Assembly (NCBI GenBank): GCA_033648345.1
Contig: GCA_033648345.1_4121.1
From: a phage
Strand: one strand, 5' to 3'
DNA length: 64,000 bases
Made by a program: the position numbers and the translations under genes
The notes under the pieces: model-generated
Databases searched by the model: none
What the model saw: the letters and a program-made list of their open reading frames with translations, nothing else
Told to the model about the DNA's origin: nothing
Shown here: positions 1-64,000 of the stretch, one piece after another
Position numbering within the stretch: the first letter of the stretch is position 1
How the letters are laid out: each line of letters opens with the position of its first letter

Positions 1-48
1 CTTGGATTTTACATTGGGTTTACACAACGAATTCTACAACAATATGAG

Positions 49-687
49 ATGAAACAGCCAGAGGTTTGGGTAGAAACTGATTCGAATGAGACGAATGTTT
101 TTTATCTGTACTCTTATTATGCGGAAATTGTTAGTTCAATGACGCTAGAAGGGTATCTATTCGTCAAAACATCTGATATTGAAAAAATATACATAGAACC
201 TGTATCTTTGGATATGGTTGCCCAGCTTCCAACAGTTCAATATTTGGATGCAAATGAGTTGACATATTCGGTGTTTGAGTACCTTAACCGAGACGATTTA
301 ACTCAAGAAATTGAGAATATGGTTTCAAAATATACCACAACTCTTATATCTAATGGTTCACTTAGAATAGAACTGATTTACGACGATACTAGTACTAATG
401 CAGTACGAGGAACTCGAATTGGAAAAGTTACTATACGTGTTGTCCACAATGATGTAGTACTTGGTTATATTTCGAAACGTGGTCATGACTTGTGTTTGAT
501 TAACACATATGTTATTGAACGAAAAGAATGGAACGATTTAATGCAAAAAATCGTAGACGGAAGTGGAATTCGTGATATAATGTGTAATGAGGTAGTGACA
601 ATGAATCCTGACATTGACTGTGATGTATATTTCCCAGTTCCTGGATTTACTCTACGTAATTTTGGTACATTAAAGGGTACAAAATGA
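49..687 (+). CDS. hypothetical protein (212 aa)
   Basis: long ORF in track; first gene of co-oriented plus-strand run; no motif recognised. Confidence 0.5.
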   Translation: MKQPEVWVETDSNETNVFYLYSYYAEIVSSMTLEGYLFVKTSDIEKIYIEPVSLDMVAQLPTVQYLDANELTYSVFEYLNRDDLTQEIENMVSKYTTTLISNGSLRIELIYDDTSTNAVRGTRIGKVTIRVVHNDVVLGYISKRGHDLCLINTYVIERKEWNDLMQKIVDGSGIRDIMCNEVVTMNPDIDCDVYFPVPGFTLRNFGTLKGTK

Positions 688-974
688 AAATTTTAGAAGT
701 CTTACTTGAAAAGGATGCATCCGGCACTCTTTATGTTGGTAATGAGTTCAGTCCTGATCCAATTGATATGATGCAGCGTATTCAAACACTGACCCAATCA
801 ATTTCAGTTAAACAACCTTTCCTAAAAGAATTGGAAATTCACTGCGATAAAGATATGGAACAACATGATAATGTTATTTCTGATATCAAAAGTCTATTGA
901 CAAAGAATGGATATGTGGAGTATAATCCTTCTATCGTAATCGTTATCCCTGACTTTATGAAAGGAACATTGTAA
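684..974 (+). CDS. hypothetical protein
   Basis: ORF in track; ATGA start/stop overlap with upstream gene. Confidence 0.5.
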   Translation: MKILEVLLEKDASGTLYVGNEFSPDPIDMMQRIQTLTQSISVKQPFLKELEIHCDKDMEQHDNVISDIKSLLTKNGYVEYNPSIVIVIPDFMKGTL

Positions 975-1243
975 TGACTAAAGAAGAAATGAAATCTCGC
1001 CTAAGCGAACTTAAGAAAGAACGAAAACTAGTCCGTTTGGACTGGGACATTCTTAACAAAAAAGATGAGCAATCATATGCTAACTGGAGTTCCGATAAAG
1101 TTCGCAATGACCGTTCCAAAGAAGACGCTAAACAGTTTATGGCATTGACCAAACGTTTATCTTCACTGAATAGTGAAATTACAGGTCTTCAAAAGGAAAT
1201 TATTTCAATTCTTCAAGTGGAGATCAACTCACTGTATGAATAA
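974..1243 (+). CDS. hypothetical protein, charged/coiled-coil-like
   Basis: ORF in track; start overlaps previous stop. Confidence 0.45.
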   Translation: MTKEEMKSRLSELKKERKLVRLDWDILNKKDEQSYANWSSDKVRNDRSKEDAKQFMALTKRLSSLNSEITGLQKEIISILQVEINSLYE

Positions 1244-1532
1244 ACATGAAGTGATTCATTTTGATGGTAAGATTTATGTACCAAACAATGATAGTACTGA
1301 ATCTTATTATCTAATCAATGCAATTATGTCAGAAACACAAACATGTTGCCGTCAGCGTCCAGGTGAGTATGAGTTCAGTCAGACCATTGGTTATTATCGT
1401 TATACTGAACTTGATAAATTTACAATCGATTCTAAAAAAGTTATTGACGTTCTCACGAAGAACGGATATAATGAATCCGAATCAAACGAAACAGAGTTAC
1501 CAGTTGTGAAATTTGTTCTAAAAAATAATTAA
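1236..1532 (+). CDS. hypothetical protein
   Basis: track ORF 1173-1532 trimmed to in-frame ATG at 1236 overlapping upstream stop. Confidence 0.4.
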   Translation: MNKHEVIHFDGKIYVPNNDSTESYYLINAIMSETQTCCRQRPGEYEFSQTIGYYRYTELDKFTIDSKKVIDVLTKNGYNESESNETELPVVKFVLKNN

Positions 1533-1535
1533 TTT

Positions 1536-1565
1536 TTGGGACAACACTGAAAAGCATGATATAAT
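1536..1565 (+). promoter_or_regulatory. putative promoter, TGGGACA-N17-TGATATAAT variant
   Basis: ttgggaca ... tgatataat read directly; same architecture recurs at 6674, 24137, 35334. Confidence 0.45.
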
Positions 1566-1649
1566 GTATATTATCGGCAGATGTAAAAATGCAAACCATT
1601 CCTCAATGATGAGGGTTTTTCATAAAAAAGAAATAAAAGGGTATTAAAA

Positions 1650-1859
1650 ATGGCTAAAGAAACTAACGCACAAGTACTAGATATCACCGACTTCGACCGC
1701 ACTGTGAACTACATTCAGTTCCAGATTCATCAAGCTGAAGAAGCTCTCGCAGTATTCCACGGTACTGGTGCAAGGCCAATCCGTTTTGCTCATCTAATTG
1801 CATGGAAGAAAAGTCTACAAGAAGAACTTTCTGAACTGCGTAAAGCAAACCGTAAGTAA
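1650..1859 (+). CDS. hypothetical protein (69 aa)
   Basis: ORF in track with AAAGGG RBS-like upstream; followed by terminator hairpin. Confidence 0.5.
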   Translation: MAKETNAQVLDITDFDRTVNYIQFQIHQAEEALAVFHGTGARPIRFAHLIAWKKSLQEELSELRKANRK

Positions 1860-1870
1860 TTGATTTCCTG

Positions 1871-1897
1871 CCTCATCAATGTTGATGGGGCTTTTTA
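1871..1897 (+). terminator. rho-independent terminator
   Basis: cctcatcaa-tg-ttgatgggg hairpin followed by cttttt. Confidence 0.55.
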
Positions 1898-1923
1898 ATA
1901 AAATACAAACTGAGGATATATTA

Positions 1924-2430
1924 ATGAGTGTTGAATATTGGTTTTTGTTTATATGTCTTGGTACACTAGTACTGATTACATTGGGCTTAATCTTCAATAC
2001 GGTAATCAGTGGTAGTAATTACTTCAAGTCATTTCAACTTCTAATGTCAGCAATGCAGTACAGTGACGAGGCAGAAGAAACCACTACGTTGATTTTGAAT
2101 AAACTTGAAGCTAACTTACTGGTTGCTAAAATTTCTTCGTGTAATACAAATATTGTATTTTATGCATCACCCGTGGACATTAATGGGTACGAAATGAGTT
2201 ACCAGCCAGCCGTTGCTGAAATTTTTATTGGTTCTAAGTATTATGCATATGGATATATCCGAAAGTATTATACTGAAGCAAAAGCCGAGCTAACAAAGAA
2301 ACGACCGTCAATTAAGACATTAAAGCGTATCATCGCACTAGAAAAGAAACTACGAGGTGATGTGACAAAAAATGATTCACCCACTGTAGTAAATACAAAG
2401 AAAAAAAATAACGTAGTGGAGTTGGATTAA
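1924..2430 (+). CDS. hypothetical membrane-associated protein
   Basis: track ORF trimmed to ATG at 1924 after GAGG; N-terminal hydrophobic helix. Confidence 0.45.
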   Translation: MSVEYWFLFICLGTLVLITLGLIFNTVISGSNYFKSFQLLMSAMQYSDEAEETTTLILNKLEANLLVAKISSCNTNIVFYASPVDINGYEMSYQPAVAEIFIGSKYYAYGYIRKYYTEAKAELTKKRPSIKTLKRIIALEKKLRGDVTKNDSPTVVNTKKKNNVVELD

Positions 2431-2735
2431 TGGACGCAGATAAATCAAACAGTATTCTTATTGATGTACAAACGAAGTTATTAGATGTTATGGAAATCAT
2501 CAAAGATTTACCACAAGGATATCAGTTTAAAGTTCGTGAAATGTTATCTTGTGCAGAAACGGTTGTGTCTATGTACAATGATGTGCAGCATGGAATTATC
2601 CCTGAAATTCTTCAAGATGGTCTAAATATTAACACAAAGATTCCAGCACAAGAGCCTGAAGAGGTTGTTCAGCCTGAACCAGAACCTCCTTTACGTAAAG
2701 TACTGGATCTATCTGGTATCAAAATTAACATCTAA
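2430..2735 (+). CDS. hypothetical protein
   Basis: ORF in track; start overlaps upstream stop. Confidence 0.5.
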   Translation: MDADKSNSILIDVQTKLLDVMEIIKDLPQGYQFKVREMLSCAETVVSMYNDVQHGIIPEILQDGLNINTKIPAQEPEEVVQPEPEPPLRKVLDLSGIKINI

Positions 2736-2757
2736 AATACATTCAATAGGAGAAGTA

Positions 2758-2904
2758 ATGAGTAATCAAAAAATTGACTTAGTAGTAAAACTTCAAGAGA
2801 TTCAAGCACTAGCTAAAGGACTTGATGAAAAACGTGCAGCAGTTGATTCACTGTGTGCAACAATTCTGACTGTTTTTGCAGATTACGAAAAGAAATCTGA
2901 TTAA
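2758..2904 (+). CDS. hypothetical small protein
   Basis: in-frame ATG after AGGAGAAG RBS inside track ORF 2665-2904. Confidence 0.4.
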   Translation: MSNQKIDLVVKLQEIQALAKGLDEKRAAVDSLCATILTVFADYEKKSD

Positions 2905-2913
2905 ACATTACTT

Positions 2914-2944
2914 TATACCCAGTCTAGTACTGGGTATTTTTTTT
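2914..2944 (+). terminator. rho-independent terminator
   Basis: atacccagt-ctagt-actgggtat hairpin followed by T8. Confidence 0.6.
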
Positions 2945-2955
2945 AAGGAAATAAA

Positions 2956-3348
2956 ATGACTGAATCTGAACTACGTGAAATGATAGATTTCATTTATGAA
3001 ATGGTGCAAGATAAAAATAACATTAATACAATTACTACTGGACCAAGACAAATTGGTAATCAAATGACATATTCGTTGTCCTTATGGTTACACCCGAACT
3101 TCAAGGTTGATTGTTTGCATTTTCGTCCTGATATTGATGCTTATTATTTTGTAAATCATGATGCATTAATGAAACCAAATAAGCGTCCAGTTGATGATGC
3201 CTTTGTGACGCACCCATTTTATCTGGCTGATTCCGAAGAAGATGAGTTTCAAAAGAACACAACGTTAAGCCCAGGTGAAATTTGCATCCCTTACACACTA
3301 AAAGATAAAATGATTTACATCACAGAAGTTATGAAAACATGCTGGTAA
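2956..3348 (+). CDS. hypothetical protein, EEE-F-Q-x-S C-terminal motif family
   Basis: ORF in track; contains SEEDEFQKNTTL motif shared with about 13 other ORFs. Confidence 0.5.
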   Translation: MTESELREMIDFIYEMVQDKNNINTITTGPRQIGNQMTYSLSLWLHPNFKVDCLHFRPDIDAYYFVNHDALMKPNKRPVDDAFVTHPFYLADSEEDEFQKNTTLSPGEICIPYTLKDKMIYITEVMKTCW

Positions 3349-3378
3349 GTGCAATGAAACTCTGATATAATACAAACA

Positions 3379-3615
3379 ATGATAATAGGAGGATATATGA
3401 AATTTATTAATTTTGATATTTCTAAGGCCAAAGAATTATTTGTAAGAAATGCAGTTTATGATATCATGTTACATAACGGTACTGTACAAGAAGATGTTGT
3501 ATTGTTTTCGTTTGATGGTGAAAATCTCGAAACTATATATAAATTCAGCAACTTAGATGGTGACTTTTGGGAAACCAGTGCTGTTAAAATGTATAGAATT
3601 AAAAAGGAGCATTAA
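3379..3615 (+). CDS. hypothetical protein
   Basis: ORF in track with GGAGG RBS. Confidence 0.45.
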   Translation: MIIGGYMKFINFDISKAKELFVRNAVYDIMLHNGTVQEDVVLFSFDGENLETIYKFSNLDGDFWETSAVKMYRIKKEH

Positions 3616-3616
3616 T

Positions 3617-4105
3617 ATGCCAATTCGTGGTGTACCAGAACCATTAATGGAAGTTATTAAGCATGTTCGCATTGGAGATCGAGAAGTTAATCTTCGCCGT
3701 AATAACATTTTTTACTTTAAAACTTCAGAAATGAGTTCTGTACAGATTGTCATTGGTACATCTATTAAGATTACTCGTGTACTTGATGGTAGTACTGACT
3801 TCGTTGAATATAATGTACTTACTAATAAAGTAACGCATATATATAAATGGAGTGGGTATAAAACTATTAAGTATGAATTTGACTTAGCTAGAACTGAAGA
3901 AGAACGATTTATGCTGAGTACTATCAATCCAGCAAACTATCCTGACCTTGATGCATTTTTGCTAATTTTAAAATTGTATAATGAAGCAAATCAGAAAGCC
4001 AAAGATTATGATAGAATCATGTATGAACGCCGAAAAGAACGTGCACAAAAAAGTTATGATCTGTATGATAGCCCATACGTGAAATATAGTAAGGGGTCGA
4101 AATGA
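3617..4105 (+). CDS. hypothetical protein, EEE-F-x-x-S motif family
   Basis: track ORF trimmed to ATG at 3617 after AAGGAG; TEEERFMLSTI motif. Confidence 0.5.
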   Translation: MPIRGVPEPLMEVIKHVRIGDREVNLRRNNIFYFKTSEMSSVQIVIGTSIKITRVLDGSTDFVEYNVLTNKVTHIYKWSGYKTIKYEFDLARTEEERFMLSTINPANYPDLDAFLLILKLYNEANQKAKDYDRIMYERRKERAQKSYDLYDSPYVKYSKGSK

Positions 4106-4506
4106 ATAAAGAAGTTCAAATTATCATAACTCCACCTATACAAAGTCTGGATGTATCCATTAGTGATTTTTTGGAAAAATACTATGAATGGTTTAATGAA
4201 GATTCAGTAATTTATAACCATTCATTACCTGATGGTTTCGTTGAGCTTATTGAATTAAATGCAAAATCACTATACTTCTGTGTTGAATACAATGATTATA
4301 TGACAGATGAAGTATATCGTTTTCGTTGTACATTGTATCCTAACCATTTTTCCATTGGTTATAAAGACTATCAGTACTGCACCACAAACTATAGTGTAGA
4401 GGAAGAATTTCAGTACAATTTACTTTATCCAGATTTAGATTATACGATTGCAGTGCTGTTGACTAAAATCATGGATTTTTATAAAGATAAATATAATGCA
4501 GCCTAA
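4102..4506 (+). CDS. hypothetical protein, EEE-F-Q motif family
   Basis: ORF in track; VEEEFQYNLL motif; overlapping start/stop. Confidence 0.5.
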   Translation: MNKEVQIIITPPIQSLDVSISDFLEKYYEWFNEDSVIYNHSLPDGFVELIELNAKSLYFCVEYNDYMTDEVYRFRCTLYPNHFSIGYKDYQYCTTNYSVEEEFQYNLLYPDLDYTIAVLLTKIMDFYKDKYNAA

Positions 4507-4681
4507 GACATTTGATGAGTGGTTTAATCTACACTATAATATAAATGCAGCAGATATATACTATTTTAAGCTTGAATTGTATATATCATTGCGTAACCCA
4601 ATTGAGTACTATAACAACATTATCAATTGTGATGATTTTGGTACATATTTTAGTATAGCAGTCATGGACAAAATAAGATGA
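4496..4681 (+). CDS. hypothetical small protein
   Basis: ORF in track, translationally coupled to neighbours. Confidence 0.35.
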   Translation: MQPKTFDEWFNLHYNINAADIYYFKLELYISLRNPIEYYNNIINCDDFGTYFSIAVMDKIR

Positions 4682-4860
4682 CACACAAAGAATGGTTAGA
4701 TGAACTAAAATTTAAACATAATCCTTTTGGTTTTGGTATACGCCAAGGTCATTATGATGTGTTAAAAGATAAACAACTTTTCAAATCATTGGTACTTAAT
4801 GAGGATAGTAATCACTGGTACATCTATGAGCTTGCAATTAGAGACAAAAAAATTGACTAG
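4678..4860 (+). CDS. MTHEEW-family small protein
   Basis: N-terminus MTHKEW and C-terminal W(Y/F)IYELA(I/F)RD shared with 5406-5576; MTHEEW N-terminus also in 7240, 7401, 7562. Confidence 0.5.
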   Translation: MTHKEWLDELKFKHNPFGFGIRQGHYDVLKDKQLFKSLVLNEDSNHWYIYELAIRDKKID

Positions 4861-4905
4861 TACTGATATATATGCTATTCTTTTGTTTTAAGCAGGAGAA
4901 CAATA

Positions 4906-5409
4906 ATGCTCATTACGCATGTACCGGAAAGTATTACTGAGATTTTAAGTAAAATTAATGTTAATGAATTTGAACGAACAGTTCGAAAACAAGGTACTTA
5001 TCACTATAAGCACAAAGATGGTGAACATCAAATAAGCTTAGATCAGAATTATCAAACTCTAACAATTAAAATGGTTACTCGCTGGAATTTTATTCGTAAA
5101 GATACTATTATCTGTGATTTTGGTAAAAGACTACTTAGAAAATGTTTCTCTGAAACAAATGGTATCTATCCAAACCCGAATAGAATTTTCACATATCAAT
5201 ACATCACAGATGAAGATGTACATTTTCAAGAGAGTTTGGTATGTGATAATAAGTACTTTCCCGCATTTTCAGATAATTTGAAGTTAAAAGAACTATATAA
5301 CTATTTCTTAAACGACAATATTCTGTGGGATGAAGAATTAAAACAACGACAGATAGAACGTGAAAAGAAAAAAGTCTGGACTGGTTCACATTGGATGCAA
5401 CGTAAATGA
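4906..5409 (+). CDS. hypothetical protein, F-Q-E-S motif family
   Basis: ORF in track; DEDVHFQESLV motif. Confidence 0.5.
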   Translation: MLITHVPESITEILSKINVNEFERTVRKQGTYHYKHKDGEHQISLDQNYQTLTIKMVTRWNFIRKDTIICDFGKRLLRKCFSETNGIYPNPNRIFTYQYITDEDVHFQESLVCDNKYFPAFSDNLKLKELYNYFLNDNILWDEELKQRQIEREKKKVWTGSHWMQRK

Positions 5410-5576
5410 CACATGAAGAATGGATGTCTATTATGAAAGAACGATATGATCTGTTTGGGAATGGATTTCGTGATGGTCATTACGATATTTTACGAGACAA
5501 ACATCAGTTCGATTTATATGTACTAGATGAGGATGGAAATCGATGGTTCATATATGAGCTTGCATTTAGGGATTAG
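5406..5576 (+). CDS. MTHEEW-family small protein (56 aa)
   Basis: not in track (<60 aa); ATG at 5406 overlapping upstream stop; translation MTHEEWMSIMKERYDLFGNGFRDGHYD...WFIYELAFRD. Confidence 0.45.
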   Translation: MTHEEWMSIMKERYDLFGNGFRDGHYDILRDKHQFDLYVLDEDGNRWFIYELAFRD

Positions 5577-5586
5577 AAGATATATT

Positions 5587-5935
<349 letters not shown>

Positions 5936-5948
5936 CGAGGAATCCAAA

Positions 5949-6146
5949 GTGACTAAAGCAGAACTTGTAGCATTATTGGAATCATATCCCGATGATGCAT
6001 GTATTGAAGTTGTTCATAATGCGAGACATTTTGACATTGAAGATGTAGTACGTTATAATGACAAAGGTGTACTCATCATGGAACTATGTATTGGTGAAAT
6101 GAAAACTGTACCCGAATCAGAAAAACGTAAAAATAGTAAACCGTAA
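5949..6146 (+). CDS. hypothetical protein
   Basis: ORF in track (GTG start) after GAGGAA. Confidence 0.45.
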   Translation: MTKAELVALLESYPDDACIEVVHNARHFDIEDVVRYNDKGVLIMELCIGEMKTVPESEKRKNSKP

Positions 6147-6156
6147 GGAAAATAAA

Positions 6157-6375
6157 ATGGAATCTACTCTATTAGAAGTTATTAACTCATTAAACGCTGG
6201 CGACAATGTTCAAGTACTCCTTCAGGGATATCGTGTAAAAGGTTCAGTAGTTTTAGTTAATGATACCACTGTTGTTGTAACTGAAACTAACCCGTTTGAC
6301 AGTAATGAACTTGCTAATATCCATATTGATATTAAAAGTATTATTGGTGTTGGTGTAACTAAACCACAAGAATAA
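6157..6375 (+). CDS. hypothetical protein
   Basis: ORF in track with AAGGAAAA RBS-like upstream. Confidence 0.45.
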   Translation: MESTLLEVINSLNAGDNVQVLLQGYRVKGSVVLVNDTTVVVTETNPFDSNELANIHIDIKSIIGVGVTKPQE

Positions 6376-6396
6376 CAATTGTTATTGGGGATTACT

Positions 6397-6669
6397 ATGC
6401 ATTTTGAAAAATTCAATACAAATCGTAACACACGCATTGACGTTCTTTATGAAACACAAGACTCAATAAGCATTCGTACACGTAGTGGTGATGTATATCA
6501 TGACTGTACTATTGGTTGGGAACAGGGAAGAACACGTAGTGCAGAATTCGATAACTATCGCTTCTACCAAGGGGACACCACAATCTGGCCTGAACACGTA
6601 GAAGATATTGCGATTGAAGATGAACATAAAGATGAATTTATAAAATTTAATCCCGAAACCGAATCATAA
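6397..6669 (+). CDS. hypothetical protein
   Basis: track ORF trimmed to ATG at 6397. Confidence 0.45.
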   Translation: MHFEKFNTNRNTRIDVLYETQDSISIRTRSGDVYHDCTIGWEQGRTRSAEFDNYRFYQGDTTIWPEHVEDIAIEDEHKDEFIKFNPETES

Positions 6670-6673
6670 ATAT

Positions 6674-6702
6674 TGGGACAGACCAAAAAGATGTGATATA
6701 AT
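6674..6702 (+). promoter_or_regulatory. putative promoter, TGGGACA-N17-TGATATAAT variant
   Basis: tgggac agaccaaaaagatgtga tataat. Confidence 0.45.
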
Positions 6703-6725
6703 TATTAACATGATAACAAAAATAC

Positions 6726-7130
6726 ATGGAACGTAAAATGTGGGGAAACGAATATAAATCAAAACAAGGAAATATTGGAGTTGCTCGTGCAATAGATTAC
6801 TATGTCACGAATGGTTATTCAGTGTCGATACCGATGAATGACACACAATCATATGACTTGGTTGTTGATGATAATATTAAATTGTATAGAGTATCCGTAA
6901 AAACAACATCATACAAAGCACCATCTGGAAATTATAATGTCCAACTAAAAAATAGTGGTGGTTCTAGTGGTAAGAGTGTTATACGAAACTTTGATAAAAC
7001 ATCGTGTGACATACTGTTTGTGTTGTGTGATAATAATGACATATATATCATCCCAATTGATGACATTGATGCACATTCAGCATTTACATTAACTGAAGAA
7101 CGTAAGAAATATATTAGAAAATTATATTAA
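6726..7130 (+). CDS. hypothetical protein, possible PD-(D/E)xK-like nuclease
   Basis: ORF in track; D...VSVK spacing weakly resembles PD-(D/E)xK; low certainty. Confidence 0.45.
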   Translation: MERKMWGNEYKSKQGNIGVARAIDYYVTNGYSVSIPMNDTQSYDLVVDDNIKLYRVSVKTTSYKAPSGNYNVQLKNSGGSSGKSVIRNFDKTSCDILFVLCDNNDIYIIPIDDIDAHSAFTLTEERKKYIRKLY

Positions 7131-7136
7131 AAATAT

Positions 7137-7222
<86 letters not shown>

Positions 7223-7239
7223 CAATTAAAGGTTAAACC

Positions 7240-7400
<161 letters not shown>

Positions 7401-7404
<4 letters not shown>

Positions 7405-7561
7405 CACATGAAGAATGGATGAATGACATTAATTTTAGATATTCGGGTATCGGTAAATGGCTAAAGTATCATTGGGAATTCATTTCAGAGCCACATCTGT
7501 ATGATAAACTTATCAACGATCCAGCATATGAAATGTACTTAATTGAACTACTGGTACGAAT

Positions 7562-7565
<4 letters not shown>
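7401..7565 (+). CDS. MTHEEW-family small protein, tandem copy 2
   Basis: ATGA start/stop overlap with copy 1; same length. Confidence 0.45.
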
Positions 7566-7733
<168 letters not shown>

Positions 7734-7734
7734 G

Positions 7735-8188
<454 letters not shown>

Positions 8189-8216
8189 GTATCTTAACAA
8201 CAGAAGGTATATTGAA

Positions 8217-8456
8217 ATGGGTAAGTATTTTGTGAGTTATAGTTATAATGTATCACGAAAGATTCCACGTGGTGACGGAATGGGATGGTCTTATGATGCA
8301 TATACTTTAAATGAGTCATGTATCATCGAATTACAAGAAAAAGACCTTGACATTTTAAAAATCAAACAACATATTCTTGATGTTGAATTGGCACATCGTA
8401 CTGATACCTATCCAGATGTAAACAACATCAGCATCTTAGTACTAACCAAAGTATAA
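8217..8456 (+). CDS. hypothetical protein
   Basis: track ORF trimmed to ATG 8217 after GAAGG. Confidence 0.45.
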   Translation: MGKYFVSYSYNVSRKIPRGDGMGWSYDAYTLNESCIIELQEKDLDILKIKQHILDVELAHRTDTYPDVNNISILVLTKV

Positions 8457-8532
8457 GATAAAAAGAACTTTACTAAATAATTCCACTGGAGATTAATATG
8501 TTTAAAGATGAACGTCCAGATTTGTAAAAAGT

Positions 8533-8561
8533 ACTTGAATAAATAATTCAGTACTGATATA
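8533..8561 (+). promoter_or_regulatory. putative promoter TTGAAT-N17-TATAAT
   Basis: acttgaataaataattcagtactgatataatg. Confidence 0.45.
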
Positions 8562-8926
8562 ATGAATTCCACAATTAGACGTATATGGTGTAAGTTACGT
8601 CGATGTAATCCAGAACAAGATCTCTGGTACTCTAGGAAGTGGTGAATGTTAACCTAGACGGGTTTGATAATTGGACGATAGGCAATTATTACTTGACTAG
8701 CAGGTTTAAACTAGAGGTGACAGTCCTTCACCAAACTGGAAAACCGGATGGACTTTTATTTAAAAGGGTAAGGCGTGGAAATATGTTTACAGAAGTTGCT
8801 TTTAGTAGCCTGTACGCCCCACGTCAAGGTAGCCGAAAGGCAAGTTAAAACGGGTGGTTATAAAGCTGAATTAACAGCGGCGTTTAAAAGCGTCACCATC
8901 CATTTTTTTTAATTAAAGTTGGTGAT

Positions 8927-9455
<529 letters not shown>

Positions 9456-9456
9456 T

Positions 9457-9574
<118 letters not shown>

Positions 9575-9648
9575 CTTTTTAATTTAAAAGTTTTTTTACT
9601 GTAGTGTTTAGTATCGTATAATGTAATCAAAAGGATAAAATAAAACTC

Positions 9649-10173
<525 letters not shown>

Positions 10174-10207
10174 TAAAAAACAGTACTGATATAATACAAA
10201 CATATTC

Positions 10208-10283
10208 GGCCCTGTATACAATCCAGGAATGTACTCTGCTCATAACAGATGTAAGGTCGGGGCAGCACCGACCAGGGCCACCA
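10208..10283 (+). tRNA. candidate tRNA (anticodon CAT, Met or Ile2) with non-canonical T-loop
   Basis: perfect 7-bp acceptor ggccctg/cagggcc, discriminator A plus CCA, D-arm taca/tgta, loop ctCATaa; T-loop GGCAGCA atypical and no position 26. Confidence 0.45.
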
Positions 10284-10389
10284 ATTTTGGACACATTAAT
10301 CTTCGATGGTAATGCTGGTTAATATCTTACGGCTGTAAAATGCAATACATTACATATTGCTTCAGGTACAGAGATATAAAGATTAATTA

Positions 10390-10890
10390 ATGAGGTATCC
10401 TTATTTTGTCCAATCCTTAATAACTAGAAATGGTGGAAAAGAAATGAAAGGTGTTTCAATTTTTTACGATTACCATGAACAAGGTTTACCACATCAGATT
10501 GCTGGAATCTATTCTACGTCTGATAAAACCGAAGAAGAGATGCGTACTGAATTATTGTCGCTAATTGGTGAGAGAAGTTTCCATGAACGTGATCAACCAA
10601 TTTTCATTAACCACACACATTTGTATGCAAAAAGTTTGCTAGGTGAAGAACTTGATAAAAAGGTGGAATACACTTTGAAACAGTTCTTCCCAATCGCACT
10701 TGATGTAGTTGGTTTCAAATCATCGGATTTCAAGTTCATGTACTATGATGTTGAAGCATATGAGTTCACTTGGAACAATCGTTATCATAAACAATTACAC
10801 CAATATCGTTTAGAACTTCAACATGAAGCGGCTGAAGCATATAAAGCAAAACGAGCAGCACAGAAGCTTGAAGGTAACGTACAGAAATGA
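10390..10890 (+). CDS. hypothetical protein
   Basis: ORF in track; alternative start ATG 10444. Confidence 0.5.
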   Translation: MRYPYFVQSLITRNGGKEMKGVSIFYDYHEQGLPHQIAGIYSTSDKTEEEMRTELLSLIGERSFHERDQPIFINHTHLYAKSLLGEELDKKVEYTLKQFFPIALDVVGFKSSDFKFMYYDVEAYEFTWNNRYHKQLHQYRLELQHEAAEAYKAKRAAQKLEGNVQK

Positions 10891-11189
10891 TAGAATCTAT
10901 CTTATGTGTACTGTTGCCAATTTTAGTAGTTGCTTTGATATGTCTTTATTATGGTTACAGTACTGTGATTGATAAAAAGCAAGTTTACGTCATTACATTC
11001 AGTACTACGCATCTTGAGTTTGGTAATGTTCACACTGGTGTCACTTATATTGCATACCGTTGTAAGTACTTCCATAAGTTCAAATCTTATGATATGATCT
11101 ATTACTGTGATGAATGCAACGTGAATCGTTATATTGACATAAACGATGAATCGAAAAAATCGTTTTACATTTTTAAAGAATTAAAATAA
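10887..11189 (+). CDS. hypothetical protein with N-terminal TM helix and Cys-rich C-terminus
   Basis: ORF in track; CKYFHK...YYCDECNVNRY. Confidence 0.45.
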   Translation: MIESILCVLLPILVVALICLYYGYSTVIDKKQVYVITFSTTHLEFGNVHTGVTYIAYRCKYFHKFKSYDMIYYCDECNVNRYIDINDESKKSFYIFKELK

Positions 11190-11201
11190 ATGGAGACGGA
11201 T

Positions 11202-11369
<168 letters not shown>

Positions 11370-11388
11370 AGAGGTACTTCGAGTATGC

Positions 11389-11514
<126 letters not shown>

Positions 11515-11516
11515 TA

Positions 11517-11598
<82 letters not shown>

Positions 11599-11658
11599 GA
11601 AGAAACTGCTAAACAGCTTGAAGAACTTTGTAGTGCTGCACCTATGCCGACACTTGGC

Positions 11659-11719
<61 letters not shown>

Positions 11720-11770
11720 GCCTCCCCTCAATGCGAAAGAGTATGGCGACTTGTTGGTTATCTTACTTCT

Positions 11771-11849
<79 letters not shown>

Positions 11850-11866
11850 CAAAATAAAGGTACACT

Positions 11867-12283
11867 ATGAAATACAACATTGTTAAAATGGTGAACTATG
11901 TATTAAAAAACAACACATGGTCACTGCATGATGTACAAATAGAAGATATTGGTGAAGTTAGAGTATTTTGCTATGATCCAGATTTGAATCAAACCACAGA
12001 TTTGAGTAAATGTTTTAATATTTTTCTTGGTTATGAATTCAATAATCATTTTTATTCATTTGATGTGTATTTTGAACGAGTTAAAATCAGAATTGCTAAT
12101 GTAAATAGTGATTATTATGACACTAGAATTGAATTGAATTTTGACGATATTGATACTGAAGAAAAATTCTTTCAGTACTGCCTCGTTAACAACACATTAG
12201 GATTAACATTTGATGACATTAGTGCTATCCTTAAAGTTCAAAGATTGATTCCAGAAGAGGTATTAAATCCGTTAAATGACTAG
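11867..12283 (+). CDS. hypothetical protein, F-Q-Y motif family
   Basis: ORF in track; C-terminus paralogous to 12276-12641 (FFQYCLVNN...GLTFDDISAIL). Confidence 0.5.
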   Translation: MKYNIVKMVNYVLKNNTWSLHDVQIEDIGEVRVFCYDPDLNQTTDLSKCFNIFLGYEFNNHFYSFDVYFERVKIRIANVNSDYYDTRIELNFDDIDTEEKFFQYCLVNNTLGLTFDDISAILKVQRLIPEEVLNPLND

Positions 12284-12641
12284 TCTAATAGTACGTATAA
12301 TGCAAGATGTTTGTAATAACCTTTATACAGGCAATTTTGACGATCCGAACATAAAAATATTATGTTATGATGGTTTTACAATGGTACATCCAGCCTATTC
12401 AAATAATATCTACGTAGCATATACAGGTGAAAATCTATTATATCAATTTGATATATATAGTACAATGACAAAGATAATTTTGGATGCATCTAAACCAGCA
12501 ATCTTTATTGCTTCTCATGATTACCATTACACTGAAGAATCACTATTTCAGTACTCAATGATTAATGACATTGGTGGGTTGACATTGGATGAGGTTAATG
12601 CTATACTAGCTGTCTCACGTTTGGTTAAAACCCACAATTAG
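12276..12641 (+). CDS. hypothetical protein, F-Q-Y motif family
   Basis: ORF in track; LFQYSMINDIGGLTLDEVNAIL. Confidence 0.5.
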   Translation: MTSLIVRIMQDVCNNLYTGNFDDPNIKILCYDGFTMVHPAYSNNIYVAYTGENLLYQFDIYSTMTKIILDASKPAIFIASHDYHYTEESLFQYSMINDIGGLTLDEVNAILAVSRLVKTHN

Positions 12642-12650
12642 GAGATTCAT

Positions 12651-12842
12651 ATGTTCTGGAATTTATTATGCTTGTTTGGTCGTACATTGGTTCTTGCTAT
12701 TATTCATACACCTGGTATTCGTAATTATGTTTCTTATGAATTTAAGAAAAATTATCACAACAATACTGAAGTTCGTACAACTAAGATGTGCAAAGACTTC
12801 AAGGTGGATGTTCCACCATTCAAGAAGTACGAGGATGAATAA
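12651..12842 (+). CDS. hypothetical small protein
   Basis: ORF in track; overlapping alternative frame also open. Confidence 0.35.
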   Translation: MFWNLLCLFGRTLVLAIIHTPGIRNYVSYEFKKNYHNNTEVRTTKMCKDFKVDVPPFKKYEDE

Positions 12843-13126
12843 TGGAATTCATTGTTGCACCTGATGAACTTAAAACATTCACGTTCAGAGATAATAACAA
12901 TTATCCTTATACAAATCATTCATTGAATTCATTACATGTTATTGCAATCATTGCATCTGAATACAGGGATAATCCATGTATTGATTTTAAAACCACTGAT
13001 GGCGAATATACATGGGTGATCCCAAAAGATAAATATAGTTATCAAGGGGCAGTAGAAATTCGTGACTCGATTCTAAAACAAATCGAAGATGGAAATACTC
13101 ATCCTAAACTAAACACTCAGTACTGA
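12842..13126 (+). CDS. hypothetical protein
   Basis: ORF in track. Confidence 0.45.
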   Translation: MEFIVAPDELKTFTFRDNNNYPYTNHSLNSLHVIAIIASEYRDNPCIDFKTTDGEYTWVIPKDKYSYQGAVEIRDSILKQIEDGNTHPKLNTQY

Positions 13127-13285
13127 AATCGTTTAACCGGATAGCTTCTAGTCGGTACTGAATTCCTCCTTTTGTCTAGAAGCTATCACTCTTTTAAAGT
13201 ATAATGATATCACCCTCATGGTTCATTATATTCGTTACCCTCTAACAGTATCTTTTTATTCCTCTTTGATACTGTATTTTAGAAG

Positions 13286-13315
13286 TTGACATTTTTACTT
13301 CTACTGTGTTATACT
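13286..13315 (+). promoter_or_regulatory. putative promoter TTGACA-N18-TATACT
   Basis: ttgacatttttacttctactgtgttatact. Confidence 0.4.
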
Positions 13316-13317
13316 TA

Positions 13318-13348
13318 AGGCTGATTCATTATGAATCGGCCTTTTTTC
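13318..13348 (+). terminator. strong hairpin plus T-run immediately downstream of a promoter (terminator or attenuator)
   Basis: 11-bp stem aggctgattca / tgaatcggcct followed by T6. Confidence 0.5.
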
Positions 13349-13365
13349 TTGTGGGGATTAATGTA

Positions 13366-13782
13366 ATGAATAAAGAAGTTATTAGTTTAATGGATGAGTA
13401 TATCAACCAAACATATCGTTTTATATTTTTTAATGCATTTGAGTCCAGGACAACGTATCATTCTGGTGAATATGAGATAACAACTGGATCATTTCTTAAC
13501 GGATACATGGAGTTTTTAGAACAAAGCGATAATGTTTTCATTTCCATATCTGAAAAACATGGTGATGATTATGTTATTGATGTATGGCCTAATAAAGTAG
13601 AGATTGACACTACAAAGAAAATTGTAATTGATGTGGACGAATCATTGTATGATTTAACTGAAGATATGTATATGCAACTAAATTTCGTATACGATCTAAC
13701 TAACATAAGTTATTCTAATCTAAGTAAATTATTTTATATTTGTGGTGTACTACATAAAAACGTACAACAAAATAAAGGATAA
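13366..13782 (+). CDS. hypothetical protein
   Basis: track ORF 13306-13782 trimmed to ATG 13366 downstream of hairpin. Confidence 0.5.
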   Translation: MNKEVISLMDEYINQTYRFIFFNAFESRTTYHSGEYEITTGSFLNGYMEFLEQSDNVFISISEKHGDDYVIDVWPNKVEIDTTKKIVIDVDESLYDLTEDMYMQLNFVYDLTNISYSNLSKLFYICGVLHKNVQQNKG

Positions 13783-13790
13783 ACATTTAA

Positions 13791-14195
13791 ATGTTGAAAA
13801 TTCCACCACATACACTATCTATGCTAATTGAAAATGGTGTAATATTTTCTGAAGGGTGTAGTTCATTCTATACATGTGACGTAGACCCGTACACATTTGA
13901 ATACCGTTCATTTAAAAATACATTGAGTGTTCCATGTGAAGCTTCTGACAACATTGTACTTGTCGTTTCGTTCTATGGTGTGCCAAAATTCTTCATTGAT
14001 ATATATTATGATTCTTTTAAGATACAAACATACGATCATTTTCTTGGTGAAGTGCTCTTGCAAATGCAGATTGAACATGTTACTATAGATGAAGATATGT
14101 TCTTTCAGCTATCTACATTATACGATATGTGTGGATTGTCAGTTGACAACATAAATGGTATCTTTGAAATTGCCAGAACCCTACGAGGAAGATGA
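13791..14195 (+). CDS. hypothetical protein, F-Q-L-S motif family
   Basis: ORF in track; DEDMFFQLSTLYDMCGLSVDNINGIFEI. Confidence 0.5.
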   Translation: MLKIPPHTLSMLIENGVIFSEGCSSFYTCDVDPYTFEYRSFKNTLSVPCEASDNIVLVVSFYGVPKFFIDIYYDSFKIQTYDHFLGEVLLQMQIEHVTIDEDMFFQLSTLYDMCGLSVDNINGIFEIARTLRGR

Positions 14196-14196
14196 T

Positions 14197-14604
14197 ATGG
14201 TCAAAATTTTAAGTGATAATGCAGTTGATATTGTCATTGATGTACTTGAAAACAGTAATACATTTGAGAAGAAACACAGTACTGTATACTTCGGTAAAGA
14301 TTGTTGGCTGAACTATACATCTGATAGTTCATTTATAATTCGTGTTGAAAAGGGTGATATTGGATTAACGATACATGCTTCCTATACTAAAACAATCACT
14401 GTTATTGCCAACAAACCAAGTACTTCTGATTTCTGGGATAGAATTGATGATTGTGACCATTTCATGTCAACATTCTATAAAACAGAAGAAGAACATTTCA
14501 TGGATAGTACTGTCAAAGAATTAGCTATTCCATTTAAACTTATGAAAGCTGCAAGAGATTTTATTTTAAAATACAAAAAAATAGGAGTTGATGATGCAAT
14601 TTAA
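14197..14604 (+). CDS. hypothetical protein, EEE-F-x-x-S motif family
   Basis: track ORF trimmed to ATG 14197 after GAGGAAG; KTEEEHFMDSTV. Confidence 0.5.
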   Translation: MVKILSDNAVDIVIDVLENSNTFEKKHSTVYFGKDCWLNYTSDSSFIIRVEKGDIGLTIHASYTKTITVIANKPSTSDFWDRIDDCDHFMSTFYKTEEEHFMDSTVKELAIPFKLMKAARDFILKYKKIGVDDAI

Positions 14605-15040
14605 TGGTAAGGTTTCTAAAGTAGGTTTAGTTTTTGAAAATTGTGAGTTCATTGATATTGATGTAAAGAATGTTTTATGGATGCATATTGCTGACGTGAA
14701 AACTCTTTGTAGTCGTTTTTCCAACGGTCTAACTATTAGTACTGGTATTGGTGAGTTCGGTATTGCATTGCGTAGTGATACACCATCGGATTTCATGGAT
14801 AACTCTACACTGTTAGACCGTTTAAAAATGCGTGATGTTACACACGTTTATCTTTATGATACTAATGGTGTTGAACAGCGTTATGTAGTTGAATGGGCTA
14901 ATTATAACCTTAGTGATCAATATTCAGTAAACCAGCGTGTTCAACTCACCCCTGGTGGTAATATTGTGTTTGTTAGTTCAACTGGTAAATTAATCAGTGT
15001 AGATGATGAAAGTATTGATCTATTCACTTCATATAACTAA
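14588..15040 (+). CDS. hypothetical protein
   Basis: ORF in track after GGAG. Confidence 0.5.
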   Translation: MMMQFNGKVSKVGLVFENCEFIDIDVKNVLWMHIADVKTLCSRFSNGLTISTGIGEFGIALRSDTPSDFMDNSTLLDRLKMRDVTHVYLYDTNGVEQRYVVEWANYNLSDQYSVNQRVQLTPGGNIVFVSSTGKLISVDDESIDLFTSYN

Positions 15041-15051
15041 TACGAGATAAT

Positions 15052-15471
15052 ATGAAAACAATCAAAACACATTTCAAAGATACATGGACAGAAGTAAGTA
15101 CTGGTAATATTCAAGATATTTTATACAGTACTGAAACTATTCATGTCTATGATGAAGAGACAGCCGCCGAGCAGTTAAAGGCATTGCATCGTAGTGTAGG
15201 TGAACACACCGAGTACGGTGTCAAACATACTCGTGAATTGGTAAGTACTGATCATATTGACACCCGCACTGTAAATCTATCAAAAGAAGAAATGTTTGAT
15301 TTTATTCTAAACAATACTTTAACAATTCAACCAGATGGATCACTATACAGTAAAACAGATGGTACACAAGTTAGTAAAAAGTACAATGTGACCATCAATG
15401 ATACGGTGATGTCTGGATATGATTTAGTTGATGCAATCAACGAGTACGTTTCTATGCAGAGGTTGAAATGA
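15052..15471 (+). CDS. hypothetical protein
   Basis: ORF in track. Confidence 0.5.
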   Translation: MKTIKTHFKDTWTEVSTGNIQDILYSTETIHVYDEETAAEQLKALHRSVGEHTEYGVKHTRELVSTDHIDTRTVNLSKEEMFDFILNNTLTIQPDGSLYSKTDGTQVSKKYNVTINDTVMSGYDLVDAINEYVSMQRLK

Positions 15472-15833
15472 TTAATCTGATATATTTTACAATTATTTGT
15501 TGCATTACTATTGTACTTTGTCGTCTAATTCATGTATACTCATATCATAAAGCGTTGAGAATCGAACAAGAGATTTACAACGAAAACCGTGAGCCAGAGC
15601 CAGAGAAGCTACCCCGCTCACCATATGCATTGAAGCGTGAGATGCATTCGGAGAGTAAGAAGTGGGGTTATGCAATAACCAAGCATGGTTATATCTACAC
15701 TGCTGCAAATGGCTATTTTCAAATTCACCATGATCTTTCAGTTGCGATTGGAATTTTATGGGAAATGGAGGATATAGGTGGTTATGAGCGTACTAAATTT
15801 CCAAACTTACAAAATGATCCAGGAACTTCATGA
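15468..15833 (+). CDS. hypothetical protein with N-terminal TM helix
   Basis: ORF in track. Confidence 0.45.
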   Translation: MINLIYFTIICCITIVLCRLIHVYSYHKALRIEQEIYNENREPEPEKLPRSPYALKREMHSESKKWGYAITKHGYIYTAANGYFQIHHDLSVAIGILWEMEDIGGYERTKFPNLQNDPGTS

Positions 15834-15987
15834 AGAACATGATATAATTGTAGATGTAGAAAAGAAGGAAGTTGTTATGAAGAAGCAAGCATATCGCATC
15901 TTAGACAACTTCTATCTTAAGGCATTTATAATGAAGTTCTGTGCAGACGAGCACTTAACAGGACGTGTTATACGCAAGGAGTCGTAG
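15814..15987 (+). CDS. hypothetical small protein
   Basis: track ORF trimmed to internal ATG. Confidence 0.3.
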   Translation: MIQELHEEHDIIVDVEKKEVVMKKQAYRILDNFYLKAFIMKFCADEHLTGRVIRKES

Positions 15988-16329
15988 ATGGACATGAGTT
16001 CAACAATTCAGTACTTGAGCGAGAATTTTGTCAAAATCATTTCACGTGGTGGTATGATTGTGCATCCTGAAACTGAAGATATGTATATCATTCGTTTTGA
16101 TGCAAATTCTTATGATCAAGTACTTGTTGTTTCGAAATTAGTAGGTTATAATGAAGTCGTTCAGTTCTGCTGTACCGAGTTCGGTATCTATATTAAAGAT
16201 GCAGAAACCAATGAGATTTCACATTATTTTTATCACACACTGATGGGTACTAAAGATTTTGGATTGAAATTCAATGATTTAGTACAATGTCACTATATGT
16301 TTAAAACATACCCAGCATCTGGGAAATAA
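15988..16329 (+). CDS. hypothetical protein
   Basis: ORF in track after GGAG. Confidence 0.5.
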   Translation: MDMSSTIQYLSENFVKIISRGGMIVHPETEDMYIIRFDANSYDQVLVVSKLVGYNEVVQFCCTEFGIYIKDAETNEISHYFYHTLMGTKDFGLKFNDLVQCHYMFKTYPASGK

Positions 16330-16340
16330 GGAGTAACAAT

Positions 16341-17156
16341 ATGAGCAACATTTTCTTCAAAACCATTTCCTTCAAAAAAGAATCTTACTCTTACGCTTAT
16401 GTAGATGGTAAAGTACTCAATATCGTTCTAGATGGTGTTGATGTGCCTGTTCAATTTACCAGCCATCAAGAAGCGATTGAGGGTGCTCAAGAGCTTAACA
16501 GCTTACTAAATGGTATTGAGAAGAAACCTGAAGTTAAATCTGACCTTGATTTATTGGTTGACAAAATTAAAAGTGGTGAACTATTATCAATTCTAGACCA
16601 GTGTAATGAAAAATTACGTGGTGTTGTTGGTGATGTACGTACTACAGTTCAAGATCGTCTACTTGAGCAAGCATTCAAAGAAGTTACTAAGAAAACTGAA
16701 GAACGTGTTGAAGGTATGATTAAAAACATTGATGACGTTCTCACTCATATGTTCACCAAGCCATACGAATCAAGTACTGATTCTGAAGAGAAACAAGAAG
16801 AACCAGTAGAACGCACCAAGCCATCTATTGTTACTAAAGTTAAACATAGTTTTGGTTCACTGGATGATGTATTTGGATTTACAAATGTACGTGTTAGTAC
16901 TGATGAAAAGCCAGAAGTTGATGAAATGCTAATTGGTGACATGACAACTGGTCAACTCAAAAAAGAGATTGATACCTTTGTTAATGAACTAATTAGTTCT
17001 GAACGTGCTGAAAATATGTTTAGCAGTATTTCAGCTAACTTCGGTAAAGAAGCAACTGAGCAAGCAGTACAGGCATTCAAAGATTTGATTTACACTGTTG
17101 CAATTGCTAATCCAGAACAAACACTGGAAGAAGTTCTACGTAAAAACTTCAAATAA
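16341..17156 (+). CDS. hypothetical protein (271 aa)
   Basis: ORF in track with AAGGAG RBS. Confidence 0.55.
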   Translation: MSNIFFKTISFKKESYSYAYVDGKVLNIVLDGVDVPVQFTSHQEAIEGAQELNSLLNGIEKKPEVKSDLDLLVDKIKSGELLSILDQCNEKLRGVVGDVRTTVQDRLLEQAFKEVTKKTEERVEGMIKNIDDVLTHMFTKPYESSTDSEEKQEEPVERTKPSIVTKVKHSFGSLDDVFGFTNVRVSTDEKPEVDEMLIGDMTTGQLKKEIDTFVNELISSERAENMFSSISANFGKEATEQAVQAFKDLIYTVAIANPEQTLEEVLRKNFK

Positions 17157-17174
17157 GATATAGATAAAAGAAAA

Positions 17175-17199
17175 GCCACTACAATGTAGTGGCTTTTTT
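17175..17199. terminator. bidirectional rho-independent terminator
   Basis: gccactac-aat-gtagtggc flanked by A-run upstream and T6 downstream; between convergent genes. Confidence 0.65.
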
Positions 17200-17200
17200 G

Positions 17201-18358
17201 TTATGCGTTATAACCAACAATGACTACAGTACAGCCAAATGGTTCAACAACTTTTAATACAACATTATCATTTGCATCGAGTTCAACTTCACTTAGAACA
17301 ACATGATTGTCTTCAGCATATACTTGAACTTGTGGGAGGATTTTACCATGTTCACTGACAGGAATGGACAGTGTGTACATAGAATCACCATCAACTACCC
17401 AATCACTATCGGTATACGTGTTGTGATATGGAGTGGTGTGTAAGGTTTTACCAATAATACTCAATGAGATTGGAGCGTCATCAGTTTGGTACACAGTAAT
17501 ATTACCGCTAGGATCTACAATGAGGTCTACTCCAATTTGGAATAAATCACCACTGTATGCTTGTAGAGCAAGATACTCACCACGCTCATGCACAGTAGCT
17601 GGTACAGTTGCCATGTACATACCATCGGACGTGTACTCAAACTGAGATAGAAGTACTGAAGTAACGAAGTCAATATCTTCGCCGCTTTCTAGTATATCAA
17701 ATTCAATAGTTTTGGTATTATATATGTCAGAAGTGAGTATGATGGTTCCTTTACCGGATTGAGTAATTGGATCAACTGGAATACTAAAAACATCATCAAT
17801 TATTTCAGTTGTGAAGTACTCGGTTCCGTCAGGAAGTATAACGGTAATACGCATTCCAGTTGTATCAATGGCTGAACCTGCGTTGAATAGGCGACCACCT
17901 ACCAAATCATCACCTACGAACGTTGGGAACATAAGGATGTTGTCTATATCTCTATCTATAATCCCGCATTCAGGGGTGTACATATTATATAGTGTTTGTG
18001 AACTACCTAGAATTGTTTTGTGCAAAAGAAACTTATAAACAAACCCAGTAGGATCTGATTCAAGTTTAGCATCTGAGTATCCTCTTACGAAAAAAGAGTT
18101 CTTTCTTATTTCACTTAGGATTTGGTCATTAGTTTTGTTGTAGTTTAATTGATATCCTTGTATATCCTTTGTTGTAATTTGTACTTTACGATAAATTACA
18201 TTACTTACAGGATCAAGTAAATCATATAATCTATGGCTTCTCTGACGATAGATTCGAACATTTTTGAGTTTAGTCCCATCGTTGAGAATTGCACCATCGA
18301 CTACATATCCACATTCACCGAACTTATATCGTCCAGCAGCAGCAATCGATCTTGACAT
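17201..18358 (-). CDS. hypothetical protein (385 aa), sole minus-strand gene in this region
   Basis: long ORF in track; GGAGGGATG RBS on minus strand. Confidence 0.6.
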   Translation of the reverse strand: MSRSIAAAGRYKFGECGYVVDGAILNDGTKLKNVRIYRQRSHRLYDLLDPVSNVIYRKVQITTKDIQGYQLNYNKTNDQILSEIRKNSFFVRGYSDAKLESDPTGFVYKFLLHKTILGSSQTLYNMYTPECGIIDRDIDNILMFPTFVGDDLVGGRLFNAGSAIDTTGMRITVILPDGTEYFTTEIIDDVFSIPVDPITQSGKGTIILTSDIYNTKTIEFDILESGEDIDFVTSVLLSQFEYTSDGMYMATVPATVHERGEYLALQAYSGDLFQIGVDLIVDPSGNITVYQTDDAPISLSIIGKTLHTTPYHNTYTDSDWVVDGDSMYTLSIPVSEHGKILPQVQVYAEDNHVVLSEVELDANDNVVLKVVEPFGCTVVIVGYNA

Positions 18359-18474
18359 TCATCCCTCCATTGGTATAATTATTATAACGTATTTATTCTA
18401 GATAGGTAAAAAAGCACCTTGACTGAGTTGTGTTTTTGACGTATACTTAAATGGAATATCAATAAGGGGATTTT

Positions 18475-19059
18475 ATGAGTGTTGTAGAAAAACGTTTAGT
18501 ACTGAAAAATGGTAAAATGACTGTTAAGCTATACAAAGATGAAGCTGATTCTTTTATGGCTAAAGCAATTGAGAAATCCGAACGATATAAAATTCTTGCA
18601 CCTGCAAGTAAATCGCCGTATGGATTTAATCACGCTCACAGTCATTTTGTGGGGATGGTATGTGAACATGCGTCATTTGTACTTTTTAATGAAATTGAAA
18701 ACTATTCAGGTATTGCACTTAACATTGATCCAGCGTTCCAAAGTGATGGTCGTGATGGTGAATGTGATATCAAAGTAAACAACTTAAGAATTGAAGTGAA
18801 AGGCATCAAGTACAAATCGTGGACAGACTTTGGACCATGTGTTAGTACTCGACAGTTAAAAAATATACAGAAAAAAGCTGACGTTATTCTGTGGGTATTG
18901 TATAATGAGAAAAAGCAAGAATTCACATTTGAGGGATTCAACTATGTAAAAGACATTAGTTCGATTCCAGTTGTGCTAACAGGTGTACCAGGGCGACCAA
19001 TGATTGAAAATCACCCAGTACTGAGTATTATTAAACCACTTCAGGAGTTACCATTATGA
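18475..19059 (+). CDS. hypothetical protein, possible PD-(D/E)xK nuclease fold
   Basis: ORF in track; D-x9-EVK pattern (CDIKVNNLRIEVK). Confidence 0.5.
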   Translation: MSVVEKRLVLKNGKMTVKLYKDEADSFMAKAIEKSERYKILAPASKSPYGFNHAHSHFVGMVCEHASFVLFNEIENYSGIALNIDPAFQSDGRDGECDIKVNNLRIEVKGIKYKSWTDFGPCVSTRQLKNIQKKADVILWVLYNEKKQEFTFEGFNYVKDISSIPVVLTGVPGRPMIENHPVLSIIKPLQELPL

Positions 19060-19283
19060 TTCAGGCAACTGTATATCAAGATATTAATGAAGAATTTAAT
19101 TCTAAAATTGCATTTTTATCCTTTCCCGTATTGCCAGCTATTGGTGCTACGTTGAATCTTACAATCTGTGGCTTTGAAAAATACTATGAAGTACTAGATA
19201 TTGAGTACTGTGCAGATGTTTATTCATGCAACAGTGAGATTGCTATTCCTGTGCAAATCGACATTATTGTAAAAGAGGTTTGA
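19056..19283 (+). CDS. hypothetical protein
   Basis: ORF in track, coupled. Confidence 0.45.
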   Translation: MIQATVYQDINEEFNSKIAFLSFPVLPAIGATLNLTICGFEKYYEVLDIEYCADVYSCNSEIAIPVQIDIIVKEV

Positions 19284-19744
19284 TTATGTTTAAACACTTT
19301 CTAGTAATCACTGCTGTTGTATTCAGTACTTCCTGCTTTGTTGCACCAGCACATGCGGAAGACCAGCGTCAAACAATCAAGACGATTGGAACAGGGAAAG
19401 CCCAACCAAAACGTACTGCTGAAGAATACATGCCTGAGATGCGTGAACGTTACCGCCAGCAATACCGTGAAAAACATGCTAATGATAAGCCTATCAAAAA
19501 GCATAAATGGAATGTAGTCAAATCGCCATCGTTTTGTGCTGGGTATGCTAAGGTTAAGGATGAACAGCACAACAAGCAGTACTATAAAGATATGTACACA
19601 TTCTATGATTCGAGGATCTCGGATGATGACATGATGGCTGCTAAGGTTGATAAAGAAGAATTTCTTCAGGGTTATGACATGACCGATGATGACAAGATCA
19701 TGGAATGTGTTGAAGTATATGAAAAATACAGAGGTTTTGAATGA
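19280..19744 (+). CDS. secreted protein (signal peptide)
   Basis: N-terminus LVITAVVFSTSCFVAPAHA then charged mature region. Confidence 0.55.
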   Translation: MIMFKHFLVITAVVFSTSCFVAPAHAEDQRQTIKTIGTGKAQPKRTAEEYMPEMRERYRQQYREKHANDKPIKKHKWNVVKSPSFCAGYAKVKDEQHNKQYYKDMYTFYDSRISDDDMMAAKVDKEEFLQGYDMTDDDKIMECVEVYEKYRGFE

Positions 19745-20184
19745 CACTTTTGCTGATTCTAGGTTTATTAGTGTCATATTTCATTTTTCTTAACATCTTC
19801 TCTGATGCATCACATTTTGCATATGCTTCAGCTATTGCAAGACACGAAGGGATAAAGAAGTATATTCCTGCATTGTTATTCTCATATATGTACCATCCAA
19901 GGTACTTTACACTAGGTGTGTTTGACAAGTATGTATACGACGAAAAAGCACTCAATGAAATTGAATACTTTGTAAGAACTCATGCTAATAACAATCCAAA
20001 ATCATTAATTAACTTTACTGATAATCGTAAACGTGTTAGTATTAGAACTGACTTGTATCCTACCAGTCACTTTCATCTAGGTGATTGTAGTGTGTACAGG
20101 GTTAGATACGAAAACTTACTGTTACCACCATCACATATAAGATACATAGAAAAATACTTGTTGAAATGTGTTGACTCCAAATAG
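19741..20184 (+). CDS. hypothetical protein with N-terminal TM helix
   Basis: ORF in track. Confidence 0.5.
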   Translation: MTLLLILGLLVSYFIFLNIFSDASHFAYASAIARHEGIKKYIPALLFSYMYHPRYFTLGVFDKYVYDEKALNEIEYFVRTHANNNPKSLINFTDNRKRVSIRTDLYPTSHFHLGDCSVYRVRYENLLLPPSHIRYIEKYLLKCVDSK

Positions 20185-20200
20185 TAAATGGCAGTATAAT
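20171..20200 (+). promoter_or_regulatory. sigma70-type promoter TTGACT-N18-TATAAT
   Basis: ttgactccaaatagtaaatggcagtataat. Confidence 0.5.
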
Positions 20201-20237
20201 AGCTTCGTACCGCAATAACTGACAAGAGGATTTAACG

Positions 20238-20696
20238 ATGGACGTATTAGCTACTCAATTCAAACGCAACGCAGAAGAACGTGAAGGTTACCTAAGTATC
20301 AGTGAAGTGGTTGAAGATGGATTCAAGCAGTACATTTTCAACAGTGCAATTAAACTGAAGCCAACAAAAGATTCACCGGACCGCAGCTTCACCAAGTGGA
20401 TTGCATTCTGGGAAGATTCACCAATTGCAATCGAAATGACTGTCATCACTACAGTACTGGAAACTGGTTACATCAAAGCAATTGTAGTTGATAAGAAAGT
20501 TCGTACTCTTGATGAAATCGGGACATACCCAGCACGTAACTCTAAAGTATTTGGGTGTTTAGTTGATGGTAAGTTTATGATTGAAAAAGATGCTAAGAAC
20601 TATGTAATTGATAAACTACAAACCAGTGCTACTAAACAGGAAGTCGTAGACCAGAACGCAGTGGATGCTATTAAAAAGGCATGGGGACTGAAATAA
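20238..20696 (+). CDS. hypothetical protein
   Basis: ORF in track with AGAGGA RBS. Confidence 0.5.
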   Translation: MDVLATQFKRNAEEREGYLSISEVVEDGFKQYIFNSAIKLKPTKDSPDRSFTKWIAFWEDSPIAIEMTVITTVLETGYIKAIVVDKKVRTLDEIGTYPARNSKVFGCLVDGKFMIEKDAKNYVIDKLQTSATKQEVVDQNAVDAIKKAWGLK

Positions 20697-21118
20697 TGTT
20701 CACACTTAGCAATGCAAAGTATCTATTTCTTATTGCTATTATTGGTTGGGTGATGGCTCCAGTGCTTAATGCACTGGGGTTTCCAGACGGACATAAACTT
20801 GTAAATGTTTCAGGTGTAATCCAGGGCATTTCATGGTATTCATTGATTATATTTTCTATATGTATTCATACATTTGCACGTGATTGCCGCCGTCTGCTTT
20901 TTGTTAAAGTATTCGGTACTAAGAGATATAGTTTTGTGTTTACATTTATTTTAATACCATGTATTATCTATGCTTTTGTATTTGATTACTATACTTATCT
21001 GTGGGTGTGTGGTTCTATGTTTGTTATGTTGGAATATACAAGAACTGTTCAAAACTCATATGCTGATGAGTATTATGATCTTGAAGTTAAACGAAAATTA
21101 ACGGAGCTAAACAAATGA
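20696..21118 (+). CDS. integral membrane protein
   Basis: track ORF trimmed to ATG 20696; multiple hydrophobic helices. Confidence 0.5.
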   Translation: MFTLSNAKYLFLIAIIGWVMAPVLNALGFPDGHKLVNVSGVIQGISWYSLIIFSICIHTFARDCRRLLFVKVFGTKRYSFVFTFILIPCIIYAFVFDYYTYLWVCGSMFVMLEYTRTVQNSYADEYYDLEVKRKLTELNK

Positions 21119-21540
21119 GGGGATACAATAAGATTTGTATTTTTGTATTTTTAGTTTGTGCAATCAATACATTTGGATATTACTGTACTGAAAACAACAT
21201 TTCATATGGTTTAAATCCTTTGTGGTTTACAATTGCCAATGTAGCACAAATTGGTATTGCTGTTATGTCTGCACTTATGTTCTGTCCAATTGTCACTATG
21301 GATACTGATCATGAAAGGCTGGGATTTATCCGTGATACTGGAGACGAACCTTACAGTAGATTGATTGTGTTGTATCCATTTATTGTTATTTTAGGTACTA
21401 ACATCCAACTTGGGTCTTTATCTAATAGTGTTACTTCAGCAGCCATTACAGTCTTTGCATTCACATTTTTTATGGTACACAAATCAGTACTCAAATGGCA
21501 CATCACCAAAATGGCAGAGAAAGGTACGGAAAACAGTTGA
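21115..21540 (+). CDS. integral membrane protein
   Basis: ORF in track; hydrophobic helices. Confidence 0.5.
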   Translation: MRGYNKICIFVFLVCAINTFGYYCTENNISYGLNPLWFTIANVAQIGIAVMSALMFCPIVTMDTDHERLGFIRDTGDEPYSRLIVLYPFIVILGTNIQLGSLSNSVTSAAITVFAFTFFMVHKSVLKWHITKMAEKGTENS

Positions 21541-21565
21541 CGTGAGTTATTGAGTCATATATAAT
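21537..21565 (+). promoter_or_regulatory. putative promoter TTGACG-N17-TATAAT
   Basis: ttgacgtgagttattgagtcatatataat. Confidence 0.45.
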
Positions 21566-21599
21566 TATTACATCAAAACTGGGAAATGGTAAGGAACTT

Positions 21600-21851
21600 A
21601 TGAACATCGATAAGGTCAAAGAACTTAGTGAAGCACTAATTAAGAACGAAGAAGCTTGTGAAGAACTTCGCAGTACTATCAAAGTTGAGTACGCACGTCT
21701 TCAAGCTATGCTTCAGGAATCCGAATGGGTTGTAACTAAATCTATCGAAGCAATCTATAAGGATATCGAATCCCTTTTCAATAAGAAAAGCAAGTTTGAA
21801 TCTGATTCATATAACAAGCGTAAAGAATTGAATTCAGTACTCGGTATCTAA
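21600..21851 (+). CDS. hypothetical protein
   Basis: ORF in track after AAGGAA. Confidence 0.45.
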   Translation: MNIDKVKELSEALIKNEEACEELRSTIKVEYARLQAMLQESEWVVTKSIEAIYKDIESLFNKKSKFESDSYNKRKELNSVLGI

Positions 21852-21857
21852 AAGTAT

Positions 21858-21886
21858 TTGACTTAACCAATAACATGGAGTACAAT
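21858..21886 (+). promoter_or_regulatory. putative promoter TTGACT-N17-TACAAT
   Basis: ttgacttaaccaataacatggagtacaat. Confidence 0.45.
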
Positions 21887-21925
21887 GTGCTCCTAATTTA
21901 ATTATCAGCTAAAAAGGAAAACATT

Positions 21926-22186
21926 ATGAAATCTATTCTCGTTGCAGTTAACCTGGTTGCTTCCCCATCTTTTAACTTCAAACAAGTTGTTGCTGATAAT
22001 CTGAAGAAGATCTGTCCAAACGCTGAATTGACTTTCTGTGTGTTTGATTCAGAAAAAGTAACTAAAGTTGATCTAAACTATCTTTTGAACGAAGTACAAA
22101 GTATTTCTGGTGAAAGTAGTTTGGAAGTACTGAATACGGTTGCTGATGACTATGATGATACACTGGTAATTTCGGAGAAATTCTAA
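21926..22186 (+). CDS. hypothetical protein
   Basis: ORF in track after AAAGGAAA. Confidence 0.45.
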   Translation: MKSILVAVNLVASPSFNFKQVVADNLKKICPNAELTFCVFDSEKVTKVDLNYLLNEVQSISGESSLEVLNTVADDYDDTLVISEKF

Positions 22187-22191
22187 ATCCA

Positions 22192-22611
22192 ATGCTTAGA
22201 TTTATACATTACTTAATCAGTAAGTTCTTTGGTTATTATACTATTGAAGGTAAAGCTACGCTTGCACATAAAATCTTTGTAGCATTATGTGTGGGTGATT
22301 ATGACGTATTGAATAAGCACTGTAAATCTAAAGCATGTATTGACATAATGGCACTTCGTATCTATGAGTGTCAGTTCAATAGATATAATTTTTACCAGTA
22401 CAGATATGATAAAGATGATTTTGATAGCATTAAAATGCTAAAGAATTTATGTAATAATAAAAAGAATATGCATATATCTGAATTTGTTGCATTGTATTTT
22501 TATTTAAAAAGTTCATTATACATGAATACACTTCAACGCTTCGATCCTGGAATTAATGTATTCAACGATAAAGAATATTATATCTATGATAAATTTTTAG
22601 ATAAGGTTTAA
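22192..22611 (+). CDS. hypothetical protein
   Basis: ORF in track. Confidence 0.45.
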   Translation: MLRFIHYLISKFFGYYTIEGKATLAHKIFVALCVGDYDVLNKHCKSKACIDIMALRIYECQFNRYNFYQYRYDKDDFDSIKMLKNLCNNKKNMHISEFVALYFYLKSSLYMNTLQRFDPGINVFNDKEYYIYDKFLDKV

Positions 22612-22612
22612 T

Positions 22613-23110
22613 ATGACGACTGTTTATATTGATAAACGCTTGGGAGTATTACTTACTGATTCAAAAGTGACATCAACTGAGCAACGTTCATTTTTGAACC
22701 TATTCCCGTTGAAACCAAAACTTAGTTATGGTGTAGTTTCACAAAAAACATTGTATGTACACGACCGACTGTTTAGTGCTTGCGGTGAAGTTAGTGAAAT
22801 TAACAAAGTACTGAGATACTTGATTTCACAAGAGACTGTGATACCAGACCGCAAGGCGAGTTGTCACTGTGTTCTTGTGTCAAAAGATTACATCATTCAC
22901 TTAATCGTTAATAAGGGTAAGTTTACCAAGAAGATTGATTATCTCCATAATGATTATACATTCTTTATGGGTAGTGGTGGTGAATACATGCTTGATGCAG
23001 CAGTACATGAAGAGTATAATACTCTTCTTGATAAGGTATTTGATACCTTCATGGATGTTCATAACCATGATATCTATACCGATGATAATATTAATGTATA
23101 CCGTTTTTGA
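22613..23110 (+). CDS. hypothetical protein
   Basis: ORF in track. Confidence 0.5.
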   Translation: MTTVYIDKRLGVLLTDSKVTSTEQRSFLNLFPLKPKLSYGVVSQKTLYVHDRLFSACGEVSEINKVLRYLISQETVIPDRKASCHCVLVSKDYIIHLIVNKGKFTKKIDYLHNDYTFFMGSGGEYMLDAAVHEEYNTLLDKVFDTFMDVHNHDIYTDDNINVYRF

Positions 23111-23132
23111 TTTCATTCATTAGGAGAAGTAA

Positions 23133-24101
23133 GTGAAAAAGCTTGATTTAAATGCAATTTCTGAAGAAGTACTGGATGAGTGTTTTGCTAGTGAAGAAGT
23201 CAACGTATTAGAGGCTCTTGATTCCGTCGAAGAAGAAGAAGAACATGACGGTCACAAGTTTGAGAAACCAAAAACAGGTATCAGCTTAACTCGCCCTAAA
23301 GGGATAACGAATGAAATGCTCATCCAAGCAGTGCGTGATGGTATTGACGTTGAAAAGAACATTGACCTTTTGGTTCGCTACAACTATCCAATGGTAGTAA
23401 GTGTTGCACGTAAGTGTACATGTTTTATCCCATTTGAAGATAAGATTTCTTATGGTGTTGAAGGTTTAATGCGAGCAATTCATACGTTCGACACTACCAA
23501 AAATGTTAAGTTCATTACATATGCAACAACAACTGTGTACATGACAATCTATAACGAAAGTGCAGATGCTAATTATCTAGTGCATTTCCCACGTTATATG
23601 AGTGTTAATAACATTTATGTGAAACGTTGTGTAGAAGAGTATCAAAGGAAACATGGTAAATACCCAACTCCTGAGATGGTGTCAAAAGAGACTGGTATTG
23701 AGATTCAACACGTTAAGAATTGTCTAACTTACAATAACACTTATGTAGCATTGAATATGAAAATGAGTAATGATTCAGAAAGTACATTATCTGACATTGT
23801 TACTTCAGTTGAACCTGATTACAACTTAGGCGTAGAAACTGTCAGTACCCCACTGGTACAAAGTATTGCAGAAATGATGAGTAACCTATCTGCCAAAGAC
23901 CGTGAATTGATTGAACGTGTACATGGTATTGGTTCTTATTCTGAACCAGAAACGCTACGAGAAATCATTGAGAGTGGTTTTGAAGATGAGAAGGGTAAGG
24001 TCATGACTGCTCGTTCTTCATTGCACCGTAAGTACTCTGAAGCAATGGAACGACTGCGTAAGATGGTTAAGACAAAAGGTTATGAGTTCGAAGATTTTTA
24101 A
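23133..24101 (+). CDS. sigma-70 family RNA polymerase sigma factor (322 aa)
   Basis: region-2-like MVVSVARK...YGVEGLMRAIHTFD...KFITYATTTVYMTI and region-4-like LSAKDRELIERVHGIGS...ETLREII; recognised from motifs only. Confidence 0.7.
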   Translation: MKKLDLNAISEEVLDECFASEEVNVLEALDSVEEEEEHDGHKFEKPKTGISLTRPKGITNEMLIQAVRDGIDVEKNIDLLVRYNYPMVVSVARKCTCFIPFEDKISYGVEGLMRAIHTFDTTKNVKFITYATTTVYMTIYNESADANYLVHFPRYMSVNNIYVKRCVEEYQRKHGKYPTPEMVSKETGIEIQHVKNCLTYNNTYVALNMKMSNDSESTLSDIVTSVEPDYNLGVETVSTPLVQSIAEMMSNLSAKDRELIERVHGIGSYSEPETLREIIESGFEDEKGKVMTARSSLHRKYSEAMERLRKMVKTKGYEFEDF

Positions 24102-24107
24102 GATTAA

Positions 24108-24135
24108 AGGGTTGACTTCGGTCAGCCTTTTTTTT
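24108..24135 (+). terminator. PeSL-like stem-loop plus T8 (terminator; -10 degenerate in this copy)
   Basis: ggttgac-ttcg-gtcagcc hairpin followed by T8. Confidence 0.6.
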
Positions 24136-24136
24136 A

Positions 24137-24165
24137 TGGGACAAATTTATTAATGGTGATACAAT
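24137..24165 (+). promoter_or_regulatory. putative promoter, TGGGACA-N17-(TG)ATACAAT variant
   Basis: tgggacaaatttattaatggtgatacaat; precedes ORF-free region. Confidence 0.45.
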
Positions 24166-24171
24166 GATCTA

Positions 24172-24660
24172 TGTACAATCACAATGACAGTACTGGTACT
24201 GACAATCTTCCCCTACTTCACTTGAAAATGTAAAGGATAGATGAGCTTTTCATTGTAGCGAACAGCAAAAGAAACCCGTTAGATGTGGGCATAGTTTGAA
24301 CCCCTCACGGCAATGCGGCTGTATAAAGAACCACGTTAGGATAGCTGGTGGTTCCTCGATAGACATATAAGGATAACACCTTACGAATTATCTAAGGGAG
24401 AGTTATCGAATTTTGTACAGGAAAGTTGCGTCCAAAATTTGAGTACTCACATTAAGTATTTGATTGCATAGATACTTAATGAAGATACACTATGTTTAAA
24501 AGTGTAGACCGTCATATGAAACTGAAGTAGAGAGAAACAGGATGACCCGCTTTCGCACTCGTTATGAGTAATCTTCAATGCAATAGCTCTGATACCATCA
24601 GCGTCAAATTTCCCTCCGTGCGGGGGGAAGAAAAATCCCTTCCTCAAATCCCGTCAATAT
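24172..24660 (+). ncRNA. candidate structured non-coding RNA (about 490 nt, function unknown)
   Basis: no plus-strand ORF of 60 aa or more in an otherwise ORF-dense region; locally GC-richer; multiple stems (e.g. gaaccac...gtggttc); bracketed by promoters. Confidence 0.35.
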
Positions 24661-24669
24661 TAAAAGTCC

Positions 24670-24698
24670 TTGACAGTTATGATTCATTCGCGTAGAAT
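24670..24698 (+). promoter_or_regulatory. sigma70-type promoter TTGACA-N17-TAGAAT
   Basis: ttgacagttatgattcattcgcgtagaat. Confidence 0.5.
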
Positions 24699-24762
24699 AC
24701 GTAGTATTAGAAGCGAACAGACATCTCGAAGAGATGGATGATTAACCATTGAGGAATATCTA

Positions 24763-24972
24763 ATGAATTCAGTAATCTTTTTAATTATTGCTCTTTCACC
24801 ACAATCTGGTGTACAAATCACCCCAATGAATTCAATGAATCAATGCATTGCAGTACGTGACAGTACGTATGAACAAGTAAACAGCGTTTCACTTAGAACA
24901 GTTGGTGAAGAATTAATGTGGTGTTACAATAGTAATACTAAAGAAAAACTAATTGTTGGACAAACAGAATGA
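24763..24972 (+). CDS. hypothetical small protein with N-terminal hydrophobic segment
   Basis: ORF in track after GAGGAA. Confidence 0.4.
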   Translation: MNSVIFLIIALSPQSGVQITPMNSMNQCIAVRDSTYEQVNSVSLRTVGEELMWCYNSNTKEKLIVGQTE

Positions 24973-25196
24973 GTTATGGTGTTCGTTTTGAGATTCGTTC
25001 TATTGTTATCAATGACGAGAAACAAGCATCGTTGGATGGCGATATACGAGAACTATATCTATCATGTATCCGTGCAAAATCTGAAGCAGATGCATTATCA
25101 CAAATGATTGGTTTTAATTTCTTTCATGGATACTATTTGGTACGAGTTATCGAAGTTAAAAAAGTCACTTTTGAGTGTCTTGCTGGAGAAATATAA
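24969..25196 (+). CDS. hypothetical small protein
   Basis: ORF in track, coupled. Confidence 0.4.
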   Translation: MSYGVRFEIRSIVINDEKQASLDGDIRELYLSCIRAKSEADALSQMIGFNFFHGYYLVRVIEVKKVTFECLAGEI

Positions 25197-25197
25197 A

Positions 25198-25992
25198 ATG
25201 AGCACTATAGATGAATTGATTCGCCGGAATTCAAAATACTACGACCCATCAGAAATTGTCGGCAACATTACTAAATCTGAGTTCGGACCAAATACTCGAA
25301 AACTCATTCATGTAATGTCACGTGATGGCTTTAAATGTGATTGTTGTGGTGAATCCAATGTGGTATTCACTTTACATAAGCACAGTACTAAAGACCGTTA
25401 TAAATTCAGACCTTATGTACTTAAATGGAAACGCCTTGTACGCATGACGTTAGACCATAATGTACTGGACTGTCTTCAGGGCGGTAATGATAAAGAGAAC
25501 ATGACTGCATTGTGTGAGGATTGTAACGCATTACGCCAGCATAAGTTTGCTGAGTACAGTGAGTTTAAGCACTGGTATCATAACGCTGATCGTTCTATCG
25601 AGCCTGACGTTAACTACTGCTTCATTGAGTATATTAAGAATGCTAAAGATACATACATTCTTAAATCAATGTCACCTATTACAGTGTTCCCTGAGAATCT
25701 ATTCAGTACTATGCAGCGTGATTTTAAACGTGGTATCATTAATGCATTCAAACATTTAGACAAAGGTATCAAGCACTTTGAGGTGCAATGCTTAAATGAA
25801 GGAATGAATCGTTTAGTACAAATTTACATGAAATCATTTATAGGTGTTGACACCGCACGTCTACCAGTATATAATTACTTTATTGAAAGCGAAGAAGGTG
25901 AATCTCTTCGTGATTATGGTGAAAGATTTAATAACAAAGTCTTCGCTGCAATATCAAACGAGATTCATTACTATAAACCATATGTAATTTAA
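25198..25992 (+). CDS. HNH-motif nuclease domain protein
   Basis: track ORF 25108-25992 trimmed to ATG 25198; CDCCGE...HKHS...LDHNVLDCLQGGNDKENMTALCEDCNALRQH resembles a Cys-flanked HNH motif. Confidence 0.6.
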   Translation: MSTIDELIRRNSKYYDPSEIVGNITKSEFGPNTRKLIHVMSRDGFKCDCCGESNVVFTLHKHSTKDRYKFRPYVLKWKRLVRMTLDHNVLDCLQGGNDKENMTALCEDCNALRQHKFAEYSEFKHWYHNADRSIEPDVNYCFIEYIKNAKDTYILKSMSPITVFPENLFSTMQRDFKRGIINAFKHLDKGIKHFEVQCLNEGMNRLVQIYMKSFIGVDTARLPVYNYFIESEEGESLRDYGERFNNKVFAAISNEIHYYKPYVI

Positions 25993-26006
25993 TTAGAGGA
26001 TATATC

Positions 26007-26189
26007 ATGCAAATCATCATTCTTATCGTAGGTATCATTCTTGGTGTATATGGTCACTCCTGGATGAACGAGAAGTTCCCTAATACCCGTCCTGAGTATT
26101 GCAGTACTAATGTATTCCAGAATAGTGATAAACCAAAGGATAGTATTGGTAAGAAACTGGACAAAGTACTTGACGTAATCAACGAATAA
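26007..26189 (+). CDS. small membrane protein
   Basis: ORF in track; N-terminal TM. Confidence 0.35.
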   Translation: MQIIILIVGIILGVYGHSWMNEKFPNTRPEYCSTNVFQNSDKPKDSIGKKLDKVLDVINE

Positions 26190-26198
26190 GGGTAAAGT

Positions 26199-26399
26199 AT
26201 GTTTAAATCAAATTCGAATGTTGGTAAGAAGGTTCAATTACTTGAGGATGTATCCACCTTGAGTGGAATTTTCCCAAGAGGTCACATCATGACTATTATT
26301 GCCGAAACATCCCGTGGGTGGGATTTGGAAGATGCTGATGGTAATCGCATCCTTGAGGCTGGATTCTATGGTCATCGTGAATATAAAATCGTTGATTAA
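26199..26399 (+). CDS. hypothetical small protein
   Basis: ORF in track. Confidence 0.4.
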   Translation: MFKSNSNVGKKVQLLEDVSTLSGIFPRGHIMTIIAETSRGWDLEDADGNRILEAGFYGHREYKIVD

Positions 26400-26495
26400 G
26401 GATACAACATGACTTTAGAGATTGTCTTTGGTATTGTTAGCTTAGTCGTCTGTGTGGGTTGGTTTGGGTATCTGATGATTTTTAGTGATTAATAC

Positions 26496-26523
26496 TTGAC
26501 ATAAGATATCAGTACTGTATAAT
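26496..26523 (+). promoter_or_regulatory. early-type promoter TTGACA-N16-(TG)TATAAT with CAGTACTG spacer
   Basis: ttgacataagatatcagtactgtataat. Confidence 0.6.
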
Positions 26524-26616
26524 GTTTATATCAAAGGGAATGCAGTGAAAGGAAAGACAGCATAATCGTACTCGTCACTGCGTTTCCACCCTTTTAAATT
26601 AAATGAGGAATTAACT

Positions 26617-26925
26617 ATGTTTCAAACTAACACTCAAGGTTTTGTAATCATCGATTTGAACCAAAACAGCGGTTATTGGATGAAACCTACTGACGCATGT
26701 ATGCAGTTTGATTTTTTAGGTTACAGGATTAGTGTAAGTACTGGTGCTTCTGTACTGCGTGGTGGTTGTATCGTTGAACATCTGGTAACTGATCCAGAAG
26801 GTCGTGAGTATGAAATCGCAGGTTCAGTACAAGATGCCATTATGTTTGTATGTCAGCGTGAAATGAATAGTTCGAATTCAAATGCACTGACTCATGCTCT
26901 TTCTCAAGAAGTGGAGGTTCGTTAA
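26617..26925 (+). CDS. hypothetical protein
   Basis: ORF in track after GAGGAA. Confidence 0.45.
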   Translation: MFQTNTQGFVIIDLNQNSGYWMKPTDACMQFDFLGYRISVSTGASVLRGGCIVEHLVTDPEGREYEIAGSVQDAIMFVCQREMNSSNSNALTHALSQEVEVR

Positions 26926-27176
26926 TGAAATATATCGTAGCAGTACTCGTTGCATTTTTACTCACTGCATGTGACGCTTCAACAAAAGAACGCACAAGTG
27001 ATTTTATTCTCCCTATTGAATTACAAGAAGCAGGATGTAAGATTTATCGTATGCAAAAGGACGGTGCTGGTGTAACCTTGTATACAGTTTATTGCCCTAA
27101 TGCAAATACCAGTACTGGATACAGCAGCGGTAAAACACGAATCAATACTTCAGTGATTAATGGAGTACAACAATGA
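26925..27176 (+). CDS. putative lipoprotein
   Basis: signal peptide ending LLTAC (lipobox-like). Confidence 0.5.
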   Translation: MKYIVAVLVAFLLTACDASTKERTSDFILPIELQEAGCKIYRMQKDGAGVTLYTVYCPNANTSTGYSSGKTRINTSVINGVQQ

Positions 27177-27541
27177 GCCTTGATACAACCCGTGCAACAG
27201 ATTTATTAACTCGTCTGAATGATGAAGAATATCTTGCTGAAATAAAGTACAAGCTTGAAAAACTGGCTCGAAGTGCTGAAGTAATTGAAGTTAAAGGTCA
27301 TTTACCTATGGATCAATTCCATACGTTCAAAGAAGATATGGTTTATTATCCAAATGAAATTTGGATTGAGTGGGAACATTGGACTAACAAAACTCTACGC
27401 ATTGAAGGTTATTGTGTGAATTATGAATCTGAACCTGGTGATGTTACAAAAACTCTCTCAATTTGGTGTACAAAAACACATGAACTCGTTGAGGTGAATT
27501 TGAATTATATGAAAGGTTTCCGTTGGGGTGATGTTAAATGA
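27173..27541 (+). CDS. hypothetical protein
   Basis: ORF in track, coupled. Confidence 0.45.
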   Translation: MSLDTTRATDLLTRLNDEEYLAEIKYKLEKLARSAEVIEVKGHLPMDQFHTFKEDMVYYPNEIWIEWEHWTNKTLRIEGYCVNYESEPGDVTKTLSIWCTKTHELVEVNLNYMKGFRWGDVK

Positions 27542-27813
27542 TTAAAAAACTATTGACAGTTGTCTTTGTATTATGTACAATGTTTCTTACAGCATGTAAT
27601 GATGACGGAAGGTTTAGTGCAAAAGACTTAGTTCGTCAGGATTGTACATTCACAGGTAAGTCTTTTATTAACGAGTATGAGGTATGTACACAATCAGGTC
27701 GTATCTGTGGTGGTTGGGAAAAACGTCAGGAGCGATTGTATGTATATGAATGCCCTGGTCATCTCAACAAAGTACTAAGCACACACAAACTTGTTTATGA
27801 TAAGGTTGAATAA
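27538..27813 (+). CDS. putative lipoprotein
   Basis: signal peptide ending FLTAC. Confidence 0.5.
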   Translation: MIKKLLTVVFVLCTMFLTACNDDGRFSAKDLVRQDCTFTGKSFINEYEVCTQSGRICGGWEKRQERLYVYECPGHLNKVLSTHKLVYDKVE

Positions 27814-28028
27814 TGACTACCAATGAAATGATGCAGGTTATTTGGGATAAAGGTTGTGATATTAAAATCACTAGTACTGATGTTCGTGTATTCAAAACTG
27901 AATATATGGAGTACTTGGACCTTGATACTTATAATAATATTGTATCAATTGAACACAAAGGTGCAGTACTGGAAACAATTGACGTAGTACTGAAGAAAGC
28001 TACCGACCTATTAGGAGCGGCAGTGTGA
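27813..28028 (+). CDS. hypothetical small protein
   Basis: ORF in track, coupled. Confidence 0.4.
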   Translation: MTTNEMMQVIWDKGCDIKITSTDVRVFKTEYMEYLDLDTYNNIVSIEHKGAVLETIDVVLKKATDLLGAAV

Positions 28029-28181
28029 ATAACAAAGAGTGGGAAGAGTACCGTAAGAAGTGCAGGGAGTTTGATAAAGAACTAACTGGTACAGTGAATG
28101 CAGTAATGTGGGTATCTGTAATTATTGCAGTTCTTGCGTTGGGTGCTATTATTATTAATAAATTATTCTAAGGCGAATATC

Positions 28182-28382
28182 ATGTTTACTTTATATCTCG
28201 CAGTAGTTCTCACCAATGGTGAAATCACTCGTACTATTGGTGAAGGTGTATATAAAACACCAGACCAGTGCTACTCTGCTACTCATTGGCCTCGCGATAG
28301 TGGGGATGAAACTCGCACTGAATTCAAATGCATGAAAGTAAAAGGTGATTTTGTTAACCTTAAGGTTATCGAGGCGAAATAA
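28182..28382 (+). CDS. hypothetical small protein with N-terminal hydrophobic segment
   Basis: track ORF trimmed to ATG 28182 after AAGG. Confidence 0.4.
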   Translation: MFTLYLAVVLTNGEITRTIGEGVYKTPDQCYSATHWPRDSGDETRTEFKCMKVKGDFVNLKVIEAK

Positions 28383-28897
28383 TGGATATTAATGAGTTGT
28401 TGATCTTATTGTTTAATCGTGGAAATGATGTAAGACGTTCTGAATATCAAGACAAAATTCACATTGAAACTGATAAATGTTATGGTAAAACAACTCATGA
28501 GATTTTGAAGCCAAATGGCAAACGATATGCCGATGTATGTTTTCATGAACGAAGTGATGGTAGTGAAATAATCAGTACTGAAATTGTGTTTTATGATAGA
28601 TCCTCGGCAGGTTCGTATGAAATAGAACTTATATATTGTCCTGGTTCAGAAACACACAATAAACGTCAGATATTATATGATGTTTATTCACCTCCAGGTG
28701 TAGCTGAATATTTTGTTATTGATTACAGTACTGAAGAAAGTGTGTTTCAACAGAGCTTGATTCATAACTTCCAGTTGAATGATCCAAATGTACCAAAGTT
28801 GTTCAAACTACTCGATACTATCGATGTTGATTTTGAATTTGTTATGTGCATTAGAACTTCCTTGATCGATGAATTTATGGAACTACTTAATATATGA
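28382..28897 (+). CDS. hypothetical protein, EE-x-F-Q-Q-S motif family
   Basis: ORF in track; STEESVFQQSLIHN. Confidence 0.5.
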   Translation: MDINELLILLFNRGNDVRRSEYQDKIHIETDKCYGKTTHEILKPNGKRYADVCFHERSDGSEIISTEIVFYDRSSAGSYEIELIYCPGSETHNKRQILYDVYSPPGVAEYFVIDYSTEESVFQQSLIHNFQLNDPNVPKLFKLLDTIDVDFEFVMCIRTSLIDEFMELLNI

Positions 28898-29115
28898 ATC
28901 GTTACTACATTGTGTATGAGCATGTATCTGAGTTTAATAATGTACGTGGTTATAAGAAAGAAGTACAGAAGATTGATGTATTTGTTCGTGCATTAAGTCC
29001 AACACATGCACTATTTAAATTGTTTGATGAAGTAACTAAGTACAACACACCAAAAACACAACGCTATATTGAAACAGTACATAGTGTAATACTCACTGAA
29101 TATGATGGAGAATGA
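28894..29115 (+). CDS. hypothetical small protein
   Basis: ORF in track, coupled. Confidence 0.4.
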   Translation: MNRYYIVYEHVSEFNNVRGYKKEVQKIDVFVRALSPTHALFKLFDEVTKYNTPKTQRYIETVHSVILTEYDGE

Positions 29116-29118
29116 CAA

Positions 29119-29337
29119 ATGAATTTATATCTAGTTGAAGGGTCAGTACAAGTATCCAAGCAAGACGGAGAAGGGTATCGTTTTTCACATGTAGAATATT
29201 TTAAGTACGTAGTAAAGGCCGATGGTCAGTACGACGCAGAAATTCAGGTTGAAGAATCATTCCGTAAGAAGAATGATATTGGTAAATTTGAATACCAAGA
29301 CTTACAATTCACTGTATGGCCTAGCATTAATGACTAA
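29119..29337 (+). CDS. hypothetical small protein
   Basis: ORF in track. Confidence 0.4.
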   Translation: MNLYLVEGSVQVSKQDGEGYRFSHVEYFKYVVKADGQYDAEIQVEESFRKKNDIGKFEYQDLQFTVWPSIND

Positions 29338-29338
29338 G

Positions 29339-29542
29339 ATGTGGTGGTGTCATGGTGTCTACAATGTCTATGAATATGGTAGATTCAAAATGAGCAGCAC
29401 CTATGCCAGACGTGTTAATGCGAAAAACCAAGTTGATGCTGCTTGTGAGATTGTAGAGTGGTATGCAGAGTTCAATGCAATTGATTTTATGTACGAAATA
29501 GTTACAATAAATGTTGTACAAATTGACACGTCTCTGATATAA
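29339..29542 (+). CDS. hypothetical small protein
   Basis: track ORF 29222-29542 trimmed to ATG 29339. Confidence 0.3.
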   Translation: MWWCHGVYNVYEYGRFKMSSTYARRVNAKNQVDAACEIVEWYAEFNAIDFMYEIVTINVVQIDTSLI

Positions 29543-29578
29543 TAACTACATCAAAAAACAACTGCAACTGAGGATACT

Positions 29579-30241
29579 ATGTTAGTTAATCTTAATTTCA
29601 TCACTTCTCCTGATTGGGCATTGCGTGGTGTTTCTTTGAACTTTAAAGAAACTAATTTCGACTACATTGGTGATTGTACTTTAGTTAATGCTACATTTGA
29701 TCCTCATCATCCTTTTTGGGCTGAGATTCATGATCCTAATGTAAACAATAGTACATCTGTTATGACTATTGTACAGACGAAACATACAGGTATCCTCGCA
29801 GGTTACAGACCTGAACATGCCATCGAGCACTTCACTGATTATGATGTAGTAGATGCATATCCAATGATCCATGAAGATGGAAGTTTATACACGTCAGAAG
29901 ACTTCCGTGCTATCTTTAATAGTACTGATAACATTCTACCAAGTGGTCGTCCACGCCCTGAGTCTTATCTTATGCACCCGTCTTATGGTGTAGCAGATAC
30001 GCTTGAACAGATTTTGACGAAGTACAAGAACCTTATTGAAGGTCCAGAAGAAATTGTCTTGTGCTATCATCCAGTACTGAAGTCTGACCAACCAGAGAGT
30101 GGTGGGTGGCGTTGGCATAAGAATGGTGAGTACATCGGTACTAAGCGTAGTAAAGAACGCTTTGAGTACTTGTATGATGAGCCAGATGTTGAGGTTGTTT
30201 TATGTTATAATTTTCTTAAGGTGAAAAAGAAATGTATCTAG
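29579..30241 (+). CDS. hypothetical protein (220 aa)
   Basis: ORF in track after GAGGA. Confidence 0.5.
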   Translation: MLVNLNFITSPDWALRGVSLNFKETNFDYIGDCTLVNATFDPHHPFWAEIHDPNVNNSTSVMTIVQTKHTGILAGYRPEHAIEHFTDYDVVDAYPMIHEDGSLYTSEDFRAIFNSTDNILPSGRPRPESYLMHPSYGVADTLEQILTKYKNLIEGPEEIVLCYHPVLKSDQPESGGWRWHKNGEYIGTKRSKERFEYLYDEPDVEVVLCYNFLKVKKKCI

Positions 30242-30474
30242 TATTGAGTTTTGTAGTTGCATTATTGTTTATGTTCTACCCTACACTAGTAGCAGTAGCC
30301 ACTAAACGAAAGCTGGTGGATATCACTACTGTATTCTTGCTAAACGTGGCACTCGTTCTAGTGTCTATTATCATTCCCGTGAACTTTACGGTTATTGACA
30401 TGGCATCTGTATTACTATTCGTCTTCAGTTATCTTATGCTTATTGAAGAAAAACCTGTTGACAAACGTTTGTAG
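30232..30474 (+). CDS. small membrane protein
   Basis: two hydrophobic helices. Confidence 0.45.
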   Translation: MYLVLSFVVALLFMFYPTLVAVATKRKLVDITTVFLLNVALVLVSIIIPVNFTVIDMASVLLFVFSYLMLIEEKPVDKRL

Positions 30475-30485
30475 TACTGTATAAT
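30458..30485 (+). promoter_or_regulatory. early-type promoter TTGACA-N16-(TG)TATAAT
   Basis: ttgacaaacgtttgtagtactgtataat. Confidence 0.6.
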
Positions 30486-30532
30486 GGTTCTTGTAGTCTG
30501 AAACTTAACACTTAAACTTGAGGATATAAAAC

Positions 30533-30859
30533 ATGTTATCAGTTCTAATTTCAATTCCTGCTCTAATTCTGTTATGGGTTATGGTTTTCGAATTCTTCAT
30601 TAAAGACGAAACCGAGCGTGATGAGTTTCGTGAGTTGTTTATGTTAGACTCACCCATTGCACGAATCTTCTTCGTTGTAGTACTTATTTCAGTACTGTCA
30701 TGGTTAGTAAGTTTTGTATTACCAATTGGACCATTTGTTTCAATTATGAATTTAGTTGAGAACATTGTTGGTATTGTATGGTTTACTAATGCATTGTTTG
30801 CTGGTAAAGTTTCCATTTGGTTTGATATCTTGAAAGATAAACTAACTAGTAAGAAGTAA
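30533..30859 (+). CDS. small membrane protein
   Basis: ORF in track after GAGGATA; hydrophobic helices. Confidence 0.45.
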   Translation: MLSVLISIPALILLWVMVFEFFIKDETERDEFRELFMLDSPIARIFFVVVLISVLSWLVSFVLPIGPFVSIMNLVENIVGIVWFTNALFAGKVSIWFDILKDKLTSKK

Positions 30860-30937
30860 CGTTCAAAAAGTCTCTAATAGTATTAAATACTTCTGTACAA
30901 ATAATATGTACAGAAGTATTGCTCGTTAGAGGTTATA

Positions 30938-31303
30938 ATGAAAAAATATATAAAAATGATAATGGTGTTTGTAGTATTCATGCTTTATTCAAGGTTCAGT
31001 ACAGCCGTACCTGCTTACCTTGATTGTATGGGAAACGATGGAACATGGCATGTACTTTCTAATGACCCACAAAATGGAAACAATATTGTCGTAGATAATG
31101 AGGTTTACCGTTTCAGGGCCGAGAGTTTGATTGGGAATAAAAAGGTATCGACATATAAATCAGATGCTGGTATAATAGCAAATGTAATATTGATAGTGGA
31201 CCCCAAGACAAAGGATGGGGATATTTACATAGTCATTTATCAAGATTCGTCGAACAAACGCGATCAGGATATTGATAAATTGAATATTCATTGTGAACTT
31301 TAA
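30938..31303 (+). CDS. secreted protein (signal peptide)
   Basis: N-terminal hydrophobic leader ...SRFSTAVPA. Confidence 0.5.
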   Translation: MKKYIKMIMVFVVFMLYSRFSTAVPAYLDCMGNDGTWHVLSNDPQNGNNIVVDNEVYRFRAESLIGNKKVSTYKSDAGIIANVILIVDPKTKDGDIYIVIYQDSSNKRDQDIDKLNIHCEL

Positions 31304-31313
31304 GGTATAACAA

Positions 31314-31697
31314 ATGATAAACGATGTAATGCTTTATGTATTAATTACTCCGATTCTTATTAACTCAGTAATAACTATTTCAATGGCATTATTTGGTATA
31401 GTAGCAATTGTTTATGCGGTAAGTACTGGAAAGTATACTTTAATTAGTAAGGTTGATTCATGGTTCGCATCTGATAGTGTACCATATTCAGCTAGTATGA
31501 TTACGATTGGTATTCTAATCGTTGCATTTACACTGCACTGTATTGGTTTTATTAATACAAGTATTTTTTCAGTTTTTATTGGTCTATCATTATATCCATC
31601 ACTTTGGTACTTGATTTATGTAACCGATGTTTGGTATAATAACTACAAGCAGTACAAAGTGAAGAAATCCATTTTATCCAAAGGAAACAAATCATGA
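31314..31697 (+). CDS. integral membrane protein
   Basis: multiple hydrophobic helices. Confidence 0.45.
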   Translation: MINDVMLYVLITPILINSVITISMALFGIVAIVYAVSTGKYTLISKVDSWFASDSVPYSASMITIGILIVAFTLHCIGFINTSIFSVFIGLSLYPSLWYLIYVTDVWYNNYKQYKVKKSILSKGNKS

Positions 31698-32044
31698 AAG
31701 TAATTTTGTTTTTTGTTTGTATGATTATATGTGGTATGTCTTATGCAGAACCATTACCTGGACTAGTCTGTACTGAAGGTGATATTAAACACATTTACCA
31801 AGGTGATAGCGATGACCATACTATCGTTTATATCGATGGTGAAGTGTATAATTTTGTTAAAGAACATACTGTAGGTGACATTAGTTTTACGCAGTACTCG
31901 AATGATACTGATCCCAATATGCTTGCATTTCTTCAAGTTGATGTATATGAAGAAAGTAATGGCGAACAGTATGTTAAACTTGTGATGATGCGTAAGGCAG
32001 CAAAACAGGCAACATTCGGTGGCTTGTGTAAATATGAGGACTAA
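31694..32044 (+). CDS. secreted protein (signal peptide)
   Basis: leader ...CGMSYAEP. Confidence 0.5.
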   Translation: MKVILFFVCMIICGMSYAEPLPGLVCTEGDIKHIYQGDSDDHTIVYIDGEVYNFVKEHTVGDISFTQYSNDTDPNMLAFLQVDVYEESNGEQYVKLVMMRKAAKQATFGGLCKYED

Positions 32045-32048
32045 ACAT

Positions 32049-32240
32049 ATGTTGATTTACCAATGTGATAACATTCGTGTTATGCAGCATCCCTACTTAC
32101 AAATCTTTGATGTGCAGCAGTATATGGAAGGTGATGACCCAAGAACCTATGGTCGTAAGTATGATTACTTCACTGTAAAGCAGTGTCATAACATCAAAGA
32201 AGTACGACAATTAGTTCAAGAACTTCAAAATAAAGGTTGA
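32049..32240 (+). CDS. hypothetical small protein
   Basis: track ORF trimmed to ATG 32049. Confidence 0.4.
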   Translation: MLIYQCDNIRVMQHPYLQIFDVQQYMEGDDPRTYGRKYDYFTVKQCHNIKEVRQLVQELQNKG

Positions 32241-32266
32241 CTTCGGTCAACCTTTTTTGTTATAAT
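32232..32266 (+). promoter_or_regulatory. PeSL cassette (stem-loop/terminator overlapping -35 TTGACT, then TATAAT)
   Basis: ggttgac-TTCG-gtcaacc, T6, tataat read directly; nine related copies in window. Confidence 0.7.
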
Positions 32267-32295
32267 TATTTCATCAACTACTGGGGATTTTAATT

Positions 32296-32736
32296 ATGTA
32301 CGTATATCGTTTTGAACTTAAATTCAGTTATATTGAACCTAACTTAGATCCAGCAAAAACAGTAGGGCCGTTCGCACGGTACTCTTCACGATACAGTACT
32401 AAAAATGGATTTGACCGTTTGTGCATGACCACGCCTTCGCAATTCCAACCAGAACCAACTGAAGATGGAATCTATTCAATCAAACGTGGCTGGGCATTTG
32501 GCTGTCAGAGTTTGAATGATTTGTTTAAGTTCTTTACTATGGACTTGGGTAAATTACATCGTGCAGGGTTTGCTGTATCAGTATATGAAGTTCCTGATAA
32601 TCATGTTGACATTGGTCGTAGTCAGGTTCAGTACTATTGTGGTAGTGCCAATCTGGTTCGTATTATGTCAGTGAGAGAAGCAAAGGATGAGTACCGCCAA
32701 AGTAAAAGAGTAATACATGAGGCTGTATATGGATAA
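32296..32736 (+). CDS. hypothetical protein
   Basis: ORF in track. Confidence 0.5.
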   Translation: MYVYRFELKFSYIEPNLDPAKTVGPFARYSSRYSTKNGFDRLCMTTPSQFQPEPTEDGIYSIKRGWAFGCQSLNDLFKFFTMDLGKLHRAGFAVSVYEVPDNHVDIGRSQVQYYCGSANLVRIMSVREAKDEYRQSKRVIHEAVYG

Positions 32737-33073
32737 GACTCAAATAGAATTAAAAAAATTTGTATCGTTTTATCTACCCAATGACCCACGTTGTACACAA
32801 TATGATGTTGCATATTACAATGCATTGACTACACAGTTAATGAAGAAATTCAAACAGTGTTTGACTGTATTCAATGATGATGGTAGACGTAGATATAGAA
32901 TCATTCCAATGAATGATGAAAACGATAACTACTTTGACTTTGATGTTGTTTTTCGAGCATACAATGATGATAGAATAAAATTAAATTATGAGCAAATAAT
33001 GCTTGACCTGAGTGTTATCTGTGTTATAATTACTCACATAGCCGAACTTGATGGTTTAAAAGAATGGTATTGA
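32729..33073 (+). CDS. hypothetical protein
   Basis: track ORF trimmed to ATG 32729. Confidence 0.45.
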   Translation: MDKTQIELKKFVSFYLPNDPRCTQYDVAYYNALTTQLMKKFKQCLTVFNDDGRRRYRIIPMNDENDNYFDFDVVFRAYNDDRIKLNYEQIMLDLSVICVIITHIAELDGLKEWY

Positions 33074-33087
33074 CTTAGAGGATAATC

Positions 33088-33354
33088 ATGAAGCTTAAAT
33101 TACAATACAATGGTTTTACTTTGCGTAACGACACTGAGTTTGTCAATCGTTCACCAGGTGCTGAGTTGTTTTTGCGAGAGATGAACATTCCTTTCGTCAT
33201 CACTACTGTTGGTGACCGTGAAGTTCTACAATACGCAGAGCATCCAGTTATTGATGTTCCGTGGTATTCTGAGCATATGTATATGGATATGGCCCGTCGC
33301 TACGACTGTAAGTTCGTAGTTGAAGGTGATAAAATTACAGTCCAATTCAAATAA
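33088..33354 (+). CDS. hypothetical protein
   Basis: ORF in track after GAGGATA. Confidence 0.45.
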   Translation: MKLKLQYNGFTLRNDTEFVNRSPGAELFLREMNIPFVITTVGDREVLQYAEHPVIDVPWYSEHMYMDMARRYDCKFVVEGDKITVQFK

Positions 33355-33365
33355 GGTAACTTAAA

Positions 33366-33659
33366 ATGATCAGTACTTCAGTAAATGCAAGCATCGTGGC
33401 AGACGTAGAAATGGTTAAAGAATGTACAGACGAAACCCTTCGCAACATGTACATCAACGATTTGATTTCAGAGTACGGAAGTCGTGGTGTTCATGAGTTT
33501 GTTCGCCTGAGCGGTGAATTGATGAAGAATCGCATTCGTATGAAGCTTAATGTGCATCCAAAAGCATGGGCGTTTACAATGAAGTACGCTGAAGATATTG
33601 TTGAGTTGCGTCGCAATGATGTGTATAATCGTTTACACAATGGTACATTAAAGGACTAA
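33366..33659 (+). CDS. hypothetical protein
   Basis: ORF in track. Confidence 0.45.
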   Translation: MISTSVNASIVADVEMVKECTDETLRNMYINDLISEYGSRGVHEFVRLSGELMKNRIRMKLNVHPKAWAFTMKYAEDIVELRRNDVYNRLHNGTLKD

Positions 33660-33709
33660 ATTATAGGAATCCGTAAAAGGATTCCTGTTCTTGTTTATAA
33701 GGTAATAAA

Positions 33710-33934
33710 ATGAAATATCTAGTACTAGTACTGCTATTCTTGAGTACTGTTGTATGTGCTAAACCAAAGTATCATGTAGTGTGTGTCAACGAGATGGAAG
33801 GATATACTGAAACATATAAGAACCATATTGTTGAAGTTGTAGCCCAAGGTTCCTATGGGACCATCATCTTCCTTAAGAACAATGTGATTGTTCAGTACAA
33901 AAAAGATTCAAATTGTAAAGTGACTAAAAAATGA
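33710..33934 (+). CDS. secreted small protein (signal peptide)
   Basis: leader MKYLVLVLLFLSTVVCA. Confidence 0.45.
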   Translation: MKYLVLVLLFLSTVVCAKPKYHVVCVNEMEGYTETYKNHIVEVVAQGSYGTIIFLKNNVIVQYKKDSNCKVTKK

Positions 33935-34004
33935 TCTAGATCAATTTTTCAGATATTCTCTGTAAATAATAGCAGTACAGAACATTATTTTACGGAGGTG
34001 TAAT

Positions 34005-34241
34005 ATGGAAACTATAATCATCATATGTGCGTTGTTTGCATTTTTGGTAATGTGGTCACCAACATTCATTGCATATAAAATGAAAAATAAAAATGCAGAA
34101 GCAATTATGTACGTAAACTTATGTTGCATACTAACTTATGGAATACTTTTATTCTTTACTGAATTTACATTAATCCCAGTAGTAGTTTGTTCATCAATGT
34201 TTATTTGGTTGTTTCTGCTTTATGAATCTATTAAAAAATAA
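34005..34241 (+). CDS. small membrane protein
   Basis: ORF in track after GGAGG; hydrophobic. Confidence 0.4.
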   Translation: METIIIICALFAFLVMWSPTFIAYKMKNKNAEAIMYVNLCCILTYGILLFFTEFTLIPVVVCSSMFIWLFLLYESIKK

Positions 34242-34295
34242 AAGATATAGGGTTGGTATTATACCAACCCTTTTACTTTATGTGGGGTTTAATTA

Positions 34296-34868
34296 ATGAA
34301 TAGAAAAGGTAAGTTTAAAGTATCAAAGAAGAACAAAAGTTCTAGATTTAGACCTATAACTTTAACTTTTAAGGCTAAAGAAGAATTAACTGCACTTAGT
34401 AAAAAGATAATTTCATCTAAGATTAAAGTATCATACGTAAATTCGGTAAAATTTCAAAAGGTTAAACCACAAGACAAACTCATTTCACTTATATTTAAAC
34501 GTAATGATTTTGAGATATTAGTAGATGATTATAGAGCCTATAATGCTGGATTCATTCATGTCACTTGTAATACCGAACTAACTGAGTTGGAACATTTGAC
34601 ATGTATCATAAGTGTAGATAACGGTGTGGTGAAGTACAATTTTTTACATTTTACCAATATCAATAATGGAATGGGTGTACAATCCAGACCTATAGTACCT
34701 ACATGTGATGTGACTAATTTAGCAAAGCTCAATGAAGAAGAATATTTTCAAGAAAGCATTGTAACTGAGCATTTAGATGCTATAATAGCAACTTACAAAG
34801 AATGCATATGGGTTTTGAATGCGATAAAGCCCAAATTGTGTTTAATGAATGTCGTTCGTGATTTATAA
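34296..34868 (+). CDS. hypothetical protein, EEE-Y-F-Q-E-S motif family
   Basis: ORF in track; LNEEEYFQESIV. Confidence 0.5.
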   Translation: MNRKGKFKVSKKNKSSRFRPITLTFKAKEELTALSKKIISSKIKVSYVNSVKFQKVKPQDKLISLIFKRNDFEILVDDYRAYNAGFIHVTCNTELTELEHLTCIISVDNGVVKYNFLHFTNINNGMGVQSRPIVPTCDVTNLAKLNEEEYFQESIVTEHLDAIIATYKECIWVLNAIKPKLCLMNVVRDL

Positions 34869-34881
34869 CTGGAGATGTAGT

Positions 34882-35325
34882 ATGGGTTGGATTAACGTTA
34901 ATAGCATTGAACTAAATGAGCAAGACATATTTGCCTTTGTTAATTTGGTAGAGAACATTGCTATTAAAGGTCGTCTGTTTAGTTCATCGGACGGTAAAAA
35001 ATGGATCTCTCTTATGAACGACAATGGCGAGATTTATGACGTTATGCAACTACCTCATTGGGCTTATAAGAATACATCTGATGATGTGATGGCTGCTGTT
35101 ATGCGTGAGTTTGAAAAGCTACCTGGTGGTGATATTAAGAACATCGTATTCAATGCAGAACGCATGAACTACACACCGGAGCAGCTTCAACAGTTGGCAA
35201 TTGCTGCCTATCAAGCTGCCATTAAGAAACCTGAATGTGTGATATTAAAGTACACACCGGACTTGAAGTTAACACTAGAAGATATGGATTCCTTTATCTT
35301 CAGTTCAGAACTTAAACAGTACTGA
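34882..35325 (+). CDS. hypothetical protein
   Basis: track ORF trimmed to ATG 34882 after GGAG. Confidence 0.5.
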   Translation: MGWINVNSIELNEQDIFAFVNLVENIAIKGRLFSSSDGKKWISLMNDNGEIYDVMQLPHWAYKNTSDDVMAAVMREFEKLPGGDIKNIVFNAERMNYTPEQLQQLAIAAYQAAIKKPECVILKYTPDLKLTLEDMDSFIFSSELKQY

Positions 35326-35333
35326 TTTGACTT

Positions 35334-35362
35334 TGGGACAACCATTTCATACGTGATATAAT
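35334..35362 (+). promoter_or_regulatory. putative promoter, TGGGACA-N17-(TG)ATATAAT variant
   Basis: tgggacaaccatttcatacgtgatataat. Confidence 0.45.
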
Positions 35363-35436
35363 CTTAAGTGTCTGTAGAAATAAACAGCACATGAAGTATA
35401 AATATTAAAGTAATTTATCTCTTTAAGGAGTATGAA

Positions 35437-35820
35437 ATGGTTGATAAATGGAATAAGAAAGAACCATCGCATGATGTGGATATTTCTGGAATTGATAATG
35501 CACATAAGCATAAGTATCTTGATTCACTAGGTCTACTAAAGCCTGACCAAAGTCTTGCACATGAACGCCCATCCCGCGAAAAAGCTTTCAGTCTAGAATC
35601 TCTAGGTCATGAATTGAATCGTGTGTTTGAAGATCATCCAATTTATGTACGTGATATCATTGAGAAACTTAAAGTAACTCCTAAAGAGCACTTCAAGGCA
35701 ACAGTTCACGCAGCATTCCGTGCACTACATGAAGCACTAAAGAAAACTCATAACCTTCGTAAGATTCATGATGATATCGTGAACTCCATTGAAGGCGAAA
35801 AACATAAGTTTAAAAAATAA
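35437..35820 (+). CDS. hypothetical protein, shares SLGLL N-terminal motif with 37060-38553
   Basis: ORF in track after AAGGAG; YLDSLGLLKPDQ. Confidence 0.5.
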   Translation: MVDKWNKKEPSHDVDISGIDNAHKHKYLDSLGLLKPDQSLAHERPSREKAFSLESLGHELNRVFEDHPIYVRDIIEKLKVTPKEHFKATVHAAFRALHEALKKTHNLRKIHDDIVNSIEGEKHKFKK

Positions 35821-35824
35821 TTAA

Positions 35825-35860
35825 AAGGGGTTGACTTCGGTCAGCCCTTTGTCGTATAAT
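35825..35860 (+). promoter_or_regulatory. PeSL cassette
   Basis: gggttgac-TTCG-gtcagccc then tataat. Confidence 0.7.
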
Positions 35861-35906
35861 ATTTTCATTGCTAGAACATAAACCAACTGAGGTAATCATA
35901 TCAAAC

Positions 35907-36164
35907 ATGGCAGAAACATTATCACTATATGCATTAGTACTGTTATTTGTCGGATTTCTTCCCGCACTTATTACAGCCATTCGTGTTGTTAAACATGAAG
36001 CTGCGTTGATTGTATGTAGTATTGGGGCGAACATTCTATTGTATTTCTTTTTAACAAATACTATTGTACTGTTTGCTTTCTTTATCATGATTCTGTGGGT
36101 ACTTGTAATTCTCGGATTCTTCATTTGGTCATTGGTTGATCCTAAGAAAAAACAGGAGAAGTGA
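35907..36164 (+). CDS. small membrane protein
   Basis: track ORF (TTG start) trimmed to ATG 35907; hydrophobic. Confidence 0.45.
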   Translation: MAETLSLYALVLLFVGFLPALITAIRVVKHEAALIVCSIGANILLYFFLTNTIVLFAFFIMILWVLVILGFFIWSLVDPKKKQEK

Positions 36165-36165
36165 A

Positions 36166-36462
36166 ATGAAATTAATTATTGTAATGATGATGTGTTTGGT
36201 TTTCCCAGTACTGGCTACTCCTAATCTGGACTGCACACTGATGCGTTCAGATGGTGACACACTTGAAATCAACACATATGAACTCTTTGGTCCAAGTGTA
36301 GTGGAGAATGAAACCACCTACAATTTCAAAGCTATTGACTTTGAAGGTAATGTTCCAGTACTAACTACAATGACTATTGACAAAACTACTTTACTCGGAC
36401 GAATCACCACACAACGCGGAGAAAGTAAAACATTCACAGCGAAAGCTGACTGTAACTACTAA
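36166..36462 (+). CDS. secreted small protein (signal peptide)
   Basis: track ORF trimmed to ATG 36166 after AGGAG; leader MKLIIVMMMCLVFPVLA. Confidence 0.5.
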   Translation: MKLIIVMMMCLVFPVLATPNLDCTLMRSDGDTLEINTYELFGPSVVENETTYNFKAIDFEGNVPVLTTMTIDKTTLLGRITTQRGESKTFTAKADCNY

Positions 36463-36483
36463 TGGTATAGTACAGTGAAAATA

Positions 36484-36514
36484 GGGTTGACTTCGGTCAA
36501 CCTTTATATATAAT
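36484..36514 (+). promoter_or_regulatory. PeSL cassette
   Basis: ggttgac-TTCG-gtcaacc then tataat. Confidence 0.7.
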
Positions 36515-36527
36515 GGAAGAAATAAAC

Positions 36528-37055
36528 ATGGAACGTTGGAAATTAATTCCTGATTATGACTATTCAATTTCTGATCATGGAAGAGTAAGAAACGAACAAA
36601 CTGGATATATAAGTTGTGGATTTAAAAATAAAGATGGGTATGTGAAGGTCGATTTGTATCGCAATTCTGTGAAAAATAGAAAGGCGATTCATCGACTAGT
36701 AGCTGAAGCATTTTTACCACCACCCACACAGAAACAGTTACAGTGGGCGAGTAGAACAAAGAAAAAAGTTGTTCACATAAACCATAAAGATTGTAATAGA
36801 AGTAACAATCACTATTTGAATTTGGAATGGAGCACAGCATCTGAAAACGTACTATATTCTTATTCACATGGTAACGCAACAACTAATCGTGGTGCTGCTG
36901 TGTTGACATGGGAAATTGTAAGAGAAATAAGAAAAGATTATAATGATAATTATAATGATGTGATAGAATATGCACGAGAAAATTGTAATAAATACCGTGT
37001 ATGTAAAAAAACAATACGTCGTATTTTATACAATCAAACATGGATAGAGGATTAA
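36528..37055 (+). CDS. HNH homing endonuclease (NUMOD4-like N-terminus plus HNH)
   Basis: WKLIPDYDYSISDHGRVRN and HINHKDCNRSNNHYLNLEWSTASEN; start set to ATG 36528 because track start overlaps the -10 box. Confidence 0.8.
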   Translation: MERWKLIPDYDYSISDHGRVRNEQTGYISCGFKNKDGYVKVDLYRNSVKNRKAIHRLVAEAFLPPPTQKQLQWASRTKKKVVHINHKDCNRSNNHYLNLEWSTASENVLYSYSHGNATTNRGAAVLTWEIVREIRKDYNDNYNDVIEYARENCNKYRVCKKTIRRILYNQTWIED

Positions 37056-37059
37056 AAAT

Positions 37060-38553
37060 ATGCCACAAGATAATGGGGATATGAAACATCGTAATGGTGG
37101 ACTAGTACAACACTCGGATAAATGGGCCGACCGAAATCGTCGCAAAAATAGTTATCAAGCAGGACAAGGTTCACGTGGTTCCAGAAACCAAGGAACGGGA
37201 CTTGCTGGTAAGGCAAACGCAGAAGCAGGTGAAGTTAAGAGTACTGAGAACATGACTGAGCTAGAAAAGCTACGTTATGTTAACTCATTAGGTCTTCTTA
37301 ACGCAACACAGAAACAACGCCTTGCTGATATGGAACGTGCTGAGAAAGAACAAGCAGTTCCTAAAGAAGAACCAAAACCAGAAGCTCCTAAAGCAGCTAA
37401 CCCTGTTAAAGAGTTATCTGATAACTTAGGTAAGATCTTTGCTAACAAACCACAGTTGATTCAGGGTATTGTCAAAGCACTACAGGCAGTTCCTAAAGAA
37501 GAACTCAAAGGTAAAGCACAAGCTGTACTTGATGCAATGAAAGGTAATAAGAGCACTGAACCCACTGAAGTATTCAGTACTATCATGCGTGCACTTGAAG
37601 GTACACACAAAGAAGATTCCAAAGAACCTGAACAGGGTGAAGCAAGTCTTGATGGTATTCTTAAAACTTTTGATAGTATTGGTAAAGCAGACCGTGCTAA
37701 TGCCCAGCAAGTCAAGAATGTACTGGCTAAACTTGAAAACCGTTTAGAAGGTAAAGATGATAAGGTTAAGCTCGTATCAGATGCAGTTAACAGTGCACTT
37801 AAATCTTATGTACAAGGTGAGAAAAGTCGCTTCGTAACAGCTATGGATGCTGCATTCAACACTATGAAAAAGTATGAAGCAGAACATGGTGAGAAAGTGA
37901 CACCTGATGGATATCTACTACGTAAAGATGAAGAAGGTGCAGTTGAACAGAAAGATGTTGAGCCTGAGCAAGAAGATCTACCTGATACCGTTGATATGGA
38001 TGGATACATTCATCGTCCTGAGATGGAAGAGTTTGGGTCAGATAAAGAAGGTTTTGAACATGCAATGGCAGTATATAAAGCATTAGTTAAAAATCCAGAT
38101 TATGCTAACCGTTTTGTTGACGAGTTTGATAGTGCATGGAATAACTACAAAGAGAAAGGTTATGATTTCCCTGCTGAAGCTGCATTCTTTGAACTTGGTA
38201 AACTATTAGCTAAACATGGAATTGACGTTGGTTCATCTGATTCCGAAGGTATGGAAGAAGAACATCTTGAAATGACCGATAAATCAATTCATGAACTTCA
38301 AAAGCTAATGATGTGGATATCCGAGATTGGTAAAAAAGCAGGTGCTGATAGTAAAAGTATCAACAAAAACATTAGTTGGATTAAAGATAATGTTGGTAAC
38401 AATGCTCGTAAACTACAAAAGGCGTGGGCTGATTTAGTAAATGGTGCAGATGATGTTGACATTGAATCACCAGAAGCATATGAGTATGCACTAACTACGC
38501 TCGATAACTCATTCAAAGAGTACGACCGTGGTGTTGGAAAAGATAAAAAATAA
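37060..38553 (+). CDS. hypothetical acidic, K/E-rich protein (497 aa)
   Basis: long ORF in track; low-complexity charged composition. Confidence 0.6.
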   Translation: MPQDNGDMKHRNGGLVQHSDKWADRNRRKNSYQAGQGSRGSRNQGTGLAGKANAEAGEVKSTENMTELEKLRYVNSLGLLNATQKQRLADMERAEKEQAVPKEEPKPEAPKAANPVKELSDNLGKIFANKPQLIQGIVKALQAVPKEELKGKAQAVLDAMKGNKSTEPTEVFSTIMRALEGTHKEDSKEPEQGEASLDGILKTFDSIGKADRANAQQVKNVLAKLENRLEGKDDKVKLVSDAVNSALKSYVQGEKSRFVTAMDAAFNTMKKYEAEHGEKVTPDGYLLRKDEEGAVEQKDVEPEQEDLPDTVDMDGYIHRPEMEEFGSDKEGFEHAMAVYKALVKNPDYANRFVDEFDSAWNNYKEKGYDFPAEAAFFELGKLLAKHGIDVGSSDSEGMEEEHLEMTDKSIHELQKLMMWISEIGKKAGADSKSINKNISWIKDNVGNNARKLQKAWADLVNGADDVDIESPEAYEYALTTLDNSFKEYDRGVGKDKK

Positions 38554-38560
38554 ACATTTA

Positions 38561-38596
38561 AAAGGTTGACTTCGGTCAACCTTTTTTTGTAAATAT
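38561..38596 (+). promoter_or_regulatory. PeSL cassette (weak -10)
   Basis: ggttgac-TTCG-gtcaacc followed by T7. Confidence 0.6.
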
Positions 38597-38624
38597 TGTA
38601 GAGGGTTTTATAAGAGGTAATGCA

Positions 38625-38876
38625 ATGTTTAAATATGTTTTATTTTCACTTGTATTGTTTACTGATATAGTTTATAGTACTGAATACCAGTGCTCCATTG
38701 CTAGACAGGAGTTTAGAAACGGTGAGTTCTATACCAAGTCTTACACTAGAGGATTGGTACATGACAATAATAAAACTATAGGGTTCAATGCATTTGATAA
38801 CAAAGATCGATATACGTCTGGAATACTATCTGAACGTAAGTCGGATATACTAGGTATCGAGCGTGAATTCCGGTGA
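38625..38876 (+). CDS. secreted small protein
   Basis: ORF in track; hydrophobic leader. Confidence 0.4.
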   Translation: MFKYVLFSLVLFTDIVYSTEYQCSIARQEFRNGEFYTKSYTRGLVHDNNKTIGFNAFDNKDRYTSGILSERKSDILGIEREFR

Positions 38877-39237
38877 CACGGTTGCAATGTGTAATGATAT
38901 TGAGAGTACTAAGAAAGTATATACTAATGGTGAAAATACTTTTAGATTCCACAATCTTACTACCAATGAAAGTTTATACTTCTACAACTGTAAAGAGTTC
39001 ATTAAACCTGTGGATAACTCATGTGATATGCCGGAGCCAAAAGCTGCTGTATGTGAGGAACCACAATCCAAAGCTGACAAAGATTCAAAAGATAAGAAAG
39101 ACAAAGCTGACAAATCGGATAAAAAAGAAAACAAAAAGAAAGCTAAAGATGATAAAGATAAAAAGTCCCCTAAGCCAAATCCATTTGAAAAGCCAAAGAA
39201 TGAAAAGCCAAAACCAGACATGACATGTAAAATATAA
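38863..39237 (+). CDS. hypothetical protein with Lys/Asp-rich low-complexity tail
   Basis: ORF in track; KKDKADKSDKKENKKKAKDDKDKK; competing overlapping frame. Confidence 0.4.
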   Translation: MNSGDTVAMCNDIESTKKVYTNGENTFRFHNLTTNESLYFYNCKEFIKPVDNSCDMPEPKAAVCEEPQSKADKDSKDKKDKADKSDKKENKKKAKDDKDKKSPKPNPFEKPKNEKPKPDMTCKI

Positions 39238-39242
39238 AAGAA

Positions 39243-39277
39243 AAGGGTTGACTTCGGTCGGCCCTTTTTGCTATAAT
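39243..39277 (+). promoter_or_regulatory. PeSL cassette
   Basis: gggttgac-TTCG-gtcggccc then tataat. Confidence 0.7.
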
Positions 39278-39303
39278 CATTTCATCAACTACTGGAGGTA
39301 AAC

Positions 39304-39717
39304 ATGTTAAAAGTTATTTTCCGTTCTATCAGTTCATTACTTCTTATGATTAGTTCAGTTTGTTATGCAAATGAAGTATCTGATTTATTTGAGAAGAATT
39401 ACCCAACCGCACAAGAGATGGGTGTTTTAAAATGCAAGCTAACTTCGTACAACATCATCGGCAGTAAACTTGTACTGGAACATGAACGTAGTACACCAAT
39501 CCCTCTAGTAGAAGAAGGCAGTACCTTTAGCTTCAAGTACGGGGTGAATGTAACATCTGGTGTAATGAACAATGTTGATGCAGAGACTGGTTCAACATGG
39601 AGTACTAGCGGTAAAGATGTGTTTCATCGTATGCGTGAAAATGGTAAACTGAAGTACGTATATGAAAGTTCATTCATGAAACGTGTATTCATTATAAAAA
39701 ATTGTGTACCAGCATAA
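39304..39717 (+). CDS. secreted protein (signal peptide)
   Basis: leader ...LLMISSVCYA; GGAGG RBS. Confidence 0.5.
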   Translation: MLKVIFRSISSLLLMISSVCYANEVSDLFEKNYPTAQEMGVLKCKLTSYNIIGSKLVLEHERSTPIPLVEEGSTFSFKYGVNVTSGVMNNVDAETGSTWSTSGKDVFHRMRENGKLKYVYESSFMKRVFIIKNCVPA

Positions 39718-39728
39718 GGAACAACATC

Positions 39729-40004
39729 ATGCGTTCATTTGAAAACTTAATCGGTAAACTTCGCTTACAAGAAATTGAAGATGATGTGAAGGAATTATCT
39801 GAAACTAAGAGTTACATTCATTTAGATGAACTGTTTATTAAGTACGGTGAGATTGGTTTTAAGTCATTATTTGTTTTTGTCATGAAGGTGCATAGTTTAA
39901 AGTACTTTGATTTGAGTTCAAAAGACGGACAACCAAATCTGTATTACATGTATTATCTTAAGAACATAGACGAAGCTAATACATTATTCTTAGAATATAT
40001 GTAG
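39729..40004 (+). CDS. hypothetical protein
   Basis: track ORF trimmed to ATG 39729 after AAGGAA. Confidence 0.4.
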   Translation: MRSFENLIGKLRLQEIEDDVKELSETKSYIHLDELFIKYGEIGFKSLFVFVMKVHSLKYFDLSSKDGQPNLYYMYYLKNIDEANTLFLEYM

Positions 40005-40014
40005 GGGTAAAAAA

Positions 40015-40353
40015 ATGGAACAACATTTTGAATTAATTAATAAGGTATCATTTTATGTAGTATCGTTAATTTGGGTGTATTACATGTTTTGTTACATTAT
40101 TGCATTCTTCCGATACACAACCTTGTATCAACGCATATACTACGATGCACCCATTTCATTTATGATGTTCTGTGCATGTACGTGGGGGATAATTGAAGCA
40201 CTGGTATGTGGATATAGTACTGACGAATTAAATCTCGTATCGGTGTTGACATTACTAACAATTGCTACTATGATAGCTACTGTTCCGATATTTTTGCTCT
40301 TTAAACTGCTTCATCGCATCGATGAGTGGCGTAATAAAATCCCTGAAAAGTAA
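40015..40353 (+). CDS. small membrane protein, tandem-array family (C-terminal R-x-K-I/M-P-E/N-K/R tail)
   Basis: hydrophobic helices; C-terminus RNKIPEK; paralogous to 45394-47833 array. Confidence 0.55.
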   Translation: MEQHFELINKVSFYVVSLIWVYYMFCYIIAFFRYTTLYQRIYYDAPISFMMFCACTWGIIEALVCGYSTDELNLVSVLTLLTIATMIATVPIFLLFKLLHRIDEWRNKIPEK

Positions 40354-40362
40354 GGATTGATA

Positions 40363-40704
40363 ATGATTTTTTACACTAATGCGTTTGCTTATGCCGTTGC
40401 ATCAATCTACATTGTGTACTTCTTATTTGGTGGAGTACTGTACTTCTTTAAGTACAAAACATTGTTTAACCGAATGTATCCAAATCATCCAATTGTAGTA
40501 GTACTTTTGATTATTTCTGTTGCTCACATCATTGTAGAAACAATAATGGGTATCAGTGCAGTACATTACAGTCTAGGTACTATTGTAATTATTACTATGA
40601 TCATCGCATACATTTTAGTAATGGGTTTTGGTTTATTTGGAAATGTAGCAATGAAATTGTATAATCGAATCAAAACATTACGTGATAATCTACCGGAGCG
40701 TTGA
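40363..40704 (+). CDS. small membrane protein, tandem-array family
   Basis: C-terminus RDNLPER; coupled. Confidence 0.55.
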   Translation: MIFYTNAFAYAVASIYIVYFLFGGVLYFFKYKTLFNRMYPNHPIVVVLLIISVAHIIVETIMGISAVHYSLGTIVIITMIIAYILVMGFGLFGNVAMKLYNRIKTLRDNLPER

Positions 40705-40705
40705 G

Positions 40706-41050
40706 ATGTATAATTTAAATTTAATATCATATATCATAACAACACTGTTTACTTTCTATGCCTTTGTTGGTATACTCCTACTGTACTTTAAATTTTATAA
40801 ACTTTTTGATCGTTTTTATCCGTCATTAGAACATGAATTCTTATTAGTGATGTACATATGTCTAACGTTTATGTCTACATTTTTCACTGCATCTGATGGT
40901 ATCATTGGTATTAAAGCTGAAGAACCAAATGGGAGTACGCTTGTTGCCTTTATTCTGGTAGGATTTTTCAGTACTTATATTACCTTTATTTCAGGATGTA
41001 CCGTGATTGATTATCTTGTGAAATTACGAGATAAAATGCCAAATCGATAG
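40706..41050 (+). CDS. small membrane protein, tandem-array family
   Basis: C-terminus RDKMPNR. Confidence 0.55.
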   Translation: MYNLNLISYIITTLFTFYAFVGILLLYFKFYKLFDRFYPSLEHEFLLVMYICLTFMSTFFTASDGIIGIKAEEPNGSTLVAFILVGFFSTYITFISGCTVIDYLVKLRDKMPNR

Positions 41051-41059
41051 GGGATTGCT

Positions 41060-41317
41060 ATGTTTGCATTGCGTAATAAAAATACAAAAGAGATTCTGTG
41101 TATCTCAACAGTATGGGATTGTGCAGGAAGTGAAATGATTCTCGAAGAAGGTTCAGGTGATTGTGTTTATGTTGTTCAGGATCGTCGCGAACTGGAATCA
41201 TTACTTGACGAATTTAATGCTGGTGGAAATCCTAAAAGTACTCAATTCCCTGAGATCAGGAATCCAGCACCACCAGGCTCTTATGAAATTCTACAACTGT
41301 GGGAGATGGATAAGTAA
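41060..41317 (+). CDS. hypothetical small protein
   Basis: ORF in track. Confidence 0.4.
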   Translation: MFALRNKNTKEILCISTVWDCAGSEMILEEGSGDCVYVVQDRRELESLLDEFNAGGNPKSTQFPEIRNPAPPGSYEILQLWEMDK

Positions 41318-41697
41318 TGCGTCAAATGCACAAAGTAACCGAGCTAAACAAGCGTCTGATTAAACAATCAATGTTTGAGGATAAAGAGTCTTACTATAAC
41401 TTCAAACGTGCTGTAGAGGCTGCTATCCACATTCAGAAGCTTAAAGATAGTGGATGTATTATTCTCGAAAATGGTTCTGACGTTGTTACTGATGACTTCA
41501 GTGTAGCGTTTGATGTTTCACCTGATGGTTCGCTATCAATGCCACGCTTAGGGACTGGTGACATGACTGTGTGGGTAGGTTTCACTATGGGGAATGTACC
41601 AGGCACGGTGTATGTAGATGATGCTGAGTTGAAAGAAAGCTTCAAAAACTTATCGCATCTTGAACCACAATACGCACATGAAATGAATTTATTTTGA
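41317..41697 (+). CDS. hypothetical protein
   Basis: ORF in track, ATGA-coupled. Confidence 0.45.
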   Translation: MRQMHKVTELNKRLIKQSMFEDKESYYNFKRAVEAAIHIQKLKDSGCIILENGSDVVTDDFSVAFDVSPDGSLSMPRLGTGDMTVWVGFTMGNVPGTVYVDDAELKESFKNLSHLEPQYAHEMNLF

Positions 41698-41698
41698 G

Positions 41699-41726
41699 TT
41701 GACAAACTCATTCAGTACTGTATAAT
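41699..41726 (+). promoter_or_regulatory. early-type promoter TTGACA-N16-(TG)TATAAT with CAGTACTG spacer
   Basis: ttgacaaactcattcagtactgtataat. Confidence 0.6.
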
Positions 41727-41773
41727 GTTTATCAAGGGGATGAACTTCTCATCCCCACAATCGAGGAATTGTC

Positions 41774-42328
41774 ATGATTACTTTTAAGAAAACTGCTAAC
41801 CACATCCATGAGATCTACATTAACGGTCACAAAGCTGGCCTTCTTCGTTTACTCGCCCATCATCCGAATATTACCGTATCTGATAATGAACCTAAAGATT
41901 GGCGTGTATTTTTCTTTGGAAAGTACAGTGATTTTCAAGTATCAAACCTGAAGAACATTCGTTCAGTATGCACGTTAACTGAAATTAAAGAAAAGTTAAC
42001 CAAAGCATTGAAAACTAATCCAGATAGTGTTCTTCCACCTGATAACTTTGTAGAGAAAGGATATGCCTTAGCTCATTTCAAAGATGGTACTATTCAATCT
42101 ATCAGTACTGAATATGAATATCAATGGACTGAGTACTTCACTTATGGATCGCGTAATACATTGATGGCTTCACGTAGTAAATTGGAAGAAGTACTGACTC
42201 GTATGAATGAACGCGAGCGTCAATTTTATGACAAACCAGAAATGTGGAGTTCAACTTACATTGACCGTATTGACTATGTTATTATGACTCCAATCTTTGA
42301 CACTGCTTACTATGATTCTTTGAAATAA
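41774..42328 (+). CDS. hypothetical protein
   Basis: ORF in track after GAGGAA. Confidence 0.5.
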   Translation: MITFKKTANHIHEIYINGHKAGLLRLLAHHPNITVSDNEPKDWRVFFFGKYSDFQVSNLKNIRSVCTLTEIKEKLTKALKTNPDSVLPPDNFVEKGYALAHFKDGTIQSISTEYEYQWTEYFTYGSRNTLMASRSKLEEVLTRMNERERQFYDKPEMWSSTYIDRIDYVIMTPIFDTAYYDSLK

Positions 42329-42544
42329 GGATAACTTATATGAAACTACGTACTCGTAATCGACTGATGGATGCACTGTACCATGAACAGCTTTCACTGA
42401 ATGAAGTGAAGCGTCAGTTAATGTACACATATCTGTTACCCGCTCGCATTGCAAAACAACGTGCTAAAGAATTGCTGAAAGAAGCAATCGAGTACTGGGA
42501 ATCTGATTCGTACTAATTGTCACGTTAATTAAGTGAGGCGATAA

Positions 42545-42796
42545 ATGAAAATTTTATTAGTTCTAATACTACTAATTGTTTTACCATTTACGTTAGTATC
42601 CCCTGAACTTGCATGGAATGTGTTTGTGTACTTACTATGTACTATTGTAGTAAATGGTATCTTGTTCTTAGTTCTATTCATAAATGGAATAGGACACGGT
42701 GGAGGATGGACCAGTACTGCTGATATTGTACATAAAACCACTATGTCTTTATTTGTAGTGTGGAATTTATTCTGGACTTGGTTTGTGTTCTTCTAA
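42545..42796 (+). CDS. small membrane protein
   Basis: hydrophobic throughout. Confidence 0.4.
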   Translation: MKILLVLILLIVLPFTLVSPELAWNVFVYLLCTIVVNGILFLVLFINGIGHGGGWTSTADIVHKTTMSLFVVWNLFWTWFVFF

Positions 42797-42805
42797 TTAA
42801 AAAAT

Positions 42806-43177
42806 ATGAATATAGATTTGAAAGGTGCAACCCGAACTGTCATACTCATTGGGGAATATGCTATCAAGATTCCAACCTTTAAAAGTTGGAAGCTATTCTT
42901 AACAGGGATGATAGCTAACCTCAATGAACGTTCTTGGATGCAGTACTCCAAGCGTAGTGATAGTGGTATCTGCCCTACGTTGTGGTCATCATGTACTGGA
43001 CTAGTAACTGTACAGAAACGTTGTAAGCCAGTACAACATAGGGGTTTATTTTGGGTGGAGTTGTGTGCTTTAGCATTGGATTCAGAGTTGAGTACTGACT
43101 TCTTCTATTCAGATGCGAAGCCAGAAAACTTTGGGTATCTGGGTGGTAAGTTAGTTAAACTTGATTATGGAGATTAA
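42806..43177 (+). CDS. minimal protein-kinase-like protein (123 aa)
   Basis: YAIKIP (VAIK-like), DAKPENFG (HRDLKPEN-like catalytic loop) and VKLDYGD (DFG-like) at kinase-appropriate spacing; no C-lobe. Confidence 0.45.
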   Translation: MNIDLKGATRTVILIGEYAIKIPTFKSWKLFLTGMIANLNERSWMQYSKRSDSGICPTLWSSCTGLVTVQKRCKPVQHRGLFWVELCALALDSELSTDFFYSDAKPENFGYLGGKLVKLDYGD

Positions 43178-43178
43178 T

Positions 43179-43601
43179 ATGTACGCACTGTATAATAAAG
43201 AAAAGAAACAATTTGCTAAGGTTGAAAAATCGATTGATACATTTGGCATGTTTAAGTACTGTATTGTGACGGACCCATATGCTAACTTGTATTACGTTCT
43301 TGATGACGTATCAGTACTGCAACGATTGCTTGAACGTTCCAAAAGCCAATGTCAAGGTATCCATGATGGTTCAACTTATGAAACACCTGAGTGTTCCTAT
43401 GGCTATCTGGATGGGTATGAGATTGTGAAGTTGGGTGCATTGTTGATTAATGAGGAATTTATGAAACTATGTACATGTGATGATTGTGGTAAACAAATAC
43501 CAGAAAGTGAAGTATATCGTAATGAAACTGCATTCGGTGATGATGGTGACTACTGTCAGGATTGTTTTTACGAGAACCATTATGATTTTGGCGATGATTA
43601 A
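43179..43601 (+). CDS. hypothetical protein with Cys-rich C-terminus (possible zinc ribbon)
   Basis: track ORF trimmed to ATG 43179; CTCDDCGK...DYCQDCF. Confidence 0.45.
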   Translation: MYALYNKEKKQFAKVEKSIDTFGMFKYCIVTDPYANLYYVLDDVSVLQRLLERSKSQCQGIHDGSTYETPECSYGYLDGYEIVKLGALLINEEFMKLCTCDDCGKQIPESEVYRNETAFGDDGDYCQDCFYENHYDFGDD

Positions 43602-43605
43602 AACA

Positions 43606-43640
43606 AAGGGTTGACTTCGGTCAGCCCTTTTTGTTATAAT
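43606..43640 (+). promoter_or_regulatory. PeSL cassette upstream of denV
   Basis: gggttgac-TTCG-gtcagccc then tataat. Confidence 0.7.
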
Positions 43641-43668
43641 CATTTCATCGAAACGAGAGGATGAATAC

Positions 43669-44145
43669 ATGACACGCATTAACTTAGTACACGTTAAAGA
43701 ACTTGCTGACCAACATCTGATGGCTGAATATCGTGAACTCCCACGTGTATTTGGTGCTGTACAAAAACACGTTCAAGCACGTAAGCGTGTACGTGATTTC
43801 AAAATTAACAGTACTTACCTGTTAGGTTCAGGTCATGTAACATTCTTCTACAACAAGTTATTGTACTTACAGAAGCGTCATATTGAAATTGTTAACGAAT
43901 GTTTGCGTCGTGGTATGAAGATTCAAAACATTGAATTAAACGACATTAGCGGCTTCCCTGCTGAGTTTTGTAATGACTACGTACCATCGGAGTCAGAGAT
44001 TAAAATGTCTCGTGAGCGTTTGATTGAGAAGCTACAGATGAAGCCTACGTGGTATAAGTTTACTGATGTTGAATGTCCACAGTACGTTAAAGATATGTTG
44101 AATGAAATTGAAGAACAAATCAAAGATGAAATGAATAACTATTAA
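43669..44145 (+). CDS. denV: DenV-type pyrimidine-dimer DNA glycosylase (T4 endonuclease V family)
   Basis: MTRINL...[21 protein letters not shown]...KRVRDFKI...GHVTFFY...RPTWYK closely matches the T4 endonuclease V sequence as I recall it. Confidence 0.93.
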
Positions 44146-44150
44146 AGGAA

Positions 44151-44185
44151 AAGGTTGACTTCGGTCAGCCATTTTTGTTATTATA
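44151..44185 (+). promoter_or_regulatory. PeSL cassette (weak -10)
   Basis: ggttgac-TTCG-gtcagcc. Confidence 0.6.
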
Positions 44186-44214
44186 GCTCTATCGAAACGA
44201 ATGAGGATTAAGTA

Positions 44215-44472
44215 ATGATTAAATTAAAATTTGAAGGTATGCGTGATGGGAATGGTAACCTAATCATTACACGAGGTACTAAAGCAGTACGATGCTTAGA
44301 AGAACATGGTATTGAATTTACTATTCCATACGATGATATCAGGATTAAAGAGGATACGGTACTGGAATTGCCACTCACTACATTTGAAGAATTGAATGCA
44401 TTTTGTCAAACATATAATGCACTAATCACTTTCGATGAACGTAATTGTGTTATTGAATTTTTACAACACTGA
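44215..44472 (+). CDS. hypothetical protein
   Basis: ORF in track after GAGGA. Confidence 0.45.
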   Translation: MIKLKFEGMRDGNGNLIITRGTKAVRCLEEHGIEFTIPYDDIRIKEDTVLELPLTTFEELNAFCQTYNALITFDERNCVIEFLQH

Positions 44473-44488
44473 TGATTAAGTAATAAAG

Positions 44489-44524
44489 AAAGGGTTGACA
44501 CTAGTCAGCCCTTTTTGCTATAAT
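44489..44524 (+). promoter_or_regulatory. PeSL cassette variant (loop ACTA, -35 TTGACA)
   Basis: gggttgac-acta-gtcagccc then tataat. Confidence 0.65.
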
Positions 44525-44552
44525 CATTTCATCAACTCAAGAGGATAAAGAC

Positions 44553-45326
44553 ATGACCCGTACAGAGAAAGCAATCCAAATCGAAAAGAACTTCAACAGC
44601 ATGATGGCAGCTTTGGAATGTTTACTTGATACCCAAGCTAATTCAATCAATTCCCTGATTGTATCTGGTAAAGGTGGTGTTGGTAAAACTTACAACGTTG
44701 ACCAGCGTTTACAGAAAGCTGATGATAACTTTGAAATCGACTACAAAAAGATCAGCGGTAAAGTAACCACTATGGGTTTGTACGAAGCACTGTATCGTTC
44801 ACGTCATGCCGCTTCAGTACTGTTACTTGATGACGTTGATATCTTCTCTGACGAGACTAATATTGATTTGCTTAAAGCTGTGTTGGATACGTCAGAGAAG
44901 CGTGTAGTTTCTTACGCGACTTCTGCTAAGTACCTGGAACAGCAGGGTATCCCTAAGCAGTTTGAATTCCGTGGTAAAGTAATCTTTCTGACTAACAAAA
45001 ACCTGTCACAGATTGCTAAAGGTAAAAGCAGCTTAGCACCACACATCGATGCACTGATCACTCGTAGTATCTTTGTTGACCTGCAACTGTTCACCAACGA
45101 AGAAGTGATGATTCACATTGAGAACATCATGAACAAAACTAACATCCTTGAAAACAATGGTGTTAACAAAAATGGTTGTAAAGCAATCCTGAATTGGATG
45201 CTGAACAACGAAGAACGTTTGCGTAGTCCATCACTGCGTATGCCAGTACTGATCGCTGGTCTGTATAATAAATTCCCATACGATTGGGAATCAATGGCAG
45301 AGAATATGTTCCTTGAGAAAATTTAA
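44553..45326 (+). CDS. P-loop NTPase with deviant Walker A (GKGGVGKT)
   Basis: SGKGGVGKT motif and LLLDDVD Walker-B-like segment; function unknown. Confidence 0.55.
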   Translation: MTRTEKAIQIEKNFNSMMAALECLLDTQANSINSLIVSGKGGVGKTYNVDQRLQKADDNFEIDYKKISGKVTTMGLYEALYRSRHAASVLLLDDVDIFSDETNIDLLKAVLDTSEKRVVSYATSAKYLEQQGIPKQFEFRGKVIFLTNKNLSQIAKGKSSLAPHIDALITRSIFVDLQLFTNEEVMIHIENIMNKTNILENNGVNKNGCKAILNWMLNNEERLRSPSLRMPVLIAGLYNKFPYDWESMAENMFLEKI

Positions 45327-45336
45327 TTACATGTAT

Positions 45337-45367
45337 TGACAGCACTACACTATGGTAGTACTATAAC
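45337..45367 (+). promoter_or_regulatory. putative promoter for membrane-protein array (TTGACA ... TATAAC, long spacer)
   Basis: ttgacagcactacactatggtagtactataac. Confidence 0.3.
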
Positions 45368-45393
45368 TTAATATTCACCACCGGAGATACGAT

Positions 45394-45732
45394 ATGCTTG
45401 AGTTTTTTAATTCAGATACAATGCTTAGTATTACTTTGATTTATCTGTTTGGTTTTTTCTTTTATCATGCACTAGTTGTAGTACTATGGTATTTTAAAAA
45501 GAAAATCGTTTTCAAACTGTATCCTGATGGAAACATTTCACTACTTCTTTTCACTATTATCCAAGGTATGTTTGCAATTGTTGGTCTTATCGCACACTTA
45601 ATTTATTGTGCTAATCCACAGTTGAACTCAATATCACAATATATTGTATTCCTTGGATTACTAATTTGGGTGCTGATATACTTGTTTAATATCATCATTA
45701 ATGGTCGAGCAAAAATTCGTGGGGACTTCTAA
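45394..45732 (+). CDS. small membrane protein, tandem-array family member 1
   Basis: hydrophobic helices; YFKKKIVFKLYP motif. Confidence 0.55.
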   Translation: MLEFFNSDTMLSITLIYLFGFFFYHALVVVLWYFKKKIVFKLYPDGNISLLLFTIIQGMFAIVGLIAHLIYCANPQLNSISQYIVFLGLLIWVLIYLFNIIINGRAKIRGDF

Positions 45733-46079
45733 TGTTTGAATCTTATCTTGAGTTTTTAAAGAGTAGTTCTGTTGCACATTCAATTGCAGGGATTATTCTA
45801 ACAGGTTATGTAACATTTTGGGTAGTTATGTTTCTAGGATGGTATTTTAAACGACAATTCTATAAGCGTAATGGTGAAGATTTTATGAATTCTGTTATTA
45901 ATCAATCGTTGTTTGCATCAACATTGATAGCATGTATTGTAGCAACACTCACAGGAAAGGTACTGCCAGCATTCTCCGCAGTTTACGGTACATTGGGTAT
46001 GATATGTGTAGTTTTTTACTTGATCATTAAACTTTGTTGTGTTATGATTGACCTTCGAAACAAGATACCGGAGGAATGA
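45732..46079 (+). CDS. small membrane protein, tandem-array family member 2
   Basis: C-terminus RNKIPEE; ATGA-type coupling. Confidence 0.55.
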   Translation: MFESYLEFLKSSSVAHSIAGIILTGYVTFWVVMFLGWYFKRQFYKRNGEDFMNSVINQSLFASTLIACIVATLTGKVLPAFSAVYGTLGMICVVFYLIIKLCCVMIDLRNKIPEE

Positions 46080-46414
46080 TGGAATATTTTTTACACTTAC
46101 TGCCGTGGTATATGAAAGTTAGTACTATGTACTATATTCTTAGTGCTGGATTCTACTTTCTGATGTGGTTCTTCAAACGACCAATTTCAGTATTCATCTC
46201 TGATAACATGCTGCAATTAAAATTACACGCATGGTTTTTTATGGCGATGTTTATGCCTATTATTCACTACTCAATGATTAGTAGAGGTTTACGTTCTAAT
46301 GGTGAACCAATTATATTAGTATTCTATTGGGGTTCAACTATTGCATATGTAAGTTTGTTGTTGATCCCAGCCGTTCATAAATTACGTGCTAAAGTTCCTG
46401 ATGCGAGGTACTAA
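46076..46414 (+). CDS. small membrane protein, tandem-array family member 3
   Basis: C-terminus RAKVPDARY. Confidence 0.55.
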   Translation: MMEYFLHLLPWYMKVSTMYYILSAGFYFLMWFFKRPISVFISDNMLQLKLHAWFFMAMFMPIIHYSMISRGLRSNGEPIILVFYWGSTIAYVSLLLIPAVHKLRAKVPDARY

Positions 46415-46728
46415 TGGATATCGTAACATTGATTTACACGCTTTATTCATTCTATTTTATTATGTGTTGGGTTGGATTTTTATTTGTATTGAAGATGTTT
46501 GATTATGTTGAAAAACAGATAAAAGAATTTTGTATTCCTTTTATTGGGTCAACCATAATTAGTATTACTTGTTTGTATTATTTGGTATGTGATCCACCTG
46601 TTAATACAGCAATGATTGACTTCATGTTATTACCAACAACTGTTATTTTTTTATGTAGTCTGATGCCACCGATTAGTCGTGGGCTAACCGAATTTAGACG
46701 CAATCAAAAGCGTAAACGAGGGATGTGA
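46414..46728 (+). CDS. small membrane protein, tandem-array family member 4
   Basis: hydrophobic; coupled. Confidence 0.5.
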   Translation: MDIVTLIYTLYSFYFIMCWVGFLFVLKMFDYVEKQIKEFCIPFIGSTIISITCLYYLVCDPPVNTAMIDFMLLPTTVIFLCSLMPPISRGLTEFRRNQKRKRGM

Positions 46729-47096
46729 TGGAAATTGCACTTATTATATTAACTGCTATGTTGTTTATTAGTACAATTGTTATTATTGGCAAGTTCTTCT
46801 GTGTATCCTTCTTGGAAACCGTATACGATGAAATTGCTGATGATTATGAATTACATGCGGGATTTTTTACTACGTATTGGATTAGTTTATTACTACTTAT
46901 CACTGTATGGATTTTACATATATTCAAATGGGGTATGGTAGATGGTGATCCAGTACTGGCAATTATCTGTGTAGTGTTTGGTCTACTCGGTGGTGCTGTC
47001 CATAATCTGATGGTAATTTGGCAAACCGTACAATATGTATTAGTTCCACATTTTCAGAGAATGCATCAAAGCATCAAATACCGCAAACGAGGATAA
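46725..47096 (+). CDS. small membrane protein, tandem-array family member 5
   Basis: hydrophobic; coupled. Confidence 0.5.
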   Translation: MMEIALIILTAMLFISTIVIIGKFFCVSFLETVYDEIADDYELHAGFFTTYWISLLLLITVWILHIFKWGMVDGDPVLAIICVVFGLLGGAVHNLMVIWQTVQYVLVPHFQRMHQSIKYRKRG

Positions 47097-47097
47097 C

Positions 47098-47460
47098 ATG
47101 AATAATATTGAATTATCTTTTATTGGTCAATTAATGGTAATGGCGTATACATTTATCTTCTCACTGAATGCATTCGTGTGCATTGGGAAGTACTTCCATA
47201 AGCGACCATTATCAAATATATATGATGTAATACAAAGGAGATATAGTCCAGCATATACTGTGTTGAGTACAGCATTCAATTTTGGTTTTATTCTAATGCT
47301 GGTTGCATTATTAACATCGAGTTTAAATTTTATAACATTTGGTATTATGGTATGTTCACTAACACTGAGTGTGGTTATTCTCTGTGCATCCGTTGAGTTG
47401 ATGGCGTGGATGTATTATAAGATTTCCGAAATCCATGACCGTTTAGGTAAGAGGAACTAA
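47098..47460 (+). CDS. small membrane protein, tandem-array family member 6
   Basis: hydrophobic; coupled. Confidence 0.5.
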   Translation: MNNIELSFIGQLMVMAYTFIFSLNAFVCIGKYFHKRPLSNIYDVIQRRYSPAYTVLSTAFNFGFILMLVALLTSSLNFITFGIMVCSLTLSVVILCASVELMAWMYYKISEIHDRLGKRN

Positions 47461-47461
47461 A

Positions 47462-47833
47462 ATGAGTTATCGTGAAATATTTTCGATCATTACTATTATT
47501 GTTTTTAGTTTAGGTTCTTTGGTGTGGTTATTGTATTACTTCTGTGTAACCCCAGTATATAATATGCTAAATTCAGTACGCTCTGATGTTGGTATTGTTT
47601 CTTTTATTATCTTCATGGCATATTATATGCTAAGTATCACAGGTTTGGTTTTGGTTGTTATCTTTGACCTTGGACCGAATCAAGATGGTATGGAGGTGTG
47701 GGAATTGATAACGATGTTTGCATGTATGATACCTGCATTTGGTGTATGTGCTGGTGTATTTTATGGGTTATGTAAAGGTGTGAACTACTTAAAAAATATC
47801 CACAATACTATTCGTAAAAAACGTATGTTATAA
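47462..47833 (+). CDS. small membrane protein, tandem-array family member 7
   Basis: hydrophobic; coupled. Confidence 0.5.
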   Translation: MSYREIFSIITIIVFSLGSLVWLLYYFCVTPVYNMLNSVRSDVGIVSFIIFMAYYMLSITGLVLVVIFDLGPNQDGMEVWELITMFACMIPAFGVCAGVFYGLCKGVNYLKNIHNTIRKKRML

Positions 47834-47834
47834 T

Positions 47835-47870
47835 AAAAATCCAGTACTATTATAGTACTGGATTAATTTT
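47835..47870. terminator. bidirectional terminator between convergent arrays
   Basis: ccagtac-N7-gtactgg hairpin flanked by A- and T-runs. Confidence 0.6.
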
Positions 47871-48993
47871 AATTATCTAAGCCACCAATTACACTGAACT
47901 GTGTGGTAACGTCTGAATTATTATCTATGTAAGTTCTTCTACCAACATAATATAGTTGTCCTTTAGCTTGAATAAAAGTTACGGTCCCTGTATTGAATGT
48001 TATAATATCATTGTATGTAATGTCAGGTGGTAGTGCTGCTGATAACGCAGTAACTTTACTTAATGCAGCACTAGCACTACCATTTATACCAGCAGCAATA
48101 CTACCAGTACCATAGAACTTATTATCTTTACCAATGAATACGTTGGCTGATGCTTGTGTAGCTGATGTTATTGCCTTACCAATTTGGAATGCGGTTCCTA
48201 TGGTGTATGGTGTGCTCCTGGCAGCGTCTATGCTTTGTGTATATCCATCCCCTAGCTGACCATTAACTTTGTCACCACATGAGTATAGAGTACCATTGTG
48301 GCTGTATATGATCCCACGGTTAGAGAAGCTAACAGCTTCTGCATTAGTCCATACTGGTGCGGTGTATGAGTTTACACGACTAGCGGTAGTTCCTAGACCT
48401 AGTATACCATATGTGTTATCACCACATCCAAACCATTGTCCAGAACTGTTTTGATAGAACACTGAACGTTCTGTTGATTCCATGCGTACAGCATCCACAG
48501 CACCACTTTTAACGAACGAAGTTGATGAGGATGTAGTACCAGTACCCAATGCACCATAAGTGTTTGTACCAATCGCATATATTGATCCTAGTGGTGTCAT
48601 AACACGTATGCAGTTATATCCCAATTGAACTTTACATTCAAATAGGTTGTCCCATATTTCAGGAACAGCAGAAAATAAATTTGTAATTTCGAACCATGAT
48701 GTTGTCGAACCAGTTAATCCTATACTGCTTTTGTTTCCTAAAATGAAAACAGTTTTGTCCTTCTTAATTATCCATGATGATAGGAAACCTATCTCACAGC
48801 TATGAACATTTGATTCTATTTGGGTAATATAATACTTAACTGTGTTATCACCCATGAATGCCGCAGCACCGGATGCAAAAAGGTTTCCAGTTTGTTTATT
48901 TAAAATGTAGTTATTGTTTCCATATACACTAACATCATAAGAACTTTCTTGTTTTTCGTTCCCATAATCAAATAACAATACGAAAGGTAACAT
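47869..48993 (-). CDS. RCC1-like repeat beta-propeller protein, array member 1
   Basis: MLPFVLLFDYGN N-terminus; repeats IYAIGTNTYGALGTGTT / WFGCGDNTYGILGLGTT / LYSCGDKVNGQLGDGYT. Confidence 0.75.
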   Translation of the reverse strand: MLPFVLLFDYGNEKQESSYDVSVYGNNNYILNKQTGNLFASGAAAFMGDNTVKYYITQIESNVHSCEIGFLSSWIIKKDKTVFILGNKSSIGLTGSTTSWFEITNLFSAVPEIWDNLFECKVQLGYNCIRVMTPLGSIYAIGTNTYGALGTGTTSSSTSFVKSGAVDAVRMESTERSVFYQNSSGQWFGCGDNTYGILGLGTTASRVNSYTAPVWTNAEAVSFSNRGIIYSHNGTLYSCGDKVNGQLGDGYTQSIDAARSTPYTIGTAFQIGKAITSATQASANVFIGKDNKFYGTGSIAAGINGSASAALSKVTALSAALPPDITYNDIITFNTGTVTFIQAKGQLYYVGRRTYIDNNSDVTTQFSVIGGLDN

Positions 48994-49070
48994 GATAAAA
49001 TCTCCTTGTGTTATACTTTATTTAATCATTTTATAATGTACAATTTTACAGCGATTTAATTGAGGTACTC

Positions 49071-49721
49071 ATGAATAAAAGAAGTAAGTTCTATCAAGAA
49101 TATTTCACTAAACAGAAACGATTCACAAAAAAATACTTTACATCATCCCACCGACCAGTTGCAAGTTACAAACGTCCTAATACTAACTATCTTACTGGTG
49201 GCAAGTTTAGTGCAAAGTTCGAATTACTTATGCGTGAAAAGAATATCAAGATGCATTACGCAGAGACGAGAAAAAACTCATCAATTATTTGTTCTGATTT
49301 TCTTGAGTACGGTTGCTTAACTTATAAATTCAATGATGTATATTTGTATATTGATGTTGATTGTAACAGTACTCTTATGTTTGAGATTTCAATTCACCCA
49401 AATCACAACCGTTATATAAACATTAACTTGATTGATAAAGTACTGATTGGTATATCTAGTACTGATGGTGGTGGATTTGAATTTATTGCTTCAAAATATG
49501 ATGAAGATTTCGTACTTTACCCAGTACTTGATGATGTGAAAGATATACTCAATTCATTAAAAGGAAGTCAATACAAATTATCTGAAGAACAGCTATTTCA
49601 GTACTCACTTATTCATGATGATATCGAGATATACTTAGAGTGTGCGAGAATATTGGAGTATCTTTATAATGAACTAACAACAACTGGTAAAGTGACAGCA
49701 TTCACATTATATAATATGTAA
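49071..49721 (+). CDS. hypothetical protein, EE-x-F-Q-Y-S motif family, embedded in minus-strand array
   Basis: ORF in track; SEEQLFQYSLIHDD. Confidence 0.55.
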   Translation: MNKRSKFYQEYFTKQKRFTKKYFTSSHRPVASYKRPNTNYLTGGKFSAKFELLMREKNIKMHYAETRKNSSIICSDFLEYGCLTYKFNDVYLYIDVDCNSTLMFEISIHPNHNRYININLIDKVLIGISSTDGGGFEFIASKYDEDFVLYPVLDDVKDILNSLKGSQYKLSEEQLFQYSLIHDDIEIYLECARILEYLYNELTTTGKVTAFTLYNM

Positions 49722-49728
49722 AAGAAAA

Positions 49729-49747
49729 GCCAGTACATAGTACTGGC
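49729..49747. terminator. bidirectional terminator hairpin
   Basis: gccagtac-ata-gtactggc between convergent genes. Confidence 0.55.
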
Positions 49748-49753
49748 ATTATA

Positions 49754-50890
49754 TTAAACTGGTGGAGAATTATATGGCTCAAATTTATAAGTTGTCGTAG
49801 CAGTACCAGCAATGGCGTTGTTAGCTAGTATGTACATAGTCCTGTAGTCGATTACCACTACAGTAATACTACCACCAAAAGCATAGTCTGTTATGTTATT
49901 AGTGTTGAATGGTAAATTAGATGAACTGGTCCATGTATTAGCTGTTGTGCTATTTGTACCATTGGAATAACCTACACTAGATGCACCAGTTGTCCATAAG
50001 TTTCCATCATTGAACAAGGAGACATGGTTAGTTGTATATGATTTATTAGGTATAGAACTATCAATTGGTGTATTCCAAACTTTAGTAACCCATGTTGTAA
50101 CTGCTGTATTATTAGTAACGCCATTACCTAATGAACCATTTATTGGTATACCTCTTATATAAGAAGTGTTAGTACTAGGGTCAACATATCCAAATGTATA
50201 TGTATCAAATGCAAATTGAAAACAATCAGAACTCGGTAATGTGTACAGTAATGTATATGAAGACGTGTTTATTGATGAATTTGTACCGTTCACGCCTTGG
50301 TATAAAATACCACTAGCCAATATTTGATTATTATTTTTTGTTATAGTGTTCATTGATGGATATGTTTTCACATCACGCACATCATTAGTCACATATGTTT
50401 GTGTTGATAATGCAACGTTACTACCATTACCTATAACCCCTGTATTTGCACCACTCCCATAAAGTGAACCATCATTCAAAAGAACCATTGTAACATTACC
50501 ATTTCCCGTAATTGTTTTAATATTACTAACATCCACCGCAGCAAATACAGTTGATGTTAAATCAGTGAAACGTGTATAATGTGATGTTGTGCCATTGATT
50601 GGTGTCGCAAAACCAGAATACAATATTCTATTTTCTTTGGTAATAAGGAATGTTCCAGTAACACCATTTGAATGGATATCAACAATATTATCTCCCATTA
50701 ATACCCAATCACTTACGAATGTTGTTGTACCAGTACCTAACCCATGTGTAGTGTTGTAACCACGTCCATACACTCTACCATCACTGAGTAATGTTACCAC
50801 ACATTGACCACCACCACCAAGGATAACTTTTTGGATAGTACTCTTTACTTTTATATTCCCGTACTTAACCATTCTTGCAAAAGGTAACAT
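49754..50890 (-). CDS. RCC1-like repeat protein, array member 2
   Basis: MLPFARMVKYGN; repeats YGRGYNTTHGLGTGTT / LYGSGANTGVIGNGSN. Confidence 0.75.
   Translation of the reverse strand: MLPFARMVKYGNIKVKSTIQKVILGGGGQCVVTLLSDGRVYGRGYNTTHGLGTGTTTFVSDWVLMGDNIVDIHSNGVTGTFLITKENRILYSGFATPINGTTSHYTRFTDLTSTVFAAVDVSNIKTITGNGNVTMVLLNDGSLYGSGANTGVIGNGSNVALSTQTYVTNDVRDVKTYPSMNTITKNNNQILASGILYQGVNGTNSSINTSSYTLLYTLPSSDCFQFAFDTYTFGYVDPSTNTSYIRGIPINGSLGNGVTNNTAVTTWVTKVWNTPIDSSIPNKSYTTNHVSLFNDGNLWTTGASSVGYSNGTNSTTANTWTSSSNLPFNTNNITDYAFGGSITVVVIDYRTMYILANNAIAGTATTTYKFEPYNSPPV

Positions 50891-64000: not shown

Follow-up and report, generated by a model that had tools for sequence, protein, structure and literature searches.

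Locus and gene-free gap

The window analysed here is the whole stretch of 64,000 nucleotides of phage DNA (GenBank assembly GCA_033648345.1, contig GCA_033648345.1_4121.1). A sigma-factor gene (23133-24101) is followed in it by 661 nt (24102-24762) in which no plus-strand ORF reaches 60 aa, the longest ORFs of this gap being 43 aa on the plus strand and 66 aa on the minus strand. The first-pass annotation, made from the letters alone, had described the gap as unlike everywhere else in the window. The gap itself is real, and its uniqueness was slightly overstated, as other plus-strand gaps exist: one of 664 nt at 7131-7794 adjoins a tRNA-like element, and beyond about 47.8 kb there are many long plus-strand stretches without ORFs of at least 60 aa, up to 4.8 kb. 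The gap contains the following elements.

24106-24131, plus strand: intrinsic terminator of the sigma-factor gene, an 11-pair stem and a T-run, upstream of the cassette and outside the RNA
24138-24166, plus strand: promoter of the RNA gene, TGGGACA, a 17-nt spacer and an extended -10, TGaTACAAT
24173-24667, plus strand: RNA gene of about 490-495 nt, its 5' end inferred from the -10 and its 3' end from the limit of family conservation
24670-24698, plus strand: sigma-70-type promoter of the next genes, TTGACA-17-TAGAAT
24687-24717, plus strand: hairpin overlapping the downstream promoter

The features named in the first-pass annotation (a hairpin, two promoters and complementary stretches) were all found where it had placed them. 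Its PeSL hairpin at 24108 is the terminator, with 11 pairs and a T-run at 24106-24131; its TGGGACA-N17-TACAAT promoter can equivalently be written GGGACA-16-TACAAT with a TG, at 24138-24165; and its promoter at 24670 is the TTGACA-17-TAGAAT element. The complementary stretches gaaccac/gtggttc form helix P4 (24328-24334 with 24348-24354), which shows compensatory changes in relatives, and ccctccg/cgggggg form helix P12 (about 24610-24617 with 24622-24629). The segment is also GC-richer, as had been noticed: GC is 0.40 at 24173-24667 against 0.349 in the whole window, which places it at the 97th percentile among 495-nt windows.

A profile of the RNA family built with nhmmer matches 24192-24665 (E = 4e-114), and this is the sole copy in the window. 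Paralogs inside the window, suspected from a BLAST result of "4 places per record", were rejected on the nhmmer result, and an in-window blastn search for them matched only short terminator-promoter repeats. Terminator-promoter junctions like that at 24106-24166 recur at eight other places in the window. An endonuclease-like gene (HNH or DUF723/treble-clef) lies nearby at 25108-25992.

Promoters

A promoter scan of 23900-25000 returned just these two promoters, both on the plus strand. Of 53 distinct family members, 51 are preceded by the layout TGRRAY-N16-18-TAYAMT, in 49 cases with TGn. With its sigma-70-type extended -10, the RNA gene is presumably transcribed by bacterial RNA polymerase. 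In phage CBB, a promoter class with a TGAAACG -35 has been described, which is found mostly upstream of DNA-synthesis genes (PMC5259590); by analogy with this class, the RNA may be expressed alongside such genes. In the phage copies that were read, the RNA is followed by a TTGAC element preceded by GAAAAUYC and by a hairpin with an ACGNAG-type loop. Three copies from chromosomal islands have the downstream hairpin motif and lack the TTGAC element. The downstream promoter and hairpin block (24670-24717) may be part of the cassette.

Known RNA families and coding readings

The first-pass annotation could assign no family and pointed to an Rfam search. None of the 4227 covariance models of Rfam 15 matches the RNA at or near its gathering score, and these models covered GOLLD, ROOL, HEARO, OLE, raiA, RNase P, tmRNA, group I and II introns and riboswitches. 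At gathering scores the whole window gives just three tRNAs, all outside the RNA locus. Three diverged variants were searched: at E <= 10, the window and island copies gave scattered matches of 13-19 bits to unrelated families, none of them common to both, and the CBB copy gave zero matches. ARAGORN found no tRNA or tmRNA genes in 23800-25000.

It is very unlikely that the RNA is a highly diverged known ribozyme, such as a free-standing group I-like or RNase P-like RNA. Two motif resemblances prompt the comparison. GAUAGAC with a hairpin and AUAUAGAUCCGUCC resembles the P3'/P8/J8-7 region of the T4 td intron, and AAUGCGG with CCGCUU, with a bulged U beside ACAGnA, resembles RNase P helix P4 and CR-V. 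Both resemblances were rejected, as covariance models give no support: none of the three variants matches Intron_gpI, RNase P or any other ribozyme model at E <= 10. No gene is interrupted either, since the sigma ORF runs to its own stop codon at 24101 and is followed by a terminator; the RNA has its own promoter and its flanks vary between copies. In our own comparison the helix order fits neither fold, and the pseudoknots PK1 and PK2 do not map onto group I P3/P7. GCGG could pair with CCGC in the manner of P4, but this pairing is invariant, which makes it uninformative and places it beyond covariation testing.

A short protein, which the first-pass annotation had allowed for in place of an RNA, finds no support, as no in-frame ORF is conserved among 41 homologs. 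In these 41, the 66-aa ORF of the window is intact in only 4, the 43-aa ORF in 6 and the 38-aa ORF in 4. The small ORFs and a tiny ORF behind the SD-like AAGGGAG were rejected as not conserved. The AUG in GGGGGGAUGAAA was likewise rejected as a start codon; it is missing in the window copy and followed by early stops in others.

Domains and motifs of the RNA

Selection acts on the plus-strand transcript to maintain a fold of three domains with about 17 helices, locked by two pseudoknots. Its 5' and junction domains comprise the following elements.

24181-24256, plus strand: 5' domain, in which helix P1 (24181-24187 with 24250-24256) encloses P1a, P1b and GAUGAG
about 24188-24201, plus strand: variable hairpin P1a, inside P1
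24216-24222 with 24233-24238, plus strand: hairpin P1b, with the conserved loop GAAAAUGUA
24240-24245, plus strand: near-invariant GAUGAG motif, third base A or U
24262-24322, plus strand: junction domain, in which P2 (24262-24266 with 24318-24322) encloses the A-rich strand AAAAGAAAC, P3 and P3a/P3b
24276-24279 with 24307-24310, plus strand: P3, within P2
inside 24262-24322, plus strand: P3a/P3b, capped by the conserved loop CAUAGUUUGAA
24308-24319, plus strand: near-invariant CGGCAAUGCGGC, with 10 of 12 bases invariant

P1 is found independently by RNAalifold; changes on both sides are seen in all 8 of its pairs, and pairing holds in 92.9% of cells. P2 is paired in 100% of cells, with GC/CG and AU/UA swaps. 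The middle of the molecule alternates hairpins with conserved strands.

24328-24354, plus strand: hairpin P4, GAACCAC/GUGGUUC, with 7 of 7 pairs changed on both sides and up to four pair types per position
24358-24368, plus strand: invariant strand GAUAGACAUAU
24368-24371 with 24380-24383, plus strand: hairpin P5
24393-24400, plus strand: nearly invariant strand UAAGGGAG
24409-24439, plus strand: hairpin P6, with a conserved loop (consensus ACAAUAUAGAUCCGUCC) and 80% of cells paired
24450-24481, plus strand: hairpin P7, 13 bp, of which 12 pairs covary
24464-24468 with 24579-24583, plus strand: pseudoknot PK1, which pairs the P7 loop with a strand

RNAalifold predicts that GAC at 24362-24364 may pair with GUC at 24653-24655, both sides being invariant and covariation thus uninformative. 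A CCUUA/UAAGG hairpin in place of P5 is excluded by the sequences of pEa49 and of the family member L041. P6 is a movable module, which some family members carry at other insertion points and others lack. It lies elsewhere or in two copies in L031, L036, L041, L042/L069 and L072, and a divergent copy occupies a different insertion point in L026, L066, L032 and L044. PK1 is paired in 100% of cells, and its five pairs have all changed on both sides (UA/CG, GC/AU, AU/GC). The remainder of the RNA consists of the 3' core and the 3' region.

24486-24583, plus strand: 3' core, with P8, PK2 and the P9-P10-P11 three-way junction
24486-24491 with 24501-24506, plus strand: P8, 100% paired, compensatory changes
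24507-24512, plus strand: invariant GACCGU
24511-24515 with 24542-24546, plus strand: H-type pseudoknot PK2, 100% paired, compensatory changes
24523-24527 with 24573-24577, plus strand: P9 of the three-way junction, 98.5% paired, compensatory changes
24530-24534 with 24550-24554, plus strand: P10 of the three-way junction, 100% paired, compensatory changes
24545-24550, plus strand: invariant ACCCGC
24557-24560 with 24566-24569, plus strand: P11 of the three-way junction
24599-24657, plus strand: 3' region, with the motif CAGCGUCAA (24599-24607), then P12, then the tail
24610-24617 with 24622-24629, plus strand: G/C hairpin P12, whose variation is almost all G-C to G-U
24645-24657, plus strand: conserved tail CAAAUCCCGUCAA

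Covariation analysis gave no covarying partner for the conserved 3' tail. Judged by eye in alignment A2, the two CGUCAR motifs tend to switch between A and G in concert from copy to copy. Some copies carry a terminator-like hairpin with a U-run, either within the RNA before P12 or just after the start site; a simple stable-RNA model does not explain these hairpins.

Evidence for a conserved fold

The alignment with related phages, which the first-pass annotation had named as a check, bears out a conserved structure: compensatory changes support about 17 helices, the two pseudoknots among them. Across the model, pairing holds in 89.5% of 3944 cells, compared with 74.2% in shuffled and 37-46% in slid controls. 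Both sides have changed in 76 of the 105 pairs, and 614 double-change cells were observed, compared with 203 +/- 12 in shuffles; none of these measures was reached in any of 500 shuffles. RNAalifold independently finds 11 helices, with compensatory changes in 41 of its 62 predicted pairs. G-U and U-G cells number 250, against 29 for A-C and C-A, and since G-U is thus tolerated far above A-C, it is the plus strand that acts as RNA. Single-sequence folding departs only modestly from shuffles (z = -2.3 for the plus strand and -2.1 for the minus strand), so that the case for structure beyond chance is carried by the comparative data and not by thermodynamics. Invariant columns number 82 (about 80 invariant nucleotides) and are concentrated in junctions and single strands, and the peripheral hairpins vary, move or vanish.

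Family, paralogs and gene context

The family comprises 48 distinct full-length copies collected in 16 clusters, with a minimum identity of 56%, which come from Asteriusvirus, Mimasvirus, Eneladusvirus, Munch-like phages and metagenomes. Nucleotide identity is about 70% across several phage genera, and the flanks are not conserved. Wherever an annotated copy was examined, it stood in a gap free of ORFs. All Rak2-like giant phages examined have several copies. Strict pattern scans give 2-3 copies per genome, to which a fourth lineage is additional, and at least four ancient paralog lineages have been maintained across genera at corresponding genome positions. None of the GenBank records inspected annotates an RNA at these copies, a plasmid search gave no match to the family, and no description of the RNA was found in the literature, where a catalogue of 10,006 viral structured-RNA candidates (PMC10690425) may hold fragments of it.

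No fixed protein neighbour was found. The sigma factor adjoins the RNA only in the 121Q group, and elsewhere the neighbours are unrelated hypothetical proteins. A conserved protein partner was rejected, as phage neighbours differ from one another and island neighbours are unrelated to them. Near the Munch copy lies gp274, an endonuclease-like gene (HNH or DUF723/treble-clef).

The first-pass annotation had left the choice between a large non-coding RNA and a structured leader. The former is strongly upheld by conservation, promoter, covariation and the lack of a conserved ORF or an Rfam match; the latter finds no support, the downstream genes being variable. As a cis-regulatory leader, the RNA would be a riboswitch-like or processive antitermination element controlling the genes that follow. 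It does lie just behind a promoter, in lineages A-C it is upstream of co-oriented genes, and the terminator-like hairpins of some copies would need read-through. Gene context already contradicts this reading, which has very little probability: no constant co-oriented gene lies downstream, the downstream genes being unrelated between copies; the next genes have a separate promoter; and unrelated DNA follows the island copies. The lineage D copy stands alone and antiparallel between minus-strand genes of the late-gene region, with its own terminator about 130-170 nt downstream, and the Munch copy likewise has only antiparallel neighbours.

The region 24173-24667 is a free-standing gene whose product is a large structured non-coding RNA, of a class absent from Rfam and a family previously unannotated. 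That it is a functional structured-RNA gene is highly probable.

Chromosomal islands

The RNA is also present in three unrelated chromosomal islands that bear integrase or repressor genes. One has a serine recombinase, another a tyrosine integrase split by IS3 together with candidate defence genes, and in the third the RNA lies next to a CI-like repressor. Phage-type promoters are present in the islands. The E. coli island lies at ffs-ybaA in strain LR-29-1, and an island is also carried by Serratia fonticola GTA-SR07. The E. coli island, which has a tyrosine integrase and candidate defence cargo, was the one tested, and the RNA is the sole segment that it has in common with phages. Such islands are rare, with 2 in 5426 E. 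coli genomes. No replication, packaging or transfer genes were recognisable in the annotated parts of the islands. Satellites of jumbo phages with an integrase and defence cargo have been demonstrated (PMC12595487, PMC12772148); a term search of PMC12595487 gave no mention of a shared non-coding element.

Possible functions

The reading that we favour, if at a little less than an even chance, is that the RNA acts in trans as an RNA machine. During infection, the folded RNA would either be a ribozyme or supply the core on which a ribonucleoprotein or RNA-only assembly is built. We infer that a binding or catalytic core is made up of the invariant junction nucleotides; invariant junctions with variable, movable peripheral hairpins are an architecture typical of RNA machines. 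Paralogs would have this core in common, and their differing peripheral elements would tune partners or specificity. Islands with the same cassette would exploit or hinder the activity of the RNA upon jumbo-phage infection. No conserved neighbouring gene points to a ribonucleoprotein. To our knowledge, large RNAs with complex conserved folds are rare, and those that are understood are almost all ribozymes, ribonucleoprotein cores or unexpected RNA assemblies.

Action in trans does not obviously explain several diverged copies at dispersed, conserved positions, the carriage of the cassette by unrelated integrase islands and the RNA as the sole segment common to phages and the one island tested, for which a cis-acting replication or mobilisation element is the better fit. 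The main rival reading, somewhat less probable, is that the cassette is a phage replication origin. The promoter-driven transcript would fold, its 3' tail would stay as an R-loop or be processed, and it would prime the leading strand for a T4-like replisome; upon infection, a jumbo phage would replicate the islands and package them by the headful mechanism, which makes them satellites. Middle-promoter transcripts of T4 oriF/oriG and ColE1 RNA II are precedents for origin transcripts. T4 has several origins, and here several dispersed copies per genome lie at corresponding positions across genera. The MotA-dependent middle promoters of oriF/oriG parallel the TGAAACG class, and the oriG promoter is a lone unit within a late-gene region, as is lineage D. 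Plasmids with T4 origins were reportedly replicated and transduced by T4 in the work of Kreuzer and Alberts. The conserved 3' tail without a covarying partner also agrees with an origin, as do the non-canonical promoter class that in CBB lies mostly upstream of DNA-synthesis genes (PMC5259590), the cassette in three unrelated islands (with the RNA segment alone common to the E. coli island and phages), the annotated island parts without recognisable replication or packaging genes, and the demonstrated integrase and defence-cargo satellites of jumbo phages (PMC12595487, PMC12772148). Against it, selection on the RNA fold runs along almost the whole length, which exceeds the apparent need of priming, the cumulative GC skew has no inflection at the locus, and the islands are rare (2/5426 E. 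coli genomes) and may have acquired the cassette by chance. We know of no phage origin that depends on a pseudoknotted RNA of 490 nt in which about 80 nucleotides are invariant; in T4-type origins, a promoter and an unwinding element suffice.

Alternatively, the cassette could be selfish and mobile: a promoter-RNA unit, possibly a ribozyme, would spread among intergenic sites of phages and islands through recombination at terminator-promoter cassettes or neighbouring homing endonucleases, and would be kept chiefly because it propagates itself. Many different flanking contexts and three unrelated islands harbour the unit together with its promoter, endonuclease-like genes (HNH or DUF723/treble-clef) are close by in some cases (25108-25992 in the window and Munch gp274), and terminator-promoter cassettes are repeated in the window. 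This reading is nonetheless quite unlikely, as the old paralog lineages at corresponding positions across genera are unlike recent transposition, and no reverse transcriptase or transposase is consistently adjacent.

Tentatively, the family may represent a new class of large, pseudoknotted RNA with a complexity like that of RNase P RNA or group I introns, which would serve Rak2-like jumbo phages as a catalytic or self-assembling core or as the RNA determinant of replication origins, and a hitherto unrecognised set of enterobacterial islands as an element for hitch-hiking or interference. If so, one RNA cassette would define both jumbo-phage biology and satellites. A cis-acting RNA would explain the mobilisation of islands by jumbo phages, which recent satellite work has left open, and a trans-acting one would point to a new RNA-based conflict. 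The family is tractable, with several copies in the sequenced Rak2-like jumbo phages examined, growable coliphages among them, and its defined promoter and two covarying pseudoknots make direct study in E. coli feasible.

Comparison with known systems

Group I introns of the T4-like type (td, nrdB, sunY) occur, like the RNA, in phages, have pseudoknotted folds of about its size and resemble it in a few short motifs. They differ in that the RNA here is not in a gene, has its own promoter, gives no Rfam group I match and has a helix order unlike P1-P9. In PA5oct, a relative of the Rak2-like group, the 451-nt ncRNA002 reaches up to about 5% of phage reads in early and middle infection by RNA-seq (PMC7318152). 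It is ORF-free, abundantly transcribed and of similar size. As a homologue it was rejected, as there is no detectable homology and the family profile misses the PA5oct locus.

Jumbo-phage satellites of the I55 type (PMC12595487) resemble the E. coli island in pairing a tyrosine integrase with defence cargo (candidate cargo here), and the annotated island parts are likewise without recognisable transfer genes. Hosts, integration sites and helper phage types differ.

With T4 oriF/oriG and ColE1 RNA II, the RNA has in common a promoter-driven non-coding transcript, of about 0.5 kb as in ColE1 RNA II, and with the T4 origins several copies per genome and a non-canonical phage promoter class linked to DNA-synthesis genes. 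As with origin transcripts, carriage of the element could by itself suffice for foreign DNA to be replicated and transduced. T4 origins have no known conserved RNA fold and ColE1 RNA II is controlled by the antisense RNA I, whereas here selection on pairing spans nearly the whole molecule, including two pseudoknots.

GOLLD and ROOL are large ornate RNAs common in phages and prophages, and cryo-EM has revealed them as RNA-only multimers (PMC12286853); the present family matches no Rfam model in sequence or structure. Their hosts are Firmicutes or rumen and lake organisms, in contrast to the Enterobacterales jumbo myoviruses here, in which several diverged paralogs per genome each have a dedicated phage-type promoter. 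Like GOLLD and ROOL, the RNA has a large elaborate fold, is phage-associated and intergenic, and has no fixed protein-coding partner, and the covarying loop-to-strand pairing of PK1 could in principle be intermolecular.

The locus and its annotation

The window comes from an Escherichia coli jumbo phage, 121Q/PBECO4-like (Asteriusvirus, Rak2-like), and over the RNA region it shares 99.9% identity with phages Ecwhy_1 and EC.P1. The locus comprises the following features.

23133-24101: sigma-70-family gene (Pfam Sigma70_r2/r3)
24102-24762: plus-strand stretch of 661 nt without an ORF of 60 aa or more
24106-24131: intrinsic terminator closing the sigma gene
24138-24166: promoter of the RNA (TGGGACA, 17-nt spacer, extended -10 TGaTACAAT)
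24173-24667 (approximate), plus strand: RNA gene
24670-24698: sigma-70 consensus promoter of the next genes

The first-pass annotation, made from sequence alone, had proposed a candidate large non-coding RNA or structured leader here, and most of its description has been borne out: the missing plus-strand ORFs, the hairpin near 24108 (the terminator), the TGGGACA-N17-TACAAT promoter at the 5' end and the promoter at 24670. The region is also locally GC-richer, as claimed (0.40 at 24173-24667 vs 0.349 for the window, 97th percentile), and the two complementary pairs quoted are real hairpins, helices P4 and P12 of the fold. The ORF-free character holds at the locus but is not unique, as a plus-strand gap of similar size lies at 7131-7794. 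In annotated relatives the ~650-nt gap is likewise empty or occupied by small "hypothetical" ORFs. A small protein was considered and rejected, the small ORFs of the window being intact in only 4-6 of 41 homologs. ARAGORN detected no tRNA or tmRNA at the locus.

Upstream of the sigma gene, 22613-23110 encodes an HslV-like protease subunit, as annotated in the relative fEgEco12. An HNH endonuclease gene (25108-25992; annotated in fEgEco12 and 121Q) lies ~440 nt downstream of the RNA and is missing from the corresponding position in phage A4.

Family, copies and lineages

The observation is confirmed, and the finding goes substantially beyond the first reading: the RNA belongs to a family that spans genera, has several copies per genome, folds with two pseudoknots and also occurs in chromosomal islands. 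Its central ~460 nt retain ~70% nucleotide identity across phage groups, being conserved in Mimasvirus (CBB, GAP32, XbC2), Eneladusvirus (BF, fHe-Yen9-04, pEa_SNUABM phages), Munch/7t3-like Salmonella phages and others, although the flanking genes differ from group to group. A pattern built on the invariant block CGGCAATGCGGCNNTATAAA occurs at two or three separate places per jumbo-phage genome, in 27 metagenome stretches and in 2 bacterial genome records. The second copy of 121Q lies 102 kb away inside another ORF-free gap (610 nt), and fHe-Yen9-04 carries copies at ~24.7, 93.4 and 334.9 kb. A fourth lineage, D, is positioned at ~174 kb in BF and fHe-Yen9-04 and at ~258 kb in CBB. An nhmmer profile of 494 positions collected 48 distinct full-length copies, which fall into 16 clusters at an 80% identity cut-off (minimum identity 56%), and matched the window exactly once, at 24192-24665 (E = 4e-114). 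The lineages cluster by genomic position across genera and not by genome; the paralogs are therefore old and separately maintained.

No protein gene consistently adjoins the family copies, which gives no fixed RNA-protein gene pair. The lineage D copies of BF and Munch run antiparallel to their neighbours, an EndoVII-like gene on one side and baseplate genes on the other, and have a bidirectional terminator ~130-170 nt downstream. This arrangement, the unrelated genes following different copies and the separate promoter preceding those genes all argue against the structured leader first suggested, and a cis-regulatory role is now very unlikely. Three diverged members searched singly against Rfam (E <= 10) gave no consistent match; a diverged form of a known ribozyme is highly improbable. 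The GenBank records inspected carry no RNA annotation at the locus and no description was found in the literature, so the RNA is classified as a new class, fragments of which may already be listed in large automated catalogues of viral structured-RNA candidates.

A conserved fold with two pseudoknots

The locus is an autonomous promoter-RNA cassette, and comparative analysis shows selection on its product to adopt a complex pseudoknotted fold that has an invariant core. Aligning 41 sequences of less than 97% identity with MAFFT (alignment A2) allowed 105 pairs to be placed in 17 helices, pseudoknots included. Standard pairs fill 89.5% of 3944 cells vs 74.2 +/- 0.4% after shuffling, and pairing falls to 37-46% with partners shifted 1-3 columns along. 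Both sides change in 76 of the 105 pairs, with 614 double-change cells against 203 +/- 12 in shuffles; none of 500 shuffles reached any observed pairing measure. Covariation, cross-genus conservation and the RNA's own promoter thus support the large non-coding RNA reading. Folding energy of the single sequence is only modestly below that of shuffles (z = -2.3 for the plus strand and -2.1 for the minus strand). There are 250 G-U or U-G pairs against 29 A-C or C-A pairs; selection therefore acts on the RNA of the plus strand rather than on the other strand or on hairpins in the DNA.

Both pseudoknots are 100% paired with compensatory swaps. PK1 joins the P7 hairpin loop (24464-24468) to a strand 115 nt downstream (24579-24583), and PK2 joins GUUGU to ACAAC (24511-24515 with 24542-24546), crossing P9/P10. 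An independent RNAalifold run recovered P1-P5 and P7-P12, with compensatory changes in 41 of 62 predicted pairs, and also predicts a long-range GAC/GUC pairing invariant on both sides.

The 82 invariant columns cluster in junction strands, whose conserved motifs are GAUGAG and CGGCAAUGCGGC (both near-invariant), GAAACCCG, UAUAAA, GAUAGACAUAU, GACCGU and ACCCGC. The periphery is variable: P1a and the P4 loop vary freely, and P7 with PK1 is missing from one lineage. The P6 hairpin, with conserved loop ACAAUAUAGAUCCGUCC, is a movable module (window 24409-24439; A2 columns 348-379 and 512-545). It occupies another insertion point, inside P11, in three retrieved copies (L041, L031, L036) and is duplicated in L042/L069 and L072; in L026, L066, L032 and L044 the usual site is empty and a divergent copy lies inside P11 instead.

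Promoter and flanking signals

TGRRAY-N16-18-TAYAMT was found in 51 of 53 distinct upstream regions of family copies, 49 of these with the extended -10 TGn. Most lineages have TGAAAC at -35; the copies from E. coli and Salmonella, and related metagenome copies, have TGGGAC or TGGGAT there. The genome paper of phage CBB described this class, the non-canonical TGAAACG promoters, and placed 11 of 18 examples ahead of a region in which DNA-synthesis genes abound (PMC5259590).

Further signals occur around the RNA and elsewhere in the window. The junction of terminator hairpin, T-run and TGGGACA recurs as ~30-nt copies at eight more window sites (32232, 35820, 36483, 38558, 39242, 43605, 44149 and 44489; 90-96% identical, one 82%), repeats reminiscent of the PeSL (promoter-stem-loop) cassettes found in T4-type phages. 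On the 3' side, the phage copies read have a hairpin whose loop is of the ACGNAG/GAAGYG type and a promoter-like GAAAAUYC-TTGAC element (window 24663-24717, where their order differs; L004/L005/L008, ~60-110 nt past the RNA; L073 and L074, 3040-3120). Of these two, the island copies L068, L069 and L072 have the hairpin motif only. The hairpin and the promoter-like element may belong to the cassette or act as a processing site. In L009, L019, L026, L032, L044 and L066 (A2 columns 597-633) the RNA itself contains a canonical-looking terminator, a hairpin followed by U6-7, just before the last hairpin, P12, and the L014-L030 group has a terminator-like element just after the promoter, at most ~30 nt from the predicted start site. 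Such internal or early terminators would require read-through or yield alternative RNA ends.

Copies in bacterial islands

All three bacterial islands carry a full-length RNA, which on reading has intact core invariant motifs, behind a TGAAAC/TGGGAT-type promoter. On the Serratia fonticola GTA-SR07 chromosome (NZ_CP183218, 1-5600; L069) it lies in a ~1.2 kb AT-rich ORF-free stretch adjoining two ParB/RepB-like genes and a large serine recombinase, in a compact island near tilS. One end of this island has two near-identical ~240-nt copies of what reads as a rof-like gene segment, and an equivalent arrangement exists on a metagenome contig. In an Enterobacteriaceae MAG the RNA sits beside thiamine-salvage kinase genes (Pfam HK, Phos_pyr_kin), next to a CI-like repressor, with at least one further promoter of the same type in the surrounding DNA. 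E. coli LR-29-1 (NZ_AP027515, 4845-15189; L072), which accounts for one of the 2 hits in 5426 complete E. coli genomes, has it within the ffs-ybaA island, together with a tyrosine integrase that IS3 interrupts, the candidate defence system PDC-M45 (DuOB, DUF488, mSLOG/DUF4326) and ~1.4 kb of ORF-free DNA with the RNA and its promoter, TGGGAT-N17-TGaTATAAT. When 4.7 kb of this island was compared with all phage records, the RNA segment alone matched, best to lineage D of Eneladusvirus (80.6%). Satellites of jumbo phages that combine an integrase with defence cargo and lack transfer genes have recently been demonstrated in Pseudomonas (PMC12595487, PMC12772148); a term search of that work met no mention of a shared non-coding element.

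Other features of the window

Across the window (1-64000), the palindromes GTAC (514 vs 206 expected) and AGTACT (175 vs 22) are strongly over-represented; GATC, CTAG and TCGA occur at roughly half the expected frequency. GTAC is also locally frequent in the phage-like part of the E. coli island. The excess possibly reflects a protein-binding site or a modification/restriction-related signal. A tRNA-like element at 7137-7215 reaches 32.6 bits with the Rfam tRNA model but has no ARAGORN call. Many unrelated phages (Felixounavirus-like, 140-150 kb coliphages, Klebsiella phages) have it too, at 83-94% identity; it is annotated "tRNA-OTHER" in one of their records and is unannotated or under a protein ORF in others. 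The ~580 nt ORF-free stretch following it (7216-7794) is conserved in close relatives only.

Possible modes of action

The architecture, an invariant junction core with a variable, movable periphery, leads us to prefer, tentatively, an RNA machine that would work in trans in the infected cell, either as a ribozyme or as the core of an assembly, be it ribonucleoprotein or RNA-only. Paralogs with a common core and differing periphery suggest specialisation. The main rival, doubtful yet substantial, is that the cassette serves as an origin of replication or a mobilisation element, its transcript priming DNA synthesis in cis. It more easily explains copies that are dispersed yet positionally conserved, a promoter class tied to DNA-synthesis genes and a lone unit among late genes, as at T4 oriG. 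Its chief strength is that integrase islands carry just this cassette; a T4 origin on a plasmid makes that plasmid replicable and transducible by T4. Against it, no phage origin known to us requires such an RNA fold. That the unit is a selfish mobile cassette appears improbable.

The trans-acting RNA preferred here would share its layout with RNase P RNA and group I introns, in which an invariant junction core likewise carries a variable periphery. In kind, the family is closest to GOLLD and ROOL, which are large, ornate RNAs associated with phages and neither of whose models matches it; in possible mechanism, it is closest to the T4 oriF/oriG transcripts and ColE1 RNA II.

Follow-up and report, generated by a model that had tools for sequence, protein, structure and literature searches.

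Two runs of short hydrophobic ORFs in an Asteriusvirus-like (121Q/PBECO4 group) jumbo phage of E. coli raise the question of whether they form a single family of membrane proteins and, if so, what such a set of proteins does for the phage. The 64,000-nucleotide stretch that was analysed (the window) carries exactly ten close-packed ORFs of 104-123 aa on the + strand, three at 40015-41050 and seven at 45394-47833, as a sequence-only reading of the window had described. That reading allowed for as many as 13 members; a search of the 64 kb with the family profile revealed no further one, and the count is therefore ten. The ORFs are listed below with their motif type and subtype (G1-G10), their PHROGs family where assigned, and their score against a profile built without the tested member's own group (leave-one-group-out test).

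40015..40353, + strand: m1, 112 aa, type A (FFR...WRNKIPEK), subtype G1, phrog_19285, 45.4 bits
40363..40704, + strand: m2, 113 aa from ATG 40363, type A, subtype G2, 38.1 bits
40706..41050, + strand: m3, 114 aa from ATG 40706, type A, subtype G3, 40.2 bits
45394..45732, + strand: m4, 112 aa, type A variant (WYFKKK...GRAKIRGDF), subtype G4, phrog_19454, 28.5 bits
45732..46079, + strand: m5, 115 aa, type A (WYFKR...LRNKIPEE), subtype G5, phrog_19046, 30.0 bits
46076..46414, + strand: m6, 112 aa, type A (WFFKR...LRAKVPDARY), subtype G6, 11.8 bits
46414..46728, + strand: m7, 104 aa, intermediate type (FLFVLK...FRRNQKRKRGM), subtype G7, phrog_33258, 27.2 bits
46728..47096, + strand: m8, 122 aa, type B (GKFFCV...MHQSIKYRKRG), subtype G8, phrog_26405, 34.0 bits
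47098..47460, + strand: m9, 120 aa, type B (GKYFHK...IHDRLGKRN), subtype G9, 30.7 bits
47462..47833, + strand: m10, 123 aa, type B (YYFCV...IHNTIRKKRML), subtype G10, phrog_27618, 47.7 bits

Translation of m2 most likely starts at ATG 40363 rather than at TTG 40357, where the ORF opens, because an AAGGA ribosome-binding site is present there, overlapping the m1 stop. The m3 ORF opens at GTG 40682 and the gene starts at ATG 40706, which has a GGAG 8 nt upstream and matches the annotated start of 121Q gp209; m8 probably starts at ATG 46728, GTG 46725 also being possible. All junctions within the arrays are overlaps of 1-4 nt or gaps of 1-9 nt, a spacing that appears compatible with translational coupling.

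Pairwise BLASTP comparisons were significant only for m1-m2 (2.6e-12), m2-m3 (1e-7) and m4-m5, and m6, the weakest link of the family, scored low in the leave-one-group-out test, as might be expected if the ORFs were chance or decaying hydrophobic sequences alike in composition only. Against this, the groups are joined by profile-profile links with scores above all 55 reversed-sequence controls, and nine of the ten members reached 27-48 bits in the leave-one-group-out test, whereas their shuffled or reversed copies did not exceed 14.6 bits and eight other small multi-TM ORFs of the window did not exceed 2.2 bits. m6, in which a single segment passes the strict hydropathy cut-off, is attached to the family via m5 (hhalign G5-G6, E 9.4e-6). 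The dN/dS ratios of all ten genes lie between 0.10 and 0.56, orthologues are retained across genera, and the AlphaFold2 model of m8 has a pLDDT of 95. The selection ratios, the cross-genus orthologues, the leave-one-group-out scores and the in-window controls refute the chance-ORF explanation, whose probability we regard as negligible. The earlier claim of shared motifs beyond hydrophobic composition thus holds, and the sequence comparisons support the view that the ten ORFs are true paralogues, members of a single family of ~105-125-aa proteins that is old and lineage-restricted.

Three TM helices were predicted in each of the ten proteins (Kyte-Doolittle hydropathy, and AlphaFold2 models of m1 and m8), in line with their initial description as small multi-pass membrane proteins with hydrophobic helices. 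The models show an identical four-helix layout in m1 (pLDDT 83.6; helices 2-31, 35-41, 46-65 and 74-108) and m8 (pTM 0.80; helices 2-23, 27-38, 40-66 and 76-121), and the m1 model matches the BFVD model of a 120-aa 121Q protein, presumably the m9 orthologue, with a TM-score of 0.66 and a probability of 1.0. Lys and Arg residues average 7.3 on loop 1 plus the tail versus 0.7 on the N-tail plus loop 2, and the inside count exceeds the outside count in all 70 sequences. The proteins are therefore predicted to lie N-out/C-in, and the inner membrane is the most plausible location. On the periplasmic side the prediction places the N-terminus and an acidic loop of ~7 residues, and on the cytoplasmic side a loop of ~17 residues with a short helix together with the basic C-terminal helix.

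The motifs proposed from the letters of the window proved partly right. The long Y-F-K...F motif is real in m1-m4, with a K-to-F spacing of four residues, not three, and is absent as such elsewhere; the basic tails RNKIPEK, RDNLPER, RDKMPNR and RNKIPEE are found in m1, m2, m3 and m5, and the tail common to all ten is shorter. The shared core consists of [FY]-F-[KRCH] at the end of TM1 (its second F invariant in 70/70 sequences), Tyr42 and the tail [RH]-x-x-[IL], and the best-conserved alignment columns are F32, F/Y31, residue 33, Y42, R/H106 and I/L109. Two motif classes can be distinguished, type A with F-F-[KR] ... R-x-K-[IL]-P-E and type B with G-K-[FY]-F-[CH] ... H-x-x-I-x-[KR]-[KR]. In type B, Cys or His at position 33 is paired with His at 106 (37/70 sequences), which could be an inter-subunit metal half-site. 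Conservation clusters on the predicted cytoplasmic face, and loop 2 and TM3 are the least conserved regions. Between orthologues, 10% of sites differ in TM1, 27% in TM2 and 33% in TM3 (dN/dS 0.12, 0.37 and 0.32, respectively); the fast change of TM2 and TM3 may reflect simple tolerance of hydrophobic swaps.

As the first reading had said, the family is not a recognised one: Pfam, NCBIfam and PADLOC profiles gave no match to the ten proteins, and no PDB structure resembling the fold was found. PHROGs divides the family into at least seven families, all of 'unknown function' (19285, 19454, 19046, 27396, 33258, 26405 and 27618). Nine of the ten proteins are full-length PHROG members (E 1e-46 to 1e-60; m3 at E 1e-3 only), with weaker matches of m5 to phrog_16874 and phrog_19454 and of m10 to phrog_26405; the sequences are therefore already public, in genomes such as those of 121Q, PBECO4 and RaK2, annotated as hypothetical or putative membrane proteins. 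m9 had no match in PHROGs. Whereas PHROGs treats the proteins as at least seven unrelated families, with none for m9, they are united here in a single superfamily that shares its fold, its topology and a core of motifs.

Among 1.84 billion proteins, a profile search identified 46 clusters belonging to the family, all of 89-130 aa and nearly all matched along most of their length, and these occur only in RaK2/121Q-like jumbo phages of Enterobacterales. The site of the array is constant, with a T4 NrdC.10-like ATPase gene on one side and a convergent array of RCC1-like genes on the other, and the corresponding site lacks the array in Xanthomonas phage XaC1, Pseudomonas phage PA5oct and T4. Subtypes G4-G8 and G10, largely including their order, are common to Asteriusvirus and RaK2, which belongs to a different genus and lacks G9; RaK2 orthologues were ORF311 (matching the G4 profile at 5e-12), ORF312 (m6, 6e-22), ORF313 (m7, 3e-18) and ORF315 (m10, 5e-34). 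Member counts are 10 in the window, 8 in A4 (1+7), 8 in RaK2, about 10 in Hallingskeid, and 11 (3+8, one split) or 2-5 in other related phages. An additional copy of G4 is found in 121Q and UE-S1; in 121Q the m7 orthologue is split into gp228/229, and in SD-6_S16 the m9 orthologue is truncated. The array genes of the window share 28-65% identity with those of phage A4, compared with 92-99% for four neighbouring genes and denV. This divergence is accompanied by high dS and may stem from mosaic recombination rather than an arms race, since in 121Q, A4 and Hallingskeid the locus has homing-endonuclease genes beside it. Every gene and every region has a dN/dS below 1, so that positive selection is not evident at this coarse level.

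The following features flank the arrays in the window:

39246..39277, + strand: hairpin-plus-promoter cassette (TTGACT-18-TATAAT, 11/12, extended -10; promoter at 39248), putatively functional by consensus match, heading the transcription unit that contains array 1
44495..44524, + strand: perfect sigma-70-type promoter (TTGACA-18-TATAAT), preceding the NrdC.10-like ATPase gene and, beyond it, array 2
44553..45326, + strand: T4 NrdC.10-like P-loop ATPase (phrog_1250), upstream neighbour outside the family
45336..45364, + strand: weaker promoter-like site (TTGACA-17-TACTAT, 10/12), directly before m4
47838..47864, unstranded: hairpin with a perfect 12-bp palindrome, separating m10 from the convergent RCC1-like gene, candidate bidirectional terminator

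The ATPase is 41% identical to T4 nrdC.10, has matches in 1310 phage records, and precedes the array in 121Q, A4, Munch, Hallingskeid, RaK2 and the metagenomic L010. No terminator-like site was found on the + strand between 44553 and 47838, and the ATPase gene and array 2 are probably co-transcribed. The window contains 28 near-consensus sigma-70 promoters on the + strand and none on the - strand (3.5 expected per strand), and the late-promoter motif TATAAATA occurs once (11.9 expected), with none within about 4.6 kb of the arrays. In the related phage CBB, RpoD-like promoters mark a region of short ORFs that has been read as early host-takeover genes (PMC5259590). Because consensus sigma-70 promoters are dense and late-promoter motifs are missing nearby, the unmodified host RNA polymerase probably transcribes the array genes at an early stage of infection.

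Class I holins (lambda S105 type), a class whose definition reportedly comes from Wang, Smith and Young in 2000, resemble the family in being about 105-125 aa long, in spanning the membrane with three TM helices in N-out/C-in topology and in carrying a basic tail on the cytoplasmic side, and the paralogues might be holins, antiholins or lysis-timing proteins. We consider this very improbable: the neighbours are ATPase and RCC1-like genes with no endolysin gene adjacent, the nearest promoters are consensus sigma-70 without a late motif in the surrounding 4.6 kb, no holin Pfam family matched at E <= 1, the sole holin fold match was insignificant (E 3.4), and we know of no genome with eight to eleven holin copies. 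In favour of a lysis role, the endolysin of related phages has at its N-terminus a TM domain such as is reported for signal-arrest-release endolysins (PMC5259590); the analysis identified no holin. An unlikely, though less remote, explanation is that each paralogue binds and inhibits or redirects a different host inner-membrane protein (a transporter, a respiratory or division component, a protease or a sensor kinase) to the metabolic or physiological gain of the phage rather than for its defence, as small bacterial and phage membrane proteins do bind and inhibit or redirect such proteins. Proteins almost wholly within the membrane, the restriction to phages of Enterobacterales, the weak match of m5 to phrog_16874 ('membrane protein', PHROGs category moron/host takeover) and the early-promoter-rich context of many short ORFs, as in CBB (PMC5259590), are consistent with host takeover; however, the divergence from A4 is unexpected against highly conserved host inner-membrane proteins, and no search points to a target.

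The main rival, a role that the sequence-only reading had not considered, is that the phage uses the paralogues as subunits to build a single hetero-oligomeric assembly in the inner membrane (for instance a channel, an anchor or a scaffold), in which translational coupling would fix the subunit ratio and the cytoplasmic motifs would serve as subunit interface or common docking site. The tight junctions (gaps of at most 9 nt), the purifying selection on all genes, the conserved core on one protein face, the type B Cys/His33-His106 pairing and the retention of G4, G5, G6, G7, G8 and G10 in mostly the same order in RaK2 argue for it. On the other hand, member number varies widely among related phages, single members are disrupted in viable phages (121Q, SD-6_S16), RaK2 is without G9, and in Asteriusvirus the members form two clusters that lie 4.3 kb from each other in separate transcription units, so that we rate such a complex as possible yet somewhat doubtful.

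The reading that we prefer, with a probability of roughly 35%, takes the proteins for a diversified set of binders that act within the membrane in exclusion or an immunity-like role, an 'envelope protection battery'. The roles suggested at the outset (superinfection exclusion, injection blocking or membrane remodelling) fit the inner-membrane prediction, the early-promoter context and the restriction to phages of Enterobacterales. Array turnover between phages, in identity, copy number and split or truncated members, together with host restriction, favours protection, whereas the lack of a coarse positive-selection signal does not, and the order kept with RaK2 and the tight coupling suit fixed, non-redundant subunits at least as well. 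Diverged-paralogue arrays with gain and loss between strains in a variable early part of a very large genome are known from other large DNA viruses, for example ASFV MGF110 and the poxvirus host-range families, which the phage arrays resemble in evolutionary mode only, being unrelated in sequence, host and cell biology.

Lu and Henning are said to have described T4 Imm and Sp as early envelope proteins that protect the infected cell. T4 Imm has 83 aa, two TM helices and a single gene copy, whereas the family members are larger, have three TM helices and are multicopy; identity with Imm was rejected by sequence and architecture, the Pfam family Imm_superinfect matching none of the ten. The window's only Imm_superinfect match is another ORF, at 34005-34241, which is sub-threshold; Imm-like proteins may already be encoded there. 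No sequence or fold relation to T4 Imm, known exclusion proteins or colicin immunity proteins was found. Both points weigh against the protection reading. The specificity of bacteriocin immunity proteins lies inside the membrane, as is proposed here for the family. The proteins that confer immunity to pore-forming bacteriocins have three (pyocin S5) or four (colicin N type) TM helices and, like the family, are small integral proteins of the inner membrane with little extramembrane mass and very poor sequence conservation (PMC5358913). The analogy is one of mechanism only, without sequence or profile similarity, and the family differs in being phage-borne, present in 8-11 copies, predicted to be early and without a linked toxin gene.

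Because the proteins lie nearly entirely within the bilayer, conserve TM1 and the cytoplasmic motifs and diverge fastest in TM2 and TM3, we propose that each paralogue may be a small binder within the membrane, which the common TM1/cytoplasmic core would anchor and orient and whose variable TM2-TM3 face would recognise a different membrane-embedded target. Made early, the paralogues would jointly block agents that target the infected cell's inner membrane or work through it, candidates being the DNA-injection machinery of superinfecting phages, pore-forming bacteriocins and pore-forming abortive-infection effectors, in a manner that may be likened to bacteriocin immunity by three- or four-TM proteins and to the injection block by T4 Imm.

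Ten small ORFs on the + strand (m1–m10), all found where the sequence-only reading had located them, encode proteins of 104–123 aa and are arranged in two tandem arrays, array 1 (m1–m3, 40015–41050) and array 2 (m4–m10, 45394–47833). The 7.8-kb region shares 97% DNA identity with the Escherichia phages CMSTMSU, EC.P1 and Ecwhy_1 and 86–89% with other 350-kb Asteriusvirus coliphages; the G+C content of the window is about 35%, and its coding strand changes from + to − near 48 kb. Ribosome-binding sites and the annotation of phage 121Q were used to move the starts of m2 and m3 to ATG 40363 and ATG 40706, respectively, and m8 probably starts at ATG 46728. Within each array, neighbouring genes overlap by 1–4 nt or are separated by 1–9 nt; these tight junctions make the translational coupling claimed for the genes plausible. 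A search of the 64 kb with the family profile recovered these ten genes and no eleventh member, so that the earlier upper estimate of 13 falls away; the remaining small multi-TM ORFs in the window, considered as a source of that figure, are not family members.

Pairwise BLASTP was significant for three pairs only (m1–m2, 3e-12; m2–m3, 1e-7; m4–m5, 1e-4). For profile-profile comparison with hhalign, the orthologue groups of the ten proteins (G1–G10) were drawn from the window and the phages 121Q, UE-S1 and A4. Strong links joined G1, G2 and G3, G5 and G6 (9e-6), and G8 and G10 (3.5e-5), and further links (E from 2e-4 to 5e-4) bridged G1–G5, G1–G10, G2–G4, G4–G5 and G8–G9; every one of these links exceeds 22.8, the peak of 55 reversed-sequence controls. 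When a profile from all other groups was scored against the window member of the group left out, nine of the ten proteins were recognised directly, with 27–48 bits, compared with at most 10.5 bits for reversed copies and 14.6 bits for 200 shuffles; the tenth, m6, scored 11.8 bits and is recognised via m5, to which hhalign joins it (E = 9e-6). As an internal negative control, eight small multi-TM ORFs from elsewhere in the window reached at most 2.2 bits and 6% hhalign probability. Since the profile links and scores lie above those of the reversed, shuffled and in-window multi-TM controls, the proteins share motifs beyond hydrophobic composition and the proposal of a single family stands. All ten fall within 100–130 aa and have three TM helices, an [FY]-F-[KRCH] motif and a basic C-tail with [RH]-x-x-[IL], m7 departing from [KRCH] at position 33, where it has Val. 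Sequence analysis as a whole supports the view that m1–m10 form a real, ancient, host-restricted multigene family.

The hydrophobic helices noted previously correspond to three segments per protein at positions that match across all ten, and the four C-terminal tails quoted by the sequence-only reading are present. Its long Y-F-K...F-x-R-x-Y-P motif was found in m1–m4 only, with a spacing from K to F of four residues, not three. Topology prediction and multiple alignment, two of the checks it had proposed, gave three TM helices and a conserved motif core. In an alignment of 70 family sequences, only one residue is invariant, the second Phe of the [FY]-F pair that closes TM1. The most informative columns (F32, F/Y31, residue 33 (C/K/H/R), positions 28–30, Y42, R/H106, I/L109 and K/R112) all fall at the end of TM1, in loop 1 or in the C-tail, and periplasmic loop 2 and TM3 are least conserved. 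Lys and Arg average 7.3 in loop 1 plus tail versus 0.7 in N-tail plus loop 2, the inside count exceeding the outside count in 70/70 sequences, and the C-tail contains on average 4.9 K+R and 1.4 D+E. By the positive-inside rule, these counts predict an N-out/C-in topology with both conserved motifs facing the cytoplasm, and the membrane of residence is most plausibly the inner membrane. AlphaFold2 models of m1 (pLDDT 83.6; helices 2–31, 35–41, 46–65, 74–108) and m8 (pLDDT 95, pTM 0.80; helices 2–23, 27–38, 40–66, 76–121) have a common layout of TM1, a short cytoplasmic helix, TM2, a short periplasmic turn and a long helix comprising TM3 and the tail. Position 33 co-varies with position 106: C or H at the former goes with H at the latter in 37 sequences, and K or R goes with R in 22. 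This pairing separates type B (m8–m10) from type A (m1–m6), with m7 intermediate; it may reflect a contact or a metal half-site, or merely two clades.

In line with the earlier remark that the family was not a recognised one, none of the ten proteins matched a profile in Pfam, NCBIfam or, at E ≤ 0.1, the defence-system collection PADLOC-DB, and PHROGs, in which nine of the ten are spread over seven families of unknown function, gave no functional assignment. Structure searches returned only the same family, from PBECO4 and 121Q and weakly from GAP32 and CBB, and no relative in the PDB. A literature search found no paper describing or testing the family; a preprint on phiKZ EPI vesicles was set aside, as it deals with unrelated internal head proteins.

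A word-indexed search of 5.8 billion proteins yielded 25 family clusters, and an exhaustive profile search of 1.84 billion representatives yielded 46, all of 89–130 aa and nearly all matched across most of their length. Further matches came from Salmonella phage Munch and its relatives, Klebsiella phage fENko-Kae01 and Erwinia phage Hallingskeid, and distant members sit on metagenomic contigs of up to about 350–360 kb. The genomic address in 121Q, A4, Munch, Hallingskeid and the metagenomic contig L010 is a homologue of T4 NrdC.10, followed by the array and then by RCC1/WD40-like genes in a convergent array. Array 2 of the window has the same address, downstream of an NrdC.10-like ATPase gene and convergent with RCC1-like genes, and array 1 is located 4.3 kb upstream of it. 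The RaK2 array also follows an NrdC.10 homologue; no RCC1-like gene is annotated downstream within the stretch examined. The eight RaK2 members run G5, G5, G4, G6, G7, G8, G10, G1-like, with clear orthology to G6 (6e-22), G7 (3e-18) and G10 (5e-34); both the subtypes and their order are therefore older than the divergence of Asteriusvirus from Alcyoneusvirus.

No array was found after the ATPase gene in T4, Pseudomonas phage PA5oct or Xanthomonas phage XaC1, and T4 NrdC.9, NrdC.8 and NrdC.7 were ruled out as family members. The array is specific to phages of Enterobacterales. The P-loop ATPase (41% identical to T4 NrdC.10 in the window) was rejected as a functional partner, because the T4 NrdC.10 homologue occurs in 1310 phage records and is arrayless in these three phages; it is a neighbour, not a demonstrable partner. 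The ATPase gene (44553–45326) is itself mosaic: the identity of its protein is 98% with UE-S1 and 87% with Hallingskeid but drops to 59% with 121Q and A4. Immediately upstream of this gene, 121Q, A4 and Hallingskeid carry homing-endonuclease genes, which the window lacks there.

Copy number varies among the phages: 121Q and UE-S1 have an extra G4 paralogue, cluster 1 of A4 has one member versus three, and Hallingskeid has about ten members with G4 and G5 expansions. In 121Q the m7 orthologue is broken into two ORFs (gp228/gp229, 121Q stretch L001 20814–21129), and Salmonella phage SD-6_S16 has a truncated m9 orthologue whose tail diverges; either could be gene decay or sequencing error. A mini-ORF of 42–43 aa (129 nt) lies inside the arrays of three other genomes and is absent from the window arrays:

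Mini-ORFs within arrays
8689–8817, Munch stretch L004, mini-ORF
8613–8741, Hallingskeid stretch L005, mini-ORF
1817–1945, metagenomic contig L010, mini-ORF

The array proteins are only 28–65% identical between the window and A4, whereas four genes between the arrays, and denV, are 92–99% identical. Against 121Q and UE-S1, dN/dS was 0.10–0.56 in all ten genes, which marks them as real genes under purifying selection, and a coarse dN/dS test for positive selection on genes and regions gave values below 1 everywhere. Values in TM1, loop 1 and the N-tail (0.12–0.15) indicate tight constraint, and those in TM2 (0.37) and TM3 (0.32) are looser. The dS of the array genes is raised (0.1–1.7 versus 0.05–0.4 in neighbours), which speaks for old, recombining alleles and not for a simple acceleration.

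Near-consensus sigma-70 promoters (at least 11 of 12 positions matching) number 28 on the + strand and 0 on the − strand of the window, where 3.5 ± 1.7 per strand were expected. No terminator-like hairpin was found on the + strand between 44553 and a perfect palindrome just beyond array 2.

Promoters and palindrome around the arrays
39248, + strand, promoter heading the unit that holds array 1
44495, perfect sigma-70 promoter ahead of the ATPase gene and array 2
45336, weaker promoter-like site
47838–47864, perfect palindrome

Of the T4-type late motif TATAAATA, the 64 kb contain a single copy (35397–35404), where shuffles give an expectation of 11.9 ± 3.4. RpoD-like promoters of the related phage CBB are clustered in a region of short ORFs interpreted as early host-takeover genes (PMC5259590). 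The sigma-70 promoters, the scarcity of TATAAATA and the parallel with the early region of CBB together provide good sequence-based support for the predicted early transcription of the array genes by host polymerase; no transcriptome for the genus Asteriusvirus was found in the literature.

More widely, TATAAATA is strongly avoided across the window, and the + strand block 1–45000, with its 28 promoters, looks like an early region read by unmodified host polymerase. The hairpin GGTTGAC-TTCG-GTCARCC has eight + strand copies where chance would give 0.01; in those inspected, its 5' arm bears TTGACT as a −35 element and a TATAAT-like −10 lies just 3' (e.g. 43605–43640), so that it looks like a compact terminator-plus-promoter cassette.

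Copies of the hairpin
24110, + strand, 18 nt
32235, + strand, 18 nt
35829, + strand, 18 nt
36485, + strand, 18 nt
38564, + strand, 18 nt
39246, + strand, 18 nt
43609, + strand, 18 nt
44153, + strand, 18 nt

Several other genes of the window were also noted. The RCC1/WD40_RLD-like genes, of about 375 aa, are a second tandem multigene family, convergent with the membrane-protein array, and this arrangement recurs in 121Q, Munch, Hallingskeid, XaC1 and a metagenomic contig. ORF 34005–34241 has a sub-threshold match to Pfam Imm_superinfect (E = 0.014), similar to that of a Hallingskeid gene annotated as a superinfection immunity protein (E = 0.012); ORFs 30232–30474 and 35868–36164 resemble it by eye only, and all three are small ORFs with two or three TM helices and no relation to the m1–m10 family. 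For five further small multi-TM ORFs, no family assignment, mutual similarity or likeness to m1–m10 was found; one of them (42545–42796) is 96–99% conserved in 121Q, UE-S1 and A4.

RCC1/WD40_RLD-like genes and further small multi-TM ORFs
47869–48993, − strand, RCC1/WD40_RLD-like gene
49754–50890, − strand, RCC1/WD40_RLD-like gene, the series probably continuing to the window end
20681–21118, coding strand, small multi-TM ORF
21115–21540, coding strand, small multi-TM ORF
30533–30859, coding strand, small multi-TM ORF
31314–31697, coding strand, small multi-TM ORF
42545–42796, coding strand, small multi-TM ORF

The same early region holds, immediately upstream of array 1, three ORFs that diverge fast (41–66% identity to 121Q), two with N-terminal sequences resembling signal peptides by eye (38625–38876 and 39304–39717) and one rich in lysine (38863–39237). 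ORF 42806–43177 (123 aa, phrog_4301) contains a DAKPENFG segment that recalls the catalytic loop of protein kinases. A T7 gp0.7-like kinase gene precedes array 1 in 121Q, UE-S1, Munch and Hallingskeid and appears to be missing there in the window.

With a probability of roughly 0.35, we favour the reading that each paralogue is an intramembrane binder and that the set jointly protects the inner membrane of the infected cell. The shared cytoplasm-facing core would set membrane insertion and orientation, the variable TM2 and TM3 of each paralogue would recognise a different membrane-embedded target, and the set would guard the inner membrane against superinfecting phages, pore-forming bacteriocins or pore-forming defence effectors. 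The nearest functional analogy is to the immunity proteins against pore-forming bacteriocins, which act inside the bilayer. Like m1–m10, they are small integral membrane proteins with three or four TM helices, and they are described as poorly conserved (PMC5358913); no immunity family was matched in Pfam (E ≤ 1) or NCBIfam (E ≤ 0.1), and there is no colicin-like gene in the array neighbourhood. Identity with T4 Imm was rejected on both family profile and architecture, as none of m1–m10 hit PF14373 (Imm_superinfect) at E ≤ 1 and Imm has about 80 aa and two TM helices, whereas m1–m10 have 104–123 aa and three. Class I holins share with m1–m10 the small size, three TM helices, predicted N-out/C-in topology and basic cytoplasmic C-terminal tail, yet a role in lysis is highly improbable: the array neighbours are the NrdC.10-like ATPase gene, denV, small ORFs and RCC1-like genes with no endolysin/spanin cassette, sigma-70 promoters lie upstream of the arrays and the sole TATAAATA is at 35397, so that late expression is not predicted, and no holin family was matched.

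The main rival, somewhat less probable, is that the products assemble into a hetero-oligomeric membrane complex; the coupling of the genes and the conserved order of the subtypes favour it, and the varying copy number, the tolerated loss of single genes and the division of the family between two clusters count against it. A specific version, which is a long shot, has the array encode components of a hetero-oligomeric machine that the phage builds in the inner membrane during the first minutes of infection, with its subunits joined at the cytoplasmic face, in type B members perhaps by a Cys/His-His metal half-site; RaK2-like jumbo phages of enterobacteria would need it to complete the uptake of a 350-kb genome, or to anchor or organise it. 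Modulation of host membrane proteins is an unlikely alternative to the intramembrane-binder reading.

The family sequences are already present in public genomes as hypothetical proteins, and early phage envelope proteins in a paralogous array are a known kind, not a new category; the new element is that they are brought together as one superfamily, for which a predicted fold and topology, motifs, an address and a host range are defined. At least seven separate families of hypothetical proteins thereby become one, and the 8–11 genes per genome become testable as a unit, in RaK2/121Q-like jumbo phages that are under development for therapy and of whose genes more than 80% have no assigned function. 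If the array were the inner-membrane machine, phages would have no known counterpart to such a virus-made complex, and a complex of any kind would be a new virus-built membrane structure. If members instead block injection, bacteriocins or pore-forming defence effectors, they would represent a new intrabilayer class of phage protection or anti-defence protein, which, through exclusion between phages, would bear on the design of phage cocktails.

Follow-up and report, generated by a model that had tools for sequence, protein, structure and literature searches.

A widespread family of phage proteins of about 120 residues with a predicted kinase-like fold

An open reading frame of 123 codons within a 64,000-nt stretch of phage DNA (contig GCA_033648345.1_4121.1 of assembly GCA_033648345.1, hereafter the window) encodes a protein here called the mini-kinase. 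The gene is very probably real and under selection, and its product very probably takes a kinase-like fold. Its family is an extreme new form of a known fold class, not a new kind of system. The initial annotation had described an ORF that ends without a C-lobe, and this was borne out: the stop follows three residues after D120, and the activation segment, the P+1 loop and helices F-I are all absent.

No curated model covering the family was found in Pfam or PADLOC, its PHROGs entry is of unknown function, and no published description of it was found in the literature searched. Distant homologues in Kc263, AH04, PAKlein3 and pEa_SNUABM_5 carry the automatic GenBank annotation ‘serine/threonine kinase’, and the RP12 homologue is labelled ‘protein kinase domain-containing’ in UniProt. 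In Shewanella phage SXP01, the label ‘virion structural protein’ was disregarded, as it sits on neighbouring ORFs and is used indiscriminately there. The gene is also under-annotated: only its last 54 codons are annotated in the GenBank record of IME341 (locus L002, 2477-2845), and in phAPEC6 (MK817115.1, 22182-22550) it carries no GenBank feature at all, so that proteomics built on those annotations could not detect the mini-kinase.

The ORF, its motifs and its family

The ORF begins with ATG and its stop codon lies directly after D123. Its features are as follows.

42806..43177, + strand: mini-kinase coding sequence, 123 aa, member of PHROG 4301 (ORF list, PHROG match, family, AlphaFold2 model and kinase fold)
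42824..42841, + strand: atypical GxTRxV nucleotide loop, G7-A-T9-R10-T-V12, between beta1 and beta2 (conservation; model strands 2-4 and 10-15)
42857..42874, + strand: beta3 ‘VAIK’ motif, Y18-A-I-K21-I-P23, with the predicted ATP-anchoring Lys (conservation; model strand 18-23)
42896..42928, + strand: alphaC motif, F31-L-x-G34-x-x-x-N38-x-x-E41 (conservation; model helix 28-43)
43112..43135, + strand: catalytic loop, D103-A-K105-P-E-N108-F-G110, of the Ser/Thr-kinase type DxKPxN (conservation; alignment to TTK and PKA)
43163..43171, + strand: DFG equivalent, D120-Y-G122, with a single residue left before the stop (conservation; tail lengths in the family)

The coordinates and sequence of the ORF, its three motifs and the spacing between them all proved to be as first described. 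The third motif reads V117-K-L-D120-Y-G-D123, and the protein thus ends three residues past D120. From K21 to E41, its Glu partner in the alphaC motif, there are 20 residues, and from D103 to D120 there are 17, the equivalent distances in PKA being 19 and 18. The catalytic loop reads Y-S-D103-A-K-P-E-N108, with no His or Arg ahead of the Asp. On sequence grounds this motif set is far beyond chance, since its residues are invariant or nearly so among 254 family representatives.

Against the PHROG 4301 HMM, the protein aligns over residues 2-122 with profile positions 40-167 of 225 (E 1.8e-43), and all 69 of the 69 aligned homologues match the same entry. Word-indexed searches gave 15 homologues at first and 140 later; nearly all had 115-135 aa, and no Pfam domain was present in any. 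An exhaustive family HMM search of 1.84 billion cluster representatives (clusters at 50% identity) yielded 1,214 at E<=0.001, of which 639 reached E<=1e-10, and here too nearly all were short (110-135 aa). The end point is shared as well, with 211 of the 254 aligned representatives stopping 0-4 residues past the DFG-type Asp (median 3). A small number of members are extended at the N- or C-terminus. The longer relatives in GenBank are those of Kc263 (267 aa, annotated ‘PknA’), OBP (gp197, 273 aa) and RP12 (ORF186, 209 aa), whose tails are charged or low-complexity and, by eye, hold no APE or helix-F-like motif. A metagenomic ORF of 1,073 aa (P0138), built of ~67-residue repeated units, is matched by the family profile in 16 stretches at profile positions 50-101; it probably stems from a tandem repeat translated spuriously or out of context.

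Conservation was counted over the alignment of 254 representatives. In the nucleotide loop, G7 is kept in 250, T9 in 226 (with Ser in a further 18), R10 in 252 and V12 in 241; in beta3, K21 in 253 and P23 in 247; in alphaC, F31 in 241, G34 in 251, N38 in 250 and E41 in all 254; G65 is kept in 243. Within the catalytic loop, D103 is found in 187 (plus 63 with Glu, hence an acidic residue in 250), K105 in 222, N108 in 194 (plus 54 with Ser, hence Asn or Ser in 248) and G110 in 247, and at the DFG position D120 is kept in 252, Y121 in 209 and G122 in 211. Judged by these counts, the classical kinase catalytic set (beta3 Lys, alphaC Glu, base, loop Lys, metal-binding Asn and Asp) is under strong selection. 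There is some variation within this set: Glu replaces the catalytic Asp and Ser replaces N108 in about a quarter of the family, one subgroup has VENKxDSFG where others have SDAKPENFG, and K105 appears to be lost in the OBP/Kc263 subgroup. Other invariants are specific to the family, namely R10, in a GxTRxV loop that stands in place of GxGxxG, and G34 and N38 of helix C. In PaMx11-type members, the loop GEGIHRKVF aligns to that of the mini-kinase with R10 at the third-glycine position, which tentatively places R10 at the third glycine of GxGxxG.

Predicted fold and comparison with known kinases

Structure prediction, one of the checks that the initial annotation had proposed, matched the protein to kinases only. 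The AlphaFold2 model, built from a 69-sequence alignment, is confident (pLDDT 94.4, pTM 0.84) and runs beta1-beta2-beta3, helix (28-43), beta4-beta5, helix (79-92), short helix, beta7-beta8; as modelled, the elements succeed one another as in a kinase, with an N-lobe (five antiparallel strands and helix C) that leads into helix E, the catalytic loop and the DFG strand pair. In Foldseek searches of the PDB, it retrieved TTK/Mps1, Legionella Lpg2603 and WbdD, among kinases exclusively (probability ~1.0, TMq 0.5-0.66), the shortest solved kinase-like chains among these matches having 160-176 residues. Similarity in sequence is far fainter. TTK/Mps1 is the only PDB protein that the family profile reached (E 0.1-0.7, aligned over helix E, catalytic loop and DFG); the mini-kinase loop aligns to HsDLKPaNf of TTK and to RDLKPEN of PKA, and hhalign against the single PKA sequence paired 29 columns of the catalytic loop-DFG region (P 0.015, probability 3%), too weak alone. 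Pfam gave no match even at E=10, the kinase models PF00069 and PF07714 included, and among 69 members the only recurrent Pfam matches were sub-threshold ones to ABC1 (6) and FAM69 (5), both kinase families. The PADLOC models of anti-phage defence and counter-defence did not match the protein, and gave four single-member, chance-level matches among the 69. It is thus the predicted fold that carries the kinase assignment. Convergence on a few short motifs, which had been raised as one way to read the ORF, is unlikely, given that the whole fold and all catalytic positions agree; the option of a minimal or atypical kinase, in turn, gains support from family conservation and from the kinase-only matches of the predicted fold.

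In terms of class, the features of the PKL fold are present (N-lobe, then helix E, catalytic loop and beta7-beta8, with K21, E41, D103, N108 and D120 in place). Among the features of Hanks-type kinases, the mini-kinase has the catalytic loop, lacking the His/Arg before the Asp, and the DFG; GxGxxG, the APE activation segment, helix F and the GHI subdomain (subdomains VIII-XI) are missing from it. Hanks-type kinases (TTK/Mps1, PknB; PF00069) are nonetheless the best structural matches of the family and its only PDB sequence matches, sharing the N-lobe topology, the Lys-Glu pair, DxKPxN, the DFG-type Asp and their spacing; the mini-kinase differs from them in its GxTRxV loop, in lacking helix D along with subdomains VIII-XI, and in its length (123 aa versus ~250-300). 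The minimal bacterial effector kinases OspG, NleH and HopBF1, with solved chains of 160-176 residues and no sequence relationship to the family, retain helices past the DFG position, whereas the mini-kinase family is ~25% smaller and has no post-DFG helices. Rio, Bud32 and the archaeal RNA kinase Ark1 have 173-270 residues, C-lobe helices and HxDxxxxN catalytic loops, and their cellular housekeeping roles set them apart from a phage protein.

Closer in setting are small kinase-like proteins of other jumbo phages. Foldseek searches of BFVD found the same fold in family members of other phages and in RaK2 H6X4G3, CBB A0A1L2CVG3/VI5 and RP12 A0A1L7N109 (E 1e-9 to 3e-5), which come from similar genomes. 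These proteins are mostly larger, at 160-210 aa, and those of RaK2 and CBB are only 16-20% identical to the mini-kinase; RP12 ORF186 does belong to the family and carries a tail of 65 residues. PaMx11 and M6, which carry the family, are named among hypermodifying phages (PMC5889632). The DNA-base kinase 5-HMUDK of M6 (gp54) was considered as a relative and rejected, being a P-loop protein (GCNGSGKTT), while the M6 family member is gp081; no homology of the mini-kinase to M6 gp54 or ViI gp67 was found.

Transcription unit and genomic context

About 6 kb around the gene is 90-97% identical to Asteriusvirus jumbo coliphages (121Q, PBECO4, G17, Sharanji and Ecwhy_1; ~350 kb), and Ecwhy_1 encodes exactly the same protein (100% identity), annotated ‘hypothetical protein’, while the counterparts in ~30 others show 95-99% identity. 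The surrounding unit is delimited by the following features.

41699..41726, + strand: perfect sigma-70 consensus TTGACA-16-TATAAT, putative promoter by consensus match, heading the mini-kinase unit
43179..43601, + strand: downstream ORF, presumably co-transcribed, 140 aa, PHROG 8563, with Cys-rich C-terminus, starting 1 nt past the mini-kinase stop
43605..43630, + strand: GC-rich hairpin with T-run, terminator-like, closing the unit and overlapping a promoter-like TTGACT-18-TATAAT

Five tightly packed + strand ORFs lie behind the 41699 promoter (41774-42328, 42340-42516, 42545-42796, the mini-kinase and 43179-43601). Across the window, 28 sites match the sigma-70 consensus at 11 or more of 12 positions, all on the + strand and between 897 and 44524 (2.45 in shuffled sequence), ten of them being perfect 12/12 matches on the + strand (0.06 in shuffles); the - strand of the window holds no match at that threshold. 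These 28 strand-specific, near-consensus sites are the signature of what would be an early region of ~44 kb transcribed by the polymerase of the host. Early expression of the mini-kinase itself may be deduced from the 12/12 promoter, the hairpin terminator and the window-wide excess of promoters.

An 18-nt hairpin, GGTTGACTTCGGTCAGCC (7-bp stem, TTCG loop), occurs in eight copies on the + strand of the window (0.04 expected), at 24110, 32235, 35829, 36485, 38564, 39246, 43609 and 44153. Six of these (32235, 35829, 36485, 39246, 43609 and 44153) contain a -35-like TTGACT with a -10-like TATAAT or TATTAT box 16-18 nt further on, and the copies at 43609 and 44153 also score as terminator-like. 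The hairpin copies look like terminator-plus-early-promoter cassettes, recalling the PeSL elements of T4-type hyperplastic regions. Between two such cassettes lies a 180-aa ORF (36513-37055) that, by eye, is a candidate HNH-type homing endonuclease (HKD...N...N).

The ORF that follows the mini-kinase has no Pfam match. Its PHROG 8563 paralogue, of a family of unknown function, lies at 41060-41317 and lacks the Cys-rich (CxxC...CxxC) stretch by which the downstream ORF is extended at its C-terminus. The window also encodes a DenV-type (T4 endonuclease V) pyrimidine-dimer glycosylase (43669-44145), a short way downstream of the mini-kinase. Flanking the unit are two tandem groups of five ORFs in all (40015-40353, 40357-40704, 40682-41050, 45394-45732 and 45732-46079), of 112-122 aa, hydrophobic, membrane-like and with similar tails (RNKIPEK, RDNLPER, RDKMPNR), which by eye look like paralogues.

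In other phages, the gene occupies quite different places. It sits between ipI and the tRNA cluster in Tequatrovirus, between hoc and RNA ligase 2 in Dhakavirus (where it is under-annotated), and as a lone + strand gene amid - strand replication genes in Felixounavirus; it is also present in PaMx11/M6-like siphoviruses and in jumbo phages of Erwinia, Aeromonas, Shewanella, Klebsiella, Ralstonia and Pseudomonas. In an Aquimarina prophage, it lies just upstream of terminase, and in Acinetobacter prophages it is found inside the operon for head-to-tail morphogenesis, at a point between the genes for the major capsid and the tail tube. Two accessory genes are inserted in that operon in Acinetobacter-type prophages (loci L006 and L009; 2318-2650 and 6001-6360), a gene of the Acb2/Tad1-hairpin family between MuF and scaffold and the mini-kinase among the head-tail joining genes, the latter keeping a canonical DFG (LKRLDFGS). 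This distribution is that of a mobile accessory gene, carried in the hyperplastic regions of phages of many types. When all ORFs within 4 kb were clustered over 42 loci, no gene family accompanied it across phage groups, and the downstream ORF of the window did not recur beside it in other groups.

Proposed function and its alternatives

Functionally, the best analogue of the family appears to be T7K (T7 gp0.7; PF27024, PHROG 2828), an early, hyper-promiscuous Ser/Thr/Tyr kinase that was recently shown to disarm bacterial defence systems through mass phosphorylation (PMC13645617). Both are phage genes, T7K early and the mini-kinase probably so, with a beta3 Lys, a catalytic loop and a metal-binding Asp, and neither has a canonical activation segment or helices F-I past the DFG position. 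By its sequence and an AlphaFold2 model of moderate confidence (pLDDT 72.5), the T7K core runs from a nucleotide loop (~residue 74) to DPV (213-215) and continues as coil and a long linker helix, so that an active kinase with no post-DFG lobe has a precedent. Kinship between the two was rejected by single-sequence and profile-profile comparisons: phmmer and hmmsearch found no match, the hhalign probability was 0.1%, and the PF27024 and PHROG 2828 models were not matched by the family. T7K is further set apart by an additional ~70 helical residues at its N-terminus, one more helix ahead of alphaE, a C-terminal shut-off domain and its DMHSGN loop and DPV, where the mini-kinase has DAKPEN and DYG. 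In architecture, the two converge. A T7K homologue of 224 aa, gp144, is encoded by Asteriusvirus Sharanji (OR545507.1 66182-66856; locus L049, 383-1057; 27% identity, E 3.5e-8), ten genes upstream of the Sharanji mini-kinase gp134. It is absent from the window, where the corresponding slot (38996-39716) holds the unrelated ORFs 38863-39237 and 39304-39717, and related phages therefore differ in their kinase complement.

We posit that the mini-kinase is a phosphotransferase pared down to its core yet active, produced early, with an accessible site and loose choice of substrate, that serves host takeover or counter-defence, a reading whose chances we judge to be evenly balanced. ATP binding, catalysis, protein substrates and the takeover or counter-defence role are what we infer, the mechanistic steps following the roles of equivalent residues in Hanks-type kinases. 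Host RNA polymerase would transcribe the gene early from the consensus sigma-70 promoter; in the protein, K21 and E41 would hold the ATP phosphates, which R10 and T9 of the GxTRxV loop would cover, N108 and D120 would bind Mg2+, and D103 and K105 would perform the transfer of the gamma-phosphate. The substrates would be host or defence proteins phosphorylated during takeover, as shown for the unrelated T7K, and a host protein or self-association may stabilise the exposed face of helix E. Since the substrate-docking half is absent, the cleft should be open and specificity loose, and an enzyme is favoured over a scaffold because catalytic positions are so strongly constrained across 254 diverse representatives. 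The DxKPxN loop is the form found in Ser/Thr-specific Hanks kinases. Against an active protein kinase count the atypical glycine-rich loop, the missing Pfam kinase match at E=10, E103/S108 in about a quarter of the family and the apparent loss of K105 in OBP and Kc263; against early expression counts the location of the Acinetobacter prophage copies in a late morphogenesis operon. A bolder and more doubtful version of the proposal, to which we lend somewhat less credence than we withhold, holds that this is the smallest autonomous protein kinase (~120 residues), for which N-lobe, helix E, catalytic loop and DFG are sufficient, that it phosphorylates host or defence proteins early and promiscuously through a constitutively open site, perhaps with a host protein standing in for the C-lobe, and that its origin is independent of T7K.

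If active, the mini-kinase would push down the minimum size of the protein-kinase fold, all solved kinases among the matches having 160 residues or more, and would test the textbook need for helix F and a C-lobe scaffold in catalysis. Alongside T7K, phages would then have another kinase lineage, independent of the first and far more widely distributed, with ~1,200 clusters spread over T4-like, Felix-O1-like, PaMx11/M6-like and jumbo phages and prophages. A kinase core of 120 residues would be an attractive minimal scaffold for protein engineering.

The abrupt end past DYG, together with the longer tails of the Kc263, OBP and RP12 relatives, might suggest a decayed remnant of a full-length kinase, or even a chance ORF with kinase-like motifs, which we consider very improbable. 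Length and end point are kept in hundreds of diverged homologues, residue conservation is strong, the model is compact and confident, and the long tails show, by eye, nothing resembling the missing parts. Relatives are almost all ~120 aa and stop where the mini-kinase does, which speaks against the fragment that the initial annotation had offered as an option, and the frameshifted continuation for which it had advised looking did not materialise in the downstream ORF, a PHROG 8563 protein with no Pfam match. A decayed or frameshifted full-length kinase is therefore excluded by the family-wide length, the common end point and the unrelated ORF downstream. A six-frame search of the window with the family profile and T7K queries gave no second kinase, the family profile finding the mini-kinase ORF alone; as this profile spans the N-terminal core only, the search could not detect a C-lobe. 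Such a lobe might instead be supplied in trans by another phage protein. The exposed helix E face should need a partner, and the start of the next ORF 1 nt after the stop suggests translational coupling, but this split arrangement is improbable: the next ORF has a paralogue in the same region, and the set of neighbours changes between T4-like, Felix-O1-like, PaMx11-like, jumbo and prophage settings. As no gene family travels with the mini-kinase in the 42 loci, the missing half is unlikely to be encoded by the phage.

Two further alternatives retain the fold and change the activity. The protein may be a non-catalytic nucleotide binder, whether a pseudokinase-like decoy, a sponge for ATP or immune nucleotides, an allosteric binder or a blocker of a host protein; the very small size, the missing scaffold helix F, the E/S substitutions at D103/N108 and the K105 losses would all fit, as would a conserved binding surface suggested by the invariant R10, G34 and N38 outside the catalytic set, and the Acinetobacter prophage operons shared with a sponge-type Acb2/Tad1-like gene. 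We nevertheless hold this to be unlikely, given near-invariant K21, E41 and D120 and an acidic residue at 103 in nearly all members, a pattern of active kinases rather than pseudokinases. Slightly more plausible, though still a minority view, is a kinase-fold enzyme with a non-protein substrate, which would phosphorylate or adenylylate a small molecule, a nucleotide signal, RNA or a DNA end, as aminoglycoside kinases, choline kinases and the archaeal RNA kinase Ark1 do on non-protein substrates of their own. Its loop is, however, the DxKPxN of Ser/Thr protein kinases and not the HxDxxxxN of APH, ChoK, Rio and Bud32, and the sole known phage DNA-base kinase, 5-HMUDK, is of an unrelated type. 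Either outcome would still give a biochemical class to a large family of ‘unknown function’.

A non-protein substrate would also agree with the repair-type genes (DenV, RNA ligase 2 and DNA ligase) that lie near the mini-kinase in some phages, but such neighbours are not conserved across the family. DenV is the sole recurrent neighbour, found at most 500 bp downstream (43669-44145 in the window; L029 4501-4989, L032 2888-3436, L033 495-980, L034 4264-4830 and L035 4500-4994) in two lineages, the Asteriusviruses and a subset of PaMx11-like Pseudomonas siphoviruses. The association could be a coincidence, an old cassette or a functional link, and the mini-kinases of the two lineages share only ~30% identity.
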